Shown here: piece by piece, positions 1-64,000 of the stretch
Layout of the letters: each line of letters begins with the position of its first letter
How positions within the stretch are numbered: the stretch's first letter is position 1
Source of the DNA: Planktothricoides raciborskii GIHE-MW2
Lineage (GTDB): Bacteria > Cyanobacteriota > Cyanobacteriia > Cyanobacteriales > Laspinemataceae
NCBI RefSeq assembly: GCF_040564635.1
Contig: NZ_CP159837.1
Span: 419,801 to 483,800 of the forward strand
Length of the DNA: 64,000 bases
Reading direction: 5' to 3'
Position numbers and translations under genes: made by a program
Notes under the pieces: model-generated
Database searches by the model: none
Seen by the model: only the letters and a program-made list of their open reading frames with translations
What the model was told of the DNA's origin: nothing

Positions 1-1236
1 ACCCCGTGGGGTTTCGTTCGCGGGGGCTTTGAATAGACCGCGTGTTTCGTCGGTGCGGCACCATACGCCCATCATGTGTCCGCAAGGAGGAACGAAAATC
101 GGGCGTCCACCGTTGCGGGGGTTGGCCACTTTAACCCAAGGATAGTAGAGTGCGCCAAACATGGAGCGCCGGTTAAACATACTTAACCAGGTGGCGACAT
201 CTTGGGGTTTTTGCTGTTCTGGGGGAATGGCTTTGTTGTCGTTTTTGCCCGGTTTGACTGGCGGTGGGTCGATGACGGCCATGCGATACGGTGGGCTGGG
301 TGCGGAGTTTTCGCACATACTGAGCATCATTTCCATGATGCCGTGGAGTTGATCTAGGTTGATTAGATTTTGTTGGTAAAGCAGCATCAGGTCGGGACAG
401 GCAATGATGGAGACATCATCAATTTCAAATATGCCTTGGACGCCTTTGCGATCGCTGCGATTTCCTTGCAGTTCTCGCGGTAGCTGATTCACGTCAGTAA
501 TATAAGCTGCCGGTGGGCTGACTTGATAGACTCCATTGGCGGGCCGCTTGGATAGGGCTGACACTGCGGGCAGTCCTGCTGCTAATTCCACATTCAGATA
601 TTGCGAATCGGCTAAAGCGGTGAGTACATAGCTGCCAACTTCAGCGGCTACTTCTTCTTTCATGGTTAGGTTGCTGAAGCTTTCCAGGGTTTCGTCGCCC
701 CGCTTCACTGTCACCTTAAAGTATTCGCCAGTGTCTAAAGGTGGTTCGCTGTCGTCTTCTGGCTGGATCGGGGTGTCGCTTTCGATCGCCACGGTCAGTT
801 GTCCGGTGACTGCGGGTAATGCGGCTTCATCTCCAGCAGCGGCTGCTCCTTTGACATTAAACAATAGAGCCGTAACGCCGGAAGATGTTAATAGTTTCGT
901 GGCGGTTTCTTGAGCCGTTGGCGCCGCCGCACCCGGTAGTCGGCTGCCAAGACTCGTGACCCAGCAACGACCGCCACCATTCAGGAACCAACCTTGAACA
1001 GCAAAGGGTAGATACGCGCCAAAGTCGGTAAACCCATCGGATCCGGGTTTGCCAAAATATTCTAAATACTGATCCCAAGTAGTGACTAACATCGGTTTGA
1101 AGGTTTCCGCGTCACCGCGTACATCTTCGGTAAAGCCGATAAAGCCAGGAACACTCAGGTTAACTCCTTCTATCGGTCGATTCCCCCGGTCTACTTCTTC
1201 GATGTAGACACCAGGGGCAAAATAATCCAAAGGCAT
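1..1236 (-). CDS. Partial CDS, N-terminal 412 aa of a contractile-injection-system / phage tail sheath-like protein. The gene continues beyond the window start.
   Basis: Translating the minus strand by hand from the ATG at 1236..1234 gives MPLDYFAPGVYIEEVDRGNRPIEGVNLSVPGFIGFTEDVRGD..., which is a classic tail-sheath N-terminus (PGVYIEE). It goes on through ...GIFEIDDVSIIACPD...YYPWVKVANP... A frame-1 scan of positions 1..1236 finds no in-frame stop (no TTA, CTA or TCA triplets on the plus strand). A GGAGGA Shine-Dalgarno sits 10 nt upstream. The ORF track omits this ORF because it runs off the window edge. Confidence 0.75.
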   Translation of the reverse strand, partial: MPLDYFAPGVYIEEVDRGNRPIEGVNLSVPGFIGFTEDVRGDAETFKPMLVTTWDQYLEYFGKPGSDGFTDFGAYLPFAVQGWFLNGGGRCWVTSLGSRLPGAAAPTAQETATKLLTSSGVTALLFNVKGAAAAGDEAALPAVTGQLTVAIESDTPIQPEDDSEPPLDTGEYFKVTVKRGDETLESFSNLTMKEEVAAEVGSYVLTALADSQYLNVELAAGLPAVSALSKRPANGVYQVSPPAAYITDVNQLPRELQGNRSDRKGVQGIFEIDDVSIIACPDLMLLYQQNLINLDQLHGIMEMMLSMCENSAPSPPYRMAVIDPPPVKPGKNDNKAIPPEQQKPQDVATWLSMFNRRSMFGALYYPWVKVANPRNGGRPIFVPPCGHMMGVWCRTDETRGLFKAPANETPRG

Positions 1237-1559
1237 AAGTGGATATCCTCCATTTGCTATTTGGCAACAGCTTGGCTTTTGGCAACAGGTCTAATCCCAA
1301 ACCGCTAATTCATCCCTTCATCCCTTGATCCCGCTAGTTCATTCCTTCATCTCTCGATCCCGTTACTTCATTCCAGTAGGTTGGCTTTGGTTTCCAGGAG
1401 GAGATGGGGAAATCTCTGGACTTAGACAGAACTTAAGCAGTAAAATGATTAATATTGGGTTTGATATTTTTCATGCGGAGGTGCGATCGCATAAAAGCAT
1501 CTCTGCATGGAAAATTTTCTTTGGTTTCTTTCTACTTCCCTAGAGCAAAGCTGAACCAG

Positions 1560-2093
1560 TTAATTGCTTGGCACGGTTGGCAGTTGCGACATTTCCACAT
1601 ACAATGGCAAGTCTGTTGCCACTGGCATAGGAATTGTCACGGTGACATATAAGGCGGGACGGAGCGGTACACCCAGAGCATTCCAGAGGGCGATGGTCTG
1701 ATTCAGATCGATGGTAGAAATATCGATGGGGACAATCGTAGAACCTCGGAGCGCGATCGGCAGAACTTCCTGGGGTAAGCAATGGTGGCTTAATAGCATC
1801 TTGAGTGCTTCTGAAAGCAGATGCTGCTCGCCGATCGCTGTGGCATCCCAGGCGGTAATCAAAAACGATAGGTCAAACCAAAGGATCGCCTCTGATTTCT
1901 GGCTGGTTTTGTCGGGTATTTGCTGATGTGACTGCCTCTGTTCATGGGGTCGAAGTTCATAACAATATAAGTTCAGCCGTGAGCCGATCCCCCGATCCAC
2001 TGTGGGGTGGTCGAAGTCAATTTGCTCCGTAGCAATTGAAGAGGCATTACCAGCCAGGATTTCTGCCAAACTCTGAGCAACCGCAGGAATCAT
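1560..2093 (-). CDS. DUF4255 (Pvc16_N / Afp16-like) protein, a putative contractile injection system cap/terminator component
   Basis: The 177-aa ORF lies immediately upstream of the sheath gene on the same strand. It has an N-terminal 'MIP...L..IL' segment and an 'LNLYCYELRP' motif that resembles the L.LYLY...N signature of the DUF4255 family. This is a pattern-based call that was not confirmed with an HMM. Confidence 0.5.
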   Translation of the reverse strand: MIPAVAQSLAEILAGNASSIATEQIDFDHPTVDRGIGSRLNLYCYELRPHEQRQSHQQIPDKTSQKSEAILWFDLSFLITAWDATAIGEQHLLSEALKMLLSHHCLPQEVLPIALRGSTIVPIDISTIDLNQTIALWNALGVPLRPALYVTVTIPMPVATDLPLYVEMSQLPTVPSN

Positions 2094-2237
2094 AAGTGGG
2101 TGATTAGGCCGTACAAGTTATAGATTAGTCACGGGACTGGCATCTGGTTATTAGACTTTGGTCGAAACTTTAAAAATTGTTGTGTTTTCTAGTCGTTTGC
2201 CCACATCTATGGTTAAGGTAGATGTGCTACCGATCCC

Positions 2238-3575
2238 ATGCCGATAAATAAGGGGATCCCCGCTTTAAAACTAGAAGGTGACTCTATGCAAAAGTTGAGT
2301 TTAGATCGGCACTTATCTTCAGGGATGGTGGGGAGTCAAGCACTCCCGCGATCGCCCTCGGCATCGCCCAATGCATCTCCTAAGCTATCTGGCAATTTGG
2401 TCAAGGTTTGTCAGCGACAATTAGCACAGTTAGTCGAACAACTACCCCTGCTGGGTGCTTGGTTGGTTTTTCGCGATCGCCCCTCTCCCTTGGGGAATAG
2501 GCATCGAATGGCTGTTGTCCGCGAAGAACGTCCGGGGTTCGATCGCCAAATCTTGTCTGAGATCGAGTCGGAACTGTGGCTACATTATGTAGATAGCGAT
2601 CGGCAAAATGTTCCTCCGGATCTCTATTTTTATCCTTTAGTTGCTACCGATGCCACGGACAAATCCGATATAGAAAATTCTGGCGAACTTTTGGCCTATT
2701 CTCCCGAAACTAATTCCGCTAATTTCGCCGCGATCGCTCCTCAGAAAGCCCTCTCTTTAAATGGCGATCGCTTCTGGATTTCTGACGATCCATCTGTAGA
2801 TGAGTATTTACTCTTGTGGGCGCATCAACCGCTTTCGGCGGCGGAACAACAAGCCACAGCGCAACGAGTTGAATTGCTCAGTGATTATTTAGTTATGGGT
2901 CGAGATCACGAGCGTCAACAAGAGGAAATTCAGTTACTAGAAATTGCGATCGGACGCAGCGAACATCAACTCAGAAATTACCTGGGAATGATTGGGCTTT
3001 ATGCTCAAAATTTGAATTGGGGTCTGTCAGATCCCATTTTTAAGGAACAGGCTATGATTATTGGTGATACGGTTCGGAATATGAGCCAAAATTTAACTCA
3101 ACTATTAAACTACACTAAACCGAAAAAAAACCATATTAAAGTGCAAAATTTTCAGCAAATAATCGAAAAAATATATCGGTTATTTGAGAATAAATTGGCT
3201 GAAAAAAAAGTCAGCTTTTTTTGGGAAAAGTCGCCTTTGGAATTTGAATTTGAACCTTGGCAAATTGAACAAGTTTTTGAGAATTTGTTGAGCAATGCTA
3301 TTGAATTTAGTCCCGTGGGCGGGGTAGTCAATTGTCATTGGCGGCTATTTAGGAATGAAGTGATGATTAAAATGAGCGATCGCGGGCCGGGATTTGCTCC
3401 CGAATACCTGAAAAATGCCTTTACTCCTTACTATTCTAAGCGTCCCGGAGGTACAGGTTTAGGATTGGCGATCGCTAAAAAAATTATCCTCGATCATCAA
3501 GGGTCGATTTGGTTAGAAAATCTTCCCGAAGGTGGGGGGCAAGTTTCCGTTGTTTTGCCCCGGTATGCTCGCTGA
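2238..3575 (+). CDS. Sensor histidine kinase (HisKA + HATPase_c)
   Basis: H-box 'RSEHQLRNYLGMIGLYAQNL', N-box 'LLSNAIEFS', G-boxes 'DRGPGF' and 'GGTGLGLAIAKKII'. No obvious TM segments. It is transcribed divergently from the CIS operon. Confidence 0.85.
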   Translation: MPINKGIPALKLEGDSMQKLSLDRHLSSGMVGSQALPRSPSASPNASPKLSGNLVKVCQRQLAQLVEQLPLLGAWLVFRDRPSPLGNRHRMAVVREERPGFDRQILSEIESELWLHYVDSDRQNVPPDLYFYPLVATDATDKSDIENSGELLAYSPETNSANFAAIAPQKALSLNGDRFWISDDPSVDEYLLLWAHQPLSAAEQQATAQRVELLSDYLVMGRDHERQQEEIQLLEIAIGRSEHQLRNYLGMIGLYAQNLNWGLSDPIFKEQAMIIGDTVRNMSQNLTQLLNYTKPKKNHIKVQNFQQIIEKIYRLFENKLAEKKVSFFWEKSPLEFEFEPWQIEQVFENLLSNAIEFSPVGGVVNCHWRLFRNEVMIKMSDRGPGFAPEYLKNAFTPYYSKRPGGTGLGLAIAKKIILDHQGSIWLENLPEGGGQVSVVLPRYAR

Positions 3576-3763
3576 TATAGGATTAATTAGGATTAATTAA
3601 AAAGTCAATCAGGTAATTTTACTAAATAACGTCCATTTATGGCAACACATCGATTCATTTCATGGAGTTGCTTTTTTCAAACCAGAATAACCAAAGATAT
3701 TTTTGCAATGATTGTTTGCTATTGATCTGGCATTGATATCGCTCTACAAAATAGGAAGAAGTA

Positions 3764-4456
3764 ATGCTAAATTATGAAATAAAATTACCACAAATCATTT
3801 CCATTTTATTAGTGGATGACGAACCAATGTTTCGCAAAGGATTAAAAACTTTGCTGGCATTTTATAGTGCCAATGGTGGTTTAACATTTAATGTAGTGGG
3901 GGAAGCCGCTTCCGTCGCCCAAGGGGTGAAACTGGCAGCGGAACAACATCCGATGATTATATTATTGGATATGGAATTACCCAAACAAGATGGGATTGAT
4001 GCTTTGGATCAGTTTAGAGAGTTAAAGTATAAAGGAAAAGCGATCGTTTTATCGGCGCATCGCGAGGATGAATTAATCTTTAAAGCGATGGAATCGGGGG
4101 CATGGGGTTATGTGTTTAAAGATTGTGTTGCCCAGCAATTATATGATGCGATCGCCACCGTGATTAAAGATGAAATTTATCTAGCCCCGGAAGTGATAAC
4201 GCGGTTTTTTCGGATGTTTCACTTTTATGGGGGACATTCTCTGACCGGCAATAAAACCGTTTATTTAACCGAACGAGAACAAGAAGTTTTACAGTGGTTA
4301 GTTCAAGGGGCTTCTAATGAAGAAATCGCTGAAAATCTTTGTGTCACTACCGCCACTGTTAAAGCTCATTTAACCTCGATATTTGAAAAATTTCAAGTCA
4401 AAAATCGCAGTCAAGCTATTGTTAAAGCCCTAAAACTGGGGTTAGTTTCGGCTTGA
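3764..4456 (+). CDS. NarL/FixJ-family response regulator (REC + LuxR-type HTH)
   Basis: Receiver motif 'ILLVDDEPMFRKGL' and LuxR HTH 'LTEREQEVLQWLVQGASNEEIAENLCVTTATVKAHLTSIFEKFQV'. Confidence 0.9.
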   Translation: MLNYEIKLPQIISILLVDDEPMFRKGLKTLLAFYSANGGLTFNVVGEAASVAQGVKLAAEQHPMIILLDMELPKQDGIDALDQFRELKYKGKAIVLSAHREDELIFKAMESGAWGYVFKDCVAQQLYDAIATVIKDEIYLAPEVITRFFRMFHFYGGHSLTGNKTVYLTEREQEVLQWLVQGASNEEIAENLCVTTATVKAHLTSIFEKFQVKNRSQAIVKALKLGLVSA

Positions 4457-4532
4457 TTCATTATTGGTTATTTGTTATTCGTGATTGTCTATGCCAGGGT
4501 AAAATAACAAATAACCAATAACCAATAACCAA
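4456..4532. terminator. Long AT-rich hairpin between convergent genes. It is built from AATAACC/AATAACA heptamer repeats and probably acts as a bidirectional terminator.
   Basis: TTCATTATTGGTTATTTGTTATTCG at 4456-4480 is the reverse complement of AATAACAAATAACCAATAA... at 4502-4530. Confidence 0.45.
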
Positions 4533-4534
4533 TA

Positions 4535-5062
4535 TTATTTGACTCGCACCTCGATCACACTGCCATTGAAGTTATACAGTAGGCCATCGAGTTCCACAGA
4601 TGTGCCAATTTTTAACTTGTTATTCCCTAAAACTGGGCCTGTCTCCGTCATGGTCGCTTTTCCCGCAATGGTTAAAATCATATTCAGGCGATAAGAATCC
4701 TCCACTCGTGGATCTGGGAGGACTTTTAGGGTGCCATCGGGTTGCGGTACGGCCAACTCATCGACGAGTCGTTTTACAGCCGTGACCTCAACTTCACCGT
4801 GAGGCTGATTGCGGATAATGATATTGGCTTTTTTGTTTTTCTCAAATTCTTTAATTAAACCATTCGGGTTACGCACACTCAGTCCCCGAACCAGCACATC
4901 CATTTCTACGGGTTTTGTGGTGACGCCAATTTGCGCGACTGACCCGGTTTTCCCCGGCAGAAAAAAGATGCCGATGACTACCAGCAAAATCACCAATCCT
5001 GCACCAATATCTAAGATGCTTAATTTACCAAATAAGCGCCCTTGCGAATCTAAAATCTTCAT
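4535..5062 (-). CDS. Conserved cyanobacterial hypothetical protein with an N-terminal TM anchor (DUF4330-like)
   Basis: 175-aa ORF. 'RLFGKLSILDIGAGLVILLVVIGIFF' forms a hydrophobic anchor. Confidence 0.55.
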   Translation of the reverse strand: MKILDSQGRLFGKLSILDIGAGLVILLVVIGIFFLPGKTGSVAQIGVTTKPVEMDVLVRGLSVRNPNGLIKEFEKNKKANIIIRNQPHGEVEVTAVKRLVDELAVPQPDGTLKVLPDPRVEDSYRLNMILTIAGKATMTETGPVLGNNKLKIGTSVELDGLLYNFNGSVIEVRVK

Positions 5063-5214
5063 CTACAAATATGCCCTATCCATCTAAGAGTTAAGGTAAA
5101 TCATCCGAACATTTTCTGGCTTGATCCGGCTAAAAGCCCTATCCCAGCTAGAAAAATTCTTAAGTCAGTATAGTGGCAAACGCTTTGATTTGTGGCGATC
5201 GCTTTTTAACTATC

Positions 5215-5345
5215 AGATTTGTTATCTGTTGTTGGTTGTTGCGTAGGGATTCTTTGGTTGTTGGTTCACTGTGACGAGTAACAAATAACAAATAATGAAT
5301 AATGAATAATAAATAACAAATAATGAAGTGAATAGTGAACACTCA
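5215..5345. repeat. STRR-like AT-rich heptamer tandem repeats (AATAATG / AATAACA)
   Basis: acaaataacaaataatgaataatgaataataaataacaaataatgaagtgaatagtgaa. Confidence 0.8.
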
Positions 5346-5357
5346 CTCAGGATCGAG

Positions 5358-5558
5358 TTAAATATCCTGACTTGAAGATGCTTTGAGACTGCGGTAGGTG
5401 AAGACTACCAGGATCAGCAGGACAACGGTGGGGATCCAGTTGGGGATCATGCTGGACAAAACCCAGACCTGACTTAACAAGTAGGTGGAAAATTCTAGGA
5501 TATAGGCGATCGCGATGGTAGCGATGGGCAGCAGAATGATTGGGAGAAGTTGCCACAT
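5358..5558 (-). CDS. Small hydrophobic membrane protein (2 predicted TM helices)
   Basis: 66-aa ORF that is almost entirely hydrophobic. Weakly supported. Confidence 0.3.
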   Translation of the reverse strand: MWQLLPIILLPIATIAIAYILEFSTYLLSQVWVLSSMIPNWIPTVVLLILVVFTYRSLKASSSQDI

Positions 5559-5746
5559 AGTTTTGTGCCTCTTGGACTAATTTACATTGTTTTTTTCAGC
5601 CTCGGGTTTGGCTGATGGTTCAAATAAATGTAACAGATGCTTATTAAATTGTCACATCATTTGTCAAATTTTTACAAAATTTATCGGAATGTTTAGTTAT
5701 ATGAAGTTAATTCGGTAAGTCTATGGGCTAATGGGCGATCGCTGAT

Positions 5747-5959
5747 TTAGGGATCGAGACTTAAGCGGTAGTTATAAGTACCTATCAATAGGAGAACTAG
5801 GGCTAACTGGATTTGCCAAGATGCGAGCACTAGGGACAAAATGAAGCAGATAATCGCGATCGCCCCACAGAGAACCGTGGCAATTTCTTCCTGAGATGAC
5901 AGGGATAATAGTCCCATTCCAAAGGCGATCGCCAAAGCAATGAAAGAAGAACTCAGCAT
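5747..5959 (-). CDS. Small hydrophobic membrane protein
   Basis: 70-aa ORF with two hydrophobic helices. Weakly supported. Confidence 0.3.
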   Translation of the reverse strand: MLSSSFIALAIAFGMGLLSLSSQEEIATVLCGAIAIICFILSLVLASWQIQLALVLLLIGTYNYRLSLDP

Positions 5960-6095
5960 TTTTACTCACCTTTTTGATTTCAACAGTTGCAGTAGAGTCG
6001 TAGGGTGGGCATTGCCCAGCCTACTGTTATTTAAATTAGTTAATTAAAAGCTAATGGCGATACACCTGAGTTGAAGAAAAGTGTGTGACACAAAT

Positions 6096-6160
6096 TAATC
6101 TGACACCGATGAATCAGACACCGATGAATCAGACACCGATGAATCAGACACCGAGAGATG
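6096..6160. repeat. 15-bp tandem repeat (GACACCGATGAATCA) x ~4
   Basis: Directly visible in the sequence at 6096-6160. Confidence 0.85.
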
Positions 6161-6287
6161 ACGGCAATGTGCCTTTGATACTAGCCTTTGGTAGTAGATG
6201 GAAAAGTGTTTTTTAGTGTTTTTTTTCAGACGCGATCGCTGTTGATTGGTTTCCGCAGGTGTGTTGCTATATCCGCAATGGTAAAAG

Positions 6288-8306
6288 TCAGGTATCAGCA
6301 GAGTCTTCCGGCAATTCACTGATTAACCCTAAATCTAACGGGGCTAAGTCGAAGTCTGAGTAGGAATATTCGGCGGTAAACAGGTCTGGAAGTGGCTTTT
6401 CTTCCAGAGAGTCGGGGGCGATCGCTGGGGTGGAATTGGTGAAAATTGCCCATAGTAGGGGATTTTTGGCGATAATTTGGTGCGATCGGGCAAACTGATA
6501 AACTTGTTCGGCGGTTAATCCATAATCAGACCTTTGTTGATAAACCTGCCATAAGGCTAATAAGGGTTTCAAATCTGCCCGTTGTAATTTGACCCATTTT
6601 CCCCCCATTTGAGAACATAATTTCGTTAGATAACCGTAGGCTTGCCAATGGGTCGGAATTGCTGGATTTTCAGAACTCAATATACAACCTTTGGTTAAGT
6701 CAAATTTTTCATATTCCACAAGGCGTTTTAAGGTGGCACAAAGGCTTTGGGGATGGTTTTGTGGGGCGATCGCGATGCCAATTTTCACGATTTGGCCATT
6801 TTCTTTGGCGATCGCTTGTAATTGGATATATTTCCGTTGTTTTTCACTCGGCAAACGGTCAACCCCTTCCAGGGTTACACTCCCAATGGTTTGTCCGATC
6901 GCCAACTCTAGGGAAAATTCCAGAATATCCGTTAATAAAAAGCGATCGGTCAAAGCGCGATCGACTTCTGCCTCGCTTAACCCTTCATGGTCTAAACTAT
7001 TAGCCCGGGCAAATAGCCGTTCGATCTGTTCGGCTGGGGAAACTTCCACGGACTGCACATTATCCGCACACCAGGTTAAAATTTGCCGAACGGTAAGCTG
7101 TTCCCGACCTAATGCTTTTAGCTGATCTGCATCAAAAGGATAGACCGGAGTTGGTGGGGTTAATTGGTAGGTTTGATAAAAATTTTGCAGCCAAAGGGCA
7201 ATTAACTGGACAATTTCCTCATCCACCATTTGTCGTAACCGAATTTGCTCGCCCATATCTGATAAATAAGAGGGAATTCCTTGGGGCAAATTTAGCACTT
7301 TATTATGCCAATTTTCCGGAGTCATTACTGTTAACAAAATTAGGGGATGATTGAGTTGCGATCGGGGAATCGTATCAAACAATCTTTTCACCAAACTGGC
7401 CACAATTCTTTCTCGTTTTAACCCAGTCTCTCCTTTATCCCTGGACTCCACCTCATCAAAACAAATAATCACTCCGAAATAATCACTAATTAAAGTTAAA
7501 AGTTGCACCACGGTTTCCCAAGCATCCGTGTCCCGGTATTTGTCCGTGTGATTCGGCAGCCCCAATTGTTCGGCTTTTTCCGTGGTCAGAGGATGACCCG
7601 CTAACCATTTCAAAGCATAAGGAGTTTGGGCATTACAGAGAGTCCAGATAATCCCGCGAAGTATATCCGGTTCGCCAATATTCGGTTTAATTCTGAAAAA
7701 GGCTTCGGTCAGTTGATTAATCCAAGTTTGGTTTTTCGCCAAGTTATTCCCTTGGAGATTTTTTACCAACTCTAAAGGATGAAAAACTCTGGCCTCTGGG
7801 TTCACCACTTTTAAGGTTTGGTTGGCAATTTCCGCTGCTAATTGCCACCATTGCATCACCCCTTGACTGCCTTTTTGCCGCAACCCATTGACGATGGTTT
7901 GTTGGAATTGGTAACGCAACAAGTTGGCATCGGTATATTGGCCTAAAGAGACGTAGATAAATAAGTTGCCTGGATGAGTTTTCAGGTGATGGCGAATGCG
8001 TCCAATTATATGACTTTTGCCCGTCCCGGTGGAACCTGTAATCGCGATCGAGGTCAGTTTGGGGTAACAAGAATTTGCCGTCAGCAGTTTTAAGACCGCA
8101 TCACTCGCATGACGGTTCAGGGTGGTGAGATCCGGGAAGGGTTCGCCCCAGATGTCTTGGTCAGTGACTACCGGGGGTCGGGCAAAGGGGTTATCTGCGG
8201 CGATCGCCTCATGGATCTCTTGCAATAATGAAATCGAACATTCGGCCATTTGGGGTTGGGTTATCTGTTTGGATCTAATAGTAATTCTTCTTCTAGTTTG
8301 CCTCAA
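6288..8306 (-). CDS. P-loop NTPase of unknown function (AAA/STAND-like, Walker A + Walker B)
   Basis: Walker A 'ITGSTGTGKSHIIGR', Walker B 'VIICFDEVES' and an N-terminal 'DNPFARPPVV...DIWGEPFPDL' segment typical of AAA_16/ATPase_2-like proteins. A more likely start is MAECS at about 8249. Confidence 0.7.
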   Translation of the reverse strand: MRQTRRRITIRSKQITQPQMAECSISLLQEIHEAIAADNPFARPPVVTDQDIWGEPFPDLTTLNRHASDAVLKLLTANSCYPKLTSIAITGSTGTGKSHIIGRIRHHLKTHPGNLFIYVSLGQYTDANLLRYQFQQTIVNGLRQKGSQGVMQWWQLAAEIANQTLKVVNPEARVFHPLELVKNLQGNNLAKNQTWINQLTEAFFRIKPNIGEPDILRGIIWTLCNAQTPYALKWLAGHPLTTEKAEQLGLPNHTDKYRDTDAWETVVQLLTLISDYFGVIICFDEVESRDKGETGLKRERIVASLVKRLFDTIPRSQLNHPLILLTVMTPENWHNKVLNLPQGIPSYLSDMGEQIRLRQMVDEEIVQLIALWLQNFYQTYQLTPPTPVYPFDADQLKALGREQLTVRQILTWCADNVQSVEVSPAEQIERLFARANSLDHEGLSEAEVDRALTDRFLLTDILEFSLELAIGQTIGSVTLEGVDRLPSEKQRKYIQLQAIAKENGQIVKIGIAIAPQNHPQSLCATLKRLVEYEKFDLTKGCILSSENPAIPTHWQAYGYLTKLCSQMGGKWVKLQRADLKPLLALWQVYQQRSDYGLTAEQVYQFARSHQIIAKNPLLWAIFTNSTPAIAPDSLEEKPLPDLFTAEYSYSDFDLAPLDLGLISELPEDSADT

Positions 8307-8334
8307 ATTCTGGCTGATGCGATCGATCTAACTA

Positions 8335-8405
8335 ATTCAGACACAGAAAACACAGAAAACACAAAGCCAGGACATCTCTGTATTCTCTGTGCTCTCTGTG
8401 TCTGA
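8335..8405. other. Imperfect palindrome / stem-loop between two minus-strand genes
   Basis: cagacacagaaaacacagaaaacacaa...tctctgtattctctgtgctctctgtgtctg. Confidence 0.5.
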
Positions 8406-8449
8406 AGTGGTAAATATCTTTCTGGAAATTACGGTTAATTTCCTAAATC

Positions 8450-9274
8450 TTAAGAATTATTTGACTTATTTGTTTCTGTGGCCACTTGCTGAACCACCGC
8501 CAAAGGTAAATCTAAGGCGCGGGCTATTTGTTCAACAGTCAAACCCTCCTTAAGCAAAGCAGGAATCGCTTTTAATTTGGTTTTTTCCTCACCTTTTTGT
8601 TCCCCTTTTTCCTCACCTTCTAAATAAGCTTCCTGATATACCTTGGTTTGTTTCAACTCACTTAAGCCAAACATTGCTTCAATCTCCTCTCTACTTTTTT
8701 TAGGTAATTTATAGACAATGATCGTTTCGATTAAATCCACCAAGTTTCGCTGAATTTGTTCATTAGTTAACTCTTGCTTTGCTTGTTGGATTAAACCTTT
8801 AGCCCGATCGACCGCTTGATCTGGTTCTTCTACAACTAGCTTAACAAGTCCAACTCCCAAAGAGCGATCGCCTATCTCCCCTAACTCATCTAAATAGACT
8901 CGTTTTACCCGGTTTAGATTGAGTAAATCGCCAAATTGAACAGCCACTTCTCTTTCTATACTACGAGTAGGATAAATTACCACCACATTCCAAGGGAATG
9001 GCGTTTGGTATTGCTTTAAATAGAGAAACAGTTCACTAAATAGACGATAGTATAATGTATCGTCCGGTTGAAACTGCACTTCAACCAGATAAAAAGGGCG
9101 ATATTCCTCGTTAGTGGTGGGTAAAAATAACCCATCTAATCGAAAAGCCAGTTGTTTGACTTCCCTCGATGTAAATTCATACCGAGTCGCCTCTGATGAC
9201 TCATTCCCGATTAATTCAAAAAAGCTTTGAGGGAATTCCAAAAATAGGCGGTAAAAAATACTGTCAGTTTTCAT
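8450..9274 (-). CDS. Rpn-family recombination-promoting nuclease / putative transposase (PD-(D/E)XK nuclease + C-terminal DUF4351)
   Basis: N-terminal 'FYRLFLEFPQSFFEL...TSREVKQLAFRLDGLFLP...YLVEVQFQPDDTLYYRLF' and C-terminal 'KGEQKGEEKTKLKAIPALLKEGLTVEQIARALDLPLAVVQQV', a family that is abundant in cyanobacteria. Confidence 0.8.
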   Translation of the reverse strand: MKTDSIFYRLFLEFPQSFFELIGNESSEATRYEFTSREVKQLAFRLDGLFLPTTNEEYRPFYLVEVQFQPDDTLYYRLFSELFLYLKQYQTPFPWNVVVIYPTRSIEREVAVQFGDLLNLNRVKRVYLDELGEIGDRSLGVGLVKLVVEEPDQAVDRAKGLIQQAKQELTNEQIQRNLVDLIETIIVYKLPKKSREEIEAMFGLSELKQTKVYQEAYLEGEEKGEQKGEEKTKLKAIPALLKEGLTVEQIARALDLPLAVVQQVATETNKSNNS

Positions 9275-9499
9275 GTTTATTGCAGTTTATATAGTTTAAG
9301 TATAACATAAATAATCTCCAGCGATCGCTTGCTTGTGTATTTCTTCCTTGTGTATTTATTATGTAGCTATCCGTGCAGGATGAACTGAACTGTTGAGCAA
9401 CACTCTCTATTTTTGGGAAAGAGAGGCTTGATCGCTTATTTCGCCGTTGTTTTAGGATGGCTATTTACCGATAAAATTGTCTTATTTTTTGAACAAAAA

Positions 9500-9548
9500 A
9501 CACTCGGCAAAATTGGGATAATTTCGCCGAGCGCCTTTTTCTAACATC
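9500..9548 (-). terminator. Rho-independent terminator following the lipoprotein gene
   Basis: Stem CTCGGC...GCCGAG with a T-run (TGTTTTTTG) on the minus strand. Confidence 0.5.
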
Positions 9549-9559
9549 CTAAATCATCA

Positions 9560-10063
9560 TCAATTCAAAATCTGAATAGCATCAACTTGAAAACCACTCC
9601 CACGGGGTAAAGGTTTCCCATCCATACCCATAGGATATTGTTCCATTGGACTTTGGGGGACATACGGTTGTGCTTCGATAAAATAGCCTTCAAATTGCAC
9701 CCTTTGACCCTCATAATCTGCAAAACTTTCCCAGTCTACCGCATCAGAACCGCGTAAAATTACCCCTTCCTCAGCGGAACGTTCTGCTATTTCCGTATCT
9801 CCTACATCTAGGACGAAATAATCACCGCCTCCCGCGTTCCAAGACTCATAGCTTTTATTCCAAGATTTGCGAATAACCACACCTGTTAATGTCACCTGTT
9901 CTCCTTTGATTTCTGGAGTATTTTGTTGCATATTTATTTCGGCTGATTCATTGTTCGTTTGCCCATTTTTGGTTTCCCCGGTAACGGGGCTGGAACACCC
10001 TAGTAAATTACCGAAAAATAGGAAGGCGATCGCTAATCCTGTCAAGCTGATTTTTCTCATCAT
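9560..10063 (-). CDS. Secreted lipoprotein, hypothetical
   Basis: Signal peptide plus lipobox 'AFLFFGNLLGCSS'. The ORF extends to 10081, but the start is probably the MMRK at about 10063. Confidence 0.55.
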   Translation of the reverse strand: MMRKISLTGLAIAFLFFGNLLGCSSPVTGETKNGQTNNESAEINMQQNTPEIKGEQVTLTGVVIRKSWNKSYESWNAGGGDYFVLDVGDTEIAERSAEEGVILRGSDAVDWESFADYEGQRVQFEGYFIEAQPYVPQSPMEQYPMGMDGKPLPRGSGFQVDAIQILN

Positions 10064-10170
10064 ATATTCCTTTATATCCATATTACAGTAACCGAGAAAC
10101 CGGGTTTTTTTACCTAAGAAGACAACTTATTCGATCGCCCAGACCAGAAACCCGGTTTCTTGAGGAATTA

Positions 10171-13100
10171 TTACACGCTAACTCCTTCTATTTCGTCCTC
10201 GGTTAAATCATATAAAGCCCGCAGCTTCTCTAATTTTTCCTCGGACGGATGCCAAAATCCTCGCCCGTGGGCTTCTAACATTCGTCCGATAATATTCCGA
10301 AAAGCTTCCGGGTTAGACTTGCGTAATTTAGCCGCCATTTCTGGGTCTAAAGCATAAGTTTCGGCGGATTGATCGTAAACCCATGATTCTTGAAAATCTA
10401 CGGTTCCTCCCCAACCAATTAAAGCAGTCATCCGCTGGGATATTTCATAAGCCCCACCTGACCCTTGATTGGCCATTGCATCCGCCCATTTAGGGTTTAA
10501 TAATTTGGTACGATATTCTAACCGTAACAAGTCGTCTAAATTTCGGGGATTGGTATCTTTAGAAAAGCTTTCCACAAAACTAGCTTTGACTTTTTTGCCG
10601 CTTTGTTTTTCCGCTGCCCGTTTTAAACCTCCCGTGTTGGCATAATATTCTTGGATATCTGTTAAACCATATTCTACCGAGTCGATTTGTTGCACAATGC
10701 GATCGCTCGTTTTTAACAACTCTGCCATCACTTCTGGTCGGGCTTGACCTTTATCTTTACGGCCATAACTAAACATATTCCGACTTTCCCAAGTCTTTGC
10801 CAACTCATCGCCATTTTCCCAACTCCCATCAACTACTTGGTCATTAACCAAAGACCCAAAATCACCGGCAGGATTAGAAAATAATCGCGCCGAAACATTC
10901 TCAACTCCCTTCGCTTTTAAAGCTAAAGCGTGTTTGCGAATAAAGTTATGTTCTTCCGGTTCATCAGCCTCCGCTGCCCGCAAAAATAAGTCATCCAACA
11001 ATTCAATAATATTCACAAAACTATCCCGGAAAATACCCGAAAGATTTGCTAATACATCAATCCGAGGATGTCCCACTTCCGCTAAAGGTTTTAACTCATA
11101 ACGCACAATGCGTCCGGTTCCTTCTTTCAGTGGTTCTGCCCCCACTAATTCTAACAGAATTCCCAAGGATTCTCCTTTAGTCTTAATCGCATCTAAACCC
11201 CACAACATCACCGCCACGGTTTCGGGATATTGCCCATTTTCTTGCACATTTTGGGCAATAATTTTTTTGGCAATTTCTCGACCCCGTTCATAAGCTGCGG
11301 GGGACGGCATTCGATAAGGATCTAAAGCATGAATATTCCGTCCGGTGGGCAAAACTCCCGGCCCATCGCGCAATAAATCTCCTCCTGGGGCTGGGGGAAT
11401 ATATTCCCCATTTAAACCACGGAGTAAATTAGTCATTTCATCGGTAGTTTGCATTAACAAATCCTGAATTTGCGTCACTGTCCCCGATTTTTCTGGTTCG
11501 GCTGAATTGGGTGATTGATTTTCCCCAAAATAGGCATCTAAATAAGATTTTAATTGGTCTGGTTCTGGGGGTTGCCCTAAAATATGTAACCCAGAAGAAA
11601 ATAGCCGTTGTTCTACCACTTGGAGGTATTCATACACTTGGATAAAATAGTTACGCAAAACTTCCATGCTAAACATTCGGGCATTTTCTACGGTGAATTC
11701 AATGCCTAATTTCTTCGCTTCCGGTAAGGGGCGATCGCTGTCTAAACCCGTATCCACAATTTTTTGACAAATGGCTTCTTGTAACGCAGAATTTTTTTGC
11801 GGGTCTTCCCGATATTCAGCGATTAAATCCCGTAGGGTAATCAATTCTTTATATAACCCAGCCCGTCCATAGGGGGGAACATTGTGAGAAATTAATACCC
11901 CATAACCGCGCCGTTTAGCTAAAATAGATTCTGAGGGATTATTCGCCGCATAGATATATAAATTGGGCAGATTTCCTAATAAAATATCTGACCAAGAATA
12001 GCCCGTATTGCCTAACGGAGATCCGGGCAGCCATTCCACCGTTCCGTGCATCCCAAAGTGAACGATCGCATGAGGTTGAAACTCATTTTGTAGCCATTTA
12101 TAAAATGCCGCATATTGAGGATGCGGGGTCATATCCCGTTCAAACATTAACCGCATAGGGTCGCCGGAAATTCCTAAAGGTGGTTGCACCCCAATCCAGA
12201 TATTTCCTAAGTGAATGCCGCCAATTTGAAATTGGTCATCATAAGTTTTAATCCCCGTATCGGTCAAAGATTTCCATTGTTTTTCGATCCGGGTTGTCAG
12301 CAGGTAGCCTAACCATTTTTCTAAGCTTTTAACGTTGACTGTGGTGGTGAGATTACCCATTTTTTTGCGATTAGCAGAAAAGGATTGACCTTCAGAAGCG
12401 ATCGCCTCATCTGCTTCTTTCACTTGGCGAATAATTTCTTCCCCATCTTCCGGTAAATCACCCACCGTATAACCTTGGTTTTTCAGGGCATTTAATAAGT
12501 TTAGTAAACTGCGAGGGACATTTAATAAAGCAGCGGTTCCCGTTGCCCCATAACCCGGAGGAAATCCGTATAAAATTATGGCAACTTTTCTTTTTGATGG
12601 CGGAGTTTGGCGCAAATTCACCCAGTTTTTTATCCGTCCCGTTAACCGCTGTACACGGTCGGGAATTAGATAGATATTTTCACCGACTAAACCCCCCAAG
12701 GGAATAGTATCAATTGCCCCATCTAACTCTGGTAAAGCATATAAAACCACACTTTGTAAACCACCAATTCCTTGCCGCGTCCAAGAATGGATATCTTGAA
12801 TCAGTAATGGGGCAGCAATGATATAAGGAATATTTTTGGCGGTGAGAATTTTTTGGGCAATTTCTATTTGTCTGCCTGCTTCCATTGAACCGGCTGGGCC
12901 ACCGACTAAAGGAAAGCCAATGGTAGAAACAATCGTATCCACTTCTACCGCTTCTGGGGAAAGAGAAGGAATAGAAATATTACCTTGTTTGCGTTGCCTT
13001 TGTTCATAACTCGTGGTCATCCAATCCCGGACAGCGACATGACCTTCTACCCCATTAATAAAAATAGGAACGGGAACAAGTCCCCCTTGTTCAAACTGAT

Positions 13101-13902
13101 GAATTAGTTGGGGAATATAGGGCTGTTTGGTAATGACGTGCTTGCGATAAAGTAAAATGCCGACAACCGGCTTTTTCTTAGTTGGGCTAGTTTCGGTTTC
13201 GGGGATTTCCCAGAGACGAAAACCAGGGCGAGAAAAATACCATTCTAAATATTGCCGGGGTGATTCAAAATATCCCTCTAATTCTGGGTGAAGTAAGCCC
13301 ATGTTTGGGGTTTCTTGGGGTGGGGGTATTTCCCCCACGGTTAAACCGAGATATTTTTCCGCTAATGTCCAACACATTGCGGCAACATTTTCTATGCCCC
13401 CGGCATTCCAGTATCCGTAAATAATTAGCCAGTTGCGTAAGTCTTGGACTTTACCAATGGGGATAAATTTTAGCAGTTTTGGCCCAGTTTTGAGGAAGCT
13501 AATATATCCCGCGAGTTTGTCTTCTTCTCTGCCACTAGAGAATTTGCTGAGGATAAATTGTACGGGTTTGGGCATTCCTTTGGGTTTGTCCCCAATGACA
13601 AATTTGCCCAATTGGGTCAGGGCCATTAATTCTAAGGCTGATTCAAAAATTAAGCGGATAGGAATGTTTTGTGCTCGTTCTCGCAGCCATAAAACTTGTT
13701 CATAGTCGAAAATTAAGCTGGCAAAGAATACGTCCGCCCCTTTTAACGCAGTTTCGACTGCGGTTGGATCGGTGGTAATGTCGCGATCGCAGAATACCCG
13801 GATTTCCAGGTCAGGACAGCGAGAAGTCGCTATCTGGGCGGCTTTGCGGTACAGATCCGCGTTAAAGGCTTCAAATCCAGTGATTAATACAATGCGTTTC
13901 AT
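10171..13902 (-). CDS. chlH: Magnesium chelatase subunit H (ChlH; CobN/Mg-chelatase family)
   Basis: 1243 aa counted from the 'MKRIVLITGFEAF' start. 'ADVFFASLIFDYE' is similar to Synechocystis ChlH, and the CobN motif '...HFGMHGTVEWLPG' is present. The 88-codon N-terminal extension in the ORF track runs through a repeat element and is an artifact. Confidence 0.9.
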   Translation of the reverse strand: MKRIVLITGFEAFNADLYRKAAQIATSRCPDLEIRVFCDRDITTDPTAVETALKGADVFFASLIFDYEQVLWLRERAQNIPIRLIFESALELMALTQLGKFVIGDKPKGMPKPVQFILSKFSSGREEDKLAGYISFLKTGPKLLKFIPIGKVQDLRNWLIIYGYWNAGGIENVAAMCWTLAEKYLGLTVGEIPPPQETPNMGLLHPELEGYFESPRQYLEWYFSRPGFRLWEIPETETSPTKKKPVVGILLYRKHVITKQPYIPQLIHQFEQGGLVPVPIFINGVEGHVAVRDWMTTSYEQRQRKQGNISIPSLSPEAVEVDTIVSTIGFPLVGGPAGSMEAGRQIEIAQKILTAKNIPYIIAAPLLIQDIHSWTRQGIGGLQSVVLYALPELDGAIDTIPLGGLVGENIYLIPDRVQRLTGRIKNWVNLRQTPPSKRKVAIILYGFPPGYGATGTAALLNVPRSLLNLLNALKNQGYTVGDLPEDGEEIIRQVKEADEAIASEGQSFSANRKKMGNLTTTVNVKSLEKWLGYLLTTRIEKQWKSLTDTGIKTYDDQFQIGGIHLGNIWIGVQPPLGISGDPMRLMFERDMTPHPQYAAFYKWLQNEFQPHAIVHFGMHGTVEWLPGSPLGNTGYSWSDILLGNLPNLYIYAANNPSESILAKRRGYGVLISHNVPPYGRAGLYKELITLRDLIAEYREDPQKNSALQEAICQKIVDTGLDSDRPLPEAKKLGIEFTVENARMFSMEVLRNYFIQVYEYLQVVEQRLFSSGLHILGQPPEPDQLKSYLDAYFGENQSPNSAEPEKSGTVTQIQDLLMQTTDEMTNLLRGLNGEYIPPAPGGDLLRDGPGVLPTGRNIHALDPYRMPSPAAYERGREIAKKIIAQNVQENGQYPETVAVMLWGLDAIKTKGESLGILLELVGAEPLKEGTGRIVRYELKPLAEVGHPRIDVLANLSGIFRDSFVNIIELLDDLFLRAAEADEPEEHNFIRKHALALKAKGVENVSARLFSNPAGDFGSLVNDQVVDGSWENGDELAKTWESRNMFSYGRKDKGQARPEVMAELLKTSDRIVQQIDSVEYGLTDIQEYYANTGGLKRAAEKQSGKKVKASFVESFSKDTNPRNLDDLLRLEYRTKLLNPKWADAMANQGSGGAYEISQRMTALIGWGGTVDFQESWVYDQSAETYALDPEMAAKLRKSNPEAFRNIIGRMLEAHGRGFWHPSEEKLEKLRALYDLTEDEIEGVSV

Positions 13903-13924
13903 AGATCGAGTCGATAGGTTTATC

Positions 13925-14540
13925 TCGATCTTAGGCTGATTTTTCGATTTCGGGGTGAGAATTTTTGAACCACAGAGACACAGAGGACACAAAGGAGGGT
14001 TTGTGGGGGCGATCGCGCTTACCAAAGAAACCCGTTTTCTCGCTTCGGCTTTCCAAGAAACCGGGTTTCTTAACACTATCTCTACTAGAAAATCAAAGTT
14101 ATGACAGAAACCCGGTTTCTGGGCGATCGCCTTGTGGCATCGGTGGTAGATCATCGGGTATTTCAAGATTTTTTAAGCTGGCAACAGCAGCGTCAAAAAT
14201 CTTCAATTGCTGATGCTTTTGCTGATTTGCGTAATCTATGTGCCGAGGAAGATTATCTGCTGGAAATTCCCCAGCGCGAAAACCGAGAATTTATTAGTTA
14301 ATCCTTTTTTGAGCGATTCTAATTGATGGGAATTTCAATTTTTTCGGTTTCGGGGTGAGAATTTTTGAACCACAAAGACACAGAGGACACAAAGGAGGAT
14401 TGGTGGTGGCGATCGCGCTTACCAAAGAAACCCGTTTTCTCGCTTCGGCTTTCCAAGAAACCGGGTTTCTTAACACTATCTCTACTAGAAAATAAAAGTT
14501 ATTGCAGAAACCCGGTTTCTGATCCCTTTAGGTTCTGGGG
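13925..14540. repeat. Two tandem copies (13925-14140 and 14325-14540, period about 400 bp) of a roughly 215-bp element. Each copy carries three AGAAACC(C/G)GGTTTCT palindromes.
   Basis: Near-identical sequence 'ttcgatttcggggtgagaatttttgaaccaca[g/a]agacacagaggacacaaaggagg...ccaaagaaacccgttttctcgcttcggctttccaagaaaccgggtttcttaacactatctctactagaaaa...'. Confidence 0.9.
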
Positions 14541-14649
14541 AAAGGAGAAAATAGGCGATCGCCATTAATGATTACTCTTTAACTCGAATCCTGTAAATAC
14601 AATTAGTAATTTTCCCTGGTAGTGTTCTCACCAATTGTGTAAGGATAAA

Positions 14650-14755
14650 TAGTCAATTAACCTAGCCATTAAATTATGAAATCGCCTAAAACGAAAACTT
14701 CATAACCGGCATCCCGCAGAATTTTGACAATCGAGTTAGGAACGCATCGATCGAT
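14650..14755 (-). pseudogene. Truncated DUF5615 (PIN-like) gene fragment
   Basis: Minus-strand translation MSLRFFIDRCVPNSIVKILRDAGYEVFVLGDFII*. This matches the N-terminus of DUF5615 proteins, the usual partner of DUF433, but stops after 34 codons. Confidence 0.4.
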
Positions 14756-14769
14756 AAAAAATCTTAAAC

Positions 14770-14990
14770 TCATTAGGCGGCTGTTTCAAAATCTGATAAA
14801 TCGCGAGCATAATCAAGACAAGCATGGATTTGTTCTTTGATTAAGTCGGGAAATTCTTGAATAATTTCTTCTACGGTATTTCCTGATGCTAAATAACCTA
14901 AAATCAAACTAACGGGAATTCTGGTTCCTTAGATTGTTGGTTTACCTCGGAGTATATCAGGCGTAGTGACAATATGTTCTCTCCATTTTA
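14770..14990 (-). pseudogene. DUF433 gene disrupted by a premature stop (copy 1 of a duplicated segment)
   Basis: Minus-strand translation MPVKWREHIVTTPDILRGKPTI*GTRIPVSLILGYLASGNTVEEIIQEFPDLIKEQIHACLDYARDL. This is the DUF433 signature with an in-frame TAA. Confidence 0.45.
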
Positions 14991-15115
14991 CGGGCATAAC
15001 TTTTTTTGGCTAAACCGACAATTTATATTTTAAAAGAGAAATGGTGAGATGGCTGGGGACGAGGCTAAAAAAATAGCGATCGCGCTTTTGGGGGGGGCGA
15101 TCGCGAGGCTTTTGG
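14820..15115. repeat. Copy 1 of a roughly 270-bp direct repeat. Copy 2 is at 16455-16720. Together they bracket a 1.3-kb TA-like islet.
   Basis: The two copies share near-identical 'aataatttcttctacggtatttcctgatgctaaataacctaaaatcaaactaacgggaattctggttcc...ggctaaaccgacaatttatattttaa...agaaatggtgagatggctggggacgaggctaaaaaaatagcgatcgcgcttttggggggggcgatcgcg'. Confidence 0.85.
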
Positions 15116-15258
15116 GATGGGGGGATGAGAGAGCGATCTCGACAAAATAGTAAAATAAGCTTAACATTTGAAAAGTGAAAATTAGGTGATGTTTACGCTC
15201 GACTTGACGGTGTTTTCGCGTAAGTTATAATCAATAGGGTAAGTTATAATCAAGATCA

Positions 15259-15474
15259 ATGTGTCTGGCTAATCTCATAATGACTACACAATCTGCTTCG
15301 CGTTATGTCGCACGTTACCCTGACATTTTGCACGGGGAACCAATTATCGCAGAAATGATAACTTCGGTTCGTGCGATCGGGGAATTGTGGCGTTTAGGTA
15401 TTATTTCTGAAGAAATCTTGATGCACTTACCTCATCTGAAATTAGCTCAAATTTTTGACGCACTGAGCTTTTAA
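15259..15474 (+). CDS. DUF433 domain protein (intact)
   Basis: 'YPDILHGEPIIAEMITSVRAIGELWRLGIISEEILMHLPHLKLAQIFDALSF' fits the DUF433 pattern. Confidence 0.6.
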   Translation: MCLANLIMTTQSASRYVARYPDILHGEPIIAEMITSVRAIGELWRLGIISEEILMHLPHLKLAQIFDALSF

Positions 15475-15740
15475 GTAGGTGGGCAGAAATAAATGCACCA
15501 CAGACCAGATCAGAAGAAAAACTGTCATTCCCGCGAAGGCGGGAATCCACAGCCTATCGGCGGGGAACAAAAAGTGCAATTAATTATGTTCACCTACTTA
15601 TTTGGATAACCAGGAAGAAATAAATACTTATATTGACCGCCATCGAATTTCTGAAGACTTGATTCATCCTGCTGTGAAAGCGGCAATGATAAAACCGTGA
15701 AACTATTTGCAACTATTTATACAGATGAATAAAATGTAGT

Positions 15741-16082
15741 ATGAAAATTCCCGCTGATGGCATGATTCCAGATTCTAAAATAACTCGCTATTTGCTCGTT
15801 CAAAGAGAACAGGATGACAAATCAAAATTTCTCGCACAGGCTGGATTTACCCAAGATAACCCCGAACAGTTAATATCTGCCCTGCGTCAATTAGCTGATA
15901 CAGCAGAAGCCGTATAAGACACCACTAACGAATATGGAATTTTCTATCGTGTAGAAGGAGAGTTAATCGGCATTAACAAGAGAAACTTATCGGTAATTAC
16001 AATTTGGCTCAATCGTAAAATAGACGGCAAATTCCAGTTTATCACCCTTAAACCGAAAAAGGAGAAATCAACAAATGTTTGA
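15741..16082 (+). pseudogene. DUF6883-like gene with an in-frame TAA at 15915-15917
   Basis: Translation MKIPADGMIPDSKITRYLLVQREQDDKSKFLAQAGFTQDNPEQLISALRQLADTAEAV*DTTNEYGIFYRVEGELIGINKRNLSVITIWLNRKIDGKFQFITLKPKKEKSTNV*. Both halves match the DUF6883 architecture, and the 3' end overlaps the ATG of the downstream DUF4926 gene. Confidence 0.45.
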
Positions 16083-16320
16083 CCTCTACCAGCGCGTTTC
16101 CTTAAATTGCGATTTTCCCGAACATCACCTCAAAAAAGGCGATGTAGCCACTCTCATTGATTATGTCCCCCATCCGGGGAACGGGGAAGAAGGTGGCGTG
16201 CTAGAAATCTTCAGTGCTACTGGGGAATCAATTGCTGTTGTCATTGTTCCTATTTCTGCAATTAAACCTTTGAGAAATGATGAAATTTTAAGCGTTCGTA
16301 TCCTGGCAGAGGTTTGCTAA
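16075..16320 (+). CDS. DUF4926 domain protein
   Basis: 81-aa protein with the pattern 'LKKGDVATLIDYVPHPGNGEEGGVLEIF'. It is the usual downstream partner of DUF6883. Confidence 0.6.
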   Translation: MFDLYQRVSLNCDFPEHHLKKGDVATLIDYVPHPGNGEEGGVLEIFSATGESIAVVIVPISAIKPLRNDEILSVRILAEVC

Positions 16321-16768
16321 ATCGTGGGTATCGAAGCACGAAGTCTTCCGAGCAATTATCGCGCTTTTTCTGATTTGGCATAGAAGAGGCGGGCTTTGAG
16401 ATGGGGAGATGAGAGAGACGCGATCGCTTGCAAAATTACGATTCATTCACATGAATATAAACCTTAATAATTTCTTCTACGGTATTTCCTGATGCTAAAT
16501 AACCTAAAATCAAACTAACGGGAATTCTGGTTCCTTTGATTCTTGGTTTACCTCGGAGTATATCAGGCGTAGTGACAATATGTTCTCTCCATTTTACGGG
16601 CATAACTTTTTTTGGCTAAACCGACAATTTGTATTTTAACAGAGAAATGGTGAGATGGCTGGGGACGAGGCTAAAAAAATAGCGATCGCGCTTTTGGGGG
16701 GGGCGATCGCGCTTACCAAAGAAACCGGGTTTTTTCACACTCCCAGAAACCGGGTAATTGACGCAAAG

Positions 16769-16934
16769 TTACAGCAATTTTCTCCGCGAGTAAACCACAA
16801 ATACCTGTAGGGGCGTGATCTTTCCGGCAGTGTAGGGGCGAATGGCCATTCGCCCCTACAATACTGAAAATATTACATTAAATACCGCTTGGGCTTCGCC
16901 CTAGCGTGGTTCAGTAATCTGAAAACCGCTGTAA
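16769..16934. repeat. MITE-like element of the GTAGGGGCGAA...TTCGCCCCTAC hairpin family, with terminal inverted repeats TTACAGC...GCTGTAA
   Basis: Related copies lie at 33935-34080, 34310-34580 and 38640-38790. Partial hairpin copies lie at 27400-27460, 39880-39950, 43300-43380 and 46440-46500. Confidence 0.7.
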
Positions 16935-17250
16935 TTCCCCAGAAAAAATTTTACGCCGAAACCCGGTTTTTTTTCATTACGTTATCGCGCAGAAGTGGCG
17001 ATAAGGGCGTGAAGCTAAAGAAAAATTAGCCCGAAAATAGGGGGTAGTATGTAACTACAATAAACAGCAAAAATTGATCGATACTAGCTTTACAGAATCT
17101 TTTGCCAAAAAATAGAAACCAGGTTTTTTCTTAAAACCTGGTGTCTTTTGTTTAACTGAGGCTAACAGGTAATGAATTTCTTAAACCCCCATCTCTTCGT
17201 GGCAAAACCTTTGATCAGAAATATTTATGATCGTCTGAAGCCTTTATATG

Positions 17251-18369
17251 TTAGAGTTTAGACGCGAGAAAAGAGAAACACACACCACCCCACCCCAACC
17301 CACTCACCCCAATAACCAACAAAGCCAGCGGCAAGTGACCGTGTAGTGCATTTGTAGTAAAAGTGTAGTCAGAGTAGCTCAACCAGCTTCCTCCTTTTCG
17401 CCAGCCCACGGTATCGCCTAATTTACACCAAGCATCATCATTATACTCCCCAGGAGTACCGCCGCACTGTTCCACAAAGATTTTTTTCTGCACAGAGAAG
17501 CCAAATTTACCATTACTATATTTTACCCAGAGAGCGTCAATAATTTTTAACTCCTCACGGGGGAAGTTTCTACAGTTATCTTCTGTTAACCAACCTTCGC
17601 TTTCTCGCCCCATAATTTTACACATAACCCTGCGAGTTTCCTCATCAGCTTTGCGCCATTCTCCCTTGGCTAAAAATTGAGCTAATTGAGGAAATTTAGC
17701 CTCAGCTTCTCGTTGTTTACGCTCCTCCTCTGCTTTTTGACGGGCTTCTTTTGCTTCCTTATGTTGACGCTCTTTTTCATCTGCACGTTTACGGGCTTCT
17801 TCTGCTTCCTTACGTTGACGCTCTTTTTCAGCTTCAGCACGTTGACGGGCTTCTTCTGCTTCCCGTTGTTTACGTTTTTCTTCTTCCTGACGGAGTTTAT
17901 TATTCCATTCCCGTTGTAAATCAGTCAATTTCTGACTGGGAAATCCTAATGTAACGGCTTGATTATAATTAGCTAAAGCCATCTCATAATTCTTTAATTT
18001 TAGATAAGCATCTCCCCGTAAATCGTGAAATTCTGCTCGTTGGGGTTGTAAAGTAGTGGCTTTATCTAAATCGGCGATCGCATTTTGATAATTTTGTAAG
18101 CCATAATAAGCTATAGCACGTTGGTAATAGGCATCAGCTTGGGGGTTGAGTTTAATAGTGCGATCAAAATCAATGCGAGCAAAATCATAGCGTTTTGCTT
18201 GTAAATGCTCTAAACCACGCTGATAACAGGTTAGAGCAATATTGAGAAAACGAGTTTCACCCAAGTCTTGTAATAATTTATTAAGAGCATTGACGAAATC
18301 AGCATCTTCTGGTAAGAGATTTTTGCTAATTTCAGTAACAAGCTCGTCTCTAGTAAGTTGATTTGTCAT
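17251..18369 (-). CDS. TPR-repeat + coiled-coil + C-terminal GUN4-like domain protein
   Basis: TPR repeats are present ('AYYQRAIAYYGLQNYQNAIADLDKA'). A charged Arg/Glu/Lys-rich coiled-coil segment follows ('EEEKRKQREAEEARQRAEAEKERQRKEAEEARKRADEKERQHKEAKEARQKAEEERKQREAE'). The GUN4 signature is 'CRNFPREELKIIDALWVKYSNGKFGFSVQKKIF'. The start is at MTNQ (18369), preceded by GGAGG. Confidence 0.75.
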   Translation of the reverse strand: MTNQLTRDELVTEISKNLLPEDADFVNALNKLLQDLGETRFLNIALTCYQRGLEHLQAKRYDFARIDFDRTIKLNPQADAYYQRAIAYYGLQNYQNAIADLDKATTLQPQRAEFHDLRGDAYLKLKNYEMALANYNQAVTLGFPSQKLTDLQREWNNKLRQEEEKRKQREAEEARQRAEAEKERQRKEAEEARKRADEKERQHKEAKEARQKAEEERKQREAEAKFPQLAQFLAKGEWRKADEETRRVMCKIMGRESEGWLTEDNCRNFPREELKIIDALWVKYSNGKFGFSVQKKIFVEQCGGTPGEYNDDAWCKLGDTVGWRKGGSWLSYSDYTFTTNALHGHLPLALLVIGVSGLGWGGVCFSFLASKL

Positions 18370-18407
18370 TTTTAACCTCCAAGGTTTTTTGATTTTCAAA
18401 GATTAAG

Positions 18408-18602
18408 CTTTTTTCAGTAGGTTGGGTTGAATGAAATGAAACCCAACATCATTAATTTTTGAGGATTGATTTATGATTCATTTTTGGTGGGTGTTGGGTT
18501 GTGAGATATGCCCGAATTGTAGGTTGGGTTGAATGAAATGAAACCCAACATCATTAATTTTTGGTGGGTGTTGGGTTGCGCTACGCTTAACCCAACCTAC
18601 TA
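18408..18602. repeat. Two tandem MITE-like palindromic elements (GTAGGTTGGGTTGAA...TTAACCCAACCTAC) abutting the 3' end of gene 18600..20003
   Basis: Internal inverted repeats 'aggttgggtt...aaacccaac...gtgttgggtt...aacccaacct'. The same element pair occurs again at 20030-20226. Confidence 0.8.
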
Positions 18603-20003
18603 TGTCTTTTTTCCCTTTCCCCTTTGCTGTAGCCAAGTTTGCATAATTTTTTCTACCTGATCCTCAAAACCATAACGTGAGGGAATATCCTGTATAATTT
18701 TTGCCCATTCTAAGCGTAAATCTACCATAATCGCGGGTTCAATTTGCTCTAAAGCGTCAAATAACTGATTACAGTAGTCAATCACCGCTTTAGTTAAATT
18801 AAAACGCTCCTCATCAGGAAGATTTGCATCCTCAAATAAATCTGATAATAGAGTAGGTAAGAGGGGTAATTGACGATTTGCTGCATAAATCAGGAAATAT
18901 TCATCTGTCACCATCCCCACATGAATACAGTGTAAGATTTCCATGTAATGAGTAAAGGTTTCTCGAATACGGCGACTAAATTCGGCGCGATCGTAATCAG
19001 TTTGAATTTGTCGCCCTTCTCTTTCCCATTTTTTGAGTAAATTTTGAGAAATTTCCCCGATAGCATCTTGCCAACGGAATTTACGCACAACGGTTTCAAA
19101 CCTTGCGTCATCAAAGTCATTATTCCAAAAACCGATATTAATGTTGAAAAATGATTCTTCTACTTCCGTTTCTAAGACTAATACGGGAATTGTATTTAAT
19201 TCGCTGAAAATTTGATTAACTGCTGACTCTGCACGGCGGTTTTTAGTCACCCATTCCCCCGCCATAAATTTAATGGGGCGCTGTTTGAGGGTATATTGTT
19301 TAAACATTTCCCGTAATGCTCCAGAAAGGGTGGATTCCATCATGGGAAATTGACTTTGAGCAGCAGCATTAGGTACGGGATCATAACGTAATACAGGGGG
19401 AGAAAAGAAGACATTTAAGGGCATTTCTGAGCGATTTTCCACAGTTTTAAGGATATCATCAGCTACAGAAAAAACGGGATTATTGCGATCGCGTCTGTTA
19501 TCATCTCGGTTTTGTTTGTCTCTTTGACGGTTAATTTGAGCATTAAGTAAAGTAATTTCTGTGGAAAATTCGCGATCGGTTTCGGTTTTCCAACGTTGAA
19601 AGGCGATACTATCAGCTTGAAGGGCGATTTGCACTTCTGCTTTAAATTTTTCGATGGCTTGGGTAAATTCTCTTTGTTTTTCTGCTTCTAAGGATTGAAA
19701 GGCTTGACGCATTTTTTCTTGTTTAAACAGGGTTTCTGCTTCCATCACTTTCAACGCGAGGCTAAATTCCTTATCTTCTTGACGCTCTTTCGCTCTCACG
19801 GTTTGACGCATTATTTCCATTTTCGCATCAAATTCCATGCGTTTCATGCCAAGATCGCAGTTCGCATTATCTCGTTTTTGGGCCAATTCTAGGGATTTAG
19901 CCTGAGTCGTGATGGCACGAGTTTGATTAATTGCCATTAATGCAGGCGCGATCGCTCCTGCTACCTTAGCTATGCCACCGATCATAGAGCCAAAAATATT
20001 CAT
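18600..20003 (-). CDS. Hypothetical protein, 467 aa. It has an N-terminal glycine-rich hydrophobic segment, a long coiled-coil, and a C-terminal domain of unknown function.
   Basis: 'MNIFGSMIGGIAKVAGAIAPALMAI' is followed by a heptad-like charged region. I recognise no family. The gene is tightly bracketed by MITE pairs. Confidence 0.55.
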   Translation of the reverse strand: MNIFGSMIGGIAKVAGAIAPALMAINQTRAITTQAKSLELAQKRDNANCDLGMKRMEFDAKMEIMRQTVRAKERQEDKEFSLALKVMEAETLFKQEKMRQAFQSLEAEKQREFTQAIEKFKAEVQIALQADSIAFQRWKTETDREFSTEITLLNAQINRQRDKQNRDDNRRDRNNPVFSVADDILKTVENRSEMPLNVFFSPPVLRYDPVPNAAAQSQFPMMESTLSGALREMFKQYTLKQRPIKFMAGEWVTKNRRAESAVNQIFSELNTIPVLVLETEVEESFFNINIGFWNNDFDDARFETVVRKFRWQDAIGEISQNLLKKWEREGRQIQTDYDRAEFSRRIRETFTHYMEILHCIHVGMVTDEYFLIYAANRQLPLLPTLLSDLFEDANLPDEERFNLTKAVIDYCNQLFDALEQIEPAIMVDLRLEWAKIIQDIPSRYGFEDQVEKIMQTWLQQRGKGKKT

Positions 20004-20029
20004 AAATTACACTTCTTTTTTGTTTTCTA

Positions 20030-20226
20030 TTGTAGGTTGGGTTGAAACGATAGTCTAAACCCAACATTATTAACGTTTTGGTTACTGGTTGGTGTTGGCT
20101 GCGCTTGGCTTAACCCAAGCTAATCCCTAATTATAGGTTGGGTTGAAATGATAGTCAAAACCCAACCTGATTAATTAATTATTGTTTCGTGTTGGGTTGC
20201 GCTTTGCTTAACCCAACCTACTAGCT
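20030..20226. repeat. Two tandem MITE-like palindromic elements of the same family as 18408-18602, abutting the 5' end of gene 18600..20003
   Basis: 'tgtaggttgggttgaaacgatagtctaaacccaacatt...cttaacccaagcta' and 'taggttgggttgaaatgatagtcaaaacccaacctg...gtgttgggttgcgctttgcttaacccaacctactag'. Confidence 0.8.
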
Positions 20227-20643
20227 ACTAAATCGACAATTTATATTTTAATTGAGAAACCAAAGAAACCCTGCTCCCGCTTCGGCACACAAAAAACCGG
20301 GTTTCTACGACAATTTTGGGATTTTCAGCAGAACTTTGCTCAAAAAACTCGGTTTTGGGGCTTTGTAGCGATCGCATTAATAAAGCAAACTTTTAATCAT
20401 ATCACACAATATACCTTGATGTGTAGTAATTTTAACAAAACTTAGGGGACAGACACCGCGTATTCTCAAGGGTTACAGGTTGAATCATCAGTTTAGACAA
20501 TCTCCCCCCGTAAAAATTTTTATAGAAATATTGCGTTTTGTTAAGTTATATGTGCTAAGGTTAATGCAACAAGAAAGCTTGGAGTTAGAGAAAAGCTCGA
20601 AAAGCTCTTTCTCATTACAAGTTCAGCATCTAATGGAGACTTT

Positions 20644-21606
20644 ATGCCGTACACCGTTGATACAGCACGCAATATCTTTTCAAATACTCTGGCTGCCGAT
20701 GTTGTTCCCGCAACAACAGCCCGTTTCAACCAGCTTAGTGCAGAAGATCAACTGGCATTAATTTGGTTTGCTTACTTGGAAATGGGAAAAACCATCACAA
20801 TTGCCGCTCCTGGTGCGGCTAGTATGCAGTTTGCCGAATCCACTTTGGCACAAATCAAGGAAATGTCCTTCCGGGAACAATCCCAAGCCATGTGCGATTT
20901 GGCCAATCGGACCGACACTCCGATCAATCGGATGTATGCGATTTGGACACCGAATATCAAACTGGGCTTTTGGTATCGTCTAGCTGAATGGATGGACGAA
21001 GGACTCGTTGCTCCCATTCCTTCTGGCTATCAACTTTCTGCCAACGCTTCCGCAGTTTTAGCCACCATTTGCAGTATGGAACCGGGACAACAAATCACGG
21101 TTTTGAGAAATGCAGTGGTAGACATGGGTTATGACCCGAACAAAATTCAAGGATATCAGCGTGTATCTGAACCTGTCGTTGTCCCCACAGAGACTTCTGA
21201 GCGTCAAAAAGTGACCATCGAAGGAGTTGATAATCCAACGGTGATTCAATACATGACCAATCTTAATGCAAATGATTTTGATGCTCTGATTAAATTGTTT
21301 GCTGAAGATGGTGCGATTCAACCTCCTTTTCAACGTCCTATTGTGGGCAAAGAAGCTGTACTGCGTTTCTTCCGAGAAGAATGCCAAAATCTCAAACTCG
21401 TCCCTGAACGGGGTGTGGTTGAACCAGCAAATGATGAGTTCCTGCAAATTAAAGTTACTGGCACTTGTCAAACCCCTTGGTTTGGTGGCAATGTGGGCAT
21501 GAATATTGCTTGGCGCTTCCTGTTAAATCCTGATGGCAAGATATTCTTTGTGGCGGTTGATTTATTAGCATCGGCCAAGGAACTTTTAAACTTGGTTAGA
21601 AGATAG
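20644..21606 (+). CDS. ocp: Orange carotenoid protein (OCP), the photoprotective NPQ trigger
   Basis: Near-identity over long stretches to Synechocystis Slr1963: 'NTLAADVVPATTARFNQLSAEDQLALIWFAYLEMGKT', '...RPIVGKEAVLRFFREECQNLKLVPERG...TPWFGGNVGMNIAWRFLLNPDGKIFFVAVDLLAS'. Confidence 0.95.
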   Translation: MPYTVDTARNIFSNTLAADVVPATTARFNQLSAEDQLALIWFAYLEMGKTITIAAPGAASMQFAESTLAQIKEMSFREQSQAMCDLANRTDTPINRMYAIWTPNIKLGFWYRLAEWMDEGLVAPIPSGYQLSANASAVLATICSMEPGQQITVLRNAVVDMGYDPNKIQGYQRVSEPVVVPTETSERQKVTIEGVDNPTVIQYMTNLNANDFDALIKLFAEDGAIQPPFQRPIVGKEAVLRFFREECQNLKLVPERGVVEPANDEFLQIKVTGTCQTPWFGGNVGMNIAWRFLLNPDGKIFFVAVDLLASAKELLNLVRR

Positions 21607-21665
21607 AAATTTGTTGATAATTTGGACTGAAATATGTCCCAATTTTTCAACGGATTAAAATGAGA

Positions 21666-21690
21666 GCGTCCTCAGTGGGGGCGCTTTTTT
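21666..21690 (+). terminator. Rho-independent terminator downstream of ocp
   Basis: Stem GCGTCC/GGGGCGC (one G.U pair) followed by TTTTTT. Confidence 0.5.
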
Positions 21691-21817
21691 CGCATAGATA
21701 TAGCGGTTATTATTCAAATGAAGTACAGAGGTTTTCTGGATTCCCGCGCAGGCGGGAATGACAGTTTTTTTGTCCTTCATAACTCTGAGAAGTGCTATAT
21801 AGATATATAGTCTTAAA

Positions 21818-22576
21818 ATGGCAATTATGGGATTACAAAAACAAGGATCATATTTGGGTTTATGGTTGGCGATCGCGATTATTTTATTATGGGTTGGCAG
21901 TGGGATTTTTCTCATGGCTTTGCCTCTGGAAAAAATGAATTGGCTGGCGATCGCTTTTGGTATCGGGGGAAGGTCTTTTCTTCATACGGGATTATTTATC
22001 CTTGCCCATGATGCGATGCATGGCAATCTCGTGCCGAACCATCGGCATTTAAATCGGAGAATCGGCCAACTCGCGGTGAGTCTCTATGCTTTATTATCCT
22101 ATAAAAATTGTCAACAAAATCATAGAATTCACCATTTAAAACCGGGACAGATTGGCGATCCAGACTTTCACGATGGAGTCCATCCTCAGCCGATTTTCTG
22201 GTATGCTAAATTTCTGGGCGGTTACTTCTCTCTTGGCCAATTTCTCAAATTTATCGGGGCGATCGGGCTATTTTCCTTCTCGGTGCATAGTTGGTTTCAT
22301 ATTACTTACTTAAATTTATTCCTCGTCTTCCTGGTGCCGCTAATCTTAAGTTCGCTTCAGCTTTTCTTTTTTGGCACATATTTGCCTCATGGCTTGGGAA
22401 AGACTGGACAAAACCGGCATCGCCCGACTAATTTTTTATGGCATTGTTGGTCATTAATAACTTGTTATCACTTTGGAGCGTATCACCAAGAACACCACGC
22501 TTTTCCCCAAATTCCTTGGTTCCAACTGCCTCAAGCTGCCGCCATTCCCCCAATCCCGCAAAATTTAAAGAAGTAA
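21818..22576 (+). CDS. crtW: Beta-carotene ketolase CrtW
   Basis: Histidine boxes 'LAHDAMHG', 'HRIHH' and 'HQEHHAFP'. Strong overall similarity to Nostoc CrtW ('CYHFG.YH.EHH..PQ.PW'). Confidence 0.85.
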   Translation: MAIMGLQKQGSYLGLWLAIAIILLWVGSGIFLMALPLEKMNWLAIAFGIGGRSFLHTGLFILAHDAMHGNLVPNHRHLNRRIGQLAVSLYALLSYKNCQQNHRIHHLKPGQIGDPDFHDGVHPQPIFWYAKFLGGYFSLGQFLKFIGAIGLFSFSVHSWFHITYLNLFLVFLVPLILSSLQLFFFGTYLPHGLGKTGQNRHRPTNFLWHCWSLITCYHFGAYHQEHHAFPQIPWFQLPQAAAIPPIPQNLKK

Positions 22577-22752
22577 TAGCACAGCCGTGAAATCCATACA
22601 TAGCAAGGGTTTTGACATAAAATTCCTCTCTGTCCAGAAATTTTCTCAGCCAATCCCCTAGTTTATGCATCCAAATATTTATTATAATTTTTACTCATAT
22701 CAAGGAAAGTAATCTTCTTTGACTGCAATTTAAATTCAAAAAACTATTAATT

Positions 22753-23085
22753 TTGACGATGCCCCTTACTGAAACTCAATGGTCTCCCACAGAAGAAAAA
22801 ATTGTCAAGACTGCTTTTGATACTGCCTATCGTCGTGAAGTTGCTTCGATGATGGCAGAGGTCAAACGACAAGCGGAAGCAGCCACCAGTCCCGATGAAC
22901 TCTGGAAACTGCATGATTTTCTCAGTGCCAGAAGGCATTACCTGGATGGGAAATACGATTCTCGTGATTCGATGTTAATTTTTGTCTTTGCCCAATTAGT
23001 CAAAGAAGGCTGGTTAGAAATTGGAGAATTAGCGGGATTGAGTCCCGATAAAATCGCCAAGGTCAAAGCGCTGACACTCGTTTAA
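22753..23085 (+). CDS. frp: Fluorescence recovery protein (FRP)
   Basis: 'ELWKLHDFLSARRHYLDGKYDSRDSMLIFVFAQLVKEGWL' matches Synechocystis Slr1964 ('LWKLHDFLSAKRHEIDGKYDDRQSVIIFVFAQLLKEG'). Confidence 0.85.
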   Translation: MTMPLTETQWSPTEEKIVKTAFDTAYRREVASMMAEVKRQAEAATSPDELWKLHDFLSARRHYLDGKYDSRDSMLIFVFAQLVKEGWLEIGELAGLSPDKIAKVKALTLV

Positions 23086-23094
23086 TTGATCAAA

Positions 23095-23360
23095 GAAACC
23101 GGGTTTCTTCACACTATGTCTGCTAGAAAATAACAATGGCAGAAAGAAACCCGGTTTCTGGGCGATCGCTCCTACCAAAGAAACCCGGTTTCTCGCTTCG
23201 GCAAACAAGAAACCGGGTTTCTTAACAGCCAGAAACCCGGTTTCTTAAGCAAAGTTAATTCTCCCGAACAAAGTTAACGCAGAAACCCGGTTTCTGATTC
23301 ATCACGCAGAAACCGGGTTTCTTTTCAGTTATCGCAGAAACCGGGTTTCTGGGTTCAGGG
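23095..23360. repeat. Cluster of 9 copies of the 15-bp palindrome AGAAACC(C/G)GGTTTCT within 270 bp
   Basis: Directly visible. Copies are spaced 20-50 bp apart. The same palindrome is dispersed elsewhere: 10085-10170, 13990-14135, 14395-14535, 16715-16760, 16955-16980, 20275-20300, 31248-31320, 38320-38400 and 41145-41240. Confidence 0.9.
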
Positions 23361-23506
23361 AGAGGGGAAAATACGGTGCGATAGCTATTTATTTAATCAT
23401 CAGACGTAAGTCATACCAATCGATAAAACTGCGATAATAAAATGGTATTTTTGTCTAAAAACAATCTACAAATACACTTAAAGTTAGAATTTAATTTCAC
23501 ACTTAT

Positions 23507-23920
23507 TTAATTCACTCCTGCTGTAAGATCATCAAACATTGGGGTCATAATTTTCACAACGGGATTATCTATAAGCTCAATTATCTCGGCTGTAGTCCCG
23601 GCTTGCAAAGCTTTGATAATTCTCATTTTTATCTCAGGCTTTTGCTCCATTTCTTCCATAGCTTTCGCTGCCACAGTTGCTTTATCAGCAATCGTTATTG
23701 TTGGGTAGTTTTGAGATAGTTGATCTAAAATTTTCTGAATTTCTGCGGCTGCTTCAGTCAGTCTTTGTTTCTGAGCGTTGACGACACAACCAGCCGTTAA
23801 AATATTGTTTGCTATTTGTCCAGTATTCAGAGAACCATAAACACTACCGCTGACATTGCAACGCAATTCATTACTATCTCTAGGCATATTGAAACGCAAT
23901 TCATTACTATCTCTAGGCAT
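23507..23920 (-). CDS. Hypothetical protein, 137 aa, with an 11-residue N-terminal tandem duplication (MPRDSNELRFN / MPRDSNELRCN)
   Basis: The ORF sits in an AT-rich island. The duplication comes from a 33-bp direct repeat at about 23880-23930. No family recognised. Confidence 0.45.
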   Translation of the reverse strand: MPRDSNELRFNMPRDSNELRCNVSGSVYGSLNTGQIANNILTAGCVVNAQKQRLTEAAAEIQKILDQLSQNYPTITIADKATVAAKAMEEMEQKPEIKMRIIKALQAGTTAEIIELIDNPVVKIMTPMFDDLTAGVN

Positions 23921-23960
23921 AATAAAATTATCTCCTTATCTATCACAGTCAAACTTACTT

Positions 23961-24740
23961 TTAAGAGTAAAGCATATCAATTGTGTTTCTAGAAACAAGC
24001 TGATTTGGTTTTTCTTTTTCGTCTAATGATACCCAAATTGATCCCTGAAGTTTAGTTGCCACATTTTCTTCAAATTTTTTATTGTTTTGATCGTTAACGA
24101 TAAAGGTGGTAACATATTTTATATCCGGTTTTTGCTTATACTGTGTCCATCCATAAAGCCTCAAATCGTATCTGCCAGCTTTTAAATCAAATTTTCTACC
24201 TCCTAATTCATTAATCCAATCAAACCTGACTACTTTATTTACTGAAGATCCTCCTTCTACCGAAATTGCTTGAGCTATATTTTCATCTTCAAAATTATTA
24301 TTTTCCAACTTCACAAAAGTATTCCATGTCATGTCATAACAATCATCACAATTCGGGATTCCAATAACCAAACGAATCCGATTTATGGTTCCGCCTTCGC
24401 TGCTCCTATTGCAGAAAGTGATAGGTAAATTAAATCCGATTCCTTCAATTTGAACTCCAGAACCATTTTTCAATGGAATACATATAGGAAACAATATAAT
24501 ATTTGTTCCTATATAAAGCTGTATTTTAGCTTTTTGAAAATGAGAGACATAAGCAACAGACATAGACACAATTAAGCTACTAATAGCAATGATTGTGCTA
24601 ATAGGATCTGCTGACATCCCATTTGAATTAACGTTATTGTCTTTGACGCTATTTTGTGCAATTTGGGGTGCAGAATATGACAAAAATTGTTGACTTATTA
24701 TATCTCTATTTTCATATTTGTCATACGCATCTAACTGCAT
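23961..24740 (-). CDS. Hypothetical single-pass membrane protein, 259 aa
   Basis: TM helix 'ISTIIAISSLIVSMSVAYV'. Very AT-rich coding sequence, much lower GC than the flanking genes, which suggests horizontal acquisition. No family recognised. Confidence 0.5.
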   Translation of the reverse strand: MQLDAYDKYENRDIISQQFLSYSAPQIAQNSVKDNNVNSNGMSADPISTIIAISSLIVSMSVAYVSHFQKAKIQLYIGTNIILFPICIPLKNGSGVQIEGIGFNLPITFCNRSSEGGTINRIRLVIGIPNCDDCYDMTWNTFVKLENNNFEDENIAQAISVEGGSSVNKVVRFDWINELGGRKFDLKAGRYDLRLYGWTQYKQKPDIKYVTTFIVNDQNNKKFEENVATKLQGSIWVSLDEKEKPNQLVSRNTIDMLYS

Positions 24741-25103
24741 ATTGGTTAATTTTTTACACGAATAAACAACTAATTTTAACCAAACGGAGAGCTAATTATA
24801 TGCTACTCTAGCTATGTTACTGACTACGCAATCAAAAAAAATACCTAGACAGTATCGGCTGTATAAGACAACATCAAAGACTCTCAACCGCTCAACATTA
24901 AAGCATAAAAAACATAACAATATTTTTAATTTGTTATATTTACTACCTCCAGTATGAACGATTATTTTCAGCTTTGTCAACGTCAAAAAAGTTCAATTTT
25001 GATGAATTTTGTTATATTTTTTCTGAGACTTTGTGCAAAAATGTAGAAAAATGTGCAAAAATGTGATTAATGACACACAATACTCTCCCATCTTCTAACC
25101 CAT

Positions 25104-26495
25104 ATGAATCTTAAAGAAATGTTAAAAATTGCTGATGAAATAGTCTTCAAGAAAACCGGCGAACACCTCAACGACTTACAGGAAGGGGTACTGCGAGGAA
25201 CTCTACAGCGGGAGACATATAAGGAAATCGCTCAAAATTTTTACTGTTCGGAAAGTAATGTGAGAAAAGTGGCCATGGAATTATGGGAAATACTTTCAGC
25301 AGAGTTGAGTGAAAAAGTCAGTAAATCTAATTTACGCTCAGCAATGGAGAGGTGGCAAGTCTCGCTCGTTTCACACTATGCACAAGACTCTGTACGAAAC
25401 TGTGTGCAAATAAGTTGTGTTAATGTTTGTGGAGAAAGTAGACAGCCACCAGATATTCCAAATTCAAATCCACCGAATCAAGAAACAACTAACTCAAAAG
25501 AAAATAAAATATCCCATCAATATTTAAGTGAAATGCCGGATTTTGGTGCTTTTTACAGTCGAGATACCGAACTGGAAAACCTCAAAACCTGGATTTTACA
25601 ACAACGCTGTCGCCTCATCGCAGTCACCGGCATGAGTGGCATTGGCAAAACTGCATTAGCAGCGCAACTTGTACAACAAATTAAAGATGAATTTGAGTAT
25701 GTAATTTGGTGCAGTCTAGACGAATATTACACTCTAGATGCCTTTGAATATAAACTAATTCAGTTTTTCTCCCAGTCAGAAAAACTTGATGCACAGCCAA
25801 GTCAAACGAAGCCCTTAATTAAATATCTACAAAAGCATCGCTGCTTAGTGATATTAGATGACATTCAAAACCTTTTCATTAGAGGTGAATTGGCAGGAAA
25901 GTATAAACCAGGATACGAAGAATATCGGGGATTTTTCAAACAAATCGAAACATTTTCCCATCAAAGCTGCTTTTTGTTAATCGGTTGGGAACAACCGAGA
26001 GAATTGACTCAGGTTAAGCCCCAAAATAATCTGATTAACAGTTTACAACTGACGGGTTTAGATATCGAAGTTGGACGAGAAATCCTGAGAGAGTACGGGT
26101 TAGCTGAAGTTGAACAAGCCTCAGCACTGATGCAACGCTACGAAAGGAATCCATTATGGGTAAAAACTGTAGCGATTTTCATTCAAGATTTGGGAGTATT
26201 CGTCACTGATTTGTTAGTAAATGAGCCGCTGTTATTGCCGGAAGATTTGAAAGATATTTTAGGGCAGATTTATGATCGCTTATCCAACATCGAAAAACAA
26301 ATTCTTTCTTTATTGACGAAAGAAAACGAACCTGTTTCTTTAGCCAAATTACTAGAAAATAACATAATCGCCTCGGCAGATTTGCTAAATGGACTGCAAT
26401 CTTTATCACGACGCTGCTTGTTAGAACAACAGGATAATTGTTACTCCCTAACGTCTGTATTGAAACAGTATATCAAAGGTTTATCACTAACATAG
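25104..26495 (+). CDS. NB-ARC/STAND-family P-loop NTPase with a cyanobacterial N-terminal HTH-like domain and no C-terminal repeat (sensor) domain
   Basis: N-terminal 'LNDLQEGVLRGTLQRETYKEIAQNFYCSESNVRKVAMELWEILS' is the N-domain typical of cyanobacterial NB-ARC/WD40 proteins. Walker A 'VTGMSGIGKTALA', Walker B 'CLVILDDIQN'. At 463 aa it is much shorter than full-length family members. Confidence 0.7.
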   Translation: MNLKEMLKIADEIVFKKTGEHLNDLQEGVLRGTLQRETYKEIAQNFYCSESNVRKVAMELWEILSAELSEKVSKSNLRSAMERWQVSLVSHYAQDSVRNCVQISCVNVCGESRQPPDIPNSNPPNQETTNSKENKISHQYLSEMPDFGAFYSRDTELENLKTWILQQRCRLIAVTGMSGIGKTALAAQLVQQIKDEFEYVIWCSLDEYYTLDAFEYKLIQFFSQSEKLDAQPSQTKPLIKYLQKHRCLVILDDIQNLFIRGELAGKYKPGYEEYRGFFKQIETFSHQSCFLLIGWEQPRELTQVKPQNNLINSLQLTGLDIEVGREILREYGLAEVEQASALMQRYERNPLWVKTVAIFIQDLGVFVTDLLVNEPLLLPEDLKDILGQIYDRLSNIEKQILSLLTKENEPVSLAKLLENNIIASADLLNGLQSLSRRCLLEQQDNCYSLTSVLKQYIKGLSLT

Positions 26496-26601
26496 CGACT
26501 CCTTTTCAACTCATACGAACTATATCAATTGATGTCAATATCCGATTAACATTACCTTGTGAGTCCGAAACGGAAGAATAAAGTCAAGCCTAAAGTTATC
26601 A

Positions 26602-27027
26602 CTACGAACCTAGGTCAAAATATTGTTGAATAAAATCTTGGGCTGCCATGATTTTAATGCCCTGATATTCTGCTAAAACGCGTAAATCCATATCGCCTGT
26701 AATAATCGCATCCGCTTGAGAGGCGATCGCAGTTGCCAAGACCATAGTATCATCTGGATCTCTGAGTTCAGGCACATTTAATTCATCAATTGGATATAAA
26801 ATAACAGATGAGCGAATCAGAGCAATTACAGTAGATCCCGTTAAACCTAAAGCTTTTAGCTTGGGTTGCAGTTTGGTTTTATTGAATGTGCCTTCTAATT
26901 CATCCAATAATTCTTGAGACATGGCAATTGTGATTCTTCCTTGTTCTGCCAATTGGACAATTTCATCAGGAACTCCGCCCCAAATCACCGCAGATACCCA
27001 AATATTTGTATCTAAAACTACTTTCAT
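26602..27027 (-). CDS. PIN-domain toxin (VapC-like)
   Basis: 'MKVVLDTNIWVSAV' carries the PIN acidic residues and '...ITGDMDL'. The start overlaps the upstream antitoxin gene by 4 bp. Confidence 0.75.
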   Translation of the reverse strand: MKVVLDTNIWVSAVIWGGVPDEIVQLAEQGRITIAMSQELLDELEGTFNKTKLQPKLKALGLTGSTVIALIRSSVILYPIDELNVPELRDPDDTMVLATAIASQADAIITGDMDLRVLAEYQGIKIMAAQDFIQQYFDLGS

Positions 27028-27284
27028 TTCTTTGCTCTTTCGTGACGAACTTCCTTGACGATCGCACAAATTTCTTCAGTAGTAAGCTGATCCGGATCGT
27101 CTCCTAACTGCTCTCGGCGTTTTCTTAAGTCATCCCAATCAAATGTGGGGACTTTTGTAAAAACAATAGTGTCTCCATTGGTAATCACTGAGTATTTTTC
27201 CCCCTGCGAGAATTTATCTCTAATTTCCGGTGGGAGTTCTAAATTTCCTTCTGGGGTTAAAGCGATCGTAATTGTGGCTTCCAT
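27024..27284 (-). CDS. AbrB/MazE-type (SpoVT/AbrB fold) antitoxin
   Basis: 'MEATITIALTPEGNLELPPEIRDKF...' is the typical looped-hinge-helix antitoxin N-terminus. The ORF-track start further upstream is unlikely. Confidence 0.65.
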   Translation of the reverse strand: MEATITIALTPEGNLELPPEIRDKFSQGEKYSVITNGDTIVFTKVPTFDWDDLRKRREQLGDDPDQLTTEEICAIVKEVRHERAKK

Positions 27285-27562
27285 ATTTGTTTCATTATTC
27301 CTGACGATGATGATTATACCACAATTATACCACAAAATTTTTCTATTTCAGTTTCATCATGGCTGCATCATGGCTGCATCATGGCTGTAGGGGCGAAGCA
27401 TTTCGGCAGAAAATCCCCGCTTACCACCCATAACTTACCTGCCGAAATGCTTCGCCATGACGATATTTTTGGTAAACAAAATCGCCAATTTCATTCCAAC
27501 GGCCCGCGCATTGTGCTATTATAATTATTATCAAAATTATCCAACTAATTCAGTGAATTTAT

Positions 27563-28039
27563 ATGACCACGATCGCCCCCGTAACCACCGCAGCCAAACT
27601 CGCTGATTACTTCATCTGGTTTGCCAATGATGTAGGTTCTTACCTCAGCAATCAAAAACTGCAAAAACTCTTATACTATGCCCAAGCCTGGTATTTAGCC
27701 TTTGAAGATACACCTCTATTTGAGGAAGACTTTGAAGCCTGGATGCATGGGCCGACTATCCCCGCTTTATTTTATGAATACAAAGAACAATTCGGGTTTA
27801 AACCCATTCTGAAAGAAGTCGAAAAACCCGAATTCTCAGAAGATGTCCAAAAGTTTTTAGACGAGTTAGCTGACGATTATTTTTTTCTGGACGCTTATGA
27901 GTTAGAGTTGATGGTGCGCCGCGAAGACCCTTGGATTAATGCCAGAGGTGACTTGCCAAAAGATGAACCTTCTCATGCTATTATTACTAAGGAGTTAATG
28001 AGAAACTTTTACAAAACCCGTGTCATCGAAGAAGAATAA
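27563..28039 (+). CDS. Panacea-domain (DUF4065 / SocA-like) protein, a putative PanA antitoxin
   Basis: 'QKLQKLLYYAQAWYLAFEDTPLFEEDFEAWMHGPTIPALFYEY' matches the DUF4065 consensus. Confidence 0.75.
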   Translation: MTTIAPVTTAAKLADYFIWFANDVGSYLSNQKLQKLLYYAQAWYLAFEDTPLFEEDFEAWMHGPTIPALFYEYKEQFGFKPILKEVEKPEFSEDVQKFLDELADDYFFLDAYELELMVRREDPWINARGDLPKDEPSHAIITKELMRNFYKTRVIEEE

Positions 28040-28463
28040 AAAAAGACAAGACACTGATATCCGCATTCAGCCATCTTCAGCCGGAAGAAATGTAGGGGAG
28101 ATAAAAATACCGGAAGGAATTAGTTTTTCTTTCCGGTATTATCAGGATGATAAAGAAAAATTTTCCATAGGTAAGAGGGACGCCAGATATCTAGCTTCTC
28201 TCTTGCGGAGACTGCGCGATTTATCTCAATTAAATGCGAAAGAACTGATTAACAATCAGAGTAAAAGTCTCCGCTGTCATAAAATAGACTGGCAAGATAC
28301 AACTGAACCCAATGGTTTTGGGATTGCTAATGAAGAGCAGCTAGTCAATACCCCCTACCAGTTTCAAATCTCTGCCAATGAATATGGCAGAGTGCATGGA
28401 TTTTTTAGTGAAAATGTTTTTTACGCTATCTGGTTAGACCCAGACCATCATCTTTATCAGTAA
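28020..28463 (+). CDS. Hypothetical protein that overlaps the 3' end of the Panacea gene by 20 bp. Candidate cognate toxin.
   Basis: 147-aa ORF. No family recognised. Its last about 57 codons are duplicated at 29038-29212. Confidence 0.4.
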   Translation: MSSKKNKKRQDTDIRIQPSSAGRNVGEIKIPEGISFSFRYYQDDKEKFSIGKRDARYLASLLRRLRDLSQLNAKELINNQSKSLRCHKIDWQDTTEPNGFGIANEEQLVNTPYQFQISANEYGRVHGFFSENVFYAIWLDPDHHLYQ

Positions 28464-28500
28464 ACATGAGAAAGCGATCGCCTTATTTATCGCTACGATT
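28290..28500. repeat. Copy 1 of a roughly 200-bp direct repeat. Copy 2 is at 29030-29240. The repeat includes the 3' end of gene 28020..28463.
   Basis: 'ctggcaagatacaactgaacccaatggttttgggattgctaatgaagagcagctagtcaataccccctaccagtttcaaatctctgccaatgaatatggcagagtgcatggattttttag[t/c]gaaaatgttttttacgctatctggttagacccagaccat...' appears at both locations. Confidence 0.85.
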
Positions 28501-28609
28501 GATTAATTGTGTTAAAAATTAGTTAATTTTTTCCCTAGGAATATCCGGGTAACGAGGGAAAAATGGAGACATTTGTGGCCGGAAAACGTTGATAGGGAGG
28601 TTAAGTAAT

Positions 28610-28918
28610 ATGGATTTGAAACCGATAAAAACTGAGGCAGATTATCGTCAAGCGTTGGCGGAAATTGAACGGCTTTTTGAGGCAGAATTGAATACCCCAG
28701 AGGGCAATCGCTTGGAAATTCTCGTCACCTTGGTTGAAGCTTACGAAAAAAAGCATCATCCAATTGAATCACCTTTACCTGATGAGGCAATTCTCTACCA
28801 CTTAGAAAGCCGTCATCCTTCTTTAACGGTCTCTAATTTTATTCAAGGATTGAAGCGTCGGGGAGTCAGCGATCGCGTGATTCAAGAGGCTTTGAATGAG
28901 GTGGGTATGGCAGGGTAG
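28610..28918 (+). CDS. HigA-family antitoxin-like protein (N-terminal domain clear, C-terminal HTH atypical)
   Basis: 'MDLKPIKTEADYRQALAEIERLFEAELNTPEGNRLEILVTLVEAYEKKHHPI' is the characteristic HigA/XRE antitoxin N-terminus. GGGAGG lies 9 nt upstream of this ATG. Confidence 0.5.
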   Translation: MDLKPIKTEADYRQALAEIERLFEAELNTPEGNRLEILVTLVEAYEKKHHPIESPLPDEAILYHLESRHPSLTVSNFIQGLKRRGVSDRVIQEALNEVGMAG

Positions 28919-28919
28919 C

Positions 28920-29035
28920 ACGGGAGTACGGGAGCACGGGAGTAGGGGAGCCGCCAATCGAGCCGCCAATCGAGCAGAGGAACCCCACACCCTACACCGA
29001 TGGCGGCCCTACCCCCTACACCCTACACCCTACAC
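28920..29035. repeat. STRR-like heptamer repeats plus a roughly 90-bp segment that is repeated at 30185-30285
   Basis: 'gagccgccaatcgagccgccaatcgagcagaggaaccccacaccctacaccgatggcggccctac' is present at both sites. Together they flank xisH/xisI. Confidence 0.8.
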
Positions 29036-29281
29036 TACTGGCAAGATACAACTGAACCCAATGGTTTTGGGATTGCTAATGAAGAGCAGCTAGTCAATAC
29101 CCCCTACCAGTTTCAAATCTCTGCCAATGAATATGGCAGAGTGCATGGATTTTTTAGCGAAAATGTTTTTTACGCTATCTGGTTAGACCCAGACCATAAT
29201 CTTTATCGGTAAACATGAGAAAGCGATCGCGTTATTTAAGGCTACTACTCACAACACCGGACAGAACAAAACAAAACAAAA

Positions 29282-29653
29282 TTAAACAACTGAATATTCC
29301 GTATATTGCCGGATTTCAGGAGGTTGAAACCCCAGGACAATATCTTGCTTAGGAACCCCTAGATCCACCAGTTTTTGGGCGATTCTCATTTCGGTCATAT
29401 TTTGCTGAACCCAAATTTTCCCCCCTTGAATATCCAAATGTAACACGCAACCATAAACTCTTCGATACCCATCCCAGCCCACATTCATTACCTGATAGTG
29501 GTCTTGTTTCGTGTCAAAAACCGTGTAGCAATCTATCGAGCCATTCGCGATCGGGATAGACGCATAATCCGCTAACACAGACTGAATAATCAGGCGATAA
29601 TATTCTATTTTATCCCCGATTTTATCTCCGATTTTATCCACTATTTTATCCAT
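29282..29653 (-). CDS. xisI: XisI (fdxN element excision controlling factor XisI family)
   Basis: 'YTVFDTKQDHYQVMNVGWDGYRRVYGCVLHLDIQGGKIWVQQNMTE..IAQKLVDLGVPKQDIVLGF'. The N-terminal 'DKIGDKIGDKI' comes from a 12-bp tandem repeat. Confidence 0.9.
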   Translation of the reverse strand: MDKIVDKIGDKIGDKIEYYRLIIQSVLADYASIPIANGSIDCYTVFDTKQDHYQVMNVGWDGYRRVYGCVLHLDIQGGKIWVQQNMTEMRIAQKLVDLGVPKQDIVLGFQPPEIRQYTEYSVV

Positions 29654-30057
29654 TGGATAATTACCTCCTCATTCGGATCGTAAATTATTTGTTTAATTTG
29701 ATATCTTTCCAGAGAAATTTGGGCAAATTCGCGCTTAAAAAAGGTTTGATACACCCCCACCGGCACTGCCAAATAAAGAATCCTTGTGGGATCGCTAATT
29801 TCTAAAGCAAGCCGATAATTCAAAAACTGTCCTAATGCAGCATGGTAATCGGTCAGGGGTGAATCACTTAAAAAGGTTTTTATCTCAACGGCTATTTTTT
29901 CTTGGCCTCGTTCTGCTGCTAACAGTTGCTCTGCACCTAAATCAATTTCAAATTTTGTGCCGCCTACTTCGAGTCTTAATGGATCGTCCGTGACATTCCA
30001 CTGCTCTTTTTCTAGAGCAATTCTAACCGCAGCATGAAATTTATCTTTAGCTCCCAT
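29641..30057 (-). CDS. xisH: XisH (fdxN element excision controlling factor XisH family)
   Basis: 'KDKFHAAVRIALEKEQWNVTDDPLRLEVGGTKFEIDLGAEQLLAAERGQEKIAVEIKTFL...LYLAVP' matches Anabaena XisH closely. The gene overlaps xisI by 13 bp. Confidence 0.9.
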   Translation of the reverse strand: MGAKDKFHAAVRIALEKEQWNVTDDPLRLEVGGTKFEIDLGAEQLLAAERGQEKIAVEIKTFLSDSPLTDYHAALGQFLNYRLALEISDPTRILYLAVPVGVYQTFFKREFAQISLERYQIKQIIYDPNEEVIIQWIK

Positions 30058-30289
30058 TGTGATTTTTTTTGTCTATTTATAATGATAATACGATCGCACC
30101 TCCGCACCCGATGGCGACCGATGACGGCCTTACACAACAGGGAACAGGGAATAGGCAACTACTGCTACAGGGATAAGGGACTCGCCGTCGGCAGAGGAGC
30201 CGCCAATCGAGCCGCCAATCGAGCAGAGGAACCCCACACCCTACACCGATGGCGGCCCTACACCCTACACCCTACCCCCTAATACACTA

Positions 30290-31243
30290 CTACGGCTGAT
30301 ACTTCTCATAAGCGGCGACAATGCGCTGCACCAAAGGATTCCGCACCACATCCGCTTGAGACAATTGGCAAAAAGCGATGCCCTCTACATTTTGTAAAAT
30401 TTTCTGGGCCACCGCTAAACCCGACTCTTGATAACTGGGTAAATCCGTTTGGGTAATATCCCCAGTCACCACCATGCGCGAGCGAAAACCCAAACGAGTT
30501 AACACCATTTTCATCTGGGACGGGGTACTATTTTGGGCTTCGTCCATAATCACAAACGCATTATTCAAAGTCCGACCGCGCATATAGGCAATGGGGGCAA
30601 CTTCAATCACCCCCCGTTCCATCAGGTTTTCAATTTTTTCGCGATCGATTAACTCATAAAGCGCATCATAAAGCGGACGCAAATAAGGATTAATTTTTTG
30701 CTGCAAATCTCCAGGCAAAAAGCCCAACTTTTCCCCCGCTTCTACCGCAGGTCGCGTCAGAATCAGGCGATCGTATTGATTAGATAAAAGCGCTTGAGCC
30801 GCCAAAACTACCGCTAGGTAAGTTTTACCTGTACCCGCAGGCCCAATACAAAAAGTCAGGTCATGGTTGCGAATGGCTTGGATATATTGCCGTTGTCGGA
30901 AAGTTTTCGCCCGAATATCATCTCCGCGACGAGTTTTGGCCAAAACATCCCGTTGTAAATCTTGCAAATCTTCTTGACGGTTGGTGTCCAGGGCATGACA
31001 AGCCGTGAGAATATCCACCCCGGTAATCAATTTCCCCGCTTTCCAAATCTCTTCGAGAGATGCCACTAAGCGACGACAGCGATCGACTTGGGCTGCTGTC
31101 CCCGCGATCGCCAACTCTTGTCCGTGCAAATCGACCATTGCACCCGTTTGCTTGGACAAAGTTTTCAGATTTTCTTGTTGACTACCACTAAGCGCGATCG
31201 CACTCTCCACCGAAGGCAACGAAATCGTGATTCTTTCTGACAT
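30290..31243 (-). CDS. phoH: PhoH-family ATPase
   Basis: 'CIGPAGTGKTYLAV', 'LILTRPAVEAGEKLGFLPGDLQQKINPYLRPLYDAL', 'FVIMDEAQN', 'VVTGDITQTDL'. Confidence 0.9.
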   Translation of the reverse strand: MSERITISLPSVESAIALSGSQQENLKTLSKQTGAMVDLHGQELAIAGTAAQVDRCRRLVASLEEIWKAGKLITGVDILTACHALDTNRQEDLQDLQRDVLAKTRRGDDIRAKTFRQRQYIQAIRNHDLTFCIGPAGTGKTYLAVVLAAQALLSNQYDRLILTRPAVEAGEKLGFLPGDLQQKINPYLRPLYDALYELIDREKIENLMERGVIEVAPIAYMRGRTLNNAFVIMDEAQNSTPSQMKMVLTRLGFRSRMVVTGDITQTDLPSYQESGLAVAQKILQNVEGIAFCQLSQADVVRNPLVQRIVAAYEKYQP

Positions 31244-31430
31244 GGGATTACCAAAGAAACCGGGTTTCTTTATACTATCTCTGCTAGAAAATCAAAGTTA
31301 CCGCAGAAACCGGGTTTCTGCAACCCGCAACGTAAAAAGACGCCTAGAGTCGGCTAAGACTCTTCACAGGCGTCGATTCAATAGATGGGATTAATAGGGA
31401 TGGGGACTGAAAAATCAGCAATTTAGAGTC

Positions 31431-31480
31431 AAGAGAAAAGAGTAGAGAGTAAAGAGTAAAGAGTAAAGAGTAAAGATTAA
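31431..31480. repeat. Heptamer tandem repeat (AGAGTAA)n
   Basis: agagtaaagagtaaagagtaaagagtaaagattaaagagta. Confidence 0.85.
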
Positions 31481-31539
31481 AGAGTATGGTTATGTTTATT
31501 CTCTATCCTCTCTGCTCTTTTCTCTCTCCTATCAACCTC

Positions 31540-32010
31540 TCATTTGTCTCTTGGCGCAGGTTTCGGCAGCTTGGCGCGGGGGGTTGAGGGCGGGGATTTT
31601 CTGCGCTCCGATCGCTCATCCGATGAATGCTCAAATGAGCGATCAGATGAATGATCGCGATCGCGATCGCCTGACCCACTGCCATAAATATCTAAATAAA
31701 TAGACTCGCCCACCGTTTCAGCCGCTGCCGCCAACACAGTGCGAATGGCCTGAATATTTCGGCCACCGCGACCAAAAACGCGCCCCTTCTCCGGATCTTC
31801 AAAAGACATCCGAATCCAGACCTTTGGTTTACTGGCGGACTTTTCGCAATCCACGCGCAAAGACTCTGCCGACTCTAATAAAGGCTCCAATAAAAACCTT
31901 ACCAAGCCTACATAATCAGGAATAGCCTTATCTTCTATTGTTTGAGTCACCACTTCCACTGGGTTCTTAGGCTTGGACACTGGAACTGGCTTTGACTTGT
32001 TCAAAGACAT
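31540..32010 (-). CDS. KH-domain RNA-binding protein (cyanobacterial rpsP-linked)
   Basis: KH motif '[16 protein letters not shown]'. The 5' end overlaps rpsP by 44 bp, so the true start is probably downstream or uses a non-ATG codon. Confidence 0.75.
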
Positions 32011-32233
32011 TCGCTTTTTCTAGAATGCGACGCACTGTATCTGTAGGTTGAGCACCCTGCTGGAGTCGTCTGACAAGTCCCGGAACATCTAAGAGAGTCT
32101 CATCGGTTCTGGGATTATAAAATCCCAATTCTTCCAGAGGACGACCATCGCGGCGACTGGTACTTTGTGCGGCCACGATCCGATAGCTGGCTTCCCGTTT
32201 TTTTCCGTATCTCTTTAATCGCAGTTTGATCAT
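31967..32233 (-). CDS. rpsP: 30S ribosomal protein S16
   Basis: '[41 protein letters not shown]'. Confidence 0.9.
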
Positions 32234-32405
32234 CTTGCTAAGAGTATATTCCTCCTGAATAATTTTAAGCGATTTGTTCTTGATGCAACAGTTCTTCTGG
32301 ACTATTCTTCGCTGAAAGCTAAAATTCTCGGTAATACATCACAAATTTTTCACCAATTACACTCTGGGAAGATCCTGATCGTCAAGAACAAAGCACAATC
32401 GACTA

Positions 32406-33863
32406 TTATAGCGTACCAAAGCCCTTTTTTGGCTTCTTTTTCTTTTTCTTCTGATCCCCACCGCCAGCATAGCCACGCCAGCCGGATGGTGGCGCACCTG
32501 GCCCGCCCATCATTCCGGGCATTCCCGGCATTCCGGGCATTCCGGGCATACCCATGCCGCCAAATTGCCCCTGACCCATCTGCTGCATCATCGCCCGCAT
32601 CCTAGTAAAATCTGTCACCAGCTTGCTGACATCTTTTTCCTGATAACCGGATCCTTTGGCAATGCGCCGTCTCCGGGAAGGGGAAGAAGCCAATAAATCG
32701 GGATTTCGGCGTTCTTCCTGGGTCATGGAATTAATCATCGCCTCACAGCGCTTTAACTGAGTTTCTCCCTTTTCCAACTGATCGTCCGTAAGCTTATTCA
32801 TCCCCGGAATCAGTTTCAGCACCCCGGTCAGAGAACCCATATTTTTCATCAACCGCATCTGCTTGAGAAAGTCAGTGAAGTCAAACTGAGCGGCGAGAAT
32901 TTTTTTCTGCATCTTCTCGACATCAGCGAGATCCACTTCTTCGGCGGCTTTTTCCACCAAAGTCAGCACATCTCCCATACCCAGAATGCGGGAAGCCATC
33001 CGGTCTGGATAAAACGGTTGCAGGGCTTCGACTTTTTCCCCAACCCCAACAAACTTAATCGGCGCCCCAGAAATCCGCCGTACCGACAACGCCGCACCAC
33101 CTCGGCTATCCCCATCCATTTTGGTCAGGATCGCGCCGGTAATGCCAATTTGATCGTGGAATGTCCGAGTCAGGTTCGCTGCTTCCTGCCCGGTCATGGC
33201 GTCTACCACCAGCAGGGTTTCGTGCGGTTGAACGGTTTGTTTAATCCGCAATAACTCAGCCATCATCTCCTCGTCAATTTGGAGACGACCGGCGGTATCA
33301 ATAATCACCGTATCTACGCCAATTTCCTTGGCATGAGCAATCCCTTGACGGGCAATTTCCACGGGATCCGCATCAGTACCGAGTTGAAAGACGGGAATAT
33401 TGATTTGTTTACCCAGGGCAATTAGCTGGTCAATGGCTGCCGGTCGATAGATGTCGGTGGCCACCATTAAGGTGCTGCGTTTTTGCTTGCGTAAAAGTAA
33501 AGCAAGTTTGGCCGTGGCAGTGGTTTTCCCGGTTCCCTGTAACCCAGCCATCAGGACAATAGTGGGAGCGGTGTCTGCCTTGGCTAGGGGGACGTTGCTT
33601 TCCCCCATGACTCGGACGAGTTCATCATAGACAATTTTGATGAACTGCTGATCCGGTCGAACCCCGGCAATGACTTCCGCACCTTGGGCTTTGGTTTCTA
33701 CCTCAGCGATAAAGTTTTTGACAACCTGGAGGTTGACATCTGCTTCTAAGAGGGCCCGTCTGACCTCTTTTAAAGCTTCTTGAATATTTGACTGGGAGAT
33801 TTTATCTTGACCCCGTAGTTTCTTCCATGCCCCTTCTAGGCGTTCAGCAAGTGCGTCAAACAT
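32406..33863 (-). CDS. ffh: Signal recognition particle protein Ffh
   Basis: N-domain, G-domain ('MAGLQGTGKTTATAKLA', 'DTAGR') and a Met-rich M-domain. There is an unusual GMPGMPGMPGMPG repeat and a lysine-rich C-terminal tail. Confidence 0.95.
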   Translation of the reverse strand: MFDALAERLEGAWKKLRGQDKISQSNIQEALKEVRRALLEADVNLQVVKNFIAEVETKAQGAEVIAGVRPDQQFIKIVYDELVRVMGESNVPLAKADTAPTIVLMAGLQGTGKTTATAKLALLLRKQKRSTLMVATDIYRPAAIDQLIALGKQINIPVFQLGTDADPVEIARQGIAHAKEIGVDTVIIDTAGRLQIDEEMMAELLRIKQTVQPHETLLVVDAMTGQEAANLTRTFHDQIGITGAILTKMDGDSRGGAALSVRRISGAPIKFVGVGEKVEALQPFYPDRMASRILGMGDVLTLVEKAAEEVDLADVEKMQKKILAAQFDFTDFLKQMRLMKNMGSLTGVLKLIPGMNKLTDDQLEKGETQLKRCEAMINSMTQEERRNPDLLASSPSRRRRIAKGSGYQEKDVSKLVTDFTRMRAMMQQMGQGQFGGMGMPGMPGMPGMPGMMGGPGAPPSGWRGYAGGGDQKKKKKKPKKGFGTL

Positions 33864-33934
33864 GAATTTAGAGTTTTTTAGAGAATTATTTCGCTACTAT
33901 ATCAATCAGCATAGTATTTAGCGGGCGTGGCTTA

Positions 33935-34580
33935 CAGCGGTTTTCTTTCTTAGTGAACCACCCTAGGGCGAAGCCCAAGCGGTATTTAATTTATTATTGT
34001 AGGGGCGAATGGCCATTCGCCCCTACACTGCCGGAATGCTTCGCCCCTACAGGTATTTGTGGTTTATTCAGCAGAAAATTGCTGTAAGGCCACGTTGCTT
34101 TGTTCTACCTTACCAGAGGAAAGAGAATACAGGAAAGAGAATAGAGTAAGGAAGGCATTGCCATCCCTGTGGTTGTTGTAGGGGCGCAATGCTTGCGCCC
34201 TTGAACCCTGGGAAAACGCCCTAAGTTGGGGGCGGGCGCTTGTAGGGCCTCTTCCGTGGCAGTGGTTGCCCCGATCGCCCGTGGTCGCCCCGCGCCCCTA
34301 CCCTGTCAGTGGGTCAGTCCTACAGCAATTTTCTGTAGAGTAAACCACAAATTTTTGTAGGGGCGAAGCATTCCGGCAGACAAATTATTGCTGAAAAGAT
34401 TAAATGTACGGGCCCGCGCATTCCGTAGGGGCGAATGGCCATTCGCCCTTGTACGGGCGAATGGCCATTCGCCCCAGAAGATGCTTAGAATATTAGATGG
34501 ACTACCGGAATGCTTCGCCCCTACGGAATGCGCGGGACCTACCCTGGTTCAGTAAGAAAGAAAACCGCTGTAATTTATTT
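33935..34580. repeat. Nested MITE cluster of the GTAGGGGCGAATGGCCATTCGCCCCTAC hairpin family
   Basis: Several hairpin copies, and units bounded by TTACAGCGGTTTTC...GCTGTAA. One unit spans about 33940-34080 and a larger composite spans about 34310-34580. Confidence 0.75.
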
Positions 34581-37500
34581 TTGTGATATTGGGGGCAAGA
34601 TGGAACATTGGGGAGATTCCCGTAAGGGATCCGCTTCGCGGAATCGCTCCCAAGGACTTCCTGAATTAACATTAGCGGCTTGGGCGATTAATTTCACCGA
34701 ACCATCGGCATCAACTGTCCATCCAGTTGCTTCTACAATCCGTTGATTGTCGATCGCCTCTGACGGTTCAATTGATGCGGAATAATTAGCCCGGTCATCA
34801 ATCCGTGGATCGATCCAAACTGTATCGCTACCCAGCCATGCATCAGGGTTTGGAGGCAATCCCCCCCGACCGATGACATAGAAACTACTGCCAGCAGAGG
34901 CATCACAAGTATCAGCAATTAAATTACTCAGTGAAATCACATTATTTTCTAATGCAACTAACCCTGATGCGGGGTCAACATCAGGGGTATTTAACTTAAC
35001 GGTGCCGCTAAATTCTGCCCCTAAATCCGAGGAAGCGGTGATATCGCTAAAGGGAGTATTAATATCTCGAAAATCCGTGCCAAAAATACCGTTAGCATTA
35101 ATCACAATTCGCCCGCCAAAACTTTGTTCTGCATTGGCAGAAATATCACTATTTTCTAGAGCAATTAAATTATCATTATTCAGAGTAATATTACCGCCAG
35201 TTGCTTCCCCAAAAGCGCTGGCGGTAATATTACTGTTATTTCTTAATTGAATATCTCCCGACGAAATAAATATATTCCCGCGATCGCCCGCAGCGGCAGT
35301 AGTGCTAATAATCCCTTGATTATCTAACAGAATTTCTCTGGCGGTAATTTCCACATTTCCCGCCGGACCTTTTCCCGGAGACAATGGGGCGTAACTGGCA
35401 AAATTACTGGCAGAAATTGCCGCGCGATCGCGGATAATTAACTGGTTCGTATTGAGAATCACATCCCCGCCCTTGCCGGTGCCGCTGCCATCTTCCGTTT
35501 CATCAAAAGCACTAGCAAATAACCCACTGCTGCCATTTTCTGATACACCAATTAATTCAATTAATTTGGCTCGGACAATCACATCTCCGGCATTACCCGA
35601 TCCACTGGTATTGGCAGTAAATTGACTCCCATCGGTTAAAGTCAATGACCCACCTGTTTCTATGGTAATTGTCCCTGCATTGCCATTAGCAAAAGTGCTA
35701 GAAGCCACAAAACCCGGATCGGATTCTACGGGATCTAAGCCAGTCATTTCAATAGATTCTGAAGCTTTTAAAGTGACATTTCCTGCATGACCTGACCCAA
35801 AGGTACTACTTTCGATTTTGCCGCCATTAGCAAACACTAACCGCCCGGTTTCAATTAAAATATCTCCCGCATTGGCACTGCCACCTTCTAAATAAGCGTT
35901 GGTACGCAAGCGACTGGCAGATCCTTCTAGGTCGGCGCCGATGATTTCCACAAAGTCCGAAGTTTGCACGGTAATCGAACCGCTATTCGCTGGGGCATCA
36001 CTTTTGGCGGTGCTGAGAATCCGACCCCCATCCCGTAAACTCAAGCCTCTAGCGGTAATATTCACATTTCCCCCATTGCCGGTACTGCCTTCGAGGGCTT
36101 CACTTCTAATCACGCTAAATCGGCCCACGTCATTGACCCCAAAAGCTTCTACCGTATCGGTGGCGTTAATCGTCACATCTCCGGCATTTCCGGCACCAAA
36201 GGTGGAAGTATTCAGAATGCCTTCATTTTCCAGGGTGAGTTTTCCCGTATTAAAAATTAAATTTCCCGCATTCCCCGTCCCGCGAGTAATGCTGGAAACT
36301 TCCGCATCTTTAATTGCCACAATATCTCTGGCATTGACCAGTAAATTGCCGCCCCGTCCCATATCCAAGGCATTAATAGAAATGTCGGCGCGATCGGAGA
36401 CAATTAATTTCCCCGTATTAATCGTAATATTGCCCCCCGATCCAATGCCACCGGACTCGGAAAATAAACCACTATTCGCCCCTCGGTTAGGATTAAAGTT
36501 ATCGGGATTAATCATAGTTTCCGCCACGGTGACAGCTTCGCTGCCTCGGTTTTGTAAGGAAACTTGTAAGGTATAAGTATCACCTACATCTAACCTATTG
36601 CCACTAATCGGCGATCCGGTAGCGGCAAAAGAATCTAATTCCGCCACTCCCAGCAGATAAATTCCCGGTTGGTCAAAGGTGACGTTTAAATAAGCATCAT
36701 GTTGTTCGCTGCTACCCCCCGCCCCACTGGTCGTCGGGGAATCATCATTGGTATAGAGTAAGTGTGCCGTGGCTAAGTTATATAAAAATATCTGAGTTTC
36801 TACATCTCCGGGGCCAGATTTTTTGGCGGCATCAATATCAAATATGCCTTGAGAATTAGCTTGAGTAATAGAAAATTTATAATAATCAAATGATTCTGTA
36901 GGGTCAGCAAGTACCGTTGTCCCGGCGATGATTTGTGCGGGAGTTCGCTGAATTGAGGTATAAGGAATACCATTAGATCCAGATGCTTCTACATCAGGAT
37001 TCGGTTGGGTGATAAATTCTAATAGGTTTAAATCAAATGCGGAAATCTTCGCCAAAGGATTGGGGAGAAAATTTGGGCTGCTGCCAGACAACTGGACGCT
37101 TTCGGTGGCATTAATTGTAATATCTCCGGCATTTCCGGGGGCAGTGGTGGCGGTGATAATTTGCCCCCCAGTTGCGATCGCGAGATTATTTACATTAATC
37201 TGAATTTGTCCGCCATTGTTCGGACTGTTGGTGACGGCAGCGATAAAGCCTCGGTTGGCTAAGGTGACATTTCCCGCAGGATTATTAATGATAATATTGC
37301 CCCCGGTTCCTGCGGTTTCTGTTTTGGATAAAATGCCGCTAAATAGTCCATCTGGAGTAAATCCAGAAATGTCGATCGCCCCAGTAGCATTAATCGCAAT
37401 ATCCCCCGCTTTGCCGTTTTGGTTAATGGTACTTTGGATGCGACTGCCCCCAGTGACGGTTAAATTGCCTACATCAATATTGATACCTTGATTGATACCA

Positions 37501-38279
37501 GAAACATTAATTAAACTGCGATTTCCTAGAGTAATATTTCCCCTGGTTATTTCTGGGGAAATTTGCCCTAAACCCAAGGCGGAATTTAACGGAACTTCGC
37601 CATTATTTCCTAGAGAAGCGATCGCAATTTGGCCATCGCTGGCCAAAAGTTGCCCCCCATTGAGGTTCACATCACCACCCACCAGGGTTAAACTTTGTCC
37701 GGGGTTGACCTGTAGGGTTGAACCTTGCAAGGTGAGTGACCCCGGACTGGTGGCAAATTGCAATCCTATGGGTAGATTAATGGTTAATAATGGCGCATCA
37801 TTTTTTTGAGTGGCACTAAAAAAATTACCATTGTTAAAATTTATCTGCTGCGCGGTAGAGGCGATAAAAGATCCGCCAATGGCTAATTGAGCATTTCGCC
37901 CAAACAAAATCCCATTCGGATTGAGTAAAAATAAGTTAGCGTTGCCGTTGGCTTTAACTATGCCATCAATATTAGAAACATTGTCCCCTGTCACTCGACT
38001 AAAGATATTTTCAATTGTTAAATAATTGTTAAAAAAAGCTTCCGTCCCCGTAGGCACAGAAAAGTCCTGAAAACTATGAAATAAACTGTCACCAGTGGTG
38101 GTTCCCCCTTCGATTTTGATGGTATTTCCTTCGGGTATGGCTACAGAATTATTTCGCAAGCTGCGATCGGGGATAATTTGGGCGTTGGTGGGAATACTAT
38201 AAAGTGTTTGTCCGAGCAAAACCACGGCCAAACTTTCGATAATTAATTGTGCGGGTAAACCCGGAAATTTTTTCTTCAT
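34575..38279 (-). CDS. Large exoprotein with an N-terminal two-partner-secretion (filamentous hemagglutinin / TpsA) domain and beta-helical repeats
   Basis: Signal peptide, then the TPS domain 'NTIKIEGGTTTGDSLFHSFQDFSVPTGTEAFFNN...IVKANGNANLFLLNPNGILFGRNAQL'. Long runs of GNxxI-type repeats follow, which also generate many spurious antisense ORFs. 1234 aa. Confidence 0.8.
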   Translation of the reverse strand: MKKKFPGLPAQLIIESLAVVLLGQTLYSIPTNAQIIPDRSLRNNSVAIPEGNTIKIEGGTTTGDSLFHSFQDFSVPTGTEAFFNNYLTIENIFSRVTGDNVSNIDGIVKANGNANLFLLNPNGILFGRNAQLAIGGSFIASTAQQINFNNGNFFSATQKNDAPLLTINLPIGLQFATSPGSLTLQGSTLQVNPGQSLTLVGGDVNLNGGQLLASDGQIAIASLGNNGEVPLNSALGLGQISPEITRGNITLGNRSLINVSGINQGINIDVGNLTVTGGSRIQSTINQNGKAGDIAINATGAIDISGFTPDGLFSGILSKTETAGTGGNIIINNPAGNVTLANRGFIAAVTNSPNNGGQIQINVNNLAIATGGQIITATTAPGNAGDITINATESVQLSGSSPNFLPNPLAKISAFDLNLLEFITQPNPDVEASGSNGIPYTSIQRTPAQIIAGTTVLADPTESFDYYKFSITQANSQGIFDIDAAKKSGPGDVETQIFLYNLATAHLLYTNDDSPTTSGAGGSSEQHDAYLNVTFDQPGIYLLGVAELDSFAATGSPISGNRLDVGDTYTLQVSLQNRGSEAVTVAETMINPDNFNPNRGANSGLFSESGGIGSGGNITINTGKLIVSDRADISINALDMGRGGNLLVNARDIVAIKDAEVSSITRGTGNAGNLIFNTGKLTLENEGILNTSTFGAGNAGDVTINATDTVEAFGVNDVGRFSVIRSEALEGSTGNGGNVNITARGLSLRDGGRILSTAKSDAPANSGSITVQTSDFVEIIGADLEGSASRLRTNAYLEGGSANAGDILIETGRLVFANGGKIESSTFGSGHAGNVTLKASESIEMTGLDPVESDPGFVASSTFANGNAGTITIETGGSLTLTDGSQFTANTSGSGNAGDVIVRAKLIELIGVSENGSSGLFASAFDETEDGSGTGKGGDVILNTNQLIIRDRAAISASNFASYAPLSPGKGPAGNVEITAREILLDNQGIISTTAAAGDRGNIFISSGDIQLRNNSNITASAFGEATGGNITLNNDNLIALENSDISANAEQSFGGRIVINANGIFGTDFRDINTPFSDITASSDLGAEFSGTVKLNTPDVDPASGLVALENNVISLSNLIADTCDASAGSSFYVIGRGGLPPNPDAWLGSDTVWIDPRIDDRANYSASIEPSEAIDNQRIVEATGWTVDADGSVKLIAQAANVNSGSPWERFREADPLRESPQCSILPPISQK

Positions 38280-39102
38280 ATAAATAAAATTTATTTGTTA
38301 GTCGGGATAAACTTAGAAAGAACTCAGAAACCGGGTTTCTTAATCAAATTCTCGGTATCAAGCATAGGTTGTCGCAGAAACCCGGTTTCTCCGCCGCAAC
38401 CCGGTTTCTCCGCCTCCGTATTTACTTGGACAATGCTTTGATTGTAGCCTGACTACTCTTTGGTTGACGTATCTGCACACAAAGTCCACGAAAACTTTAC
38501 AAAACTCAGGGGGTACGGAGGGGATATTGCCTCCGCAAAGCGATTCCCGTCTCTGGATCCGCAATGCGATCGCCCTGGGGTGGGGTCAAACCTTGGTACA
38601 ATGTGAGGAAATGACGTTTTCGCCGGATTTTGTGGCGATCGCAAGAGCGCAATTTTCTCCGCGAGTAAACCACAAATACCTGTAGGGGCGAAGCATGACC
38701 GCAGACAAATTATTGATGAAAATATTAATCTGAATCCGGTCATGCTTCGCCCTAGCGTGGTTCAGTAATCTGAAAACCGCTGTAAACAAATCACAGAAAC
38801 AAATCACAGGAAAAAGTTAATTATGGGAATTGAAAAAAGATTATCCAGAGCTATTTTTGCCCCGAATGAAATTGTGGAATTAAGACAACCTTGTTTTACT
38901 TCAACCCAAATGTTTGCCCCGGGAACTTATCCGGTGGAACAGTTACCAGATATTGCCTTTGAAATGGGCTTAGTAGAACGCTTGCGCCCTAGTCAAGGTA
39001 AAGCCGCAAAAGAAGAACAGTTATAAGATAAGAATTGGCGTGGCCGGAAGCGAAGATGCGGTGGATAAAAAGTTACAATGAAGCCGTTCTTTAAGTAAGG
39101 AG

Positions 39103-39486
39103 GTGTTTTTCCTGAAAAATCGTCCTGATGATGCTGAGATCGCGGAAATTTATGCCGCGATCGGTCGCCTTGTTATCCGATTTCCATTGCTCCACTGTGA
39201 GGAATGCGCTCGCACCCTCACAGTATGGCTTAAACAACGTGGAATCCCAGGAAAAATTTGGCGACTCTCGACTCGATCCGATTATGAAGACTTTATTCTC
39301 AGCGAACGACTAGAAAAAATCGGTTGTACGGAAACTATTACGGAAAATGGCGTTCATTATGGAGTCGAAGTGTTTGGCAAAATCTTTGATAATCTTTCTA
39401 CAGAGGGACTTTTGCCCGATGATTGGATTAAAGATTTTACCTCATTATCTAATGAATTTGATGTTGAAGTGATTTCGGAGTTTTAG
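39103..39486 (+). CDS. Hypothetical protein, possibly a papain-fold (Cys/His) toxin-like domain
   Basis: 127 aa. A conserved-looking 'HCEECARTLTVWL' and 'HYGVEVFGKIFDN' could form a Cys-His dyad. The family call is speculative. Confidence 0.3.
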   Translation: MFFLKNRPDDAEIAEIYAAIGRLVIRFPLLHCEECARTLTVWLKQRGIPGKIWRLSTRSDYEDFILSERLEKIGCTETITENGVHYGVEVFGKIFDNLSTEGLLPDDWIKDFTSLSNEFDVEVISEF

Positions 39487-39502
39487 GGATTTAATTAATT
39501 GT

Positions 39503-39901
39503 ATGGAAAAAAAGATGAGTACATTATTTAATCTACTGGATAAAATCAAGATAAAACCGGCACTTTACCTGGGAACGAGTTCGATTACTCATTTAAGAAT
39601 GTTCATTCTTGGCTATCGATTTGCTCGGTCAGAAATGGGCATTACTAACACGGAAGCAGAAAGTGACTTTTACAAAAACTTTCAACCCTGGCTGCAAAAT
39701 CGCTTATCCATTCATACGGTTAATGGGTGGGATAAAATTATTTTGCTGACCTGTATCGACGAAAAAGCAGCTTTTGATTATTTCTTTAACCTGTTAGATG
39801 AGTTTCTCCAGCGCGATCGCAGCCAAACGATCGATCCAATTCTCGTCGAATCTGCCTCAAAAGATGCCAATTTTGTAGGGGCAAAGCATTCGCTCCGATA
39901 A
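39503..39901 (+). CDS. Hypothetical protein, candidate immunity partner of the preceding ORF
   Basis: 132 aa, starting 17 bp downstream of 39103..39486. No family recognised. Confidence 0.3.
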   Translation: MEKKMSTLFNLLDKIKIKPALYLGTSSITHLRMFILGYRFARSEMGITNTEAESDFYKNFQPWLQNRLSIHTVNGWDKIILLTCIDEKAAFDYFFNLLDEFLQRDRSQTIDPILVESASKDANFVGAKHSLR

Positions 39902-39966
39902 TTTTTCGGTTAAAATCAGAAATTTATCCGCGAATGCTTTGCCCTAAAATTGCCTAAGTCTAATCT

Positions 39967-41145
39967 ATGAATCCTGACAAACCATATAGTTGGATAGAAA
40001 AATCTCTCTCAGCAATTCACCGGGCTAACTGGCATCGATCGCCCCAAACTATAGAAAGTTTGCCGGGGTCATTGGTACAAGTAGAAGGCAGAAAACTGAT
40101 GAATTTTGCCAGTAATGATTATCTCGGTTTAGCGGGGGACGATCGCCTAATTCAAGCCGCAATTAAAGCCACCCAAACTTATGGGACTGGGGCTACGGGG
40201 TCGCGTTTAATTACGGGAAATCGACCCCTACACCAGCAGTTAGAAGAAGCGATCGCCGACTGGAAACAAACCGATGCGGCGATCGTATTTTCTTCTGGTT
40301 ATTTGGCGAATATTGGCGCGATCGCTGCTTTAGTTGGGCAACGAGATTTAATCCTCGGCGATCGATATAATCACTCTTGTTTAAAAAATGGTGCCATTCT
40401 CAGCGGCGCCACATTCAAAGAATATTCCCATAACCAAATAGAAGAGTTAAAAACCCTCTTAGAACAACATCGTCATCAACATCGACGCTGCCTGATTCTT
40501 TCTGATACCGTCTTTAGCATGGATGGGGATATTTGTCAAGTACCAGAATTGTTAAATTTGGCCGCAGAATTTGACTGTATGGTGTTAGTGGATGAAGCCC
40601 ACGGTACGGGAGTTTTAGGCGAAACTGGGTCGGGGGCTGTAGAACACTTTGGCTGCACGGGCAAACCTTTAATTCAAATGGGGACTTTAAGTAAAGCTTT
40701 GGGCAGTTTGGGCGGTTATATTGCCGGAAGTGCCAGTTTAATCGACTTTTTGCGGAACCGCGCCCCCAGTTGGATTTATACTACCGGGTTATCCCCTGGG
40801 GATACGGCTGCCGCTTTGGAAGCGATCGCCATTATTCGCGCTGAACCGGAAAGACGGCAAAAACTTTGGCAAAATATCGCCTATTTGCAACAAGAATTTG
40901 CCACCAAACTGCCATCTTGCTGGAAAATCCTGCCCTCTCAGTCGCCAATTTTTGCCCTGCAAATGTCTGATGCGGCCGCAGTTTTAGCCGCCGGAAGCGA
41001 ACTAAAAGCGGCGGGAATTTGGGCGGCGGCGGTGCGTCCCCCCACGGTGCCGACTAGCCGAATTCGCATTACCGTTATGGCTACTCACGAGTTAGAACAT
41101 TGCCAATTTTTAGTCAATGTTTTATCCCAATTTGGCAACCCTTGA
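39967..41145 (+). CDS. bioF: 8-amino-7-oxononanoate synthase (biotin biosynthesis)
   Basis: '[16 protein letters not shown]', '[14 protein letters not shown]', '[15 protein letters not shown]', PLP-lysine '[16 protein letters not shown]'. Confidence 0.9.
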
Positions 41146-41252
41146 AACCGGGTTTTTTGTAACTCAGAGTAAGGGCGGGATTCAAACCATTGGTGTGAAT
41201 CCCGCCCTTACATATCCACGACACAAACCCGGTTTTTTTTCGGGGGAAAAAA

Positions 41253-41474
41253 CTATCCTTGATTTTTGGGGAGAGAGTCTTTACGAAATCGGGCGGTAAA
41301 TTCTGGATATTGTTCTAAATCCTCAACCGAATCCACTGGCGGCATCTCCACCCAGTTTCCTTCTTGATGTAACCTGTCTATATAAGCATAAAATGCCTCT
41401 TGACTGTCTCGATGAGCCAGCATATATTTCTGCAATTCTTTTTGGCTCATTGCTTGAAAATTCGGTTCGATCAT
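41253..41474 (-). CDS. Small conserved hypothetical protein
   Basis: 73-aa ORF. No family recognised. Confidence 0.35.
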   Translation of the reverse strand: MIEPNFQAMSQKELQKYMLAHRDSQEAFYAYIDRLHQEGNWVEMPPVDSVEDLEQYPEFTARFRKDSLPKNQG

Positions 41475-41616
41475 TCAATGTACCTCCAAGTACCTCCAAT
41501 TTCCCCTGGGAATCCCAAAAATTGTCCCTTGGGTGGGAATTTCTGGGCGATCGCAGATGATTTTGCTCCGAAGCCCATCTAATTCATTTAAAATTGACAA
41601 CGATCATTGCTTAAAT

Positions 41617-43062
41617 ATGAATGTGATGCTGCCTAACCTATCCTGTTTGCGATTCCGCCTTGGCGATCGCGAAAGCAAATCGCTCATTTCCACGATTGTA
41701 CTCTTAATGCTTCTGACCTCTTGTGCGAATAGTCCGGCAGGCGAATCACTACAACGTTCATTAGAAGCGGATCCGCAACTGAAAGAGAATCAGCCCGATC
41801 TCGTCCAACCAACCACTCCCACTCCGGCCCCAACCGTGGCATTACCCCAGGATTTCCCCTTTGAGATTCCTTTATATCCAGGGGCAAAACTGCTGGCAGT
41901 GGAAACCGAACAACTCCAAGCAGCTACGGAAACGCCGTCGGTTACCACACCGCCAAAAACCGGGCAGATCGTCTCTACCCGTTGGCAGACTGGTGATAGT
42001 CCCGAACAGGTGAGGACTTTTTGGCAATCGGAGTTGCAAAAAAATAATTGGCAGTTGGTTGGGGCATCCACCGATAGTCAACCGGATATTCAGGGAGATA
42101 AAATCATCGCTCGTCAAGAGAATCTAGAAGTCACTTTTTCCATAGTTCAAAAGCCCGATGCCGCAGCATCTAATCCCCAAAGTCCCACCCCTTTACCGAC
42201 ACAATATCTGATTTCTTACCATCGTCTTGACTCGGATGGGGTGGCAACTACCCCAGAAACCACCCCTGAGACGATCGCATCCACTGCACCACAAACCGCA
42301 GAAACTACAGAAACCGCGATTTCTACCGATCTTGACCAAGCCCCCGAACCGTTACGCTCATATATCCAAGACTTGAGTAAACTAGGGGTGTTGCAAATGC
42401 CCGTCAGTAAAGAAATCAATAGACAGAATGGTAAGGTCTTAGAACCGAATAAAGTTATTACTCGTCGTCAATACGCCCAATGGCTGATGTTGGCGAATAA
42501 TAAAATTTATGCCAACCAACCGAGTAAACAAATTCGTGTAGCGACTACTAATGCTCAACCAGCTTTTCAAGATGTGCCCATCAGTGACCCGGATTTTCCG
42601 GTGATTCAAGGGTTAGCGGAAGCGGGAATTATTCCCAGTTCTTTGGCTGGGGAAACCACCACGGTGACTTTTAGCCCCGACCAACCCCTGACTAGGCAAG
42701 ATTTGATCCTGTGGAAAGTTCCTCTGGATATTCGGCGATCGCTTCCCACCGCTTCCGTGGATACAGTTAAGGAAACGTGGGGTTTTCAAGACACCAGTAA
42801 AATTGATCCGAGGGCGCTGCGGGCAGTTTTGGCCGATCACCAAAATGGCGATTTGGCCAATATTCGCCGCGCTTTTGGTTATACCACCTTGTTTCAGCCC
42901 CAAAAGACGGTGACTCGCGCTGAAGCGGCAGCAGTGCTCTGGCATTTCGGCATTTCTGGAGAAGGGCGATCGGCTGCGGATGCCCTAGCCTTGTCCGCTA
43001 CTCAGTCCACTCAGCCTACTCAGTCTACTCAGCCTACTCAGCCTACTCAGTCCACCCCATAA
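41617..43062 (+). CDS. S-layer homology (SLH) domain-containing lipoprotein
   Basis: Lipoprotein signal 'LLMLLTSCANS', a Pro/Thr-rich linker, and three C-terminal SLH-like repeats ('ITRRQYAQWLMLAN', 'FQDVPISDPDFPVIQGLAEAGII', 'LTRQDLILW', 'VTRAEAAAVLWHFG'). C-terminal QSTQPTQ repeats. Confidence 0.7.
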   Translation: MNVMLPNLSCLRFRLGDRESKSLISTIVLLMLLTSCANSPAGESLQRSLEADPQLKENQPDLVQPTTPTPAPTVALPQDFPFEIPLYPGAKLLAVETEQLQAATETPSVTTPPKTGQIVSTRWQTGDSPEQVRTFWQSELQKNNWQLVGASTDSQPDIQGDKIIARQENLEVTFSIVQKPDAAASNPQSPTPLPTQYLISYHRLDSDGVATTPETTPETIASTAPQTAETTETAISTDLDQAPEPLRSYIQDLSKLGVLQMPVSKEINRQNGKVLEPNKVITRRQYAQWLMLANNKIYANQPSKQIRVATTNAQPAFQDVPISDPDFPVIQGLAEAGIIPSSLAGETTTVTFSPDQPLTRQDLILWKVPLDIRRSLPTASVDTVKETWGFQDTSKIDPRALRAVLADHQNGDLANIRRAFGYTTLFQPQKTVTRAEAAAVLWHFGISGEGRSAADALALSATQSTQPTQSTQPTQPTQSTP

Positions 43063-43474
43063 AGCTGCCAATTGTGCTGCTACGTTATATTATCGTCAAA
43101 AGTTATAATGTTCAAAAATTGCTGGAGGTTTCTGATTAAAATATTCTTTGAGATATGATGGAACTATTGCCTTTGTTTTAGAGAGAATGGTGCAACCAAT
43201 GATGACTTCACGCGATTTTGAGGAAAACTAAACTAGGAAGTTGACAATGGCTTTGTCCTTGGAAATGATTTTGCCTTAGTAGGATCATCCCGATTGTGTA
43301 AATCAGCCTGTAGGGGCGAAGCATTCGCGGATTTATCTCTAAACCTAAGCCGAAAAGTTTATGCGCGAATGCTTCGCCAGGAAACTAAACTCCCCGCAGA
43401 ATCAACCGATAAAGCCTGGACAATATATCCTAGTTTAGTAATTGATTACAAGTGTTGTTTCACAGAGAACATAT

Positions 43475-45079
43475 ATGCGAGTTTTACTGATTTATCCTCG
43501 ATTTCCGAAAAGTTTCTGGTCATTTGAAAAAAGTCTAGAGTTAGTTGGTCGTAAAGCCCTGCTACCTCCTCTGGGTTTGATTACGGTCGCCGCCATTCTT
43601 CCTGATGAATGGGAATATAAATTAGTCGATCGCAATATTCAGGAAACCACCGAAGCAGATTGGGATTGGGCGGAACTGGTGATTCTGTCTGGAATGATTG
43701 TCCAAAAAGAGGATTTATTGGCGCAAATTCGGGAAGCCAAACGCCGAGGCAAACCTGTGGCTGTGGGTGGGCCTTATGCCACGGCATTACCCCATGAACC
43801 GGAAGAAGCTGGGGTGGATTATTTAATTTTGGATGAAGGGGAAATTACCCTGCCCATGTTTGTGGCAGCCCTAGAACGCGGCGAAACTCGTGGGGTTTTT
43901 CGGGCGAATGGAGAAAAACCCGATGTCACCTCTACCCCAATTCCTCGGTTTGAATTGGTGGATAAAGATGCTTATGATTCAATGGCGATTCAGTTTTCTC
44001 GCGGTTGCCCATTCCAATGCGAATTCTGCGATATTATTGTGCTTTATGGGCGCAAACCCCGGACGAAAACTCCAGAGCAGTTGTTAGCTGAATTAGACCG
44101 CCTTTATGAGTTGGGCTTTGACCAAAGTATTTTCTTGGTAGATGACAATTTTATTGGCAATAAACGCAATGTTAAGTTATTGCTAAAAGAGTTAAAGAAA
44201 TGGCAAGAAGCACATAATTATCATTTCAAGTTTCATACAGAAGCTTCGGTGGATTTGGCTAACGATCCAGAGTTGATGGAAATGATGGTTGACTGCAATT
44301 TTATTGCGGTATTTTTGGGAATTGAAACTCCCGATGAAGCTAGTTTAACTCTAACTAAGAAGTTCCAAAATACTCGCGATTCTCTGAGCGATTCGGTGGA
44401 GAAGATTATTCGCGCTGGGTTGCGGGTGATGGCTGGGTTTATTATTGGTTTTGATGGGGAAAAACCAGGGGCAGGCGATCGCGTAGCCCGGTTTGTCCAG
44501 CAAACTTCCATCCCTATTGCCATGTTTAGTATGTTGCAAGCGCTGCCAGATACAGCCCTGTGGCATCGTCTGACGAAGGAAGGACGTATGCTCAACCAAC
44601 AAGCGGCTGGCAACCAGACAACTTTGATGAACTTTGTCCCTACTCGACCGATTGAAGATATTGCTCGCGAATATATTGACGCCTTTTGGAAAATTTACGA
44701 GCCAATGCAATTTTTAGACCGCACTTATCGTCATTTTCTAATGTTAGGCGCACCGAGAAATCGGGTGCAACGGCGGAAGTTAGTTAGCTGGACGACGATT
44801 CGCGCTTTATTGATTCTGTTTTGGCGTCAAGGAGTGGTGCGGGAAACTCGCAGTAAGTTTTGGATTTATCTGTATAACATTTTTAAGCAGAATCCTCGGG
44901 TTTGGGATCATTATTTGACGGTTTGCGCTCACTTTGAACATTTTTATGATTATCGTGACCTGGTGCGTCAGCAAATCGAAAGCCAGTTAGCCGAATATTT
45001 GGCAGCAAAAGCGGCTACGGATCGGGCAATGGCTGAAACCGAAGCAATGAAACCGGAAATTGAGTCCGCAGCGGCTTAA
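43475..45079 (+). CDS. B12-binding domain-containing radical SAM protein (with C-terminal DUF4070)
   Basis: B12-binding N-domain ('RVLLIYPRFPKSFWSF...LPPLGLITVAAIL') and the radical SAM CxxxCxxC motif 'RGCPFQCEFCDI'. The ORF-track start at the TTG at 43442 is less likely than the ATG at 43475. Confidence 0.85.
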   Translation: MRVLLIYPRFPKSFWSFEKSLELVGRKALLPPLGLITVAAILPDEWEYKLVDRNIQETTEADWDWAELVILSGMIVQKEDLLAQIREAKRRGKPVAVGGPYATALPHEPEEAGVDYLILDEGEITLPMFVAALERGETRGVFRANGEKPDVTSTPIPRFELVDKDAYDSMAIQFSRGCPFQCEFCDIIVLYGRKPRTKTPEQLLAELDRLYELGFDQSIFLVDDNFIGNKRNVKLLLKELKKWQEAHNYHFKFHTEASVDLANDPELMEMMVDCNFIAVFLGIETPDEASLTLTKKFQNTRDSLSDSVEKIIRAGLRVMAGFIIGFDGEKPGAGDRVARFVQQTSIPIAMFSMLQALPDTALWHRLTKEGRMLNQQAAGNQTTLMNFVPTRPIEDIAREYIDAFWKIYEPMQFLDRTYRHFLMLGAPRNRVQRRKLVSWTTIRALLILFWRQGVVRETRSKFWIYLYNIFKQNPRVWDHYLTVCAHFEHFYDYRDLVRQQIESQLAEYLAAKAATDRAMAETEAMKPEIESAAA

Positions 45080-45251
45080 TCCCATTTTCGATAAATTCGG
45101 CAACAGATCCCCCCAACCCCCATACGCTCAGGGGCAACCACGGGGGGATTGCCCCTACAAAAATTTTCGCATCACTCGCATGAATTGCTATAGCTATAGT
45201 AGGGTGGGCAATATTTTGCCCACCCTACAGTTGCGATTTTCCCCTGTGAAT

Positions 45252-45965
45252 ATGAAACTTAAGTCAAAAGCCATATCCCGCAGTAGGTCGATCGCCAGAA
45301 GATTTAGCCGATTTTGCCTGGTTCTCTTTGCGGTTGTGCTGATTTTTGGCGTCAGTTTTATTCCCCTGCGAATTGCGATCGCCTCCTGGCAAGTACCGGA
45401 ACCCCAGGCAATTTTAGTCTTGAATGGCAATCCTAACCGGATTAGATTTGCGGCTGAGTTGTGGCAGTCTCACCAGAGTTTGGATATTTGGGTTTCTGCG
45501 GGCTCGGAGAGGGAAAAGCGCTTATATAGCGGGATTTTTGCCGCAGCAGGTATTCCCCCAGAGCAAATTCACTACGATCCTTGTGCTACGGATACGGTGA
45601 CTAATTTTACTTGCACCGTAGATGATTTTATTCGGGCCCAGCGGCGGCATCTCTATTTGATTACGTCCGATTATCATATCGACCGTTCCCGAGCGATCGC
45701 GACTTTTGTCCTGGGGAGTCAGGGCATCATTGTGACTCCCATATCTGTGCCTTCGGGAAATTTTCCCCGCGAATCAAGATGGCGCATTGTGAGAGACTGT
45801 ATTCGTTCGATTGTCTGGATTTTTACCGGACGCACTGGCGCCAGCCTTAATCCCCGCGTGGAAACCGAGGTGCCCAATTCGGCTTTAGATGAAAGTCAGC
45901 GATCGCGCTTACGGGAGCGGTTGTGCCGGATGGTTCCGGGGTTCTGCCAGGGACATAAACGATAA
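45252..45965 (+). CDS. DUF218 / YdcF-ElyC-SanA family protein
   Basis: N-terminal TM, then 'ILVLNGNPNRIRFAAELW...ITSDYHIDRSRAIA'. The start is set at MKLKSK rather than the ORF-track start, which overlaps the rSAM gene. Confidence 0.65.
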   Translation: MKLKSKAISRSRSIARRFSRFCLVLFAVVLIFGVSFIPLRIAIASWQVPEPQAILVLNGNPNRIRFAAELWQSHQSLDIWVSAGSEREKRLYSGIFAAAGIPPEQIHYDPCATDTVTNFTCTVDDFIRAQRRHLYLITSDYHIDRSRAIATFVLGSQGIIVTPISVPSGNFPRESRWRIVRDCIRSIVWIFTGRTGASLNPRVETEVPNSALDESQRSRLRERLCRMVPGFCQGHKR

Positions 45966-46175
45966 AGCCTAGGCAGGACAAGGGTTATAGCCTTTTAAGT
46001 CCCCCGCCAACCCAGGGGTGATTTTGCCCCAAAAAAATTTTTTAAATTTTTTTTGGTTTAGGGGTTGACATATCTAAAAAGATAGGTTACGGTATTAAAG
46101 GTGTGAGGGACAAACGAACACAAAGCGCACAAAACGCTTAAGATAACGTGAGTCTCAAGCCCAAACAAAAACCTA

Positions 46176-46248
46176 GCCCCCATCGTCTAGAGGCCTAGGA
46201 CACCTCCCTTTCACGGAGGCGACGGGGATTCGAATTCCCCTGGGGGTA
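46176..46248 (+). tRNA. trnE: tRNA-Glu (anticodon UUC)
   Basis: GCCCCCATCGTCTAGAGGCCTAGGACACCTCCCTTTCACGGAGGCGACGGGGATTCGAATTCCCCTGGGGGTA. It folds as a cloverleaf with acceptor GCCCCCA/TGGGGGT (G1.U72), D-arm, anticodon loop CTTTCAC, T-loop TTCGAAT and discriminator A. No CCA is encoded. Confidence 0.85.
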
Positions 46249-46267
46249 TTCCCAAAGGAAAAGCACC

Positions 46268-46306
46268 TCAAAAGAGAGTCACAAACAACAAGTGATTCTC
46301 TTTTTT
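46268..46306 (+). terminator. Rho-independent terminator after tRNA-Glu
   Basis: Stem AGAGAGTCAC...GTGATTCTCT (one mismatch) followed by TTTTTTG. Confidence 0.5.
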
Positions 46307-46309
46307 GTT

Positions 46310-46580
46310 GTTTGTTGGTTGGGGTGTAGGGTGTAGGGTGTAGGGTGTAGGGGAAGAGAGGGTGTAGGGTGTAGGGAATAGAGAATAGTGAATAGTGAAT
46401 AGTGAATAGTAAATAGTGAATAGTGAATAGTGATATTTATTTTGTACGGGCGAATGGCCATTCGCCCCTACGACTACGGGCGAATGGCCATTCGCCCCTA
46501 CGAATGCATCACTTTCTTCCCCCACACCCCCCACACCCCCCACACCCCACACCCCACACCCTACACCCCACACCCTACAC
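46310..46580. repeat. Block of STRR-type heptamer tandem repeats ((GGTGTAG)n, (AATAGTG)n, (CCCCACA/CCCTACA)n) with two GGGCGAATGGCCATTCGCCCCTAC hairpins in the middle
   Basis: Directly visible. These repeats generate spurious ORFs on both strands. Confidence 0.9.
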
Positions 46581-46592
46581 CCTGTTCTATAA

Positions 46593-47627
46593 ATGATGAC
46601 TCTGAAAGATTGCATAAATCCATTAACACTCCAGGGCAACCCGTTAAGTGTGGCGCCGATGATGGATTATACCGATCGCCATTTTCGCTATTTTATGCGG
46701 CAGATTACCCGTCGGACGCTGTTATATACGGAGATGGTGACGACCGCAGCGATTATTCACGGCGATCGCCCCCGACTGTTGGGTTTTTCTCCAGAGGAAA
46801 AGCCCGTATCCCTGCAACTGGGGGGGGACGATCCGCAGGAGTTGGCGGAATGCGTTCGCATTGGGACGGATTTTGGCTATGACGAGATTAATTTAAATGT
46901 CGGTTGTCCCAGCAGTCGGGTGCAAAATGGCAATTTTGGGGCTTGTTTGATGGCCCAACCAGACCGAGTTGCCCGGGCAGTGGAGGCTATGCAGCAAGCG
47001 ACCCATTTGCCGATTACGGTAAAACATCGGATTGGGATTGACGATCGCGATCGCTATGAGGATATGGCGAATTTTGTCCGGGTTGTTTCTGGGGCTGGGT
47101 GTCAGCGGTTTACCGTTCATGCCCGCAAAGCCTGGTTACAAGGGTTAAGTCCCAAGGAAAATCGCGATGTTCCGCCGTTGCGTTACGGTGATGTGTATCG
47201 TTTAAAGCAAGATTTTCCCCATTTGTTTGTGGAAATTAACGGCGGTGTGACTACTTTGGCCGAGGTTAAAGCACATTTGCAGTTGGTGGATGGGGTGATG
47301 ATTGGTCGGGCAGCTTACGATCGCCCTTATTTGTTTGCGGAATGCGATCGGGAGATTTATGGGGAAAATACTACGCCCCTGACGCGGCATCAAGTGGTTG
47401 AAGCCATGCTGCCTTATATTGAGTATTGGCTGAGTCAAGGGTTGAGTTTAAATAAGATGAGCCGACATTTGTTGTTATTGTTTAATGGACAACCGGGGAG
47501 TCGTGTTTGGAAACGATATCTGAGTGAAAATGCTCATGTTCCTGGGGCGGGAGTTGAGGTGATTCTGGCGGCTTTAGCCCAAGTTCCTCCCCCAGAGATG
47601 GCCGGTTTAACGGTATCAAATATTTGA
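46593..47627 (+). CDS. dusA: tRNA-dihydrouridine(20/20a) synthase DusA
   Basis: Strong similarity to E. coli DusA along the whole length: 'LSVAPMMDYTDRHFRYFMR...LLYTEMVTT.AIIHG', 'YDEINLNVGCPS.RVQNG.FGACLM', 'VKHRIGIDD', 'HARKAWLQGLSPKENR..PPL.Y', 'YLSENAH'. Confidence 0.9.
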   Translation: MMTLKDCINPLTLQGNPLSVAPMMDYTDRHFRYFMRQITRRTLLYTEMVTTAAIIHGDRPRLLGFSPEEKPVSLQLGGDDPQELAECVRIGTDFGYDEINLNVGCPSSRVQNGNFGACLMAQPDRVARAVEAMQQATHLPITVKHRIGIDDRDRYEDMANFVRVVSGAGCQRFTVHARKAWLQGLSPKENRDVPPLRYGDVYRLKQDFPHLFVEINGGVTTLAEVKAHLQLVDGVMIGRAAYDRPYLFAECDREIYGENTTPLTRHQVVEAMLPYIEYWLSQGLSLNKMSRHLLLLFNGQPGSRVWKRYLSENAHVPGAGVEVILAALAQVPPPEMAGLTVSNI

Positions 47628-47892
47628 CAACGGTCTGAATCGGCTAGGTTATGGGGATGGGTGCTTATCGGTTTTGCGGTTGGTTATGGGCGGGGTATAA
47701 TAGAGGTTGACCCGCAATCTGCGTCAGGGGATATTTGCGCGGAGGGGTGGGTGTAAAAACAGGGCAGGGCATTTTTTCCTCTGAACTGTTTATGGGGTCG
47801 AGGTTTGAGAGTTTTTGAGTCTCGAACCGATCCGCGCAAATCCTGAAATCCTTTGTGAGTCAGGGTTTTGGTTTATTCAGGTTTGAGGTCTG

Positions 47893-47923
47893 TTGACAAA
47901 TTTGGGGGGTTGCATGGTATGAT
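47893..47923 (+). promoter_or_regulatory. Candidate sigma70-type promoter in the CRISPR leader (TTGACA, 19 nt, TGgTATGAT extended -10)
   Basis: ttgacaaatttggggggttgcatggtatgat lies about 65 bp upstream of the first repeat and is oriented towards the array. The spacing is long, so this is tentative. Confidence 0.3.
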
Positions 47924-47986
47924 GAAGTCGATTCGCGCAAATGAACCTGGAAAATTAAATAAATCAAGGGTTCCGAGCCCCGGCCT

Positions 47987-50900
47987 GTTGCAACTATATT
48001 GAATCCCTATTAGGGATTGAAACGCTTAACCCGCTTACTTTGGGCGTAAGTATCCCAGTGGTTGCAACTATATTGAATCCCTATTAGGGATTGAAACTTG
48101 GCTTCTGGTAGCAGCGGGGTGTCGGTCGCGGGCGGTTGCAACTATATTGAATCCCTATTAGGGATTGAAACGCAACCCTAGATTAGCTTGTAAGTCGTAA
48201 TTGCTGTTGCAACTATATTGAATCCCTATTAGGGATTGAAACAAGGCGCAAATTGATGCAATTTGTCTTGAAAACTGGTGTTGCAACTATATTGAATCCC
48301 TATTAGGGATTGAAACCACCACCCGAACCGAAAACGGACGGACGCTGACCAAGCTGTTGCAACTATATTGAATCCCTATTAGGGATTGAAACTTCCGGGT
48401 TGCGATCGCGCTTCTCTTAATAGCGGAAAGTTGCAACTATATTGAATCCCTATTAGGGATTGAAACTGGCAGGTAAGCAATACCCGCTACACCGGCCACC
48501 TTAAGTTGCAACTATATTGAATCCCTATTAGGGATTGAAACAACAAACAGTAAACTATTTACGGCTTCTGAAAAAGTGGTTGCAACTATATTGAATCCCT
48601 ATTAGGGATTGAAACAAGCTTATAGGGATGCCAATGATGAATTTGAAGGCATAATGTTGCAACTATATTGAATCCCTATTAGGGATTGAAACCAACAAAT
48701 GACCAATTCATCAGGTGTGCAGATATGAGTTGCAACTATATTGAATCCCTATTAGGGATTGAAACTAAAATATATAGATTTTAGAATGGATCCAGCTTGC
48801 CTGTTGCAACTATATTGAATCCCTATTAGGGATTGAAACGTTTGGGGTGTGGGATGCGGTGAATCTGCCAAACGTTGCAACTATATTGAATCCCTATTAG
48901 GGATTGAAACAGTTGCCGGGCCTCTGAGGGTGAAACCGACGGCCTGATGGCGGTTTGTTGCAACTATATTGAATCCCTATTAGGGATTGAAACAGTTGCC
49001 GGTAAATTTTGAGAATTTCCAGGCAATGTTGCAACTATATTGAATCCCTATTAGGGATTGAAACGACAGCAAAATTTCTGGGATATGCTTGATAAAGTAG
49101 AGTTGCAACTATATTGAATCCCTATTAGGGATTGAAACTTCTAACCGATTGAGAACCGAATAAACCGATTTAATGTTGCAACTATATTGAATCCCTATTA
49201 GGGATTGAAACTTGTAAATTTCTTTCTTTCTTTTTCCCCTAAAAAAATGTTGCAACTATATTGAATCCCTATTAGGGATTGAAACTTAGCTAGTAAGAAA
49301 TCAGGCAAAAATAAACCAGAGAGTTGCAACTATATTGAATCCCTATTAGGGATTGAAACAGATACTGAGAGTGAGGGTCGGTTGCTGAAAGGTGTGTTGC
49401 AACTATATTGAATCCCTATTAGGGATTGAAACCAAAATGAACTTAACCAGTCTGGCTGCCTTCTCATGTTGCAACTATATTGAATCCCTATTAGGGATTG
49501 AAACTAGGGCTGACGAACGATCAAAAACTTTGGCTGACTCGTTGCAACTATATTGAATCCCTATTAGGGATTGAAACGTTATGCGGCAAACTGCTTAAAA
49601 TAGCTTTGGCCAAACGACTCGTTGCAACTATATTGAATCCCTATTAGGGATTGAAACGTTATGCGGATCCAGAATTACCAGGGATTCTGGTTGAGTTGCA
49701 ACTATATTGAATCCCTATTAGGGATTGAAACTGATGCGGCTTGTTGACTTGATTTATTGGTAGCAAGTGTTGCAACTATATTGAATCCCTATTAGGGATT
49801 GAAACTTCAGACAACATAAAGCCTCGGTCACGCCAGACTCCGTGTTGCAACTATATTGAATCCCTATTAGGGATTGAAACTGGGAATACGATCGCCCGGC
49901 TCCGACTCCGGCATGGTGTTGCAACTATATTGAATCCCTATTAGGGATTGAAACGATAGATAGGAAAATGTTGACCAAAAACTTCAACAAAGTGTTGCAA
50001 CTATATTGAATCCCTATTAGGGATTGAAACGCTGCGGCCCAAACACCCCCGCGCTTGGTGGCGATGTTGCAACTATATTGAATCCCTATTAGGGATTGAA
50101 ACCCTGAGTTGCAGCGTTTATCAGTCGAAAATTATGGTTGCAACTATATTGAATCCCTATTAGGGATTGAAACTCGCCAAAAACAAAAACCCCGACGCCT
50201 TACGGCATCGGGTTGCAACTATATTGAATCCCTATTAGGGATTGAAACTTAAACTATCACTTAACTGCTGACTTTTTTCCTTTGTTGCAACTATATTGAA
50301 TCCCTATTAGGGATTGAAACAGCAACCACGCCGTTGCCGTAATGTTGAGAAGCGGTATGTTGCAACTATATTGAATCCCTATTAGGGATTGAAACCTCGA
50401 ATTGCAGCACCGCGAAGCTGCAAATCATGTTGCAACTATATTGAATCCCTATTAGGGATTGAAACCGTTGCCGACGCGGGTAGTGGACTTCAAGGGTAAG
50501 CAGGTTGCAACTATATTGAATCCCTATTAGGGATTGAAACTTTTTTGAGCGATCGCACCCGACCTCCTACACCCCCAGTTGCAACTATATTGAATCCCTA
50601 TTAGGGATTGAAACGGCTTTCATTTCATACACCCCCAAAAATTGCAGCGATGTTGCAACTATATTGAATCCCTATTAGGGATTGAAACGATGCTGTGGCA
50701 ACCAATCAGCCCAGAAACCGGGGAAAAGTTGCAACTATATTGAATCCCTATTAGGGATTGAAACAATTGGATTACGATCATCAAAAATAAAGGCTATTTT
50801 AGTTGCAACTATATTGAATCCCTATTAGGGATTGAAACGGGGGGTGGAGCCCAGGAACCCAGCAATGGGATTCAGGAGAGTAATGTTGCAACTATATTGA

Positions 50901-53900
50901 ATCCCTATTAGGGATTGAAACGACAGTTTGGCTGACATACTGTTAGTATAATGCGTTGCAACTATATTGAATCCCTATTAGGGATTGAAACGGCAATGTA
51001 CAATCTGAGAATATTACCATATAAGAATGGTTGCAACTATATTGAATCCCTATTAGGGATTGAAACTGAGTCTCCACTGAGTTTTTTATTGGGAACCGAG
51101 ACAGTTGCAACTATATTGAATCCCTATTAGGGATTGAAACCTGTTCGGTGGAGATTGAACGAAGTTATGGCAAGAGTTGCAACTATATTGAATCCCTATT
51201 AGGGATTGAAACAGAGCGATCGCTGAAATCCGACCCGCTACTGCCTCACTAGAAAGTTGCAACTATATTGAATCCCTATTAGGGATTGAAACTTGTAGTG
51301 ACTGGCTGGAGACTTGCACTGATTGAGTTGCAACTATATTGAATCCCTATTAGGGATTGAAACACTTCCAGATACGGGCATCTTAGGTGATCAATTCCGG
51401 TTGCAACTATATTGAATCCCTATTAGGGATTGAAACCTTTGCATTGCCGGATCGTCCGTCTAGCCACGGCAAAGTTGCAACTATATTGAATCCCTATTAG
51501 GGATTGAAACAAGGCGCTCATTCATACCTTCGGCCCTTTCTCTCATTGTTGCAACTATATTGAATCCCTATTAGGGATTGAAACCGAGTTACTTGCTACC
51601 GTCCGTTACCACCGTTTGGTGGTTGCAACTATATTGAATCCCTATTAGGGATTGAAACCGATCCAGGGTGTCGGTTTGGCAATCATAAAGCTAGGTTGCA
51701 ACTATATTGAATCCCTATTAGGGATTGAAACAATTTCGTCTGCCATCGGTGCCAGATTTTGTAGGGCTGGTTGCAACTATATTGAATCCCTATTAGGGAT
51801 TGAAACGAAGGGATGGTTCTATGAGGCTACAAATTAACGAGTTGCAACTATATTGAATCCCTATTAGGGATTGAAACAGCCACGTTAGCACGCTTAAAAT
51901 CTGCTTACCTGATAGGTTGCAACTATATTGAATCCCTATTAGGGATTGAAACCAGTACAGGCATTGACATCTCAGGCATCTATCAAAGTTGCAACTATAT
52001 TGAATCCCTATTAGGGATTGAAACCTTGAGGCTCACTATCCGACGCGCCAACGGTCGGGTTGCAACTATATTGAATCCCTATTAGGGATTGAAACGGGGA
52101 GATCGCTCTGGCACCTTGACCACCCCCGACGGCGTTGCAACTATATTGAATCCCTATTAGGGATTGAAACGGCAAGTATCGCGGGCGATTCTGCACTCAA
52201 GAAAGCGAGTTGCAACTATATTGAATCCCTATTAGGGATTGAAACAATGCCTGTACTGCCATAGGTGAAATCCCATCGCCGTCACAGTAAGTAATGATGG
52301 ATCCGCTAATTGAAACAATGCCTGTACTGCCATAGGTGAAATCCCCACAGATCGCCGTTGCAACTATATTGAATCCCTATTAGGGATTGAAACGAATTGG
52401 GTCACTATATCTTGGTGGGAAATGCCAGTTGCAACTATATTGAATCCCTATTAGGGATTGAAACATACCTTCAATTTCAGCGATCTTAACGGCAAGTGCG
52501 TTGCAACTATATTGAATCCCTATTAGGGATTGAAACATTAACGTCCCAGCAAATTAGCTATTTGCTGGGACAAGTGTTGCAACTATATTGAATCCCTATT
52601 AGGGATTGAAACTACAGCATTCCCATCATCGTCAAAGTCAAGCCCATAGGTTGCAACTATATTGAATCCCTATTAGGGATTGAAACAGAATTGCCACCTC
52701 CTAGGTCTAAAATGCCATTGATTGTTGCAACTATATTGAATCCCTATTAGGGATTGAAACCGGGGGGTGGGTTTTGGGCTGATTCTGAACCCTGAACGTT
52801 GCAACTATATTGAATCCCTATTAGGGATTGAAACTAAAATTTTGGAACTAACAAAGTTGGAATGAGAAAAAGTTGCAACTATATTGAATCCCTATTAGGG
52901 ATTGAAACCGGTTAATATTCACGGTTTACACCCCCCCTAAAATTGGTTGCAACTATATTGAATCCCTATTAGGGATTGAAACACAGATGACCCTCGATCA
53001 ACTAAATCACCTGGTGGCAGGTTGCAACTATATTGAATCCCTATTAGGGATTGAAACCTGTAGCCCGTGTCAGCGAATCTGCCAAGATTACGTTGCAACT
53101 ATATTGAATCCCTATTAGGGATTGAAACACTGGCTTGAGTGGAAATAAAGGGACTACCCTTAATTGTTGCAACTATATTGAATCCCTATTAGGGATTGAA
53201 ACCAGTCCCGCGTAAACCGTGGGAAACAATGGCATTGGGTTGCAACTATATTGAATCCCTATTAGGGATTGAAACAACAAAAAGTAAGCTGTTCACTGCC
53301 TCTGAAGTGTTGCAACTATATTGAATCCCTATTAGGGATTGAAACGCTAAAAGCTTTGGCTTTGCAAATAGTAGGGCTGCTCGTTGCAACTATATTGAAT
53401 CCCTATTAGGGATTGAAACCAATTAATGCTTAAAGATCCTAAATCGATTTTTTCGTTGCAACTATATTGAATCCCTATTAGGGATTGAAACACGCACAAA
53501 ACAGGCGCAAAGAAGCAAGCGGGCGAGGGGTTGCAACTATATTGAATCCCTATTAGGGATTGAAACATTATTTTTTCTACTTATATCAAATCTTTTGATG
53601 ATGTTGCAACTATATTGAATCCCTATTAGGGATTGAAACTCCTACTCAGAAGAGATGAACACACCGGATCCGAGCGTTGCAACTATATTGAATCCCTATT
53701 AGGGATTGAAACTAAAAAAGAAGTATTGCAAATAGGACACCCTATGGTTGCAACTATATTGAATCCCTATTAGGGATTGAAACAACTCTTTTTGTTGATG
53801 AGGCGATCACAAGCCACCGTTGCAACTATATTGAATCCCTATTAGGGATTGAAACGCTCCACAAATTCACCGCTGCGGTGCCAATCTCCTGGTTGCAACT

Positions 53901-56900
53901 ATATTGAATCCCTATTAGGGATTGAAACCGCTAAATTTAGCGGACGATGGGTGGACAACCATCGAGTTGCAACTATATTGAATCCCTATTAGGGATTGAA
54001 ACGGGATTTTCTGATTTTAAAATCAAATTCAAAAAAATGTTGCAACTATATTGAATCCCTATTAGGGATTGAAACAACTTGCATTCCTTCAAAATTAGTA
54101 ATTTTATATTGTTGCAACTATATTGAATCCCTATTAGGGATTGAAACTATACCAGGAACTCATGAATTTATTGAAAATGTTACTGTTGCAACTATATTGA
54201 ATCCCTATTAGGGATTGAAACAATCCCATAGATTTATCGCCGCGATCGCCACCCTGCGTTGCAACTATATTGAATCCCTATTAGGGATTGAAACGGGGAA
54301 GGAAAAACCTATATTCAGGCACCCAAAATGTTGCAACTATATTGAATCCCTATTAGGGATTGAAACCGACAAGAAAACTGGTGAAATCGACAAAAAAGCC
54401 GGTTGCAACTATATTGAATCCCTATTAGGGATTGAAACGGGTTTATCAGATGCAAAAGAGAACCATTTTTCTGTTGCAACTATATTGAATCCCTATTAGG
54501 GATTGAAACCACCTATAGCCGGGGGACGAGTAGCGGAAGAGCCAAAGTTGCAACTATATTGAATCCCTATTAGGGATTGAAACTTGGACATTGGCGGCGG
54601 TAACTCTACAGGGTGTCTGTGTTGCAACTATATTGAATCCCTATTAGGGATTGAAACCGGGGTGATTGTATCCGGGCATTTTGTATAAGCGGTCGTTGCA
54701 ACTATATTGAATCCCTATTAGGGATTGAAACCTTAGATTTTCTGGAACTGTGGGGACTTAGAAAATCAGTTGCAACTATATTGAATCCCTATTAGGGATT
54801 GAAACACGGCAGCAGCAATGATTCCGCTAAGGCTAATGTGCGTTGCAACTATATTGAATCCCTATTAGGGATTGAAACCCTTTTTGATGTTTTTTGCCGC
54901 ATACTTAACGTTAAAGTTGCAACTATATTGAATCCCTATTAGGGATTGAAACGGGGCTACCTCTCACCGAGCCTCACCGAAAATTCCTCGTTGCAACTAT
55001 ATTGAATCCCTATTAGGGATTGAAACAGAAACATTTTCCCATTGCGATTGATTAAAGGTAAATGTTGCAACTATATTGAATCCCTATTAGGGATTGAAAC
55101 TATTCAAGATTACTTGGATTATAAAATCAAACAAGAAGTTGCAACTATATTGAATCCCTATTAGGGATTGAAACATCCCCTGCTGACAACCGGGGCCGCA
55201 GTAAGTCACAAGCGAGTTGCAACTATATTGAATCCCTATTAGGGATTGAAACTGGACTTTTGGCTAAAAACGACCAGACGGCCGCACAGGTTGCAACTAT
55301 ATTGAATCCCTATTAGGGATTGAAACGGCAATCTGTGATTTGTGATGGGAGTATTAAACCAAGTTGCAACTATATTGAATCCCTATTAGGGATTGAAACT
55401 AGATAATTGATAGCTAACTCTGATTTACCGCTGCCCCGTTGCAACTATATTGAATCCCTATTAGGGATTGAAACTAAAGTTGCGATCGCCATAACAGAAA
55501 GTCCCTGATTCGTTGCAACTATATTGAATCCCTATTAGGGATTGAAACCCATTGCTTATAGTCCTTAAAATAGTTTGTCAACGTTGCAACTATATTGAAT
55601 CCCTATTAGGGATTGAAACTAGCAACCGATTCTGGTAAACCTGAAAGTAGATTTGTGTTGCAACTATATTGAATCCCTATTAGGGATTGAAACGTAATTG
55701 ACAAAAAGTAAGCTATTCACGGCTTCTGAAGTTGCAACTATATTGAATCCCTATTAGGGATTGAAACTTTTGTTTTGGATTTAGCCTTTAGCCGCCTCTA
55801 GCAGTTGCAACTATATTGAATCCCTATTAGGGATTGAAACAATGCCGTGTTGCGTTGTTGATTAACGCGGGTAATGAGTTGCAACTATATTGAATCCCTA
55901 TTAGGGATTGAAACGTAATTGACAAAAAGTAAGCTATTCACGGCTTCTGAAAAAGGTTGCAACTATATTGAATCCCTATTAGGGATTGAAACATACAAAA
56001 TGCAACAACCCCCCTAGACTTTCGGCTAGGTTGCAACTATATTGAATCCCTATTAGGGATTGAAACTTGAGCAATTACCTTTGCCCCCATCGCCAATTCA
56101 GGGTTGCAACTATATTGAATCCCTATTAGGGATTGAAACTCTAAGTTTGCTGACAGCGCTATAACTTAGCCCGCTTCGTTGCAACTATATTGAATCCCTA
56201 TTAGGGATTGAAACGATAGCAGGATGGCTTGACGAGTGGGCAATTTTCGGTGTTGCAACTATATTGAATCCCTATTAGGGATTGAAACAAGACGCGATCG
56301 CCGCAAAAAGGGACTAGCTAACCCCCGTTGCAACTATATTGAATCCCTATTAGGGATTGAAACACAAGCCTCACTTGGATCCGCTAATTCTGCGATATGA
56401 GATGGGAGTTGCAACTATATTGAATCCCTATTAGGGATTGAAACCAACTGATCCATCCGCAGTCTCAGGCCGGTGATCACTGTTGCAACTATATTGAATC
56501 CCTATTAGGGATTGAAACAACGACACTGAACAACAAACCATCACCCTGATTTTCAGGTTGCAACTATATTGAATCCCTATTAGGGATTGAAACGACAAAA
56601 AGCAAGCTATTGACCGCTTCTGAGAAACGTTGCAACTATATTGAATCCCTATTAGGGATTGAAACCGGATGGACCCTAAATCAAGAACAACGCCGGATCC
56701 TCGTTGCAACTATATTGAATCCCTATTAGGGATTGAAACAGTGCGATCGCCACCTTCATAACTGATGGCGTCAGCAGTTGCAACTATATTGAATCCCTAT
56801 TAGGGATTGAAACGCCCCCCGACAAAGACAAAAATTGCTGGTTGCAGGCCGTTGCAACTATATTGAATCCCTATTAGGGATTGAAACTAAAAGTTTCTTT

Positions 56901-59900
56901 GGCGGGCTTCGCCAATACAAAGCAGTTGCAACTATATTGAATCCCTATTAGGGATTGAAACCATTTATCGAGGTAAAAATGAAACGAAAAAATATCAAGT
57001 TGCAACTATATTGAATCCCTATTAGGGATTGAAACGAACAAGTCAAAGTTGAAGCCGAAAAGATAGGCCAATGTTGCAACTATATTGAATCCCTATTAGG
57101 GATTGAAACGGGAAGAACGGGCGACCAGTAAGGATCGAATCCGAGTTGCAACTATATTGAATCCCTATTAGGGATTGAAACCTCTGCCAATTTTCGAGAT
57201 GCACTAAAGCTAGGAGTTGCAACTATATTGAATCCCTATTAGGGATTGAAACGGCGATCGCGAGTTCGATCAACTTGATTAATTCGTGTTGCAACTATAT
57301 TGAATCCCTATTAGGGATTGAAACAGACTCCCAGGGGCGGATGAATGTGGACTTCATTCGTTGCAACTATATTGAATCCCTATTAGGGATTGAAACATCC
57401 ATTGATTGATTATGACTACCAAGTTAATGAGTGTTTCAGTTGCAACTATATTGAATCCCTATTAGGGATTGAAACGATACTTTTACATTGCCAATTAATC
57501 GCATCATAGTTGTTGCAACTATATTGAATCCCTATTAGGGATTGAAACGTTCTGCTCCAAGGTGAAGTCGTAGGAGCCGGGGGGAGACTCATCGTTGCAA
57601 CTATATTGAATCCCTATTAGGGATTGAAACATTGTTGCGATCGCTCCACCAAGCAAAAATTCAGCAGGTTGCAACTATATTGAATCCCTATTAGGGATTG
57701 AAACGGCTGCTCCCAAGGAAAATAATTCTCATAGTCAAAGTTGCAACTATATTGAATCCCTATTAGGGATTGAAACAACGCATTAAATTTAACGAATTTC
57801 TGATTAATAATTGTTGCAACTATATTGAATCCCTATTAGGGATTGAAACAAAACAAATCACCAGAATTTTGCTCAAACATCTGGTTGCAACTATATTGAA
57901 TCCCTATTAGGGATTGAAACACCAGAACCTAATACTTTAGATCTAAAACTAATCATGTTGCAACTATATTGAATCCCTATTAGGGATTGAAACTCTTTTT
58001 CCGTTTTTAGTTTTTGGCATCTTTTTGTTGCAACTATATTGAATCCCTATTAGGGATTGAAACAAGGCGTGTAACCACCACTTCACTTACTTGCTGCGAT
58101 CGTTGCAACTATATTGAATCCCTATTAGGGATTGAAACAGCAGGAGTCGAGCGAGCTTTAGAGTCTAGCGGATGTTGCAACTATATTGAATCCCTATTAG
58201 GGATTGAAACAACTTACGAACCTACCGCTTGCAAGATTACTTTTACAGTTGCAACTATATTGAATCCCTATTAGGGATTGAAACACTCTTGCGATCGCTC
58301 CACCAAGCAAAAATTCAGCAGGGTTGCAACTATATTGAATCCCTATTAGGGATTGAAACTCGTAGGTCTTGTTCCAGAACTTCTGGAGCTAGTAGTTGCA
58401 ACTATATTGAATCCCTATTAGGGATTGAAACATAATATCTTCTCTCCTTAATTAATTCTCTACCTTGTTGCAACTATATTGAATCCCTATTAGGGATTGA
58501 AACGCGAAGGACAATCGGACTAAGTATTATCTATATAAGAGTTGCAACTATATTGAATCCCTATTAGGGATTGAAACGCCTTTTTCTCCCTTTTCTCCTT
58601 TTTCTCCTTTTTGTTGCAACTATATTGAATCCCTATTAGGGATTGAAACTTCTACTAAAACAAACCCTACTGCTGATTTCCAGAGTTGCAACTATATTGA
58701 ATCCCTATTAGGGATTGAAACAACCAAAGCTGCACTGGCAGTAGTAGCACCAGTCGTTGCAACTATATTGAATCCCTATTAGGGATTGAAACGGGGCGAT
58801 TATGAAAACATGGGTATTGCTGTAATGTTGCAACTATATTGAATCCCTATTAGGGATTGAAACTCAAAAATCATATAGCCAGTATTCAGAGTGGATAAAG
58901 TTGCAACTATATTGAATCCCTATTAGGGATTGAAACAGTGAATAGCTGTCTGTCTATGGCAGAAAAGGTGCGTGTTGCAACTATATTGAATCCCTATTAG
59001 GGATTGAAACCTACCCCCCATCCCCCCTAGTGTGGTCTCATGCGATGTTGCAACTATATTGAATCCCTATTAGGGATTGAAACTTGATAGTGAAACCATT
59101 CCTCATAAAATGAACTACGGGTTGCAACTATATTGAATCCCTATTAGGGATTGAAACTTGATAGTGAAACCATTCCTCATAAAATGAACTACGGGGTTGC
59201 AACTATATTGAATCCCTATTAGGGATTGAAACAACTCGACGGTAGCCGTGCCACCGGCTTGAGAAGATTGTTGCAACTATATTGAATCCCTATTAGGGAT
59301 TGAAACCGGTTTTTCTCCGCTCGCTTGCGGCGCTAGGCTACGGGTTGCAACTATATTGAATCCCTATTAGGGATTGAAACGCTTCTACTGTGGATCAGAT
59401 CGTAGCGGGGGCTACTGTTGCAACTATATTGAATCCCTATTAGGGATTGAAACGGGCTTTATAATCTGCCCAGAAATCCTTCCAGAGGTTGCAACTATAT
59501 TGAATCCCTATTAGGGATTGAAACCGCCTGGTTTTGCGCTTGGCACTGGTATCCGCACGTTGCAACTATATTGAATCCCTATTAGGGATTGAAACCTCTC
59601 TCATCTGTTTTTGCTTCATTTTATAGTATTCAGGTTGCAACTATATTGAATCCCTATTAGGGATTGAAACGGGGAAATCCTTTGGGGACAGACCGAATGG
59701 GAAGACGTTGCAACTATATTGAATCCCTATTAGGGATTGAAACTCTACAACAAAATCTAGATGGCCTTTGCCACAGGGTGTTGCAACTATATTGAATCCC
59801 TATTAGGGATTGAAACCATAAGTGTCTATGGATGTCTTGGCCTAATTCTTTGTTGCAACTATATTGAATCCCTATTAGGGATTGAAACTGTTCATCGCGG

Positions 59901-62900
59901 GCAACCTCGTCTCTGGCCTTGAAAAGTTGCAACTATATTGAATCCCTATTAGGGATTGAAACCTAAACTTTCAATCTCAACTTTACGGGAGATAAGAGGG
60001 TTGCAACTATATTGAATCCCTATTAGGGATTGAAACGCAGTTGGGCCGAAGTCGAGGGACTTTTAGGATTCACGTTGCAACTATATTGAATCCCTATTAG
60101 GGATTGAAACTTTGGGGTGAAATCAGACCTAGATTCATTAGCTTTAGTGTTGCAACTATATTGAATCCCTATTAGGGATTGAAACATTAAGCCCGTGCCG
60201 AGGCTGATAGATATCATCCAAAATGTTGCAACTATATTGAATCCCTATTAGGGATTGAAACATTGCGATCGCACCCAAGGGGGGGGGTGATCGTGGGTGT
60301 TGCAACTATATTGAATCCCTATTAGGGATTGAAACGACAAATGCAGCGGGCACTGATAGGATGTAATTGCGATGTTGCAACTATATTGAATCCCTATTAG
60401 GGATTGAAACGACTAAAAAGACAACTGAAAATAAATGAGGAAAATGTTGCAACTATATTGAATCCCTATTAGGGATTGAAACCCTCTGTATAGATCGCGA
60501 AAAGATAGAAAGTTTCTGTGTTGCAACTATATTGAATCCCTATTAGGGATTGAAACAAATTCGCTAGTCGTACGCAAGTACGCGAAAGCTTAGTTGCAAC
60601 TATATTGAATCCCTATTAGGGATTGAAACAAGTTCTTGATGATGCTCCAGTTTTTTATTGCCATTTTGTTGCAACTATATTGAATCCCTATTAGGGATTG
60701 AAACTACGGATTAAACCTTTGAAGGAAAATATCAAGCTTTTGCGGTTGCAACTATATTGAATCCCTATTAGGGATTGAAACGGAACACACCCACAATGGC
60801 TCAACAAACATATTTTGGTTGCAACTATATTGAATCCCTATTAGGGATTGAAACCTCTGGTTTATATATATAATTCTAGCGACCTGGTTGTTGCAACTAT
60901 ATTGAATCCCTATTAGGGATTGAAACACGGATTAAGCCACTCAAAGAAAATATCAAGCTTTTGGTTGCAACTATATTGAATCCCTATTAGGGATTGAAAC
61001 AGCGATCGCATCCGCATCCACATCCGAGGTCGGGGTCGGTTGCAACTATATTGAATCCCTATTAGGGATTGAAACATCGTATCCCCGTCTGAAATGCGAT
61101 CAACTTGCCACGTTGCAACTATATTGAATCCCTATTAGGGATTGAAACCCAGATGGGGTTGACTGCGATCGATTCAGCGGCGGCGGTTGCAACTATATTG
61201 AATCCCTATTAGGGATTGAAACAAGTGGGCCGGGGGTGGGTGGGTGGGCGTGTTGGTTTTGTTGCAACTATATTGAATCCCTATTAGGGATTGAAACGAT
61301 TTTCTCCTGATTTTGGTGTTTGCGGTGAGTATTGTTGCAACTATATTGAATCCCTATTAGGGATTGAAACAAGTGGGCCGGGGGGCGGGCGGGTGGGCGC
61401 GTTGGTTGCAACTATATTGAATCCCTATTAGGGATTGAAACACCGCCGACGATTACCCCGGCCTATACCGCAATGGAAAGTTGCAACTATATTGAATCCC
61501 TATTAGGGATTGAAACTCAAATACTTATCGAGGTTTGGTCGGAAATGAATAGTGGTTGCAACTATATTGAATCCCTATTAGGGATTGAAACCAAGGTGAA
61601 GCGATCGCCATTCCGGGATAAAACATGGGTTGCAACTATATTGAATCCCTATTAGGGATTGAAACTGGAAATCTTGATCGGAGAGGGTAGCCGGTGCTAT
61701 GCCGTTGCAACTATATTGAATCCCTATTAGGGATTGAAACGTCAAACTTAGCGCTGATGCGGGTTTTAAAGTTTTTTGGTTGCAACTATATTGAATCCCT
61801 ATTAGGGATTGAAACTTTGCGATTTAAGCGGGGTGAGGCTGAAAAGCTTGTTGCAACTATATTGAATCCCTATTAGGGATTGAAACAGGGTAAAGCGATC
61901 GCCATTCCGACTAAGAACATGGCGGTTGCAACTATATTGAATCCCTATTAGGGATTGAAACTTGGGTATTTCCGACAAAAGGGAAAAATTAAAAGTCGGG
62001 TTGCAACTATATTGAATCCCTATTAGGGATTGAAACGCGATTTGAACGCGCGATCGAGGGCTTATGAGGCTTTTGTTGCAACTATATTGAATCCCTATTA
62101 GGGATTGAAACGGATTAAATCTTGTTGGGGCAGCGACTCCAGAATGTTGCAACTATATTGAATCCCTATTAGGGATTGAAACACACTCTAACCAAGTGCA
62201 AAAAAGTGCAGGGCAAGCGTTGCAACTATATTGAATCCCTATTAGGGATTGAAACCTCGGGCTAATGAAAGTAAAACTATTTATGTTTCCAGTTGCAACT
62301 ATATTGAATCCCTATTAGGGATTGAAACGATTAAGAGTTAGAGAATTTGCTTGCAAGTTGGCTGTGGTTGCAACTATATTGAATCCCTATTAGGGATTGA
62401 AACCGCAGCATTTCCAGGGATATTCCCAGATATTTGAGCGGTTGCAACTATATTGAATCCCTATTAGGGATTGAAACACATTTTGCATAATTTTTTCACC
62501 AATTATCTTACATAGTTGCAACTATATTGAATCCCTATTAGGGATTGAAACAAGTCCGACGGGGGTTGTTCAAGACCCGATTACAAAAGTTGCAACTATA
62601 TTGAATCCCTATTAGGGATTGAAACGGAAACAGATTTTTTGTCGAATATCCCCAGCAAATGTTGCAACTATATTGAATCCCTATTAGGGATTGAAACGTA
62701 AGAGGTCTGATGGGTGCAGCCGCAGGTGCCGCGTTGCAACTATATTGAATCCCTATTAGGGATTGAAACGTAATCAAAGGTGATTCCAGCAAAGAATCTT
62801 ATTGGTTGCAACTATATTGAATCCCTATTAGGGATTGAAACGATTCTGGGTAAGCAGTCCCAACAACCATAAAGCTAGGGTTGCAACTATATTGAATCCC

Positions 62901-64000
62901 TATTAGGGATTGAAACGCTTGGAAAGCAGGGAAGCAATGCCCCACATCCGCGAGTTGCAACTATATTGAATCCCTATTAGGGATTGAAACCAGCCGAACC
63001 ACTGGTGAGGCAATCCTCCGGCAAGTTGCAACTATATTGAATCCCTATTAGGGATTGAAACAACCACCTTCGCGGATGTGGGGCATTGCTTCCCTGCTTT
63101 CCAGTTGCAACTATATTGAATCCCTATTAGGGATTGAAACATCTCGGTTACAAACCACTCTAATTTTGATGTTTTGTTGCAACTATATTGAATCCCTATT
63201 AGGGATTGAAACTTTCCCGTGCCTGTGGGGGGGGATAGCAATACAAAAGTTGCAACTATATTGAATCCCTATTAGGGATTGAAACGTAAAATGGTCGTTT
63301 TTTGCGGGTAAGTATTGATCGAGTTGCAACTATATTGAATCCCTATTAGGGATTGAAACATATAAGAATTCGGAAGTGCTGGTGCCATTGAATTCATCAA
63401 GTTGCAACTATATTGAATCCCTATTAGGGATTGAAACCTCTACATCTTTGGGTGGGTAGTAGTCTCCTCGCGGTTGCAACTATATTGAATCCCTATTAGG
63501 GATTGAAACTTAATGACTCAATCTCAGATTCTAGGGATTGAATGTTGCAACTATATTGAATCCCTATTAGGGATTGAAACCATTTCCGATTGCTCCCGAA
63601 CCTTGACAAGTATTGTTGCAACTATATTGAATCCCTATTAGGGATTGAAACGCCTTCCGTGCGGATAACTATTACTTTGTACCCAGTTGCAACTATATTG
63701 AATCCCTATTAGGGATTGAAACCGGATTCTTATCGCGATCAGCCAGCGGGCTACAGTTAGTTGCAACTATATTGAATCCCTATTAGGGATTGAAACGCTC
63801 TCTGCTTTCCGATTGAGCGATTCTTCGGAGACGACGGAGTTGCAACTATATTGAATCCCTATTAGGGATTGAAACTTCCTATTGATTGCTACTTATTTTT
63901 GATTTAGTCTATGTTGCAACTATATTGAATCCCTATTAGGGATTGAAACCAGGACTTTGGATTCTCAGCAGTGTAGGAGTGATAGAGTTGCAACTATATT
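47987..64000 (+). CRISPR. CRISPR array of about 218 repeat-spacer units. Repeat 37 bp GTTGCAACTATATTGAATCCCTATTAGGGATTGAAAC, spacers about 33-45 bp. The array continues beyond the window end.
   Basis: The repeat is perfectly conserved from the first copy at 47987 to the truncated copy at 63976-64000. It has an internal palindrome AATCCCTA..TAGGGATT and a 3' ATTGAAAC, the typical 5'-handle precursor of Cas6-processed crRNAs. This orients transcription on the + strand, with the leader on the dusA side. No cas genes lie within the window. Confidence 0.98.

What the first reader, a model, noticed from the sequence alone, without database searches (positions are those of the whole stretch)
1..2240. 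5' end of a contractile injection system (eCIS/tCIS-like) operon: DUF4255-like gene then tail sheath, running off the window
The minus-strand gene at 1..1236 translates to a textbook sheath N-terminus (MPLDYFAPGVYIEEV...). It is preceded by a DUF4255/Pvc16_N-like ORF. This arrangement is typical of phage-tail-like injection-system loci, which in cyanobacteria include thylakoid-anchored tCIS. The ORF track missed the sheath gene because it is edge-truncated. Any tube, baseplate, spike, AAA+ ATPase and effector genes would lie just left of the window.
Basis: partly seen in the sequence, partly recalled or inferred. Interest (0 to 1): 0.55.

Follow-up and report, generated by a model that had tools for sequence, protein, structure and literature searches.

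The report
Start of a contractile-injection-system operon
The left edge of the window holds the first two genes, the promoter and the likely two-component regulator of a phage-tail-like injection machine in the cyanobacterium Planktothricoides raciborskii; this is a known kind of system, but the genes for its baseplate and spike do not lie next to it.

Summary
The minus-strand frame 1..1236 is open to the window edge. It equals the first 412 of 572 residues of a Planktothricoides raciborskii tail-sheath protein. ORF 1560..2093 is a Pvc16_N/DUF4255 protein (E 8.6e-26).

Contigs of the same species, 99.5-99.9% identical over the 12 kb compared, show what lies left of the window. The operon continues with three gp19 tube paralogues, two related small proteins, a 446-aa DUF4255 protein, a 72-aa protein and a WHD-AAA+ ATPase. 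It then stops at the housekeeping genes ResB and CcdA.

The sheath aligns full-length with the cytoplasmic Streptomyces CIS sheath (E 7e-108). Only its C-terminal third aligns with the Anabaena thylakoid-anchored CIS sheath.

All ten genes are under purifying selection (dN/dS 0.06-0.33).

The divergent histidine kinase and NarL/GerE response regulator (2238..4456) accompany the small DUF4255 gene in every related locus that has that gene. A palindromic box, TCGACCAAAGTCTA (2152..2165), sits at the same place in all of them and also recurs upstream of baseplate-arm genes elsewhere. It is probably the regulator's operator.

This is an ordinary system with a split architecture.

The parts
1..1236 (-). 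5' 72% (412 of 572 codons) of the CIS sheath gene (Cis2/Afp2-like); the remaining 160 codons lie off the left edge.
   Evidence: The frame is open to the window edge. It is 100% identical to WP_054465100 residues 1-412. It hits PHROG 23 at 4.6e-21 and 8BKY at 3.3e-47; the full protein hits 8BKY at 7.1e-108. The full protein carries Phage_sheath_1 and Phage_sheath_1C. dN/dS is 0.07-0.08.
1237..1290 (-). Conserved leader just upstream of the sheath ATG, with a GGAGGA ribosome-binding site and two CTGTTGCCAAA direct repeats 18 nt apart.
   Evidence: The direct repeats were found. The last ~37 nt before the ATG are almost identical (one substitution) in P. raciborskii and its 91%- and 75%-identity relatives, while the rest of the spacer diverges. 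The function is inferred.
1302..1374 (.). 29-nt tandem repeat (2.5 copies) inside the DUF4255-sheath spacer; a species-specific insertion, probably not functional for the CIS.
   Evidence: Detected by tandem-repeat and repeat searches. It is absent from both relatives in the alignment.
1560..2093 (-). First gene of the operon: a small (177 aa) DUF4255/Pvc16_N protein, a Cis16-like tail-terminator (cap) homologue.
   Evidence: It matches PF14065 at 8.6e-26 and S. coelicolor Cis16 (9GTS) at 3.2e-15. It is the fastest-evolving gene of the set (dN/dS 0.33). It is a pseudogene in the 75%-identity relative L013.
2111..2127 (-). Second conserved promoter block, TAATCTATAACTTGTAC, containing a -10-like TAATCT (TAnnnT) hexamer.
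   Evidence: It is conserved at a fixed distance from the box in 9 lineages, while the flanks are not conserved. The assignment as a -10 element is inferred.
2152..2165 (-). Palindromic 'CIS box' TCGACCAAAGTCTA (T[AC]GAC-N4-GTCTA), a candidate operator in the divergent kinase/DUF4255 promoter region. Its centre is 66 nt upstream of the DUF4255 ATG, about -43 relative to the putative -10.
   Evidence: This is the only match in the 64-kb window (expected 0.08). The same box sits at the same place in all 8 independent loci with a small DUF4255 gene, and in L013. In the related loci there are 31 sites in 2.05 Mb against about 6 expected, and 28 of them lie 40-400 nt upstream of CIS genes. The box is 22-fold enriched upstream of Cis5-like genes. 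This intergenic region is 96% identical to the 91%-identity relative.
2238..3575 (+). Soluble sensor histidine kinase, divergent from the CIS operon. The probable true start is Met17 at 2286. The N-terminal ~200 aa are an unassigned sensor region.
   Evidence: It matches HATPase_c at 3.3e-21, and residues ~206-443 match the kinase core of many kinase models. It has no hydrophobic segment typical of a membrane span, and it has an H-box SEHQLRNYL. Full-length orthologues (36-39% identity) lie next to CIS genes in Ancylothrix, Crinalium and Coleofasciculus.
3764..4456 (+). NarL/LuxR(GerE)-type response regulator, the probable transcription regulator of the CIS genes.
   Evidence: It matches Response_reg at 8.8e-23 and GerE at 2.1e-20, and its best NCBIfam match is NarL. 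Orthologues at 58-65% identity are adjacent to CIS genes in nine loci from other lineages, several of them different named genera. Geller et al. 2021 (PMC8213781) report GerE regulators next to 25.8% of eCIS loci.

Best explanation
Window 1..4456 holds the control end of a chromosomal, phage-tail-derived contractile injection system (CIS) of Planktothricoides raciborskii.

Shown. The minus-strand operon starts at about 2093 with a small DUF4255 (Cis16-like cap) gene and continues with the sheath gene, which runs off the window. In same-species contigs that are 99.5-99.9% identical over the 12 kb compared, the operon continues with: three gp19-family tube paralogues (the third resembles canonical inner-tube proteins), two paralogous small proteins of 124 and 151 aa (the longer has a DUF6760 tail with a faint P2 GpE-like match), a 446-aa DUF4255 protein, a 72-aa protein and a WHD-AAA+ ATPase. 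It ends at ResB. Every gene is under purifying selection. No baseplate or spike gene is adjacent.

Inferred mechanism. The sheath polymerises around the tube on a baseplate that must be encoded elsewhere in the 7.2-Mb genome. The assembly is capped by the DUF4255 protein(s) and contracts to expel the tube. The AAA+ ATPase acts in assembly or cargo loading, as reported for Afp15/Pvc15 (my own knowledge, not checked here).

Inferred regulation. Expression is controlled by the divergently encoded soluble histidine kinase and NarL/GerE response regulator. The regulator most likely binds as a dimer to the palindromic box TCGACCAAAGTCTA, centred near -43 of a promoter that has no -35 element. The same box precedes baseplate-arm genes in related genomes, so it would coordinate physically separated CIS operons.

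Mode of action. By sheath and cap similarity the system belongs with the clade-II CISs (cytoplasmic Streptomyces CIS, membrane-bound haloarchaeal CIS), not with the Anabaena thylakoid-anchored CIS. Its mode of action cannot be read from sequence.
For: Gene identity:
- Sheath and DUF4255 identity rest.
- The organism and the flank come from exact or near-exact matches to P. raciborskii contigs.
- The gene order downstream of the sheath, ending at ResB/CcdA/Uma2/aldehyde dehydrogenase, is seen.
- Direct Pfam hits for the tubes (2e-9 to 7e-28), the 446-aa Pvc16_N protein (2.9e-42) and WHD+AAA are. The third tube gene matches the Cis1/Pvc1/Afp1 inner-tube chains of solved CISs.
- The two small proteins are 53% identical over 91 aa.

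Functional state: dN/dS is 0.06-0.33 for all ten genes against two relatives.

Not a phage: no phage in 50,697 records covers more than 68% of the sheath, and the strongest matches reach about 36% identity over the C-terminal half.

Clade affinity: 8BKY scores 365 bits over the full length and 9EZM scores 277 bits, whereas Anabaena All3325 scores 171 bits over the C-terminal part only. The identities of these entries come from PMC10066040, PMC12237407 and PMC11566945.

Regulator linkage:
- The response regulator (58-65% identity) and the kinase lie next to the small DUF4255 gene in 7 of 7 other loci that have that gene. They are absent from the 35 or so loci of the other architecture that show the region upstream of the sheath gene.
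- GerE regulators with an upstream kinase are a known eCIS association (PMC8213781).

Box. The kinase/DUF4255 intergenic region is 96% identical to a relative whose DUF4255 protein is only 80% identical.
Against: - The baseplate and spike genes of P. raciborskii were not found. They are absent from 7.4 kb beyond the ATPase and from the other 62 kb of the window. Scans with a Cis5-like profile returned no Planktothricoides locus, but each scan showed only the best 80 of 459 and of 227 relatives, so the result is uninformative rather than negative.
- Binding of this response regulator to the box is not shown; another factor could use it. About three quarters of Cis5-upstream regions lack a box at one mismatch or fewer.
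- Clade placement rests on pairwise scores, not on a tree.
- The small DUF4255 gene has decayed in one relative, so its role as an essential cap is doubtful.
- The left flank is read from other strains, not from the window's own genome.
Confidence: 0.85

Rival explanations
1. It is a thylakoid-anchored CIS (tCIS) of the Anabaena PCC 7120 type. It would be assembled in the cytoplasm and anchored in thylakoid stacks through baseplate and fibre extensions.
For: The host is a filamentous cyanobacterium. Like the Anabaena tCIS, which has a two-protein cap (Cis16A and Cis16B; PMC8894136), this operon encodes two DUF4255 proteins. All3325 is a significant sheath match (4.3e-49).
Against: The sheath aligns with All3325 only over residues 378-563. 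It aligns full-length, with twice the score, to Streptomyces Cis2, and the small cap protein matches Streptomyces Cis16. The anchoring features (Cis13 transmembrane domain, Cis12 extension, Cis19 crown) could not be tested because no baseplate genes were located. No protein of the half-cluster has a clear hydrophobic segment of the kind that spans a membrane. Mode of action is not predictable from phylogeny alone (PMC12998442).
Confidence: 0.08
2. It is an orphaned half of a CIS cluster. The sheath, tube, cap and ATPase genes would survive without any baseplate in the genome. They would then be either on their way to decay or recruited for a use that does not need a baseplate.
For: No baseplate gene is adjacent, and none was retrieved for this species. 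The same half-cluster, also followed by unrelated genes, occurs in the 75%- and 91%-identity relatives. The small DUF4255 gene has decayed in one relative.
Against: All ten genes show dN/dS of 0.06-0.33 at dS up to about 1.1, which does not fit decay. Other cyanobacteria also keep CIS genes in separate loci: in a Coleofasciculus genome the ATPase and eCIS_core genes stand alone, and in Laspinema and related genomes the baseplate arm has no sheath gene within the 10 kb upstream. The promoter box is conserved. In every characterised CIS, sheath assembly needs a baseplate (established knowledge of the family).
Confidence: 0.08
3. It is the tail module of a prophage or an R-type tailocin rather than a dedicated injection system.
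For: The sheath and tube families are shared with myovirus tails (PHROG 23), and 917 phage records give weak sheath matches.
Against: Two DUF4255 genes and a WHD-AAA+ ATPase are CIS-type rather than phage components; DUF4255 and AAA are listed among the eCIS core domains in PMC8213781. No capsid, terminase, portal, integrase or lysis gene occurs in the 17 kb read to the left or the 62 kb to the right. The locus sits in the same chromosomal context, between the kinase/regulator pair and ResB, in all strains and in the 91%-identity relative. The strongest phage sheath matches reach about 36% identity over half the protein.
Confidence: 0.02
4. The conserved box and second block upstream of the DUF4255 gene are not an operator of the neighbouring response regulator. 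They would instead be the promoter of an alternative sigma factor, or the site of an unlinked regulator.
For: Two blocks at a fixed spacing of about 25 nt can also describe a -35/-10 pair of an alternative sigma factor. Many loci carry the box upstream of Cis5-like genes with no kinase or regulator within 10 kb.
Against: The box is a 5+5 palindrome, which suits a dimeric helix-turn-helix protein rather than a sigma factor, and it occurs in both orientations relative to the downstream gene. It co-occurs with the regulator at every small-DUF4255 promoter seen.
Confidence: 0.25

Closest known systems
Streptomyces coelicolor cytoplasmic CIS (CIS-Sc; dbeCIS subtype IId; PDB 8BKY, 8BL4, 9GTP, 9GTS; PMC10066040, PMC12237407)
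   Same: The sheath aligns full-length (residues 4-568 to 3-528, E 7e-108). The small DUF4255 protein matches the Cis16 cap (3e-15). Several tube paralogues and a Cis15-type ATPase are present. No tape-measure gene is visible in the cluster.
   Different: The host phylum differs. The cluster here is not contiguous with the baseplate genes. It has an extra 446-aa DUF4255 protein and a dedicated kinase/regulator pair. Membership of subtype IId was not tested with a tree. The cell-death function of CIS-Sc cannot be transferred to this system.
Haloarchaeal T6SS-like CIS of Halogeometricum borinquense (clade IIa; PDB 9EZM; PMC11566945)
   Same: It is the second-best solved sheath relative (2.3e-81). 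Its structural genes are also organised in two sub-clusters.
   Different: The alignment is in two stretches. The two archaeal sub-clusters are only 8.7 kb apart on a plasmid, and anchoring there depends on a six-helix membrane protein that has no counterpart in the half-cluster here.
Anabaena sp. PCC 7120 thylakoid-anchored CIS (clade Ib; PDB 7B5H; PMC8894136)
   Same: The host is also a filamentous cyanobacterium. Two DUF4255-family proteins are encoded, which may parallel the Cis16A/Cis16B two-protein cap.
   Different: Only the C-terminal 186 residues of the sheath align (171 bits). The 446-aa DUF4255 protein has no sequence match to any solved chain. The Anabaena cluster is contiguous (all3313-all3327). 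The anchoring features could not be tested.
AFP/PVC-type extracellular CIS and the eCIStem catalogue, including its GerE regulator with upstream kinase (PMC8213781)
   Same: The core domain set overlaps: sheath, gp19 tube, DUF4255 and AAA. A GerE-type regulator with an adjacent histidine kinase is the association reported there (GerE next to 25.8% of loci, and a kinase upstream in 9% of those).
   Different: Only 7 core genes are linked here, with no Afp8 or Afp11 homologue. The locus therefore fails that catalogue's operon definition of at least 10 core genes. No tail fibre or effector gene is seen. No operator sequence is mentioned in the passages of that paper that I read.
Complete cyanobacterial cluster of the same family in Ancylothrix sp. 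C2 (loci L012 and L017)
   Same: Orthologues are present for every gene of the half-cluster (sheath 68%, ATPase 58%, response regulator 61% identity), the box lies upstream of the small DUF4255 gene, and the kinase/regulator pair is divergent from it.
   Different: In Ancylothrix the ATPase arm continues into eCIS_core, a PBP_like_2 protein, a Cis5-like gene, CIS_tube, VgrG, PAAR, gp25, a Cis11-like gene and Tail_P2_I. In Planktothricoides that arm is missing from the locus, and the Pvc16_N, 72-aa and AAA genes have moved behind the tube genes.

Membership tests
Phage-tail-like contractile injection system (Afp/PVC/Cis-type, non-T6SS) | Contractile sheath protein with Phage_sheath_1 and Phage_sheath_1C domains | tested here: met
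   The window fragment is identical to residues 1-412 of a 572-aa protein that carries both domains. That protein matches 8BKY at 7e-108.
Phage-tail-like contractile injection system (Afp/PVC/Cis-type, non-T6SS) | Inner tube protein(s) of the gp19 family | tested here: met
   Three PF06841 genes follow the sheath in same-species contigs (2e-9, 2e-15 and 7e-28). They lie outside the window.
Phage-tail-like contractile injection system (Afp/PVC/Cis-type, non-T6SS) | DUF4255/Pvc16_N tail-terminator (cap), an eCIS-specific core gene | tested here: met
   Window ORF 1560..2093 matches PF14065 at 8.6e-26 and Cis16 (9GTS) at 3e-15. A second, 446-aa copy matches at 2.9e-42.
Phage-tail-like contractile injection system (Afp/PVC/Cis-type, non-T6SS) | Afp15/Cis15-type AAA+ ATPase | tested here: met
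   A 689-aa protein with WHD (4e-18) and AAA (2e-25) is the last gene of the operon. Its orthologues are widespread in cyanobacteria.
Phage-tail-like contractile injection system (Afp/PVC/Cis-type, non-T6SS) | Baseplate and spike genes (gp25, Baseplate_J/Cis11, Cis12, VgrG, PAAR) in the same cluster | tested here: not met
   None occurs between the ATPase and 7.4 kb beyond it, nor in window 2.2-64 kb. Whether they exist elsewhere in the genome could not be determined.
eCIStem/dbeCIS catalogued eCIS operon (Geller et al. 2021 definition) | At least 10 core genes in proximity, including Afp8 and Afp11 (which co-occur in 98.7% of loci) | tested here: not met
   There are 7 linked core genes (2 DUF4255, 1 sheath, 3 gp19, 1 AAA) and no Afp8 or Afp11 homologue. 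The definition was read.
Thylakoid-anchored CIS (Anabaena type) | Cis13 transmembrane domain, Cis12 extension and Cis19 crown | not testable with these tools
   These features lie on baseplate and fibre proteins, which were not located for this species (PMC8894136).
Thylakoid-anchored CIS (Anabaena type) | Close sequence relationship to the Anabaena sheath and cap (clade Ib) | tested here: not met
   All3325 aligns only to sheath residues 378-563 (171 bits), against 365 bits full-length for Streptomyces Cis2. The cap proteins match no Anabaena chain.
Clade II CIS (subtype IId, Streptomyces/Chloroflexota-like) | Placement in the Cis2/Cis11 phylogeny of dbeCIS/eCIStem | tested here: inconclusive
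   Only pairwise scores against solved chains are available. The two best are IId (8BKY) and IIa (9EZM). No tree was built and no Cis11 sequence is available.
Prophage or R-type tailocin tail module | Linked capsid, terminase, integrase or lysis genes, and a close phage sheath homologue | tested here: not met
   The flanks are housekeeping or regulatory genes. The strongest phage sheath matches reach about 36% identity over half the protein.
NarL/LuxR-type two-component system | Receiver domain plus GerE helix-turn-helix in the regulator; H-box and HATPase_c in the kinase | tested here: met
   The regulator matches Response_reg at 8.8e-23 and GerE at 2.1e-20, and the kinase matches HATPase_c at 3.3e-21. 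NarL is the best NCBIfam match. The H-box SEHQLRNYL is present.
eCIS-associated GerE regulator (Geller et al. 2021) | A GerE-domain regulator, sometimes with an upstream kinase, conserved next to CIS genes | tested here: met
   Orthologues at 58-65% identity are adjacent to CIS genes in Ancylothrix, Crinalium, Coleofasciculus, Phormidium and Amazonocrinis and in metagenome loci.

The most novel reading that the evidence does not exclude
In one cyanobacterial CIS family the structural genes are scattered over separate operons. These operons would be tied together by a dedicated soluble histidine kinase and NarL/GerE regulator acting at a palindromic 'CIS box' (T[AC]GAC-N4-GTCTA, centred about -43 of promoters that lack a -35 element). 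To my knowledge that would be the first defined cis-regulatory code for any extracellular-type CIS. In Planktothricoides the sheath-tube-cap-ATPase operon has become fully unlinked from its baseplate arm. If the genome turns out to have no baseplate genes at all, a sheath/tube module would be maintained by selection without one.
Probability: 0.35. Interest if true: 0.55.

Novelty: new member of a known kind. Interest (0 to 1): 0.38.

Why it matters
CIS loci are common in cyanobacteria: the Anabaena paper cites about 40% of sequenced genomes. Only one cyanobacterial system, of a different clade, has been characterised.

This locus documents a second cyanobacterial lineage whose closest solved relatives are the cytoplasmic Streptomyces CIS and the membrane-bound haloarchaeal CIS.

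It also shows that catalogue rules which demand ten linked core genes, including spike and baseplate genes, will miss split clusters like this one.

The practical gain is a testable regulatory handle: a conserved kinase/regulator pair and a 14-bp box at a fixed promoter position. The same box marks baseplate-arm operons in other genomes. It could be used to find unlinked CIS genes and to switch the system on in culture.

P. raciborskii forms blooms (my own knowledge), so a stress-inducible CIS that causes cell death or acts on other cells would be ecologically relevant. That remains speculative.

Tried and rejected
1. Pfam on the truncated sheath gave nothing. The domains lie mostly beyond the window edge, so I used the full-length orthologue instead.

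2. Hunt for the baseplate arm of P. raciborskii:
- I took a Cis5-like tube gene from the complete Ancylothrix cluster.
- I searched its family (no Planktothricoides name in the best 120) and read ten multi-member clusters (none Planktothricoides).
- I scanned GTDB genomes, viral contigs (no relative) and JGI metagenomes.
- Both large scans keep only the best 80 hits, and Planktothricoides was not among them. This is not evidence of absence.

3. The last protein search, with the kinase sensor region, found a single homologue. That left no alignment for structure prediction.

4. Single-sequence AlphaFold models of the kinase and of the small DUF4255 protein were unusable (mean pLDDT 31 and 34), so I ran no fold search.

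5. The GC bump at 1-2000 was considered as a sign of horizontal transfer. It is confined to the sheath and small DUF4255 genes (GC3 0.53-0.54, like Ffh), and the rest of the operon has genome-typical composition. I rejected it as evidence of recent transfer.

6. The consensus promoter/terminator scan of 1-4700 gave no more promoter-like sites than shuffled sequence and none at the conserved blocks, so I did not use it.

7. A blastn search for shared repeats between the window and all fetched loci found no further Planktothricoides-like locus.

8. I found no paper mentioning Planktothricoides together with a CIS and none describing a binding site for a CIS-linked GerE regulator. Planktothricoides is not in the supplementary tables held for the Anabaena paper.

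Full report
**The observation.** The minus-strand frame from 1236 to position 1 has no stop codon over 412 codons. The ORF listing omits it because ORFs that run off an end are not listed. The translation begins MPLDYFAPGVYIEEV. It is 100% identical to residues 1-412 of the 572-aa protein WP_054465100, annotated as a 'phage tail sheath family protein' of Planktothricoides.

The fragment gives no Pfam hit. The reason is that Phage_sheath_1 and Phage_sheath_1C map to residues 352-563 of the full protein. The fragment still hits PHROG 23 'tail sheath' at 4.6e-21 and the Streptomyces coelicolor CIS sheath 8BKY at 3.3e-47.

ORF 1560..2093(-), 177 aa, matches Pvc16_N (PF14065) at 8.6e-26. It also matches the S. 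coelicolor cap protein Cis16 (9GTS) at 3.2e-15.

**Organism and the missing left flank.** The exact DUF4255 protein occurs on many contigs. Several of these loci match the window at 99.5-99.9% identity over the 12 kb compared. They include two NCBI assemblies, and the sources name the proteins as Planktothricoides raciborskii. I used them as proxies for the DNA left of position 1.

Downstream of the sheath gene the contigs show, in order:
- three gp19-family genes of 157, 161 and 160 aa;
- a 124-aa protein;
- a 151-aa protein with a DUF6760 tail and a faint P2 GpE match;
- a 446-aa Pvc16_N protein;
- a 72-aa protein;
- a 689-aa WHD+AAA ATPase.

The third gp19 protein is the one that resembles solved inner-tube proteins. 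The 124-aa and 151-aa proteins are paralogues, 53% identical over 91 residues. A short protein and a longer one that share an N-terminus recall phage tail-assembly chaperone pairs; that is my inference.

After the ATPase come ResB and CcdA/DsbD on the opposite strand, then Uma2, two unknown ORFs and an aldehyde dehydrogenase. The CIS genes therefore end about 8.2 kb left of the window. No baseplate, spike, PAAR or effector gene follows. The rest of the window carries unrelated genes and none of these.

**Is the half-cluster alive?** A 91%-identity relative (L015) has the same gene order and the same ResB junction. A 75%-identity relative (L013) has the same gene order, followed by other unrelated genes. 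Nei-Gojobori dN/dS for all ten genes against these two relatives is 0.06-0.33, with dS up to about 1.1. The module is therefore under purifying selection.

The small DUF4255 gene is the least constrained (dN/dS 0.33). In L013 it is broken into three frames with stop codons.

The higher GC at 1-2000 is a property of the sheath and small DUF4255 genes only. Their GC3 of 0.53-0.54 equals that of Ffh, so it is not evidence of recent transfer.

No phage record covers more than 68% of the sheath, and the strongest matches reach about 36% identity over the C-terminal half. No phage genes flank the locus. A prophage or tailocin origin is therefore rejected.

**What a complete relative looks like.** In Ancylothrix sp. 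C2 the small DUF4255, sheath and tube arm is divergent from a second arm. That arm runs kinase, regulator, Pvc16_N, a 77-aa protein, AAA, eCIS_core and further genes, then a PBP_like_2 protein, a Cis5-like gp19, CIS_tube, VgrG, PAAR, gp25, a 725-aa Cis11-like protein and Tail_P2_I.

A tblastn table over 182 fetched loci shows two architectures. The common one has AAA and Pvc16_N divergent from the sheath gene, with no small DUF4255 gene and no regulator pair. The rarer one has the small DUF4255 gene plus the kinase and regulator.

CIS genes are often dispersed in this family. In a Coleofasciculus genome the ATPase and eCIS_core genes stand alone. In Laspinema and related genomes the baseplate arm has no sheath gene within the 10 kb upstream. 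Planktothricoides is an extreme case in which the whole baseplate arm is unlinked.

I could not find that arm. The family search, the cluster look-ups and the scans of genomes, viral contigs and metagenomes returned no Planktothricoides locus. The two large scans list only the best 80 of 459 and of 227 relatives, so this says nothing about absence.

**The neighbouring two-component system belongs to the locus.** Window 2238..3575 encodes a histidine kinase with an H-box and HATPase_c. Its N-terminal ~200 aa match no known domain, and it has no membrane-spanning segment. Window 3764..4456 encodes a NarL/GerE response regulator.

Regulator orthologues at 58-65% identity, and kinase orthologues that mostly align over the sensor region as well, lie beside the small DUF4255 gene in 7 of 7 other loci that have that gene. 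They are absent from the 35 or so loci of the other architecture that show the region upstream of the sheath gene.

This matches the published association of GerE regulators with eCIS loci. GerE regulators lie next to 25.8% of loci, and 9% of those have a kinase upstream (PMC8213781). The same paper defines an operon as at least 10 linked core genes, and it reports that Afp8 and Afp11 co-occur in 98.7% of loci. A 7-gene half-cluster such as this one would be missed.

**A conserved promoter element.** The kinase/DUF4255 intergenic region is 96% identical to that of the 91%-identity relative, although the DUF4255 proteins are only 80% identical. Across nine lineages only two blocks survive.

The first block is a palindromic box, T[AC]GAC-N4-GTCTA. 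In the window it reads TCGACCAAAGTCTA at 2152..2165. This is the only match in 64 kb, against 0.08 expected.

The second block, TAATCTATAAC..., lies about 25 nt downstream at 2111..2127 and contains a TAnnnT hexamer. If that hexamer is the -10 element, the box is centred near -43 of a promoter with no -35 element. That is the usual geometry of an activator-dependent promoter; this step is inference.

The box centre lies 44-84 nt, mostly 66 nt, upstream of the small DUF4255 start codon in all 8 independent loci, and the box is also present in L013.

In 2.05 Mb of related loci there are 31 boxes against about 6 expected. Of these, 28 lie 40-400 nt upstream of a CIS gene: 8 upstream of the small DUF4255 gene, 15 upstream of Cis5-like genes, and the rest upstream of eCIS_core, PBP_like_2, gp25 or the kinase.

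Allowing one mismatch, 24 of 102 dereplicated regions upstream of Cis5-like genes carry a box, against 27 of 2527 control windows.

I infer that the box is the operator of the linked regulator and that it couples separated CIS operons. Binding has not been shown, and an unlinked factor remains possible.

A further short leader before the sheath ATG (1237..1290, with two CTGTTGCCAAA repeats) is conserved in three lineages. The 29-nt tandem repeat at 1302..1374 is a species-specific insertion.

**Comparison with known systems.** The full sheath aligns end-to-end with S. coelicolor Cis2 (7.1e-108). The next best is the haloarchaeal Cis2, 9EZM (2.3e-81). The Anabaena tCIS sheath All3325, Pvc2, Afp2 and the AlgoCIS sheath match only the C-terminal 180-210 residues, with E-values from 4e-49 to 3e-42.

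These entries are, respectively, a cytoplasmic CIS of subtype IId that mediates cell death, a membrane-bound T6SS-like CIS of clade IIa, and clade-I systems. The affinity is therefore with clade II, not with the thylakoid-anchored system. I did not build a tree, so the subtype is open.

Mode of action cannot be inferred from phylogeny; PMC12998442 makes this point explicitly. The features that define tCIS lie on baseplate proteins that I could not examine.

**Verdict.** The finding is real and is a CIS operon start.

It is a new member of a known kind. Two modestly interesting twists are an unlinked half-cluster under selection, and a conserved kinase/regulator pair with a palindromic promoter box that also marks baseplate-arm operons elsewhere.

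Noticed in passing
window 47987-64000 (+): One very large CRISPR array. It gives 216 gathering-level hits to Rfam CRISPR-DR5, with the 37-nt repeat GTTGCAACTATATTGAATCCCTATTAGGGATTGAAAC at a period of about 72-75 nt. It runs off the right end of the window and explains why no ORF of 120 aa or more exists after 47627. No cas gene lies between the Dus gene (46593-47627) and the array.
   Followed up: partly
L013:1250-1990 (75%-identity relative, ENA contig k141_7810287): The orthologue of the small DUF4255 gene is a pseudogene: fragments in three frames with internal stop codons. The promoter box and all other CIS genes are intact and under purifying selection. This suggests that the small cap-like protein is dispensable.
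   Followed up: yes
L001:14599-15498 (left of the window): Two adjacent paralogous small proteins of 124 and 151 aa share a 91-residue N-terminal region (53% identity). The 124-aa protein is among the most conserved proteins of the whole family (about 70-96% identity across the related loci). The pair resembles phage tail-assembly chaperone pairs, yet no tape-measure gene is seen.
   Followed up: partly
window 6288-8306 (-) and 6097-6154: A 672-aa P-loop NTPase has weak KAP, AAA_22, YobI and BrxC/D-like matches. Immediately downstream of its stop codon lies a 15-nt tandem repeat (AATCAGACACCGATG, 3.9 copies). The gene sits next to a DUF2887 gene (8450-9274) and may be a defence-type NTPase.
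   Followed up: no
window 25104-30057: A small islet of defence- or toxin-antitoxin-type genes: an NB-ARC/STAND NTPase (25104-26495), a PIN-domain protein (26602-27069), a SocA/Panacea antitoxin-like protein (27563-28039) and XisH (29641-30057) with an adjacent 123-aa ORF.
   Followed up: no
window 34575-38279 (-): A 1234-aa protein with an N-terminal TPS secretion domain (8.7e-56). It is a two-partner-secretion exoprotein, that is, another secreted large protein near the CIS locus.
   Followed up: no
window 34425-34474 and 46445-46503: A palindromic element, TACGGGCGAATGGCCATTCGCCC, is duplicated in tandem at two intergenic sites 12 kb apart. It looks like a species-specific REP-like repeat. 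GAGCCGCCAATC repeats occur at 28948 and 30197.
   Followed up: no
L012:1-388 (Ancylothrix sp. C2): The complete relative carries a second, shorter sheath gene (359 aa) at the end of its tube arm. The Planktothricoides operon has none.
   Followed up: no
L018:13938-14898 (unnamed 7.25-Mb cyanobacterial contig): In this relative the baseplate arm is cut directly after VgrG by an IS element (HTH_23 plus DDE_3) and is followed by housekeeping genes. This is a second independent example of CIS cluster fragmentation.
   Followed up: no

Follow-up and report, generated by a model that had tools for sequence, protein, structure and literature searches.

A minimal NB-ARC protein as a putative transcription regulator of a divergent accessory operon in Planktothricoides raciborskii GIHE-MW2

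The analysed window is a 64-kb (64,000-nucleotide) stretch of P. raciborskii GIHE-MW2 DNA, in which a segment of 3.1 kb carries three intact open reading frames coding for proteins of 137, 259, and 463 amino acids, as claimed in an earlier note on this DNA. The first two form an operon divergent from the third (Table 1), and the gap between the divergent starts is ca. 363 bp, the family median being 239 nt. The G+C content of the segment is 0.352, compared with 0.426 on average in the window (sd 0.032, 3.1-kb windows), and is the lowest of all 3.1-kb windows in the 64 kb, in agreement with its description as a low-GC island; it falls to 0.323 in the gene of the 259-aa membrane protein and to 0.298 in the divergent intergenic region. 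The three genes are flanked by OCP, CrtW, and FRP on one side and by a PIN toxin–antitoxin pair (PIN_3) on the other, and a very large CRISPR array lies ca. 21 kb away. A phage origin was considered and rejected: no relatives of the membrane protein or of the NB-ARC protein were found on viral contigs, while the domain of the 137-aa protein has one viral-contig match, inside a 496-aa ORF.

Table 1. Features of the divergent locus; positions are counted from the first nucleotide of the window
Feature	Position	Strand	Basis
137-aa protein, second putative cargo gene	23507..23920	-	ORF, profile
33-bp tandem duplication including the start codon	23855..23921	-	TRF
259-aa membrane protein, first putative cargo gene	23961..24740	-	ORF, AlphaFold2
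Divergent sigma70-type promoter of the two-gene operon	24951..24980	-	promoter scan, 10/12 matches
Distal direct-repeat motif AAAAAAGTTCAATTTTGATGAATTTTGTTAT (family consensus AAAAATGTTCAATTTTGCCGACAATTTT)	24985..25015	.	alignment
Proximal operator-like array, four phased 10-bp units TGTGCAAAAA, TGTAGAAAAA, TGTGCAAAAA, TGTGATTAAT	25032..25071	+	
-10 region of the regulator	25066..25081	+	alignment of 67 non-redundant upstream regions and direct reading
Conserved 5'-leader motif CTCTCCCATCTTC (family consensus CTCgCATCtcC)	25083..25095	+	
HTH_VMAP-M9 and NB-ARC (STAND) protein, 463 aa, putative transcription regulator	25104..26495	+	ORF, Pfam
463-aa protein, HTH (about aa 1–90)	25104–25373	+	
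463-aa protein, Cys-containing linker (aa 91–148) and NBD-ARC1-WHD (aa 149–463)			

The assignment of the 463-aa protein to the NB-ARC NTPases stands, with a match to Pfam PF00931 at E 2.4e-14 (53.6 bits, cutoff 23.5), and its nearest solved relative is the NB-ARC of ZAR1 (E 7.7e-5). Direct reading finds both Walker A (GMSGIGKT, G176–T183) and Walker B (LVILDD, L248–D253) intact, as well as an ARC1 motif of the GxP type (RNPLWVK, aa 347–353), and the columns of all three are at least 90% conserved among 61 family members. The N-terminal HTH-like domain reported earlier corresponds to a precomputed Pfam match, PF26355 (HTH_VMAP-M9); within it, aa 11–57 give a weak sigma70 region-4 match, and Sigma70_r4 (PF04545) is already annotated on some relatives. 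NB-ARC has been listed among the accessory domains of sigma70-like proteins in a survey of cyanobacterial sigma factors (PMC11119718). The C-terminal WD40/TPR sensor, usual in the NB-ARC/AP-ATPase clade without defining it, is absent, as had been noticed: the protein ends after the winged-helix region, Pfam and family comparison reveal no TPR, WD40, or LRR sensor repeats in it, and there is no domain beyond NBD-ARC1-WHD that could serve as an inducer-binding sensor. The suspicion that it is a pseudogene remnant truncated from a longer NB-ARC-WD40 gene was rejected, since the protein has the full length usual in its conserved family, ca. 458 aa, the motifs are intact, and dN/dS is about 0.25 (dS about 0.64). 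Among 1,591 relatives, the best 120 measure 454–489 aa and are 64–70% identical over ca. 99% of the query, and no repeat domains were found in them.

For the 259-aa protein, AlphaFold2 predicts a disordered N-terminal tail (aa 1–43), a transmembrane helix (aa 46–67), and an Ig-like beta-sandwich (aa 73–240), consistent with the single-pass topology proposed before. It is a plain sandwich on one helix, in which no pore or enzyme features are seen, and it has no Pfam match; its interpretation as a divergent DUF6232 was rejected on an hhalign probability of 0.6% between the family alignments. The 137-aa protein has a disordered Gly-rich N-terminus followed by a five-helix domain (aa 43–134) and finds no Pfam match at E ≤ 0.1. 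It is a free-standing version of a C-terminal module that is widespread in cyanobacteria and whose profile has 1,540 representatives, the module being C-terminal on larger proteins in most of those listed. Pentapeptide-repeat proteins account for 41 of 70 module-bearing representatives, and single examples among the 70 carry TIR with TRADD-N, Roc-COR, CHAT, AbiTii, SLOG, and DpnII-MboI nuclease domains. There is no second copy of the module at the locus, and in each locus the profile matches only the small gene. The tandem duplication of the first 11 residues was recovered by TRF (33-bp unit, 2.0 copies, 97% matches). It adds MPRDSNELRFN ahead of the ancestral start, which is placed at the second copy because the homologue in locus L092 begins MPEDSNTSRFNVSGSVYG; homologues are mostly 117–127 aa long and lack the duplication.

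The intergenic region contains two predicted promoters of opposite orientation. That of the two-gene operon comprises a -35 TTGACA (24980–24975) and a -10 CATACT (24956–24951) separated by an 18-nt spacer, and the inferred leader of ca. 200 nt, up to the ATG at 24740, is unusually long. A structured RNA in this leader was rejected, as Rfam gave nothing for 23400–26500 at gathering thresholds among the matches listed. The distal repeats sit between the two promoters, directly upstream of the -35 of the divergent one, while the proximal array fills the place of the -35 and spacer in the promoter of the regulator itself, abutting the -10; TRF reports it with period 10 and 3.4 copies (25032–25065). 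It is the sole such site in the window, the chance expectation being 0.03. The position aligned to the family -10, TAyAAT, reads AATGAC (25069–25074), and therefore the window copy's own promoter may be weak; CACAAT (25076–25081) is a possible alternative -10.

This arrangement recurs throughout the family, whose members have ca. 190 nt of upstream sequence in common. Its anatomy, with divergent -35/-10, distal repeats, three to four phased 10-bp repeats, TAyAAT, and leader, is kept across 67 non-redundant loci. In the proximal region, lag-10 self-similarity has a mean of 20.7 out of 30, against 9.7±2.5 in random locus windows, and in 56 of 79 loci an array scoring at least 20 lies at the matching position. 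A divergent-strand promoter with at least 8 of 12 matches was computed in 64 of the 67 loci, mostly clustered at an equivalent position. Direct reading of the family consensus finds no -35 hexamer at the regulator promoter, which is the geometry of activator-dependent promoters. Counting both strands, a two-unit repeat pattern matches the 1.79 Mb of locus sequence 56 times, and 48 of these matches lie 30–260 nt upstream of a called start; in our reading, the remaining eight likewise belong to such promoters if ORF calls extended too far upstream are corrected. Repeated predicted operator sites at an adjacent target promoter, as known from STAND-type transcription regulators, are present.

The repeats fall into three classes, each paired with its own HTH residues in helix 2-turn-helix 3: TGTACrAAAA with DFDCSESRVR, TGTTGGmAAA/TGCCAGAAAA with EIHCNESYVR, and TGTkGGGAAA with AVNRSEDRVR, a co-variation that also tracks the subfamily phylogeny and does not make each locus independent evidence. 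The distal repeats carry the core of the proximal ones in class B loci and in loci with standalone HTH genes; the latter have the same layout, with three copies of GTTGGAAAAA beside TATAGT and two distal copies. Homology between loci reaches from the divergent promoter to the stop codon and no further, and no conserved element, such as a mobile-element end, was found downstream of the regulator gene. The pairwise identity of the upstream block (0.56–0.60) is not higher than that of four-fold degenerate coding sites (0.55–0.63), so purifying selection on the block is unsupported by average identity. The regulator family is young or homogenised, so that much of the upstream similarity could be due to common descent alone; the argument for a cassette rests on motif structure, concerted repeat changes, and position rather than on average identity.

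Our preferred reading, to which we give a probability of roughly 0.6, is that the 463-aa protein regulates transcription in the manner of the STAND proteins AfsR and MalT and comes with a portable bidirectional promoter cassette and exchangeable cargo. Its output domain would be the N-terminal sigma70-region-4-like HTH, which we infer to bind the phased 10-bp direct repeats of the intergenic region; the four proximal units would stand in for the -35 element of the regulator's own promoter, and the distal pair would adjoin the -35 of the opposite one on its upstream side. Nucleotide-dependent switching or oligomerisation of the NB-ARC, presumably driven by ATP, would set the number of HTHs on the array and, through it, the expression of the regulator's own gene as well as of the divergent operon with its membrane-anchored and helical adaptor-like products. 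Regulator and bidirectional promoter would thus make up a single conserved cassette, of which filamentous cyanobacteria have many paralogous copies, with the gene opposite as exchangeable cargo. As to the sign of regulation, activation of the -35-less own promoter is favoured, by analogy with AfsR.

The position of the cargo argues for such control. The nearest upstream ORF of at least 80 aa is divergent in 61 of 64 non-redundant loci (p 5e-15) and its distance from the regulator is tightly distributed (median 239 nt, IQR 203–299), the divergent -35/-10 lies within the conserved cassette and outside its variable part, and the same cargo family is paired anew with HTH genes across genera and metagenomes. 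All this makes it unlikely that the arrangement is incidental, with the regulator controlling only itself or distant targets and the operon served by an independent promoter of its own. Such independence would suit the Moorena loci (L001, L005) and L092, in which the two-gene operon has no HTH gene nearby, and the long leader in the window leaves room for another promoter. It would also suit the heterogeneity of the cargo, which has no evident common function: the divergent genes form 108 clusters among 185 ORFs, spanning unrelated families, and include tRNA-synthetase paralogues and an MFS transporter. In our preferred reading, the same variability speaks for exchangeable cargo.

According to the earlier note, a functional trio would be refuted if the small genes were never co-localised with the NTPase in other genomes. 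They do co-localise with HTH_VMAP-M9 genes elsewhere: the small-protein family comes after either DUF6232 or the 259-aa family, and the gene across from it codes for HTH_VMAP-M9, standalone or fused to NB-ARC. A divergent standalone HTH_VMAP-M9 protein of 172–206 aa, 33% identical to aa 1–120 of the 463-aa protein (E 1e-22), accompanies the 259-aa family in L002, L003/L004, L006, L095, L098, L099, and L102, and in most loci of this family the divergent HTH protein carries no NTPase. A full HTH-NB-ARC protein is divergent from DUF6232 and the small protein in L007, L088, and L029; in L100, no HTH gene accompanies the membrane-protein gene, and no small gene was detected. Since the HTH, standalone or fused to NB-ARC, recurs opposite, it is the HTH and not the NTPase that is the constant partner of the cargo.

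This bears on the proposal of the earlier note that the trio is a candidate defence locus of the Avs/NLR type, in which the NB-ARC protein would sense infection, oligomerise, and directly activate a membrane killing effector. STAND NTPases often serve as defence switches, and the locus shares with such systems the NTPase core, the accessory low-GC region, and the toxin–antitoxin and CRISPR neighbours; moreover, related loci lie among HicAB, PemK, ParDE, GmrSD, and HEPN genes, and a membrane-protein gene adjoins the regulator in the window and in DUF6232 loci. Nevertheless, we consider direct coupling quite improbable. The N-terminal domain is a DNA-binding type of HTH, neither an effector, enzymatic or membrane, nor an adaptor, the sensor repeats and any pore or enzyme features are lacking from the respective proteins, the NTPase is dispensed with in most loci of the 259-aa family, and the small-protein domain does not occur in the NB-ARC protein, which leaves no shared adaptor for coupling. 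The predicted output is transcription, and the conserved link between regulator and partner is the shared bidirectional promoter with its operator-like repeats. The statement that the trio matches no known system was borne out by PADLOC, which gives no significant system match for any of the three proteins: the matches of the NTPase are weak and partial (best PDC-S27, E 1.7e-6, ca. 107 of 484 profile positions, P-loop region only), and those of the two partners are 0.031 or nothing. The cargo as such may have a defence role. Only about 8–10 of 69 cargo representatives match PADLOC models (LeoA/BC-like GTPases, radical-SAM/pVip-like, HNH).

Least probable of all is that the repeats are not HTH sites and act instead as bending A-tracts, i.e., general promoter elements, or as NtcA boxes in many paralogues: every unit does bear an A4–5 tract with 10-bp phasing, TGTAC-N5-TGTAC yields GTA-N8-TAC, and the class A loci L021 and L009 have on direct reading a perfect GTA-N8-TAC exactly 22 nt upstream of TAyAAT, the canonical spacing of NtcA-activated promoters, but the core outside the A-tract is class-specific and changes in concert across the units of a locus and with the HTH recognition region, the pattern is restricted to these promoters, and GTA-N8-TAC fails to describe the window copy (TGTGC/TGTAG), the loci with a standalone HTH, or the repeats of classes B and C.

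The closest parallel to the proposed STAND regulator is AfsR, which combines an N-terminal DNA-binding domain with a NOD, recognises two 11-bp direct repeats overlapping the -35 and spacer, and depends on ATP binding for activation (PMC10936776). Like AfsR, MalT, and GutR, the protein joins a DNA-binding domain, N-terminal as in AfsR, to an NTPase of the STAND/NB-ARC type; short direct repeats phased by about one helical turn are predicted to overlap the spacer and the poor -35 of a promoter, and the regulator adjoins its putative target gene, as is the case for AfsR-type regulators. Unlike in these proteins, the DNA-binding domain is a sigma70-region-4-like HTH instead of an OmpR-type SARP or LuxR domain, and the regulators form a family of filamentous cyanobacteria with many paralogues, in which the bidirectional promoter is conserved and the cargo exchangeable. 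Moreover, AfsR of Streptomyces is a SARP-NOD-TPR protein, whereas the present one has only ca. 460 aa without TPR or another sensor, and its operator would comprise three to four proximal repeats plus a distal pair. The name HTH_VMAP-M9 and the repeat sequences were found in no paper, nor was a paper found that treats this NB-ARC family as regulators.

Two further comparisons concern parts of the locus. PF26355 is named after the middle region 9 of VMAP, and the vWA-MoxR-VMAP ternary systems are likewise enriched in multicellular cyanobacteria and combine a constant core with variable partners (Kaur et al. 2020, PMC7159879). In contrast to them, the domain is here found on an NB-ARC protein or alone, in association with a promoter that bears repeats; the three proteins gave no match to vWA or MoxR, and vWA, MoxR, and VMAP-C are absent from them and from the identified neighbours. 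The 137-aa protein resembles effector-associated domains (EADs) and bacterial Death-like adaptors (Kaur et al. 2020, PMC7159879; Kaur et al. 2021, PMC8195603) in being small, non-enzymatic, and all-helical, a terminal module of many architectures that, like EADs, also occurs as a standalone gene. It differs from EADs in having no Pfam match and no second copy on the NTPase of the locus, so that the pairing rule defining EADs is not seen.

A broader reading, which we put forward tentatively and with considerable doubt, is that the sensor-less NB-ARC family of filamentous cyanobacteria is large and has recently expanded, each copy being a portable unit of regulator and bidirectional promoter that acts through transcription and induces the accessory gene opposite. 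The cells would thereby mount an NLR-like response to stress or infection by gene induction, and the 137-aa protein would be a standalone adaptor engaging the pentapeptide, TIR, and CHAT proteins that carry its module. The genes so induced may code for a membrane protein, an adaptor, a dynamin-like GTPase, a toxin, a radical-SAM enzyme, or a tRNA-synthetase paralogue.

The regulator reading recasts the window locus from an orphan defence trio to a regulator plus cargo, the cargo being a membrane-anchored Ig-like protein and a standalone module common to TIR, CHAT, and pentapeptide proteins. If it is true, multicellular cyanobacteria would possess a large and as yet uncharacterised family of minimal transcription switches of the NLR type, whose operator code could be read from the match of three repeat classes to three HTH variants, and the regulator–promoter cassettes might be used as orthogonal expression parts for cyanobacteria. 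The family would also offer an entry point to the inducers of dozens of unknown accessory gene families, and it would bear on whether bacterial NLR-like proteins may act via transcription, as AfsR does, in organisms in which they are usually assumed to be immune sensors.

The 463-aa HTH–NB-ARC protein and the two genes lying opposite it, coding for a 259-aa membrane protein and a 137-aa small protein, are probably a regulator with its cargo (the gene or genes across the divergent promoter) and not the Avs/NLR-like sensor–effector complex proposed in the earlier note, although the trio itself stands as real, conserved, and uncharacterised. The host, Planktothricoides raciborskii, is a filamentous cyanobacterium, and database entries 100% identical to all three proteins are found. 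The three ORFs do form a low-G+C island: the G+C content of the 3.1-kb segment is 0.352 vs. 0.426±0.032 in windows of the same size, the minimum within the 64 kb, and it is lowest in the membrane-protein gene (0.323) and in the 363-bp divergent intergenic region (0.298).

Features of the trio locus (nucleotide positions in the window) and segments of the 259-aa protein (residues)
Feature	Position	Strand	Basis
137-aa small protein	23507-23920	-	ORF
259-aa membrane protein	23961-24740	-	ORF
Cargo promoter	24951-24980	-	promoter scan
Distal motif	24985-25015		family alignment
Proximal repeats	25032-25071	+	TRF, period 10, 3.4 copies
Leader motif	25083-25095	+	family alignment
463-aa HTH + NB-ARC protein	25104-26495	+	ORF
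259-aa protein, disordered tail	residues 1-43		AlphaFold2
259-aa protein, TM helix	residues 46-67		AlphaFold2
259-aa protein, beta-sandwich	residues 73-240		AlphaFold2, pLDDT ~75-92 per 10-residue block

The trio is flanked by the photoprotection cluster OCP–CrtW–FRP directly on the left and by a PIN toxin–antitoxin pair on the right. The former (20644-23085) comprises an OCP-like ORF (320 aa) and a CrtW-like ketolase ORF (252 aa), named from a reading of their sequences only, and FRP, the fluorescence recovery protein (Pfam FRP, E 6e-38). Left of it, at 18600-20003(-), lies a 467-aa ORF rich in coiled coil, with no Pfam or NCBIfam family match and a non-significant PADLOC match (E 0.009). The series of small toxin–antitoxin-like genes right of the regulator (26602-30057) includes a PIN_3 toxin (E 1e-19), overlapped by a 103-aa ORF upstream, and two ORFs (28020-28463 and 29000-29212) with a near-identical stretch of ~50 residues (DTTEPNGFGIANEEQLVNTPYQFQISANEYGRVHGFFSENVFYAIWLDPDH), which suggests a partial duplication. 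A very large CRISPR array runs from 47987 to beyond 59010 (+), with 37-nt repeats matching Rfam CRISPR-DR5 (217 matches listed, almost all of them repeats, spacing ~73 nt); it is preceded by a tRNA (46176-46248) and by large ORFs (39967-47627) which may be cas genes.

The 463-aa protein is, as first described, an NB-ARC NTPase (Pfam NB-ARC, E 2.4e-14) with an HTH-like N-terminus, PF26355 HTH_VMAP-M9 in the precomputed annotation, which also matches sigma70 region 4 weakly. Among solved structures, the plant ZAR1 NB-ARC is closest to it in sequence. The protein retains Walker A (GMSGIGKT, 176-183), Walker B (LVILDD, 248-253), and the 'NPLW' motif of ARC1, all in columns conserved at a level of at least 90% (61 relatives), and bears no sensor domain. 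A database search returned 1,591 relatives, of which the best 120, from Microcoleus, Aerosakkonema, Argonema, Tychonema, and others, commonly several per genome, are 454–489 aa long and 64–70% identical, with a query coverage of ~99%; the truncated remnant of a longer gene considered in the earlier note is thereby excluded. The family has a pairwise dN/dS of ~0.25, with the highest variation in a Cys-containing linker (0.36), and a median dS of ~0.64. The G+C content lies below that of the flanks in 59/59 loci for the regulator coding sequence and in 49/59 for the cargo region. The low dS together with the low regulator G+C points to a recent spread, horizontal transfer, or gene conversion; the regulator family is young or homogenised. 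Across L008–L087, the loci of NB-ARC relatives, the regulator coding regions of paralogues from different genera show low synonymous divergence though protein identity is only 60–70%.

Genomic loci of 80 NB-ARC relatives were compared, and in 61 of 64 non-redundant loci the nearest upstream ORF of at least 80 aa is divergent (p 5e-15), starting at a median distance of 239 nt from the regulator (IQR 203–299). The divergent genes are mutually unrelated (108 clusters from 185 ORFs). They code for secreted and membrane proteins with no family assignment, glycine-zipper-like proteins, an RDD protein, an MFS transporter, dynamin-like and other GTPases, a SLOG protein, a protein with a weak vWA match, radical-SAM enzymes, paralogues of tRNA synthetases (Trp, His, class II D/K/N, AlaX-like), a Tse2-type ADP-ribosyltransferase, and an HNH nuclease; only ~8–10 of 69 cargo representatives match a PADLOC model. 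The synthetase paralogues (TrpRS-like, class II D/K/N-like, AlaX-like, and HisRS-like) are found in L063, L082, L068, and one further locus. Homology between loci extends from the cargo promoter to the regulator stop codon and no further, so the conserved unit is the regulator with both promoters.

The partners in the window recur with HTH_VMAP-M9 genes in other loci, which bears out the neighbourhood conservation asked about in the earlier note. For the 259-aa protein just 15 relatives were found, cyanobacterial wherever the source names the organism, and for the 137-aa protein 23 close ones; the small gene comes next after the 259-aa gene in L001–L006, L092–L099, and L101, i.e., nearly all loci extending far enough, and was not detected there in L100. 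Opposite the 259-aa gene, L002, L003/L004, L006, L095, L098, L099, and L102 carry a standalone HTH_VMAP-M9 protein of 172–206 aa (33% identity to residues 1–120 of the window protein, E 1e-22); the Moorena loci, L092, and L100, of the same 259-aa family, have no HTH gene. In L007, L088, and L029 the small-protein family is instead preceded by a DUF6232 membrane protein, and the divergent gene is a full HTH–NB-ARC of 459–470 aa. The constant partner of this cargo is the HTH. Kinship of the 259-aa family with DUF6232 was rejected (hhalign probability 0.6%). The DUF6232 C-terminus (..EDKSIKIEKSYGSSVISGHVTGNNVVN) resembles the N-terminus of the adjoining small protein (..EDKSIKVGSVVGGVINAGEVGRDIIV) in L007 (5238-6378) and L088 (5356-6384), which may reflect a strand-like motif common to both or an ancient fusion or fission event. 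The standalone protein of L002 (7344-7862(-)), like its relatives in L003, L095, and L102, has a second, C-terminal HTH (aa 135–167 in L002, weak HTH_23 and Sigma70_r4 matches).

The AlphaFold2 model of the 259-aa protein was built from a 15-sequence alignment (mean pLDDT 73). A family profile of the 137-aa protein domain, which matches no Pfam model, finds 1,540 representatives (50% clustering), with 1,003 scoring below 1e-10; among those listed it mostly sits at the C-terminus, in proteins of 120–1,847 aa. Pentapeptide repeats occur in 41 of 70 examples, and single examples are fused to TIR+TRADD-N, Roc–COR, CHAT, AbiTii, cpYpsA-SLOG, DpnII–MboI nuclease, TPR, LRR, and HTH_3. In this architectural pattern the module resembles effector-associated adaptor domains, which are known from conflict systems in multicellular bacteria (PMC7159879; PMC8195603), but it is not present on the NB-ARC protein, and the trio therefore lacks the pairing that defines them. 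The ancestral start of the window gene is preceded by 11 extra residues that stem from a 33-bp duplication; in L092 the homologue starts with MPEDSNTSRFNVSGSVYG.

PADLOC gave no significant defence-model match for the trio, a large share of the cargo is metabolic-looking or of no known family, and relatives of the trio are essentially absent from viral contigs, all of which weighs against a conflict role of the trio or the regulator family; in its favour are the family-wide low-G+C accessory character, the toxin–antitoxin and CRISPR neighbours, the adaptor-like module of the 137-aa protein, and the toxin-like part of the cargo. An immune or stress system with transcription as its output is considered rather unlikely.

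As to the regulator with its cargo, 67 non-redundant loci aligned at the conserved start MNLKE... share an upstream block of ~190 nt. On the cargo strand it contains a sigma70-type promoter (-35 TAGACA/TTGACA, a spacer of 17–18 nt, -10 GATAAT-like), scoring at least 8/12 in 64/67 loci at mostly clustered positions. It is accompanied by a distal direct-repeat motif, AAAAATGTTCAATTTTGCCGACAATTTT, a proximal array of 3–4 tandem 10-bp units (e.g., TGTACGAAAA) abutting TAyAAT, and a leader motif, CTCgCATCtcC, conserved across the family ahead of the ATG; no -35 hexamer is found at the regulator's own promoter in this alignment. The lag-10 score of the proximal region averages 20.7/30 vs. a background of 9.7±2.5. 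In 1.79 Mb of sequence from the loci, with both strands counted, the two-unit repeat pattern has 56 matches, of which 48 lie 30–260 nt upstream of a called HTH–NB-ARC start; by our reading of the positions the other eight lie at such promoters too, once upstream-extended ORF calls are corrected. The 64-kb window holds one site (chance expectation 0.03). There, the position aligned to the family -10 reads AATGAC (within 25066-25081), so the regulator's own promoter may be weak, or CACAAT at 25076-25081 may be used.

Three classes of unit accompany different helix 2–turn–helix 3 segments, an apparent co-variation that also tracks subfamily descent: TGTACrAAAA with ...DFDCSESRVR... (class A), TGTTGGmAAA/TGCCAGAAAA with ...EIHCNESYVR..., and TGTkGGGAAA with ...AVNRSEDRVR... 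(the last two being classes B and C). The window segment, NFYCSESNVR, falls into the first class, its repeats being TGTGC/TGTAG. The standalone HTH genes have a like layout with their own unit, GTTGGAAAAA, in three copies beside TATAGT and two distal ones; the repeats thus go with the HTH domain, not the NTPase. Upstream-block identity (0.56–0.60) equals that of four-fold degenerate sites (0.55–0.63), so average identity supports no claim of purifying selection, and the case for putative operators rests on four features: the repeats have an internal structure, all units of a locus change in concert, their position with respect to the two promoters is fixed, and they are restricted to these promoters. 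Some intrinsic bending might come from phased A-tracts. An NtcA-activated promoter has a GTA-N8-TAC box 22 nt upstream of its -10. In L021, L009, and many other class-A loci, tandem TGTAC-N5 units ~45–70 nt upstream of the regulator ATG create perfect boxes at exactly this distance upstream of TAyAAT, but neither the window copy nor classes B and C match the NtcA pattern.

In anatomy the regulator and its repeats match the STAND transcription regulators, of which the trio would be a variant. AfsR combines an N-terminal DNA-binding domain with a NOD, binds two 11-bp direct repeats that overlap the spacer and the poor -35 of its target promoter, and is inhibited by its own NOD and TPR domains until relieved by ATP binding (PMC10936776). 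By analogy, the nucleotide state of the NB-ARC, probably with oligomerisation, would set HTH occupancy of the phased array, which would activate the regulator's own promoter lacking a -35, while occupancy of the distal sites beside the opposite -35 would regulate the cargo operon. What is unusual in this variant, and testable, is the portable promoter cassette with its apparent operator code and exchangeable cargo.

Follow-up and report, generated by a model that had tools for sequence, protein, structure and literature searches.

The window analysed here, a 64,000-nt stretch of the Planktothricoides raciborskii GIHE-MW2 chromosome, very probably shows the first 16 kb, counted from the leader, of a very long DR5/type I-D CRISPR array at the dusA-hisH locus. 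The array is genuine and its length is unusual, but in kind it is an essentially ordinary case of the known type I-D family. We found no literature on strain GIHE-MW2.

Array extent, repeats, and spacers

The array lies on the + strand and runs off the window edge:

47987..64000, + strand, CRISPR array, 216 exact 37-nt repeats, Rfam CRISPR-DR5 match

The 37-nt repeat (GTTGCAACTATATTGAATCCCTATTAGGGATTGAAAC) occurs in 216 exact copies within the window, the first starting at 47987 and the last occupying 63913-63949. A 14-nt partial copy at 63987-64000 indicates that the array continues past position 64000. One further repeat, at 52281-52316, is corrupted, with ATTGAAAC as its sole remnant, so that 52246-52356 looks like one 111-nt "spacer". 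The content within the window is therefore 216 exact, one corrupted, and one truncated repeat, with ~217 spacers. No repeat variants with up to six errors and no copies on the - strand were found in the window. An initial annotation of this DNA had correctly placed a CRISPR array here, but its count of at least 218 identical repeats, its statement that every repeat is identical, and its last repeat at 63976 do not agree with these figures. Spacers are 33–46 nt long with a mode of 37, the repeat period is 70–76 nt in 200 out of 215 cases, and only a few spacers are duplicated or overlap.

Rfam model RF01318 (CRISPR-DR5) matches all 216 repeats on the + strand across its full length (positions 1–37 of 37). 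Each copy scores 48.5 bits, where the gathering score is 40, and there is no structural difference between the window repeats and the model. DR5 has been described as a repeat family of type I-D that is frequent among cyanobacteria (PMC4916379). The predicted fold has a 7-bp stem followed by the ATTGAAAC handle (-9.1 kcal/mol, z = -3.4), and leaves GAAAC at the 3' end of the repeat unpaired. Type I-D processing yields handles of 8 nt at the 5' side and 29 nt at the 3' side (PMC10212523), a cut geometry for Cas6d that the hairpin prediction and the terminal ATTGAAAC would fit. The hairpin, handle, and DR5 match bear out the earlier description of a Cas6-type repeat and supply its classification.

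Left flank and leader

The array is preceded by a housekeeping gene and a leader, both on the + strand:

46593..47627, + strand, dusA (tRNA-dihydrouridine synthase A), Pfam Dus, E=1.5e-92, not a cas gene
47628..47986, + strand, CRISPR leader, conserved part 47733-47986 (~255 nt)
47733..47741, + strand, leader motif ATTTGCGCG, an inverted copy of CGCGCAAAT, conserved in L006, L007, L008, and L139
47833..47841, + strand, leader motif CGCGCAAAT, second of three copies ~100 nt apart, conserved relative to L006
47893..47923, + strand, promoter-like element TTGACA - 16 nt - TGGTATGAT (extended -10), read from the sequence and conserved in all related leaders
47934..47942, + strand, leader motif CGCGCAAAT, 45–53 nt 5' of repeat 1, conserved in L006, L007, L008, and L139

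The dusA protein is identical to XCM37613.1 of P. raciborskii GIHE-MW2, and in related loci the same gene is conserved on the left side of the array. The conserved part of the leader (47733-47986) aligns with the cas2-adjacent type I-D leader of L006, a metagenome contig. The same sequence also lies 3' of cas2 in L007 and L008, and L139 matches it at 86% identity over a stretch that takes in the 3' end of dusA. The element at 47893..47923 is presumed to start pre-crRNA transcription; its hexamer spacing of 19 nt kept it out of the output of a consensus scanner. The type I-D leader of Synechocystis is ~200–220 bp long and contains motifs I (GCCAAA), II, and III (TTGGC) (PMC6607411). The literal motifs GCCAAA and TTGGC are absent from the ~255-nt conserved leader here, and the CGCGCAAAT copy at 47934 sits where motif I would be expected (~50 bp upstream), which is no more than a resemblance (PMC6607411).

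A type I-D operon elsewhere in the genome

No cas genes were identified in the 48 kb upstream of the array (1-47986) when all ORFs of at least 80 aa were compared with Pfam and the unassigned ones with PADLOC, in agreement with the initial annotation; type I-D signature genes are accordingly missing from beside the array within this part of the window. Five type I-D Cas proteins are encoded in the same genome, where they could be used in trans: Cas1d (XCM39533.1), Cas4 (XCM39534.1), Cas6 (XCM39535.1), Csc1 (XCM39536.1), and Csc2 (XCM39538.1). Cas2, Cas10d, and Cas3' are not among the GIHE-MW2 proteins recovered, and all three were seen in operons of relatives that encode an identical Cas6 or a close Cas2. 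The operon is on the same chromosome, ~1,900 protein accessions (~2 Mb) from dusA (XCM37613), a distance that comes from accession order only, and the array is therefore "distant" rather than orphan. The cas genes had been expected past the right edge or elsewhere in the genome. The second location is correct, and the first is probably not, because hisH and housekeeping genes lie to the right of this locus in two relatives. In L147 and L139, genes for a membrane protein and hisH occupy that side.

In relatives, the repeat and leader are physically joined to the type I-D adaptation module. In L006, cas2 is followed by the homologous leader and 34 exact copies of the window repeat. L007 and L008, which have a close Cas2 homologue, share the gene order cas3'-hepT-cas10d-csc2-csc1-cas6-cas4-cas1-cas2-leader-array, and their arrays of repeat variants lie downstream of the full operon and leader. 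NCBIfam equivalogs in the operons of relatives include Cas10d/Csc3, Csc2, Csc1, Cas6, Cas4, Cas1d, and Cas2, with a score of 444 bits against a cut-off of 385 for Cas1d. The GIHE-MW2 Cas6 is 93% identical to the one adjoining the L007 array, and an identical Cas6 is encoded in type I-D operons on six further contigs (L009-L014).

Flanking sequences point to the same type. Nine indirect flanks, read from offset-overlapping spacers without a protospacer match, include six that are GTN (GTC or GTT; chance 1/16 each, P ~1e-5), and two of the five window-derived flanks are GTN, both GTC. GTN is the type I-D PAM by experiment (PMC5896167), which the observed bias would fit. An apparent AAA flank (L143 spacer 65) was dropped because the two spacers involved differ by a 3-nt indel and are not offset. 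Type I-D spacer length varies by ~6 nt around the mode (PMC5896167), and window spacers have the same spread.

Spacer content and use of the array

Spacers resemble coding DNA by their coding-likeness score (2.65, compared with 0.59 for shuffled sequences and 4.11 for host CDS). Five of them form a family: spacers 8 (48542-48578), 71 (53276-53308), 104 (55694), 107 (55915), and 116 (56594-56628). Spacers 104 and 107 (55694..55955, + strand) have a common 5' start and differing 3' ends. By our own codon-phase analysis, the family seems to target four synonymous variants of one coding protospacer.

All five are antisense to the inferred coding strand of that protospacer, as might be expected if the array mainly or additionally fed a type III (RNA-targeting) effector elsewhere, in the way that cyanobacteria and other bacteria share crRNAs between systems. 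We consider this unlikely. There is no sense or antisense bias across 214 spacers (97 forward and 117 reverse, p = 0.19) in a strand test with a success rate of 83% on host sense 37-mers, and two spacer pairs derive from opposite strands of a shared target. The 5' GTN flank bias also speaks for PAM-dependent type I adaptation and interference, and in relatives the repeat and leader are joined to type I-D operons.

Targets were sought in several databases. The whole array had no target among GenBank phages and PLSDB plasmids by megablast; two matches to Nostoc plasmids were too weak to count. A search of 215 spacers against phages (blastn, word size 11, E up to 1) and pattern scans of the multiply acquired spacers against IMG/VR, degenerate consensus patterns included, gave no match. 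Within the 48 kb upstream, the part of the host genome covered, there were only chance matches of 13–16 nt and no sign of self-targeting. The comparison with phage, plasmid, and host DNA proposed in the initial annotation thus returned no target.

The same locus in relatives

The dusA-leader-repeat junction is also present in nine other sequences (L001-L005 and L143-L146). At this locus, SR001 and three other assemblies have 46 to at least 130 exact repeats and one spacer in common with the window, and one relative has the leader and a single repeat only. Conspecific strains with the identical repeat have at most one spacer in common out of 45–129 each, which indicates much acquisition since they diverged. 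Repeat numbers from one to at least 130 at one locus, with almost no common spacers, point to recent activity. Together with repeated independent acquisitions from the same protospacers and an intact conserved leader, this supports the earlier view that the array is active or recently active.

A stranded relic, once cas-adjacent and no longer acquiring or using spacers, might also lack cas genes within 48 kb; distant arrays can be remnants (PMC7145637), and the single repeat in one relative shows that the locus can collapse. Such a history is improbable for GIHE-MW2: all but one of 217 full repeats are identical, conservation extends to the leader with its promoter-like element and motifs, and the type I-D adaptation genes Cas1d and Cas4 are in the same genome. 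The near absence of spacers common to conspecific strains and the repeated independent acquisitions with fixed 5' ends also argue against it.

CRISPR-associated transposons (CASTs) carry short arrays, unlike the more than 216 repeats and diverse, strain-specific spacers seen here. That the array belongs to a type I-D or V-K CAST homed by the tRNA-Glu/dusA region can be set aside as extremely improbable, since TnsA, TnsB, TnsC, TniQ, and Cas12k-like proteins are absent from the ORFs of the 48 kb upstream and several relatives keep the locus in a stable position between dusA and hisH. Against this stand a tRNA-Glu gene at 46176-46248 and the richness of cyanobacteria in such elements, I-D CASTs included (PMC9881144).

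A type I-D array remains the preferred reading. Its exact 37-mer was not found in a set of bacterial genomes with one genome per species, from which the source strain and SR001 are evidently missing as species representatives; it matches one JGI metagenome contig and recurs in Planktothricoides assemblies. A survey with the 21-nt repeat core gave a rough picture of 1–65 repeats per 8-kb stretch among the matches listed.

Proposed mechanism

Every step of the mechanism proposed here is drawn by analogy with Synechocystis type I-D. The array would be transcribed rightward from a promoter in its own ~255-nt conserved leader. The strain has one type I-D operon on record, ~1,900 genes away, and its Cas6 would cut the pre-crRNA. 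Cleavage after the AAUCCCU-AUU-AGGGAUU hairpin would leave an 8-nt 5' handle (AUUGAAAC) and a 29-nt 3' handle. The crRNAs may then load into a type I-D Cascade (Cas10d, Csc2, and Csc1) that would direct degradation of DNA with a GTN PAM by Cas3'/Cas10d. Cas1d-Cas2-Cas4, working in trans, would insert new spacers next to the leader.

Comparison with known arrays

The closest described systems are the type I-D CRISPR1 of Synechocystis sp. PCC 6803 and DR1 of Microcystis aeruginosa (repeat GTTCCAATTAATCTTAAACCCTATTAGGGATTGAAAC). Both have a 37-nt repeat whose 3' half (CCCTATTAGGGATTGAAAC) is identical to that of the window repeat, and both share with the window array spacers of ~33–40 nt and variable length, a GTN PAM, a Cas6-type hairpin, and an 8-nt handle (PMC5896167, PMC10212523). 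The 5' half of the window repeat is unlike theirs (GTTGCAACTATATTGAAT...), and the window array differs from both in lying away from the cas operon, at a housekeeping locus where it has a leader copy to itself.

Microcystis type I-D arrays of 112 and 187 repeats have been described, and the window array is larger than any Microcystis array tabulated in the same study (PMC4428289). "Distant" arrays make up ~23% of all CRISPRs; their mean size, 13 repeats, is below that of cas-adjacent arrays (Bernheim et al. 2019, PMC7145637). The window array resembles this class in being >20 kb from any cas cluster, while its genome has, at another place, a cas cluster with which the repeat is compatible (PMC7145637). 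The initial annotation called arrays of this size rare. That holds for an array far from cas genes, but not for arrays in general, since up to 587 spacers are on record (PMC7145637, PMC4428289). The array has at least 217 repeats, compared with 18 and 35 in the cas-adjacent arrays of relatives with the same leader, and so runs counter to the general trend of small distant arrays. This suggests that a leader alone, megabases from cas genes, can support a very large array with fast turnover.

The ~217 spacers without a known-phage match would be a record of uncharacterised mobile elements infecting P. raciborskii, and could serve to link viromes to this host. The species is a bloom-forming cyanobacterium that produces off-flavours.

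Integration scars

Most work on type I-D integration to date has used heterologous assays, and three scars of integration inside the array may offer natural evidence on how this integration measures the repeat:

48911..49002, + strand, integration scar, 46-nt spacer 13 opens with 9 nt (AGTTGCCGG) of the next older spacer 14 (48994-49002)
49578..49666, + strand, second such scar, 43-nt spacer 22 opens with 9 nt (GTTATGCGG) of older spacer 23 (49658-49666)
52238..52345, + strand, off-register spacer integration, 34-nt insert (52275-52308) between perfect 37-nt direct duplicates

The sequence of the scar at spacers 13 and 14 would fit a duplication that took in the repeat and 9 nt more. In the off-register case, 52238-52274 is identical to 52309-52345, and the duplicated unit joins the final 8 nt of the repeat to the opening 29 nt of the older spacer. 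An insertion derived from crRNA was considered as the origin of the 111-nt unit and rejected in favour of target-site duplication, which is more economical because the sizes of both the insert (34 nt) and the duplication (37 nt) are canonical.

We put forward, tentatively and as a possibility short of an even chance, that the Planktothricoides lineage keeps its main immune memory away from cas genes, at a dusA-hisH locus with only a copy of the leader, in an array that swings from 1 to >217 repeats among close relatives. Under the same tentative proposal, the scars would show that the type I-D integrase chooses site 1 by an xTTGxAAC octamer (the off-register event began at ATTGAAAC, not GTTGCAAC) and site 2 by a 37-bp ruler, with an occasional overshoot of about one helical turn (9–12 bp). 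The off-register case was unique among the eight over-long units in all arrays retrieved.

Array structure and repeat family

A repeat-spacer array on the + strand extends from 47987 to 64000 and reaches the window edge. Its 37-nt repeat, GTTGCAACTATATTGAATCCCTATTAGGGATTGAAAC, is present in 216 mismatch-free copies, and neither the rest of the window nor the opposite strand contains a near-copy with six or fewer errors. Spacers are 33–46 nt long (mode 37), and the repeat period is 70–76 nt in 200 of 215 cases. Intact repeats are separated by 111 nt at 52246–52356, because the repeat expected in the middle of this interval is corrupted. The initial annotation described the array correctly overall, and three details are revised here. 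Its "at least 218 identical repeats" are 216 identical copies, one cut copy, and one corrupted copy, so the repeats are not all identical, and the final full copy begins at 63913 rather than 63976. Features of the array and its left flank are as follows.

46176–46248, tRNA-Glu, the sole non-CRISPR RNA gene in the window
46593–47627, dusA (XCM37613.1), left flank of the array
47733–47741 (inverted), 47833–47841, and 47934–47942, leader copies of the 9-nt CGCGCAAAT, spaced 100 and 101 nt apart
47987–48023, + strand, first repeat, exact copy
48911–49002, putative scar at spacer 13, first 9 nt the same as in the older neighboring spacer
49578–49666, putative scar at spacer 22, first 9 nt the same as in the older neighboring spacer
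52238–52345, + strand, putative off-register integration, insert plus direct duplication
63913–63949, + strand, last full repeat, exact copy
63987–64000, + strand, repeat cut by the window edge

All 216 repeats match the whole Rfam model RF01318 (CRISPR-DR5) on the + strand at 48.5 bits, above the gathering score of 40. DR5 is described as the cyanobacterial type I-D repeat family (PMC4916379), and the array is of a well-known kind. The repeat RNA folds into a 7-bp stem with a 3-nt loop (AAUCCCU AUU AGGGAUU) followed by GAAAC (−9.1 kcal/mol, z = −3.4), in keeping with the Cas6-type hairpin repeat first proposed. The Microcystis DR1 repeat, listed under subtype I-D (PMC4428289), has exactly the same 3′ half, CCCTATTAGGGATTGAAAC.

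Probable linkage to distant type I-D cas genes

All open reading frames of at least 80 aa in 1–47986 were scanned for Cas proteins and none was found, as the initial annotation had reported for the upstream region. It had placed the cas genes beyond the right edge or elsewhere in the genome, and Planktothricoides raciborskii GIHE-MW2 does encode Cas1d (XCM39533.1), Cas4 (XCM39534.1), Cas6 (XCM39535.1), Csc1 (XCM39536.1), and Csc2 (XCM39538.1). These consecutive accessions indicate one operon. They lie ~1,920 numbers from that of dusA, and from accession order we infer a distance of roughly 2 Mb on the 7,215,835-bp chromosome. Since these type I-D genes are far from it, the array is "distant" and not orphan in published terms (PMC7145637).

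The exact repeat was also identified in one JGI metagenome contig (L006), where the order is cas2, a leader of ~330 nt, 34 exact repeats, one degenerate terminal repeat, and ddl. This leader aligns to window positions 47733–47986. A promoter-like element, TTGACA...TGGTATGAT, is conserved between the two, as are the three copies of CGCGCAAAT, which also occur in other cas2-adjacent type I-D leaders and may be bound by a host factor or the integrase. The nearest Cas2 homolog (98% identity) is in the type I-D operons of two further sequences, L007 and L008, ordered cas3′-hepT-cas10d-csc2-csc1-cas6-cas4-cas1-cas2-leader-array-ddl. Their repeats differ from the window repeat at three or six positions, all outside the stem and handle except one loop base. 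NCBIfam equivalog models confirm Cas10d/Csc3, Cas7/Csc2, Cas5/Csc1, Cas6, Cas4, Cas1d, and Cas2 in the relatives' operons. The GIHE-MW2 Cas6 is 93% identical to the Cas6 adjoining the L007 array, and an identical Cas6 occurs in type I-D operons of at least six metagenome contigs.

Long type I-D arrays are already known from Microcystis, with 112 and 187 repeats (PMC4428289), and the record for any array is 587 spacers (PMC7145637, PMC7145573). Distant arrays have a mean of 13 repeats (PMC7145637), whereas the array studied here is far larger and has no cas genes within 48 kb upstream. In relatives, arrays that adjoin cas genes and have the same leader reach a far smaller size, at 18 and 35 repeats. 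Less usual here are the size without nearby upstream cas genes, the small cas-adjacent counterparts, and the putative mis-integration scars that can still be read.

By homology, a pre-crRNA would be transcribed from the leader promoter and cut by Cas6d after the stem-loop, giving an 8-nt 5′ handle, AUUGAAAC, and a 29-nt 3′ handle. The crRNA would be loaded into I-D Cascade, and targets would be recognized through a GTN PAM and degraded by Cas3′/Cas10d. New spacers would be integrated at the leader-proximal end by Cas1d-Cas2-Cas4 (for the whole scheme, PMC10212523, PMC5896167, PMC6607411).

Toxin-antitoxin-type genes occur within type I-D operons of this clade (L007 1133–1588; contig L009 303–740 and 6145–6408; contig L012 3339–3590): cas3′ and cas10d are separated by a HepT-like gene, and csc2 and csc1 by a PhdYeFM antitoxin gene. 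GGTTGTT- and GGGGTGT-type low-complexity runs, similar to the heptanucleotide repeats upstream of dusA in the window, separate cas1 and cas2 in related operons (L006 11040–11118; the end of L009), and short-read assemblies break there.

Spacer targets and PAM

Searches of GenBank phages, PLSDB plasmids, and the 48 kb upstream, together with five scans of IMG/VR, gave no match to any spacer. On a codon-usage score derived from window genes, which orients host 37-mers correctly in 83% of cases, spacers resemble coding DNA, at 2.65 compared with 0.59 after shuffling and 4.11 for host coding sequences. Spacers have no strand bias (97 versus 117, P = 0.19), which speaks against a type III origin that targets transcripts alone. 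The cyanobacterial HIP1 palindrome, the 8-nt GCGATCGC, occurs at 1.8 copies/kb in spacers and 1.4 copies/kb in the host, and this similar density points to host-adapted elements as the targets.

Spacers 8, 71, 104, 107, and 116 (numbered from the leader) represent one site in four versions that differ solely at every third base, and all four encode SEAVNSLLFV on the complementary strand. This pattern indicates repeated acquisition of the five-spacer family, with diverging relatives of a single gene as the source. Duplicate pairs 104/107, 150/151, and 130/139 have common 5′ starts and unlike 3′ ends, which fits PAM-side anchoring. Pairs 54/58 and 202/204 each derive from opposite strands of one target. 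The PAM was read indirectly from offset-overlapping spacers, within or between strains, in which one exposes the 5′ flank of the other. Six of nine such flanks are GTC or GTT (P ~ 1e-5), and the functional type I-D PAM is GTN (PMC5896167).

Window spacer 103 (55620–55656) and spacer 74 of Planktothricoides sp. SR001 share a protospacer with a 3-nt offset; the latter has the GTC PAM as its own first bases and is a slipped acquisition. Counterparts of window spacers 94, 133, and 178 likewise occur in arrays of other strains, and the strains therefore encounter shared mobile elements.

Putative integration scars

Within 52238–52345, a 34-nt insert (52275–52308) lies between perfect 37-nt direct duplicates (52238–52274 and 52309–52345). 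Each duplicate comprises the last 8 nt of the repeat, ATTGAAAC, plus 29 nt from the start of the older spacer. The arrangement appears to record a spacer that was integrated with the proper 37-bp stagger from a start site displaced 29 bp downstream. The false start, ATTGAAAC, and the true repeat start, GTTGCAAC, are alike at six of eight bases. Because the corrupted repeat has no hairpin, Cas6 is predicted not to cut there.

Seven spacers of 43–46 nt, among them 13 and 22, are the longest apart from the 111-nt composite. A second nick placed 9 bp beyond its proper site, so that the repeat and a further 9 nt were duplicated, would give the 9-nt prefixes of these two. Scars of the same kind, with prefixes of 11 and 12 nt and spacers lengthened to match, were identified in two unrelated DR5 arrays (L101 and L039). 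Across 87 DR5 arrays, prefix scars of at least 9 nt were found in four of 1,457 adjacent pairs (~0.006 expected by chance), suggesting that the second nick may overshoot by about one helical turn.

The locus in related genomes

The dusA-leader-array junction was found again in Logan contigs from several samples. Longer assemblies were compared in which DusA is at least 90% identical and in the same protein cluster, and the identical repeat directly follows dusA in SR001 (at least 130 repeats in the 10 kb fetched), L143 (at least 120), L145 (at least 80), and L146 (46, the last degenerate). Spacer content has turned over between strains: across these four, a single spacer is shared with the window, namely window spacer 133, which equals L143 spacer 67. 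In GCA_011390955.1, which has a repeat variant, the array has at least 121 repeats and its trailer end abuts a gene for a 226-aa membrane protein, followed by hisH, peptidase C15, ATP-grasp, alpha-E, ppk, and NACHT genes; no cas genes occur in this right flank. Two JGI contigs (L139, 201 kb, at 11033–11745; L140, 94 kb) have dusA, a full leader 86% identical to that of the window, exactly one repeat, and hisH, corresponding to an array that collapsed to zero spacers or never expanded. Array size at this locus therefore ranges from one repeat to >217, and cas neighbors are absent from both sides in relatives where both are visible. Its recurrence across relatives indicates that the locus is ancestral in the clade.

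L143 (18829–19506) and L146 (12607–13284) share an identical 678-nt non-repeat segment between two array repeats, followed by three repeats whose final base has changed from C to T. The segment is foreign or rearranged DNA inside the array.

Upstream neighborhood

No paper on strain GIHE-MW2 was found. Genes in 1–47986 include a DUF218 gene, a B12 radical-SAM gene, an SLH-domain gene, bioF (XCM37608.1), ffh, khpA, phoH, OCP/FRP, GUN4, chlH/cobN, and a two-component system. Conflict-type genes are abundant at 25104–30057 and 34575–39901, and code for an NB-ARC/STAND ATPase (NB-ARC protein XCM37590.1), a PIN toxin with a SocA/Panacea antitoxin, XisH/XisI, a PD-Lambda-2_B-like fragment, a 1234-aa TPS-secreted exoprotein, and a Tox-PL-2 papain-fold toxin with a small adjacent open reading frame. 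A dispersed element of ~150 nt has two copies (13955–14104 and 14355–14495), one of which overlaps the 5′ end of the long chlH/cobN frame as listed from a far-upstream TTG. The following 3 kb (14166–17251) has small open reading frames only, including DUF4926-type and DUF433-like peptides, and resembles a toxin-antitoxin or small-gene island. Between tRNA-Glu and dusA, at 46322–46582, are runs of heptanucleotide tandem repeats (GGGTGTA, TAGTGAA, and CACACCC).

Follow-up and report, generated by a model that had tools for sequence, protein, structure and literature searches.

Introduction

Heidelberg et al. (2009, PMC2612747) studied cyanobacterial mats and found that silent and conservative variation was concentrated in the spacer-matching region of a viral gene. 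The viral variants targeted by the cyanobacteria had diverged down to about 70% nucleotide identity, with the peptide unchanged (PMC2612747). Rao et al. (2016, PMC5071653) reported that two independently acquired spacers were directed against one protospacer under type I-C priming in Legionella. In type I-D adaptation, an upstream GTN motif is selected by Cas4, and the spacers differ in length by 5-6 nt (Kieper et al. 2018, PMC5896167).

Here, we explored a CRISPR array in the window, that is, the whole 64,000-nt stretch of the Planktothricoides raciborskii GIHE-MW2 genome that was analyzed. Its family spacers are homologous, have a common 5' register and are clustered in the array, and identical cores were captured more than once. 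The array clearly illustrates something already known of CRISPR immunity and does not represent a new kind of system.

Features of the CRISPR Array

The regular spacing and the identical direct repeats identify the region as a CRISPR array (Table 1). It contains 216 identical repeats of 37 nt and 215 spacers, both counts being lower bounds for an array that extends beyond the window end. The spacers are 33-46 nt long, with a mode of 37 nt. The repeat matches the Rfam family CRISPR-DR5 on the plus strand with 48.5 bits (gathering score 40).

The last ~50 nt of the leader (about 47930-47976) showed 80-86% identity to the sequence adjoining the first repeat in many related arrays. When these related arrays are read in the GTTGCAAC->GAAAC orientation, their degenerate repeat almost always comes last. 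This places the leader at the 5' end and makes spacer 1 the newest. We looked for an end-nucleotide bias of the spacers in the array and found none. The HIP1 octamer occurs in the spacers at 1.76 per kb; this host-type signature suggests that the sources of the spacers resemble cyanobacterial DNA. One aberrant unit is present, and its middle piece has 14 nt (TGGATCCGCTAATT) in common with spacer 113.

Table 1. Positions in the window of the array, its leader, the aberrant unit and the members of spacer families F1 to F7 (sp, spacer number).
Feature	Position	Strand	Description
CRISPR leader	47628..47986	+	between Dus gene (46593-47627) and first repeat
CRISPR array	47987..63949	+	repeat unit GTTGCAACTATATTGAATCCCTATTAGGGATTGAAAC, 216 copies
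F1 sp8	48542-48578	+	newest F1 member; 4 differences from sp107, all synonymous wobble, minus-strand frame FSEAVNSLLFV
Aberrant 111-nt unit	52246-52356	+	29-nt spacer start AATGCCTGTACTGCCATAGGTGAAATCCC occurs twice; intervening piece retains only GT...ATTGAAAC of the repeat
F1 sp71	53276-53308	+	differs from sp107 at 4 wobble positions; one codon at the 3' end is non-synonymous
F1 sp104	55694-55730	+	same as nt 1-37 of sp107; 5' end lies 6 nt upstream of that of sp8/sp71/sp116
F1 sp107	55915-55955	+	5' end as sp104; 3' end 4 nt longer
F1 sp116	56594-56628	+	oldest F1 member; differs from sp107 at 4 wobble positions and once in the final, partial codon
F2 sp130	57631-57667	+	33 nt identical to sp139; 2 differences within first 4 nt; one HIP1 octamer
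F2 sp139	58285-58322	+	start as sp130; 1 nt longer
F6 sp150	59084-59120	+	identical to neighbouring sp151 over 37 nt
F6 sp151	59158-59195	+	5' end as sp150; 1 extra nt at 3' end
F3 sp172	60705-60744	+	5 differences from sp175, all synonymous in plus-strand frame RIKPLKENIKLL
F3 sp175	60927-60963	+	starts 1 nt after sp172 in common register
F4 sp179	61223-61260	+	G-rich; 3 T/C differences from sp181 and a 1-nt indel; no coding signal
F4 sp181	61371-61404	+	5' end as sp179
F5 sp184	61592-61628	+	7 differences from sp188, all synonymous, minus-strand frame HVLSRNGDRFT(L)
F5 sp188	61887-61924	+	starts 1 nt after sp184 in common register
F7 sp202	62917-62953	+	34-nt perfect reverse-complement overlap with sp204
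F7 sp204	63062-63103	+	sp202 locus, opposite orientation

Relation to Type I-D Systems

The sizeable ORFs at positions 1-47986 of the window, which make up the 48 kb upstream of the array, yielded no Cas family. The operon cas10d-csc2-csc1-cas6-cas4-cas1d-cas2 does not adjoin the array on the leader side, and the array was not filed as a type I-D locus. The same repeat family lies directly downstream of this operon in Westiellopsis, in a cyanobacterial MAG and in Microseira. In three loci (L015, L050 and L053), Cas10d/Csc3, Csc2, Csc1, Cas6, Cas4 and Cas1d are encoded upstream of arrays with GTTGCAAC-N8-ATCCCTATTAGGGATTGAAAC repeats. A leader-proximal motif is common to the window leader and these type I-D-linked relatives. 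By analogy with the relatives, the array is most likely served by a type I-D Cas4-Cas1-Cas2 module whose genes lie in another part of the genome.

Spacer Families and Their Registers

All spacers were compared with each other by local alignment (46,010 oriented pairs), and three sets of shuffled spacers were used as the control. Seventeen pairs scored 19-37, and the maximum of the shuffled control was 14. These pairs form seven families. Five of them had been named in the initial annotation and all five were recovered; the other two are an adjacent duplicate (F6, sp150/151) and a reverse-complement pair (F7, sp202/204). A degenerate pattern for F1 matched exactly the five F1 sites in the window, with 0.00 matches expected. 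Some positions had to be corrected: the second member of F2 had been placed at 58276-58313, 9 nt away from 58285-58322, and the sites given as about 60918 and about 61878 begin at 60927 and 61887. The initial annotation had missed F6, F7 and the aberrant unit at 52246-52356, as well as the diverged pair sp34/sp55, whose similarity is borderline. A wider diverged family of sp183, sp186, sp187 and sp190, hinted at by TRF periods of 221 and 296, was rejected with ordinary alignment scores.

Members of a family have 5' starts that coincide to within 0-1 nt, and their 3' ends vary by 1-6 nt. In F1, sp104 and sp107 start 6 nt upstream of sp8, sp71 and sp116. The pairs sp104/107 and sp150/151 have identical cores with unequal 3' ends. 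Because identical cores recur with different 3' ends, these spacers would be independent captures at hot spots that are anchored at one end. The only upstream triplet that could be read, from the sp107 variant, is ATT and not GTN; it precedes sp8, sp71 and sp116. As the first base of this triplet falls on a wobble position, GTT is predicted before these three spacers in the remaining F1 variants.

The spacers flanking the family members are mutually unrelated. In the six two-member families, the members lie 1-9 spacers apart (P about 3e-7), and even the pairs with 5-7 differences (F3 and F5) are only 3-4 spacers apart. The F1 members extend across 108 spacer positions and are up to 63 spacers apart. 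Up to four distinct versions of one site stand together in this one host array.

Synonymous Differences within Families

Synonymy was assessed by random-mutation simulations (20000 trials), and the peptides were compared by blastp-short. The F1 core has nine variable columns, all in one codon phase. Read in the minus frame, eight variable codons are synonymous and one is non-synonymous, a pattern that was matched in 0/20000 simulated trials. Nine of about 11 wobble positions vary among the F1 members with the core amino acids unchanged. Within the family spacers, the differences are scattered across all wobble positions, without concentration at the 5' (seed) end. All four variable codons of F3 are synonymous and none is non-synonymous (p = 0.0021). 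The variable codons of F5 are 100% synonymous (p = 0.0002), and they include the switches TCC/AGT for Ser and TTA/CTT for Leu. The coding argument covers three of the five variant families; F2 has only two differences, and F4, which contains an indel, gives no coding signal.

Because almost all differences in F1, F3 and F5 fall on third positions and are synonymous, the divergence arose in protein-coding genes before capture and not in the array. Only a coding sequence under purifying selection can give rise to such a pattern. The near-saturated wobble positions of F1 and the codon switches of F5 look more like long-established divergence between related elements or between paralogues than like recent escape. 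The spacers are antisense to the coding sequence in F1 and F5, sense in F3 and of both orientations in F7. The presence of both orientations fits a DNA-targeting system. In an array of an unrelated genome (L016), spacers 11 and 18 also have the same start and wobble-periodic differences.

The codon-periodic synonymous pattern indicates a conserved coding gene as the target, which can be read from the spacers alone without a database target. The same pattern also tells the coding strand, and it tells of an encounter with several diverged relatives.

Searches for Protospacers

The initial annotation had proposed mapping the spacers to phage, plasmid and metagenome sequences; this gave no protospacer in the collections searched. 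The degenerate DNA pattern of F1 had no match in viral contigs, in 185,579 species-representative genomes or in the JGI metagenomes. The fully back-translated F1 pattern had no match in the viral contigs. In the metagenomes, it gave two identical hits (L085 and L086, FSEAVNCLLFV), which were judged to be chance matches because their flanks disagree and no other spacer matches either of them. Neither the back-translated patterns of F3 and F5 nor the 24-mers of F2, F6 and F7 had a match in the viral contigs. Megablast of the whole array found no protospacer in phages and only weak hits in plasmids, none of which was a usable protospacer match. Similarly, blastn of the concatenated spacers found no protospacer in phages and plasmids. 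A composite of four spacer-encoded peptides gave no candidate among 5.8 billion proteins, a weak result given that the word index is evidently sparse for peptides as short as these.

We also compared all spacers with the window's 48 kb of host DNA and with 81 fetched loci, and found only HIP1-centred matches of 14-17 nt. A repeated host sequence rich in HIP1, which the initial annotation had considered as another possible source of the similar spacers, does not account for the families: there is a single HIP1 octamer in each of F2 and F5, whose similarity extends over 33-36 nt. Apart from the HIP1-centred matches, no spacer has a counterpart in the host DNA of the window, and the F1 pattern is missing from the species-representative genomes.

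Origin of the Spacer Families

Each family probably consists of independent captures of one protospacer site, made from DNA that was homologous but already diverged and with one end anchored by the adaptation machinery. Repeated acquisition from diverged versions of the same locus, as the initial annotation had suggested, is supported by the differing lengths and ends of the members, the unrelated neighbours, the identical repeats and the synonymous differences in F1, F3 and F5. The source of these three families would be a strongly conserved protein-coding gene, present in several diverged relatives of an invader or as diverged gene copies, and the family spacers presumably derive from mobile elements. 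The adaptation machinery would probably anchor a new spacer at one end by means of a sequence motif (GTN in type I-D) and trim the other end loosely, and a motif of this kind may anchor the captures of this array. When a homologue bearing the motif enters the cell, the same register would be picked again. Published type I-D adaptation (PMC5896167) fits the fixed 5' ends and ragged 3' ends found here. The clustered pairs may have been captured in one episode from variants that were present together.

The variants could instead have been generated in the array itself, if repeat-spacer units were duplicated and later acquired point mutations, or they could be an assembly artefact. Blocks of identical spacers do exist in related arrays, such as 2 x 5 spacers in Microseira wollei (L064). 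However, the codon-periodic, synonymous differences refute this explanation for F1, F3 and F5, the lengths and registers differ between members, and 0/216 repeats are mutated, which makes it highly improbable. Block duplication of units was also rejected, as the neighbouring spacers are unrelated. The initial annotation had read the families as the signature of an arms race with a co-evolving mobile element. The separate acquisitions from diverged versions support that reading in part; that the variants are escape mutants of one co-evolving element is less probable. In an escape-driven arms race within one invader lineage, the protospacer would escape by synonymous changes and each variant would be re-acquired in turn; where an essential gene tolerates only synonymous change, escape would indeed appear synonymous, and the silent and conservative variation reported from cyanobacterial mats (PMC2612747) speaks for this reading. 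However, the wobble divergence of F1 is near saturation, the TCC/AGT and TTA/CTT switches of F5 need several steps, and pairs with 5-7 differences sit only 3-4 spacers apart. Moreover, the identical re-captures sp104/107 and sp150/151 would be useless against escape, which points to acquisition bias and not to selection. We therefore consider an arms race of this kind unlikely.

It may also be explained that diverged paralogues of a multi-copy gene, for example a transposase, were captured from one element or genome in a single encounter. Variant pairs that are close in the array and the host-type HIP1 signature of the spacers would both be expected. However, the F1 pattern is absent from the species-representative genomes and the JGI metagenomes, no copy is found in the 48 kb of host DNA, and the F1 members span 108 spacer positions; we give this explanation a low probability. 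Mismatch-primed adaptation, in which an older, partly matching spacer triggers type I priming and the updated protospacer is re-captured a few units later, is possible but somewhat doubtful. The variant and identical pairs lie 1-9 spacers apart, as it would predict, and the two Legionella spacers against one protospacer (PMC5071653) offer a precedent under priming. Flipped and slipped spacers are known by-products of primed adaptation, and both the flipped pair sp202/204 and starts slipped by 1 nt (F3 and F5) are present. However, priming usually spreads spacers around the priming site, and beside the pairs we detected no spacers that overlapped or looked adjacent; F1 members as far as 63 spacers apart also speak against it. 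No demonstration of priming in a type I-D system is known to us. A related and rather improbable reading is that the array is a deliberate "allele library" directed at a single conserved gene in a diverse family of invaders, built in type I-D by mismatch-primed re-capture of exactly the same protospacer. If it were true, this would be the first sign of type I-D priming, and the spacer would have been updated in place in sequence space, with nearby sites not sampled.

The common 5' register and the ragged 3' ends record, on the side of the host, the way in which the adaptation complex measures its spacers. Once its targets have been recovered, the locus will be a natural test of whether the same site is re-captured by acquisition bias, priming or escape, and also of whether priming occurs in type I-D systems. 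The same targets could tell whether the register shifts, as F1 suggests, when a GTN motif is gained or lost through a wobble change.

Comparison with Known Systems

Kieper et al. (2018, PMC5896167) described adaptation by the type I-D Cas4-Cas1-Cas2 of Synechocystis. As in that system, spacer length is variable here, one end is precise and there is no strand preference. Unlike the Synechocystis type I-D system, the array is not accompanied by cas genes in the window; it is also very long, with at least 216 repeats, and stands apart from any cas operon on the leader side.

The spacers of Heidelberg et al. (2009, PMC2612747) likewise match a short stretch of a conserved coding gene, with variants that are silent or conservative. 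However, those variants were seen in a virome, whereas up to four versions occur here in one host array and in the same register. Acquisition hot spots, at which one protospacer is captured repeatedly, have been described by Kupczok et al. (2015, PMC4524480) and Rao et al. (2016, PMC5071653), and sp104/107, sp150/151 and the flipped pair sp202/204 resemble them. In contrast to these hot spots, most of the repeated captures of a site here derive from diverged homologues and not from the same molecule.

The CRISPR Array and Its Genomic Setting

The repeat of the window array, GTTGCAACTATATTGAATCCCTATTAGGGATTGAAAC, was identical in 216 of 216 copies and matched Rfam CRISPR-DR5 on the plus strand with a score over the gathering score. 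The spacers were 33–46 nt long, with a mode of 37. The array starts 359 nt after the end of the Dus gene, and three lines of evidence agree in making this interval the leader and spacer 1 the newest. These are the strand of the Rfam match, the position of the degenerate repeat in 79 related arrays taken from species-representative genomes, where it was nearly always the terminal one in the GTTGCAAC->GAAAC orientation, and the last ~50 nt of the leader, which were conserved with the sequence 5' of the first repeat in many related arrays.

No cas genes were found in the 48 kb upstream of the array, which is ordinary cyanobacterial chromosome with genes for CobN/ChlH, GUN4, orange carotenoid protein, SRP54, PhoH, a radical-SAM protein, DUF218 and Dus. 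The array has at least 216 repeats (47987–64000), all unmutated, and its leader motif looks intact, yet the 48 kb on the leader side contain no cas gene. It thus seems to be very large and separate from its own cas operon. Five public runs (SRR27753952, SRR29644585, SRR31564085, SRR29729369 and SRR27753938; Logan contigs L001–L005) encode an identical Dus protein, and their leaders are 98–100% identical to that of the window; the contigs stop inside or just ahead of the first repeat.

Other features were observed upstream. On the minus strand, 34575–38279 encodes a protein of 1234 aa that has a TPS secretion domain and is accompanied by a small papain-fold toxin (Tox-PL-2, 39103–39486) and then a 132-aa ORF without Pfam match (39503–39901); the neighbourhood 34575–39486 may encode a secreted toxin and its immunity. 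Two P-loop NTPases belong to defence-like families, one of 672 aa with weak KAP, YobI and BrxC/D-like matches (6288–8306) and one of 463 aa of NB-ARC/STAND type (25104–26495). Dense heptamer tandem repeats (GGGTGTA, TAGTGAA, CACACCC) lie upstream of the Dus ORF and overlap its start (46322–46582), and a perfect 30-nt duplication (TACGGGCGAATGGCCATTCGCCC...) occurs in this patch and again at 34425–34474.

Families of Similar Spacers

All spacer pairs were aligned in both orientations and compared with shuffled spacers. Real spacers gave 17 pairs scoring 19–37 and none at 15–18, and the shuffled maximum was 14. These 17 pairs group into seven families. The initial annotation had described five families of variant spacers, all of which were recovered by the all-pair alignment, with three approximate coordinates corrected by 9 nt.

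Table. Array features and spacer families (sp, spacer counted from the leader side).
Feature	Position or members	Strand	Description
CRISPR array	47987–63949	+	One array; 216 repeat copies, 215 spacers; continues past window end
Leader	47628–47986		Rfam strand, degenerate-repeat side in relatives, conserved last ~50 nt
Aberrant unit	52246–52356		111 nt; 29-nt spacer start present twice, on either side of a badly degenerate repeat
F1	sp8 (48542–48578), sp71 (53276–53308), sp104 (55694–55730), sp107 (55915–55955), sp116 (56594–56628)		In initial annotation
F2	sp130, sp139		In initial annotation
F3	sp172, sp175		In initial annotation
F4	sp179, sp181		In initial annotation
F5	sp184, sp188		In initial annotation
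F6	sp150, sp151		Newly found; neighbours, same sequence save 1 nt of length
F7	sp202, sp204		Newly found; reverse-complement overlap of 34 nt

The spacers sp34 (50466–50503) and sp55 (52025–52058), in opposite orientation, may be a more diverged pair. They are identical at 21 of 29 nt, several differences fall at wobble positions, and their peptides (LEVHYPRRQ and LEAHYPTRQ) give a borderline protein-level score of 50 against shuffled maxima of 45–49. Spacer 143 (58578–58612) is pyrimidine-rich and of low complexity (GCCTTTTTCTCCCTTTTCTCCTTTTTCTCCTTTTT), unlike the remaining spacers.

In the aberrant unit, the two copies continue after their 29-nt starts with ATCGCC and CACAGATCGCC, respectively. 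Of the repeat, only GT...ATTGAAAC is left in the 36-nt middle piece, unlike the other 216 repeats, which are perfect; the piece has 14 nt (TGGATCCGCTAATT) in common with spacer 113 (56376–56389). Mis-integration and deletion are both possible origins.

Origin of the Differences within Families

Six-frame peptide comparison showed that members of F1, F3 and F5 encode identical peptides within each family (minus-strand FSEAVNSLLFV(NY), plus-strand RIKPLKENIKLL and minus-strand (R)HVLSRNGDRFT(L), respectively) despite 11–19% nucleotide difference. The nine variable core columns of F1 were all in one codon phase; eight of its variable codons were synonymous, and the one non-synonymous codon was at the 3' end, where the members are ragged. 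Every variable codon of F3 and F5 was synonymous, Ser TCC/AGT and Leu TTA/CTT switches among them. None of 20000 simulations of random mutation reached the F1 pattern, and those for F3 and F5 reached the observed pattern in 0.21% and 0.02% of trials, respectively. Thus, the divergence predates capture and took place within protein-coding genes that were under purifying selection. F2 differed at only two positions, and F4, with an indel within a G-run, showed no coding signal. The synonymous pattern excludes duplication within the array followed by drift; further support comes from the absence of mutations in all 216 repeats and from the finding that spacers next to family members are unrelated.

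Within families, 5' ends were equal or 1 nt apart and 3' ends 1–6 nt apart; F1 occupied two registers offset by 6 nt. The pairs sp104/107 and sp150/151 have identical cores and different 3' ends. They are independent captures of one site and give direct evidence of 5'-anchored acquisition hot spots; it is through such identical re-captures that acquisition bias is directly evidenced. Members of the six two-member families were 1–9 spacers apart (random placement, P about 3e-7). F1 was spread over positions 8 to 116, with two members 3 apart. Most related captures therefore came in close succession.

The best reading is repeated 5'-anchored capture, in which the same site would be taken again and again from diverged homologues of conserved genes. 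The variation and clustering could be caused by co-circulating relatives, by mismatch-primed re-capture or by escape, each of which is possible. Near-saturated synonymous divergence and multi-step codon switches speak against recent escape within one lineage.

Source DNA and Adaptation Machinery

Protospacer searches of phage, plasmid, viral, genome and metagenome collections and of the host DNA in the window all failed to recover a protospacer; the spacer sources are thus unsampled. The cyanobacterial HIP1 octamer GCGATCGC occurred in 14 spacers at 1.76 per kb (48024–63912), compared with 1.44 per kb in flanking host DNA, 0.86 per kb in spacers of related arrays and ~0.01 per kb expected from base composition. 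This density indicates that the source DNA carries a host-like cyanobacterial genome signature.

The exact window repeat was absent from the fetched loci. Arrays of its repeat family lie directly downstream of cas6, cas4, cas1 and cas2, and in loci with longer flanks they follow complete type I-D operons; three loci (L015, L050 and L053) gave NCBIfam equivalogs of Cas10d/Csc3, Cas7/Csc2, Cas5/Csc1, Cas6, Cas4 and Cas1d. In the type I-D module of Synechocystis, Cas4 selects an upstream GTN motif, spacer length varies by 5–6 nt, and there is no strand bias (PMC5896167). These features agree with the precise 5' end, ragged 3' end and mixed coding orientation in the window array. Because the window has no cas genes, we can only infer that type I-D machinery serves this array. 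The triplet before sp8, sp71 and sp116, as read in the longer sp107, is ATT, and its first base is the wobble of an Asn codon. The prediction is that other F1 variants carry GTT, which would create the GTN motif, and ATT would account for capture of the sp104/107 source in the other register.

Comparison with Related Arrays and Known Systems

Within-array comparison of 22,902 pairs in the related arrays gave 2 diverged and 13 identical pairs, and that of 23,005 pairs in the window gave 13 diverged (five families) and 3 identical pairs. The identical pairs of the related arrays were mostly from Microseira wollei NIES-4236 (L064), which has two block duplications of five identical spacers each. 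One of the two diverged pairs in the related arrays, spacers 11 and 18 of an uncultured cyanobacterium MAG (L016, contig_1918), resembles the window families in its common start and mostly wobble-periodic differences. Repeated capture of diverged variants is a general phenomenon, moderately enriched in the window.

Independent re-acquisition of the same protospacer has been documented (PMC4524480; PMC5071653). Heidelberg et al. (2009) reported that, in cyanobacterial mats, the stretch of a lysin gene matched by spacers varies silently or conservatively (PMC2612747). Their result is the virus-side mirror image of the window array, which is on the host side. The locus is not a new kind of system but a clean example seen from the host side, in an array that is very long and has a repeat of the type I-D family.
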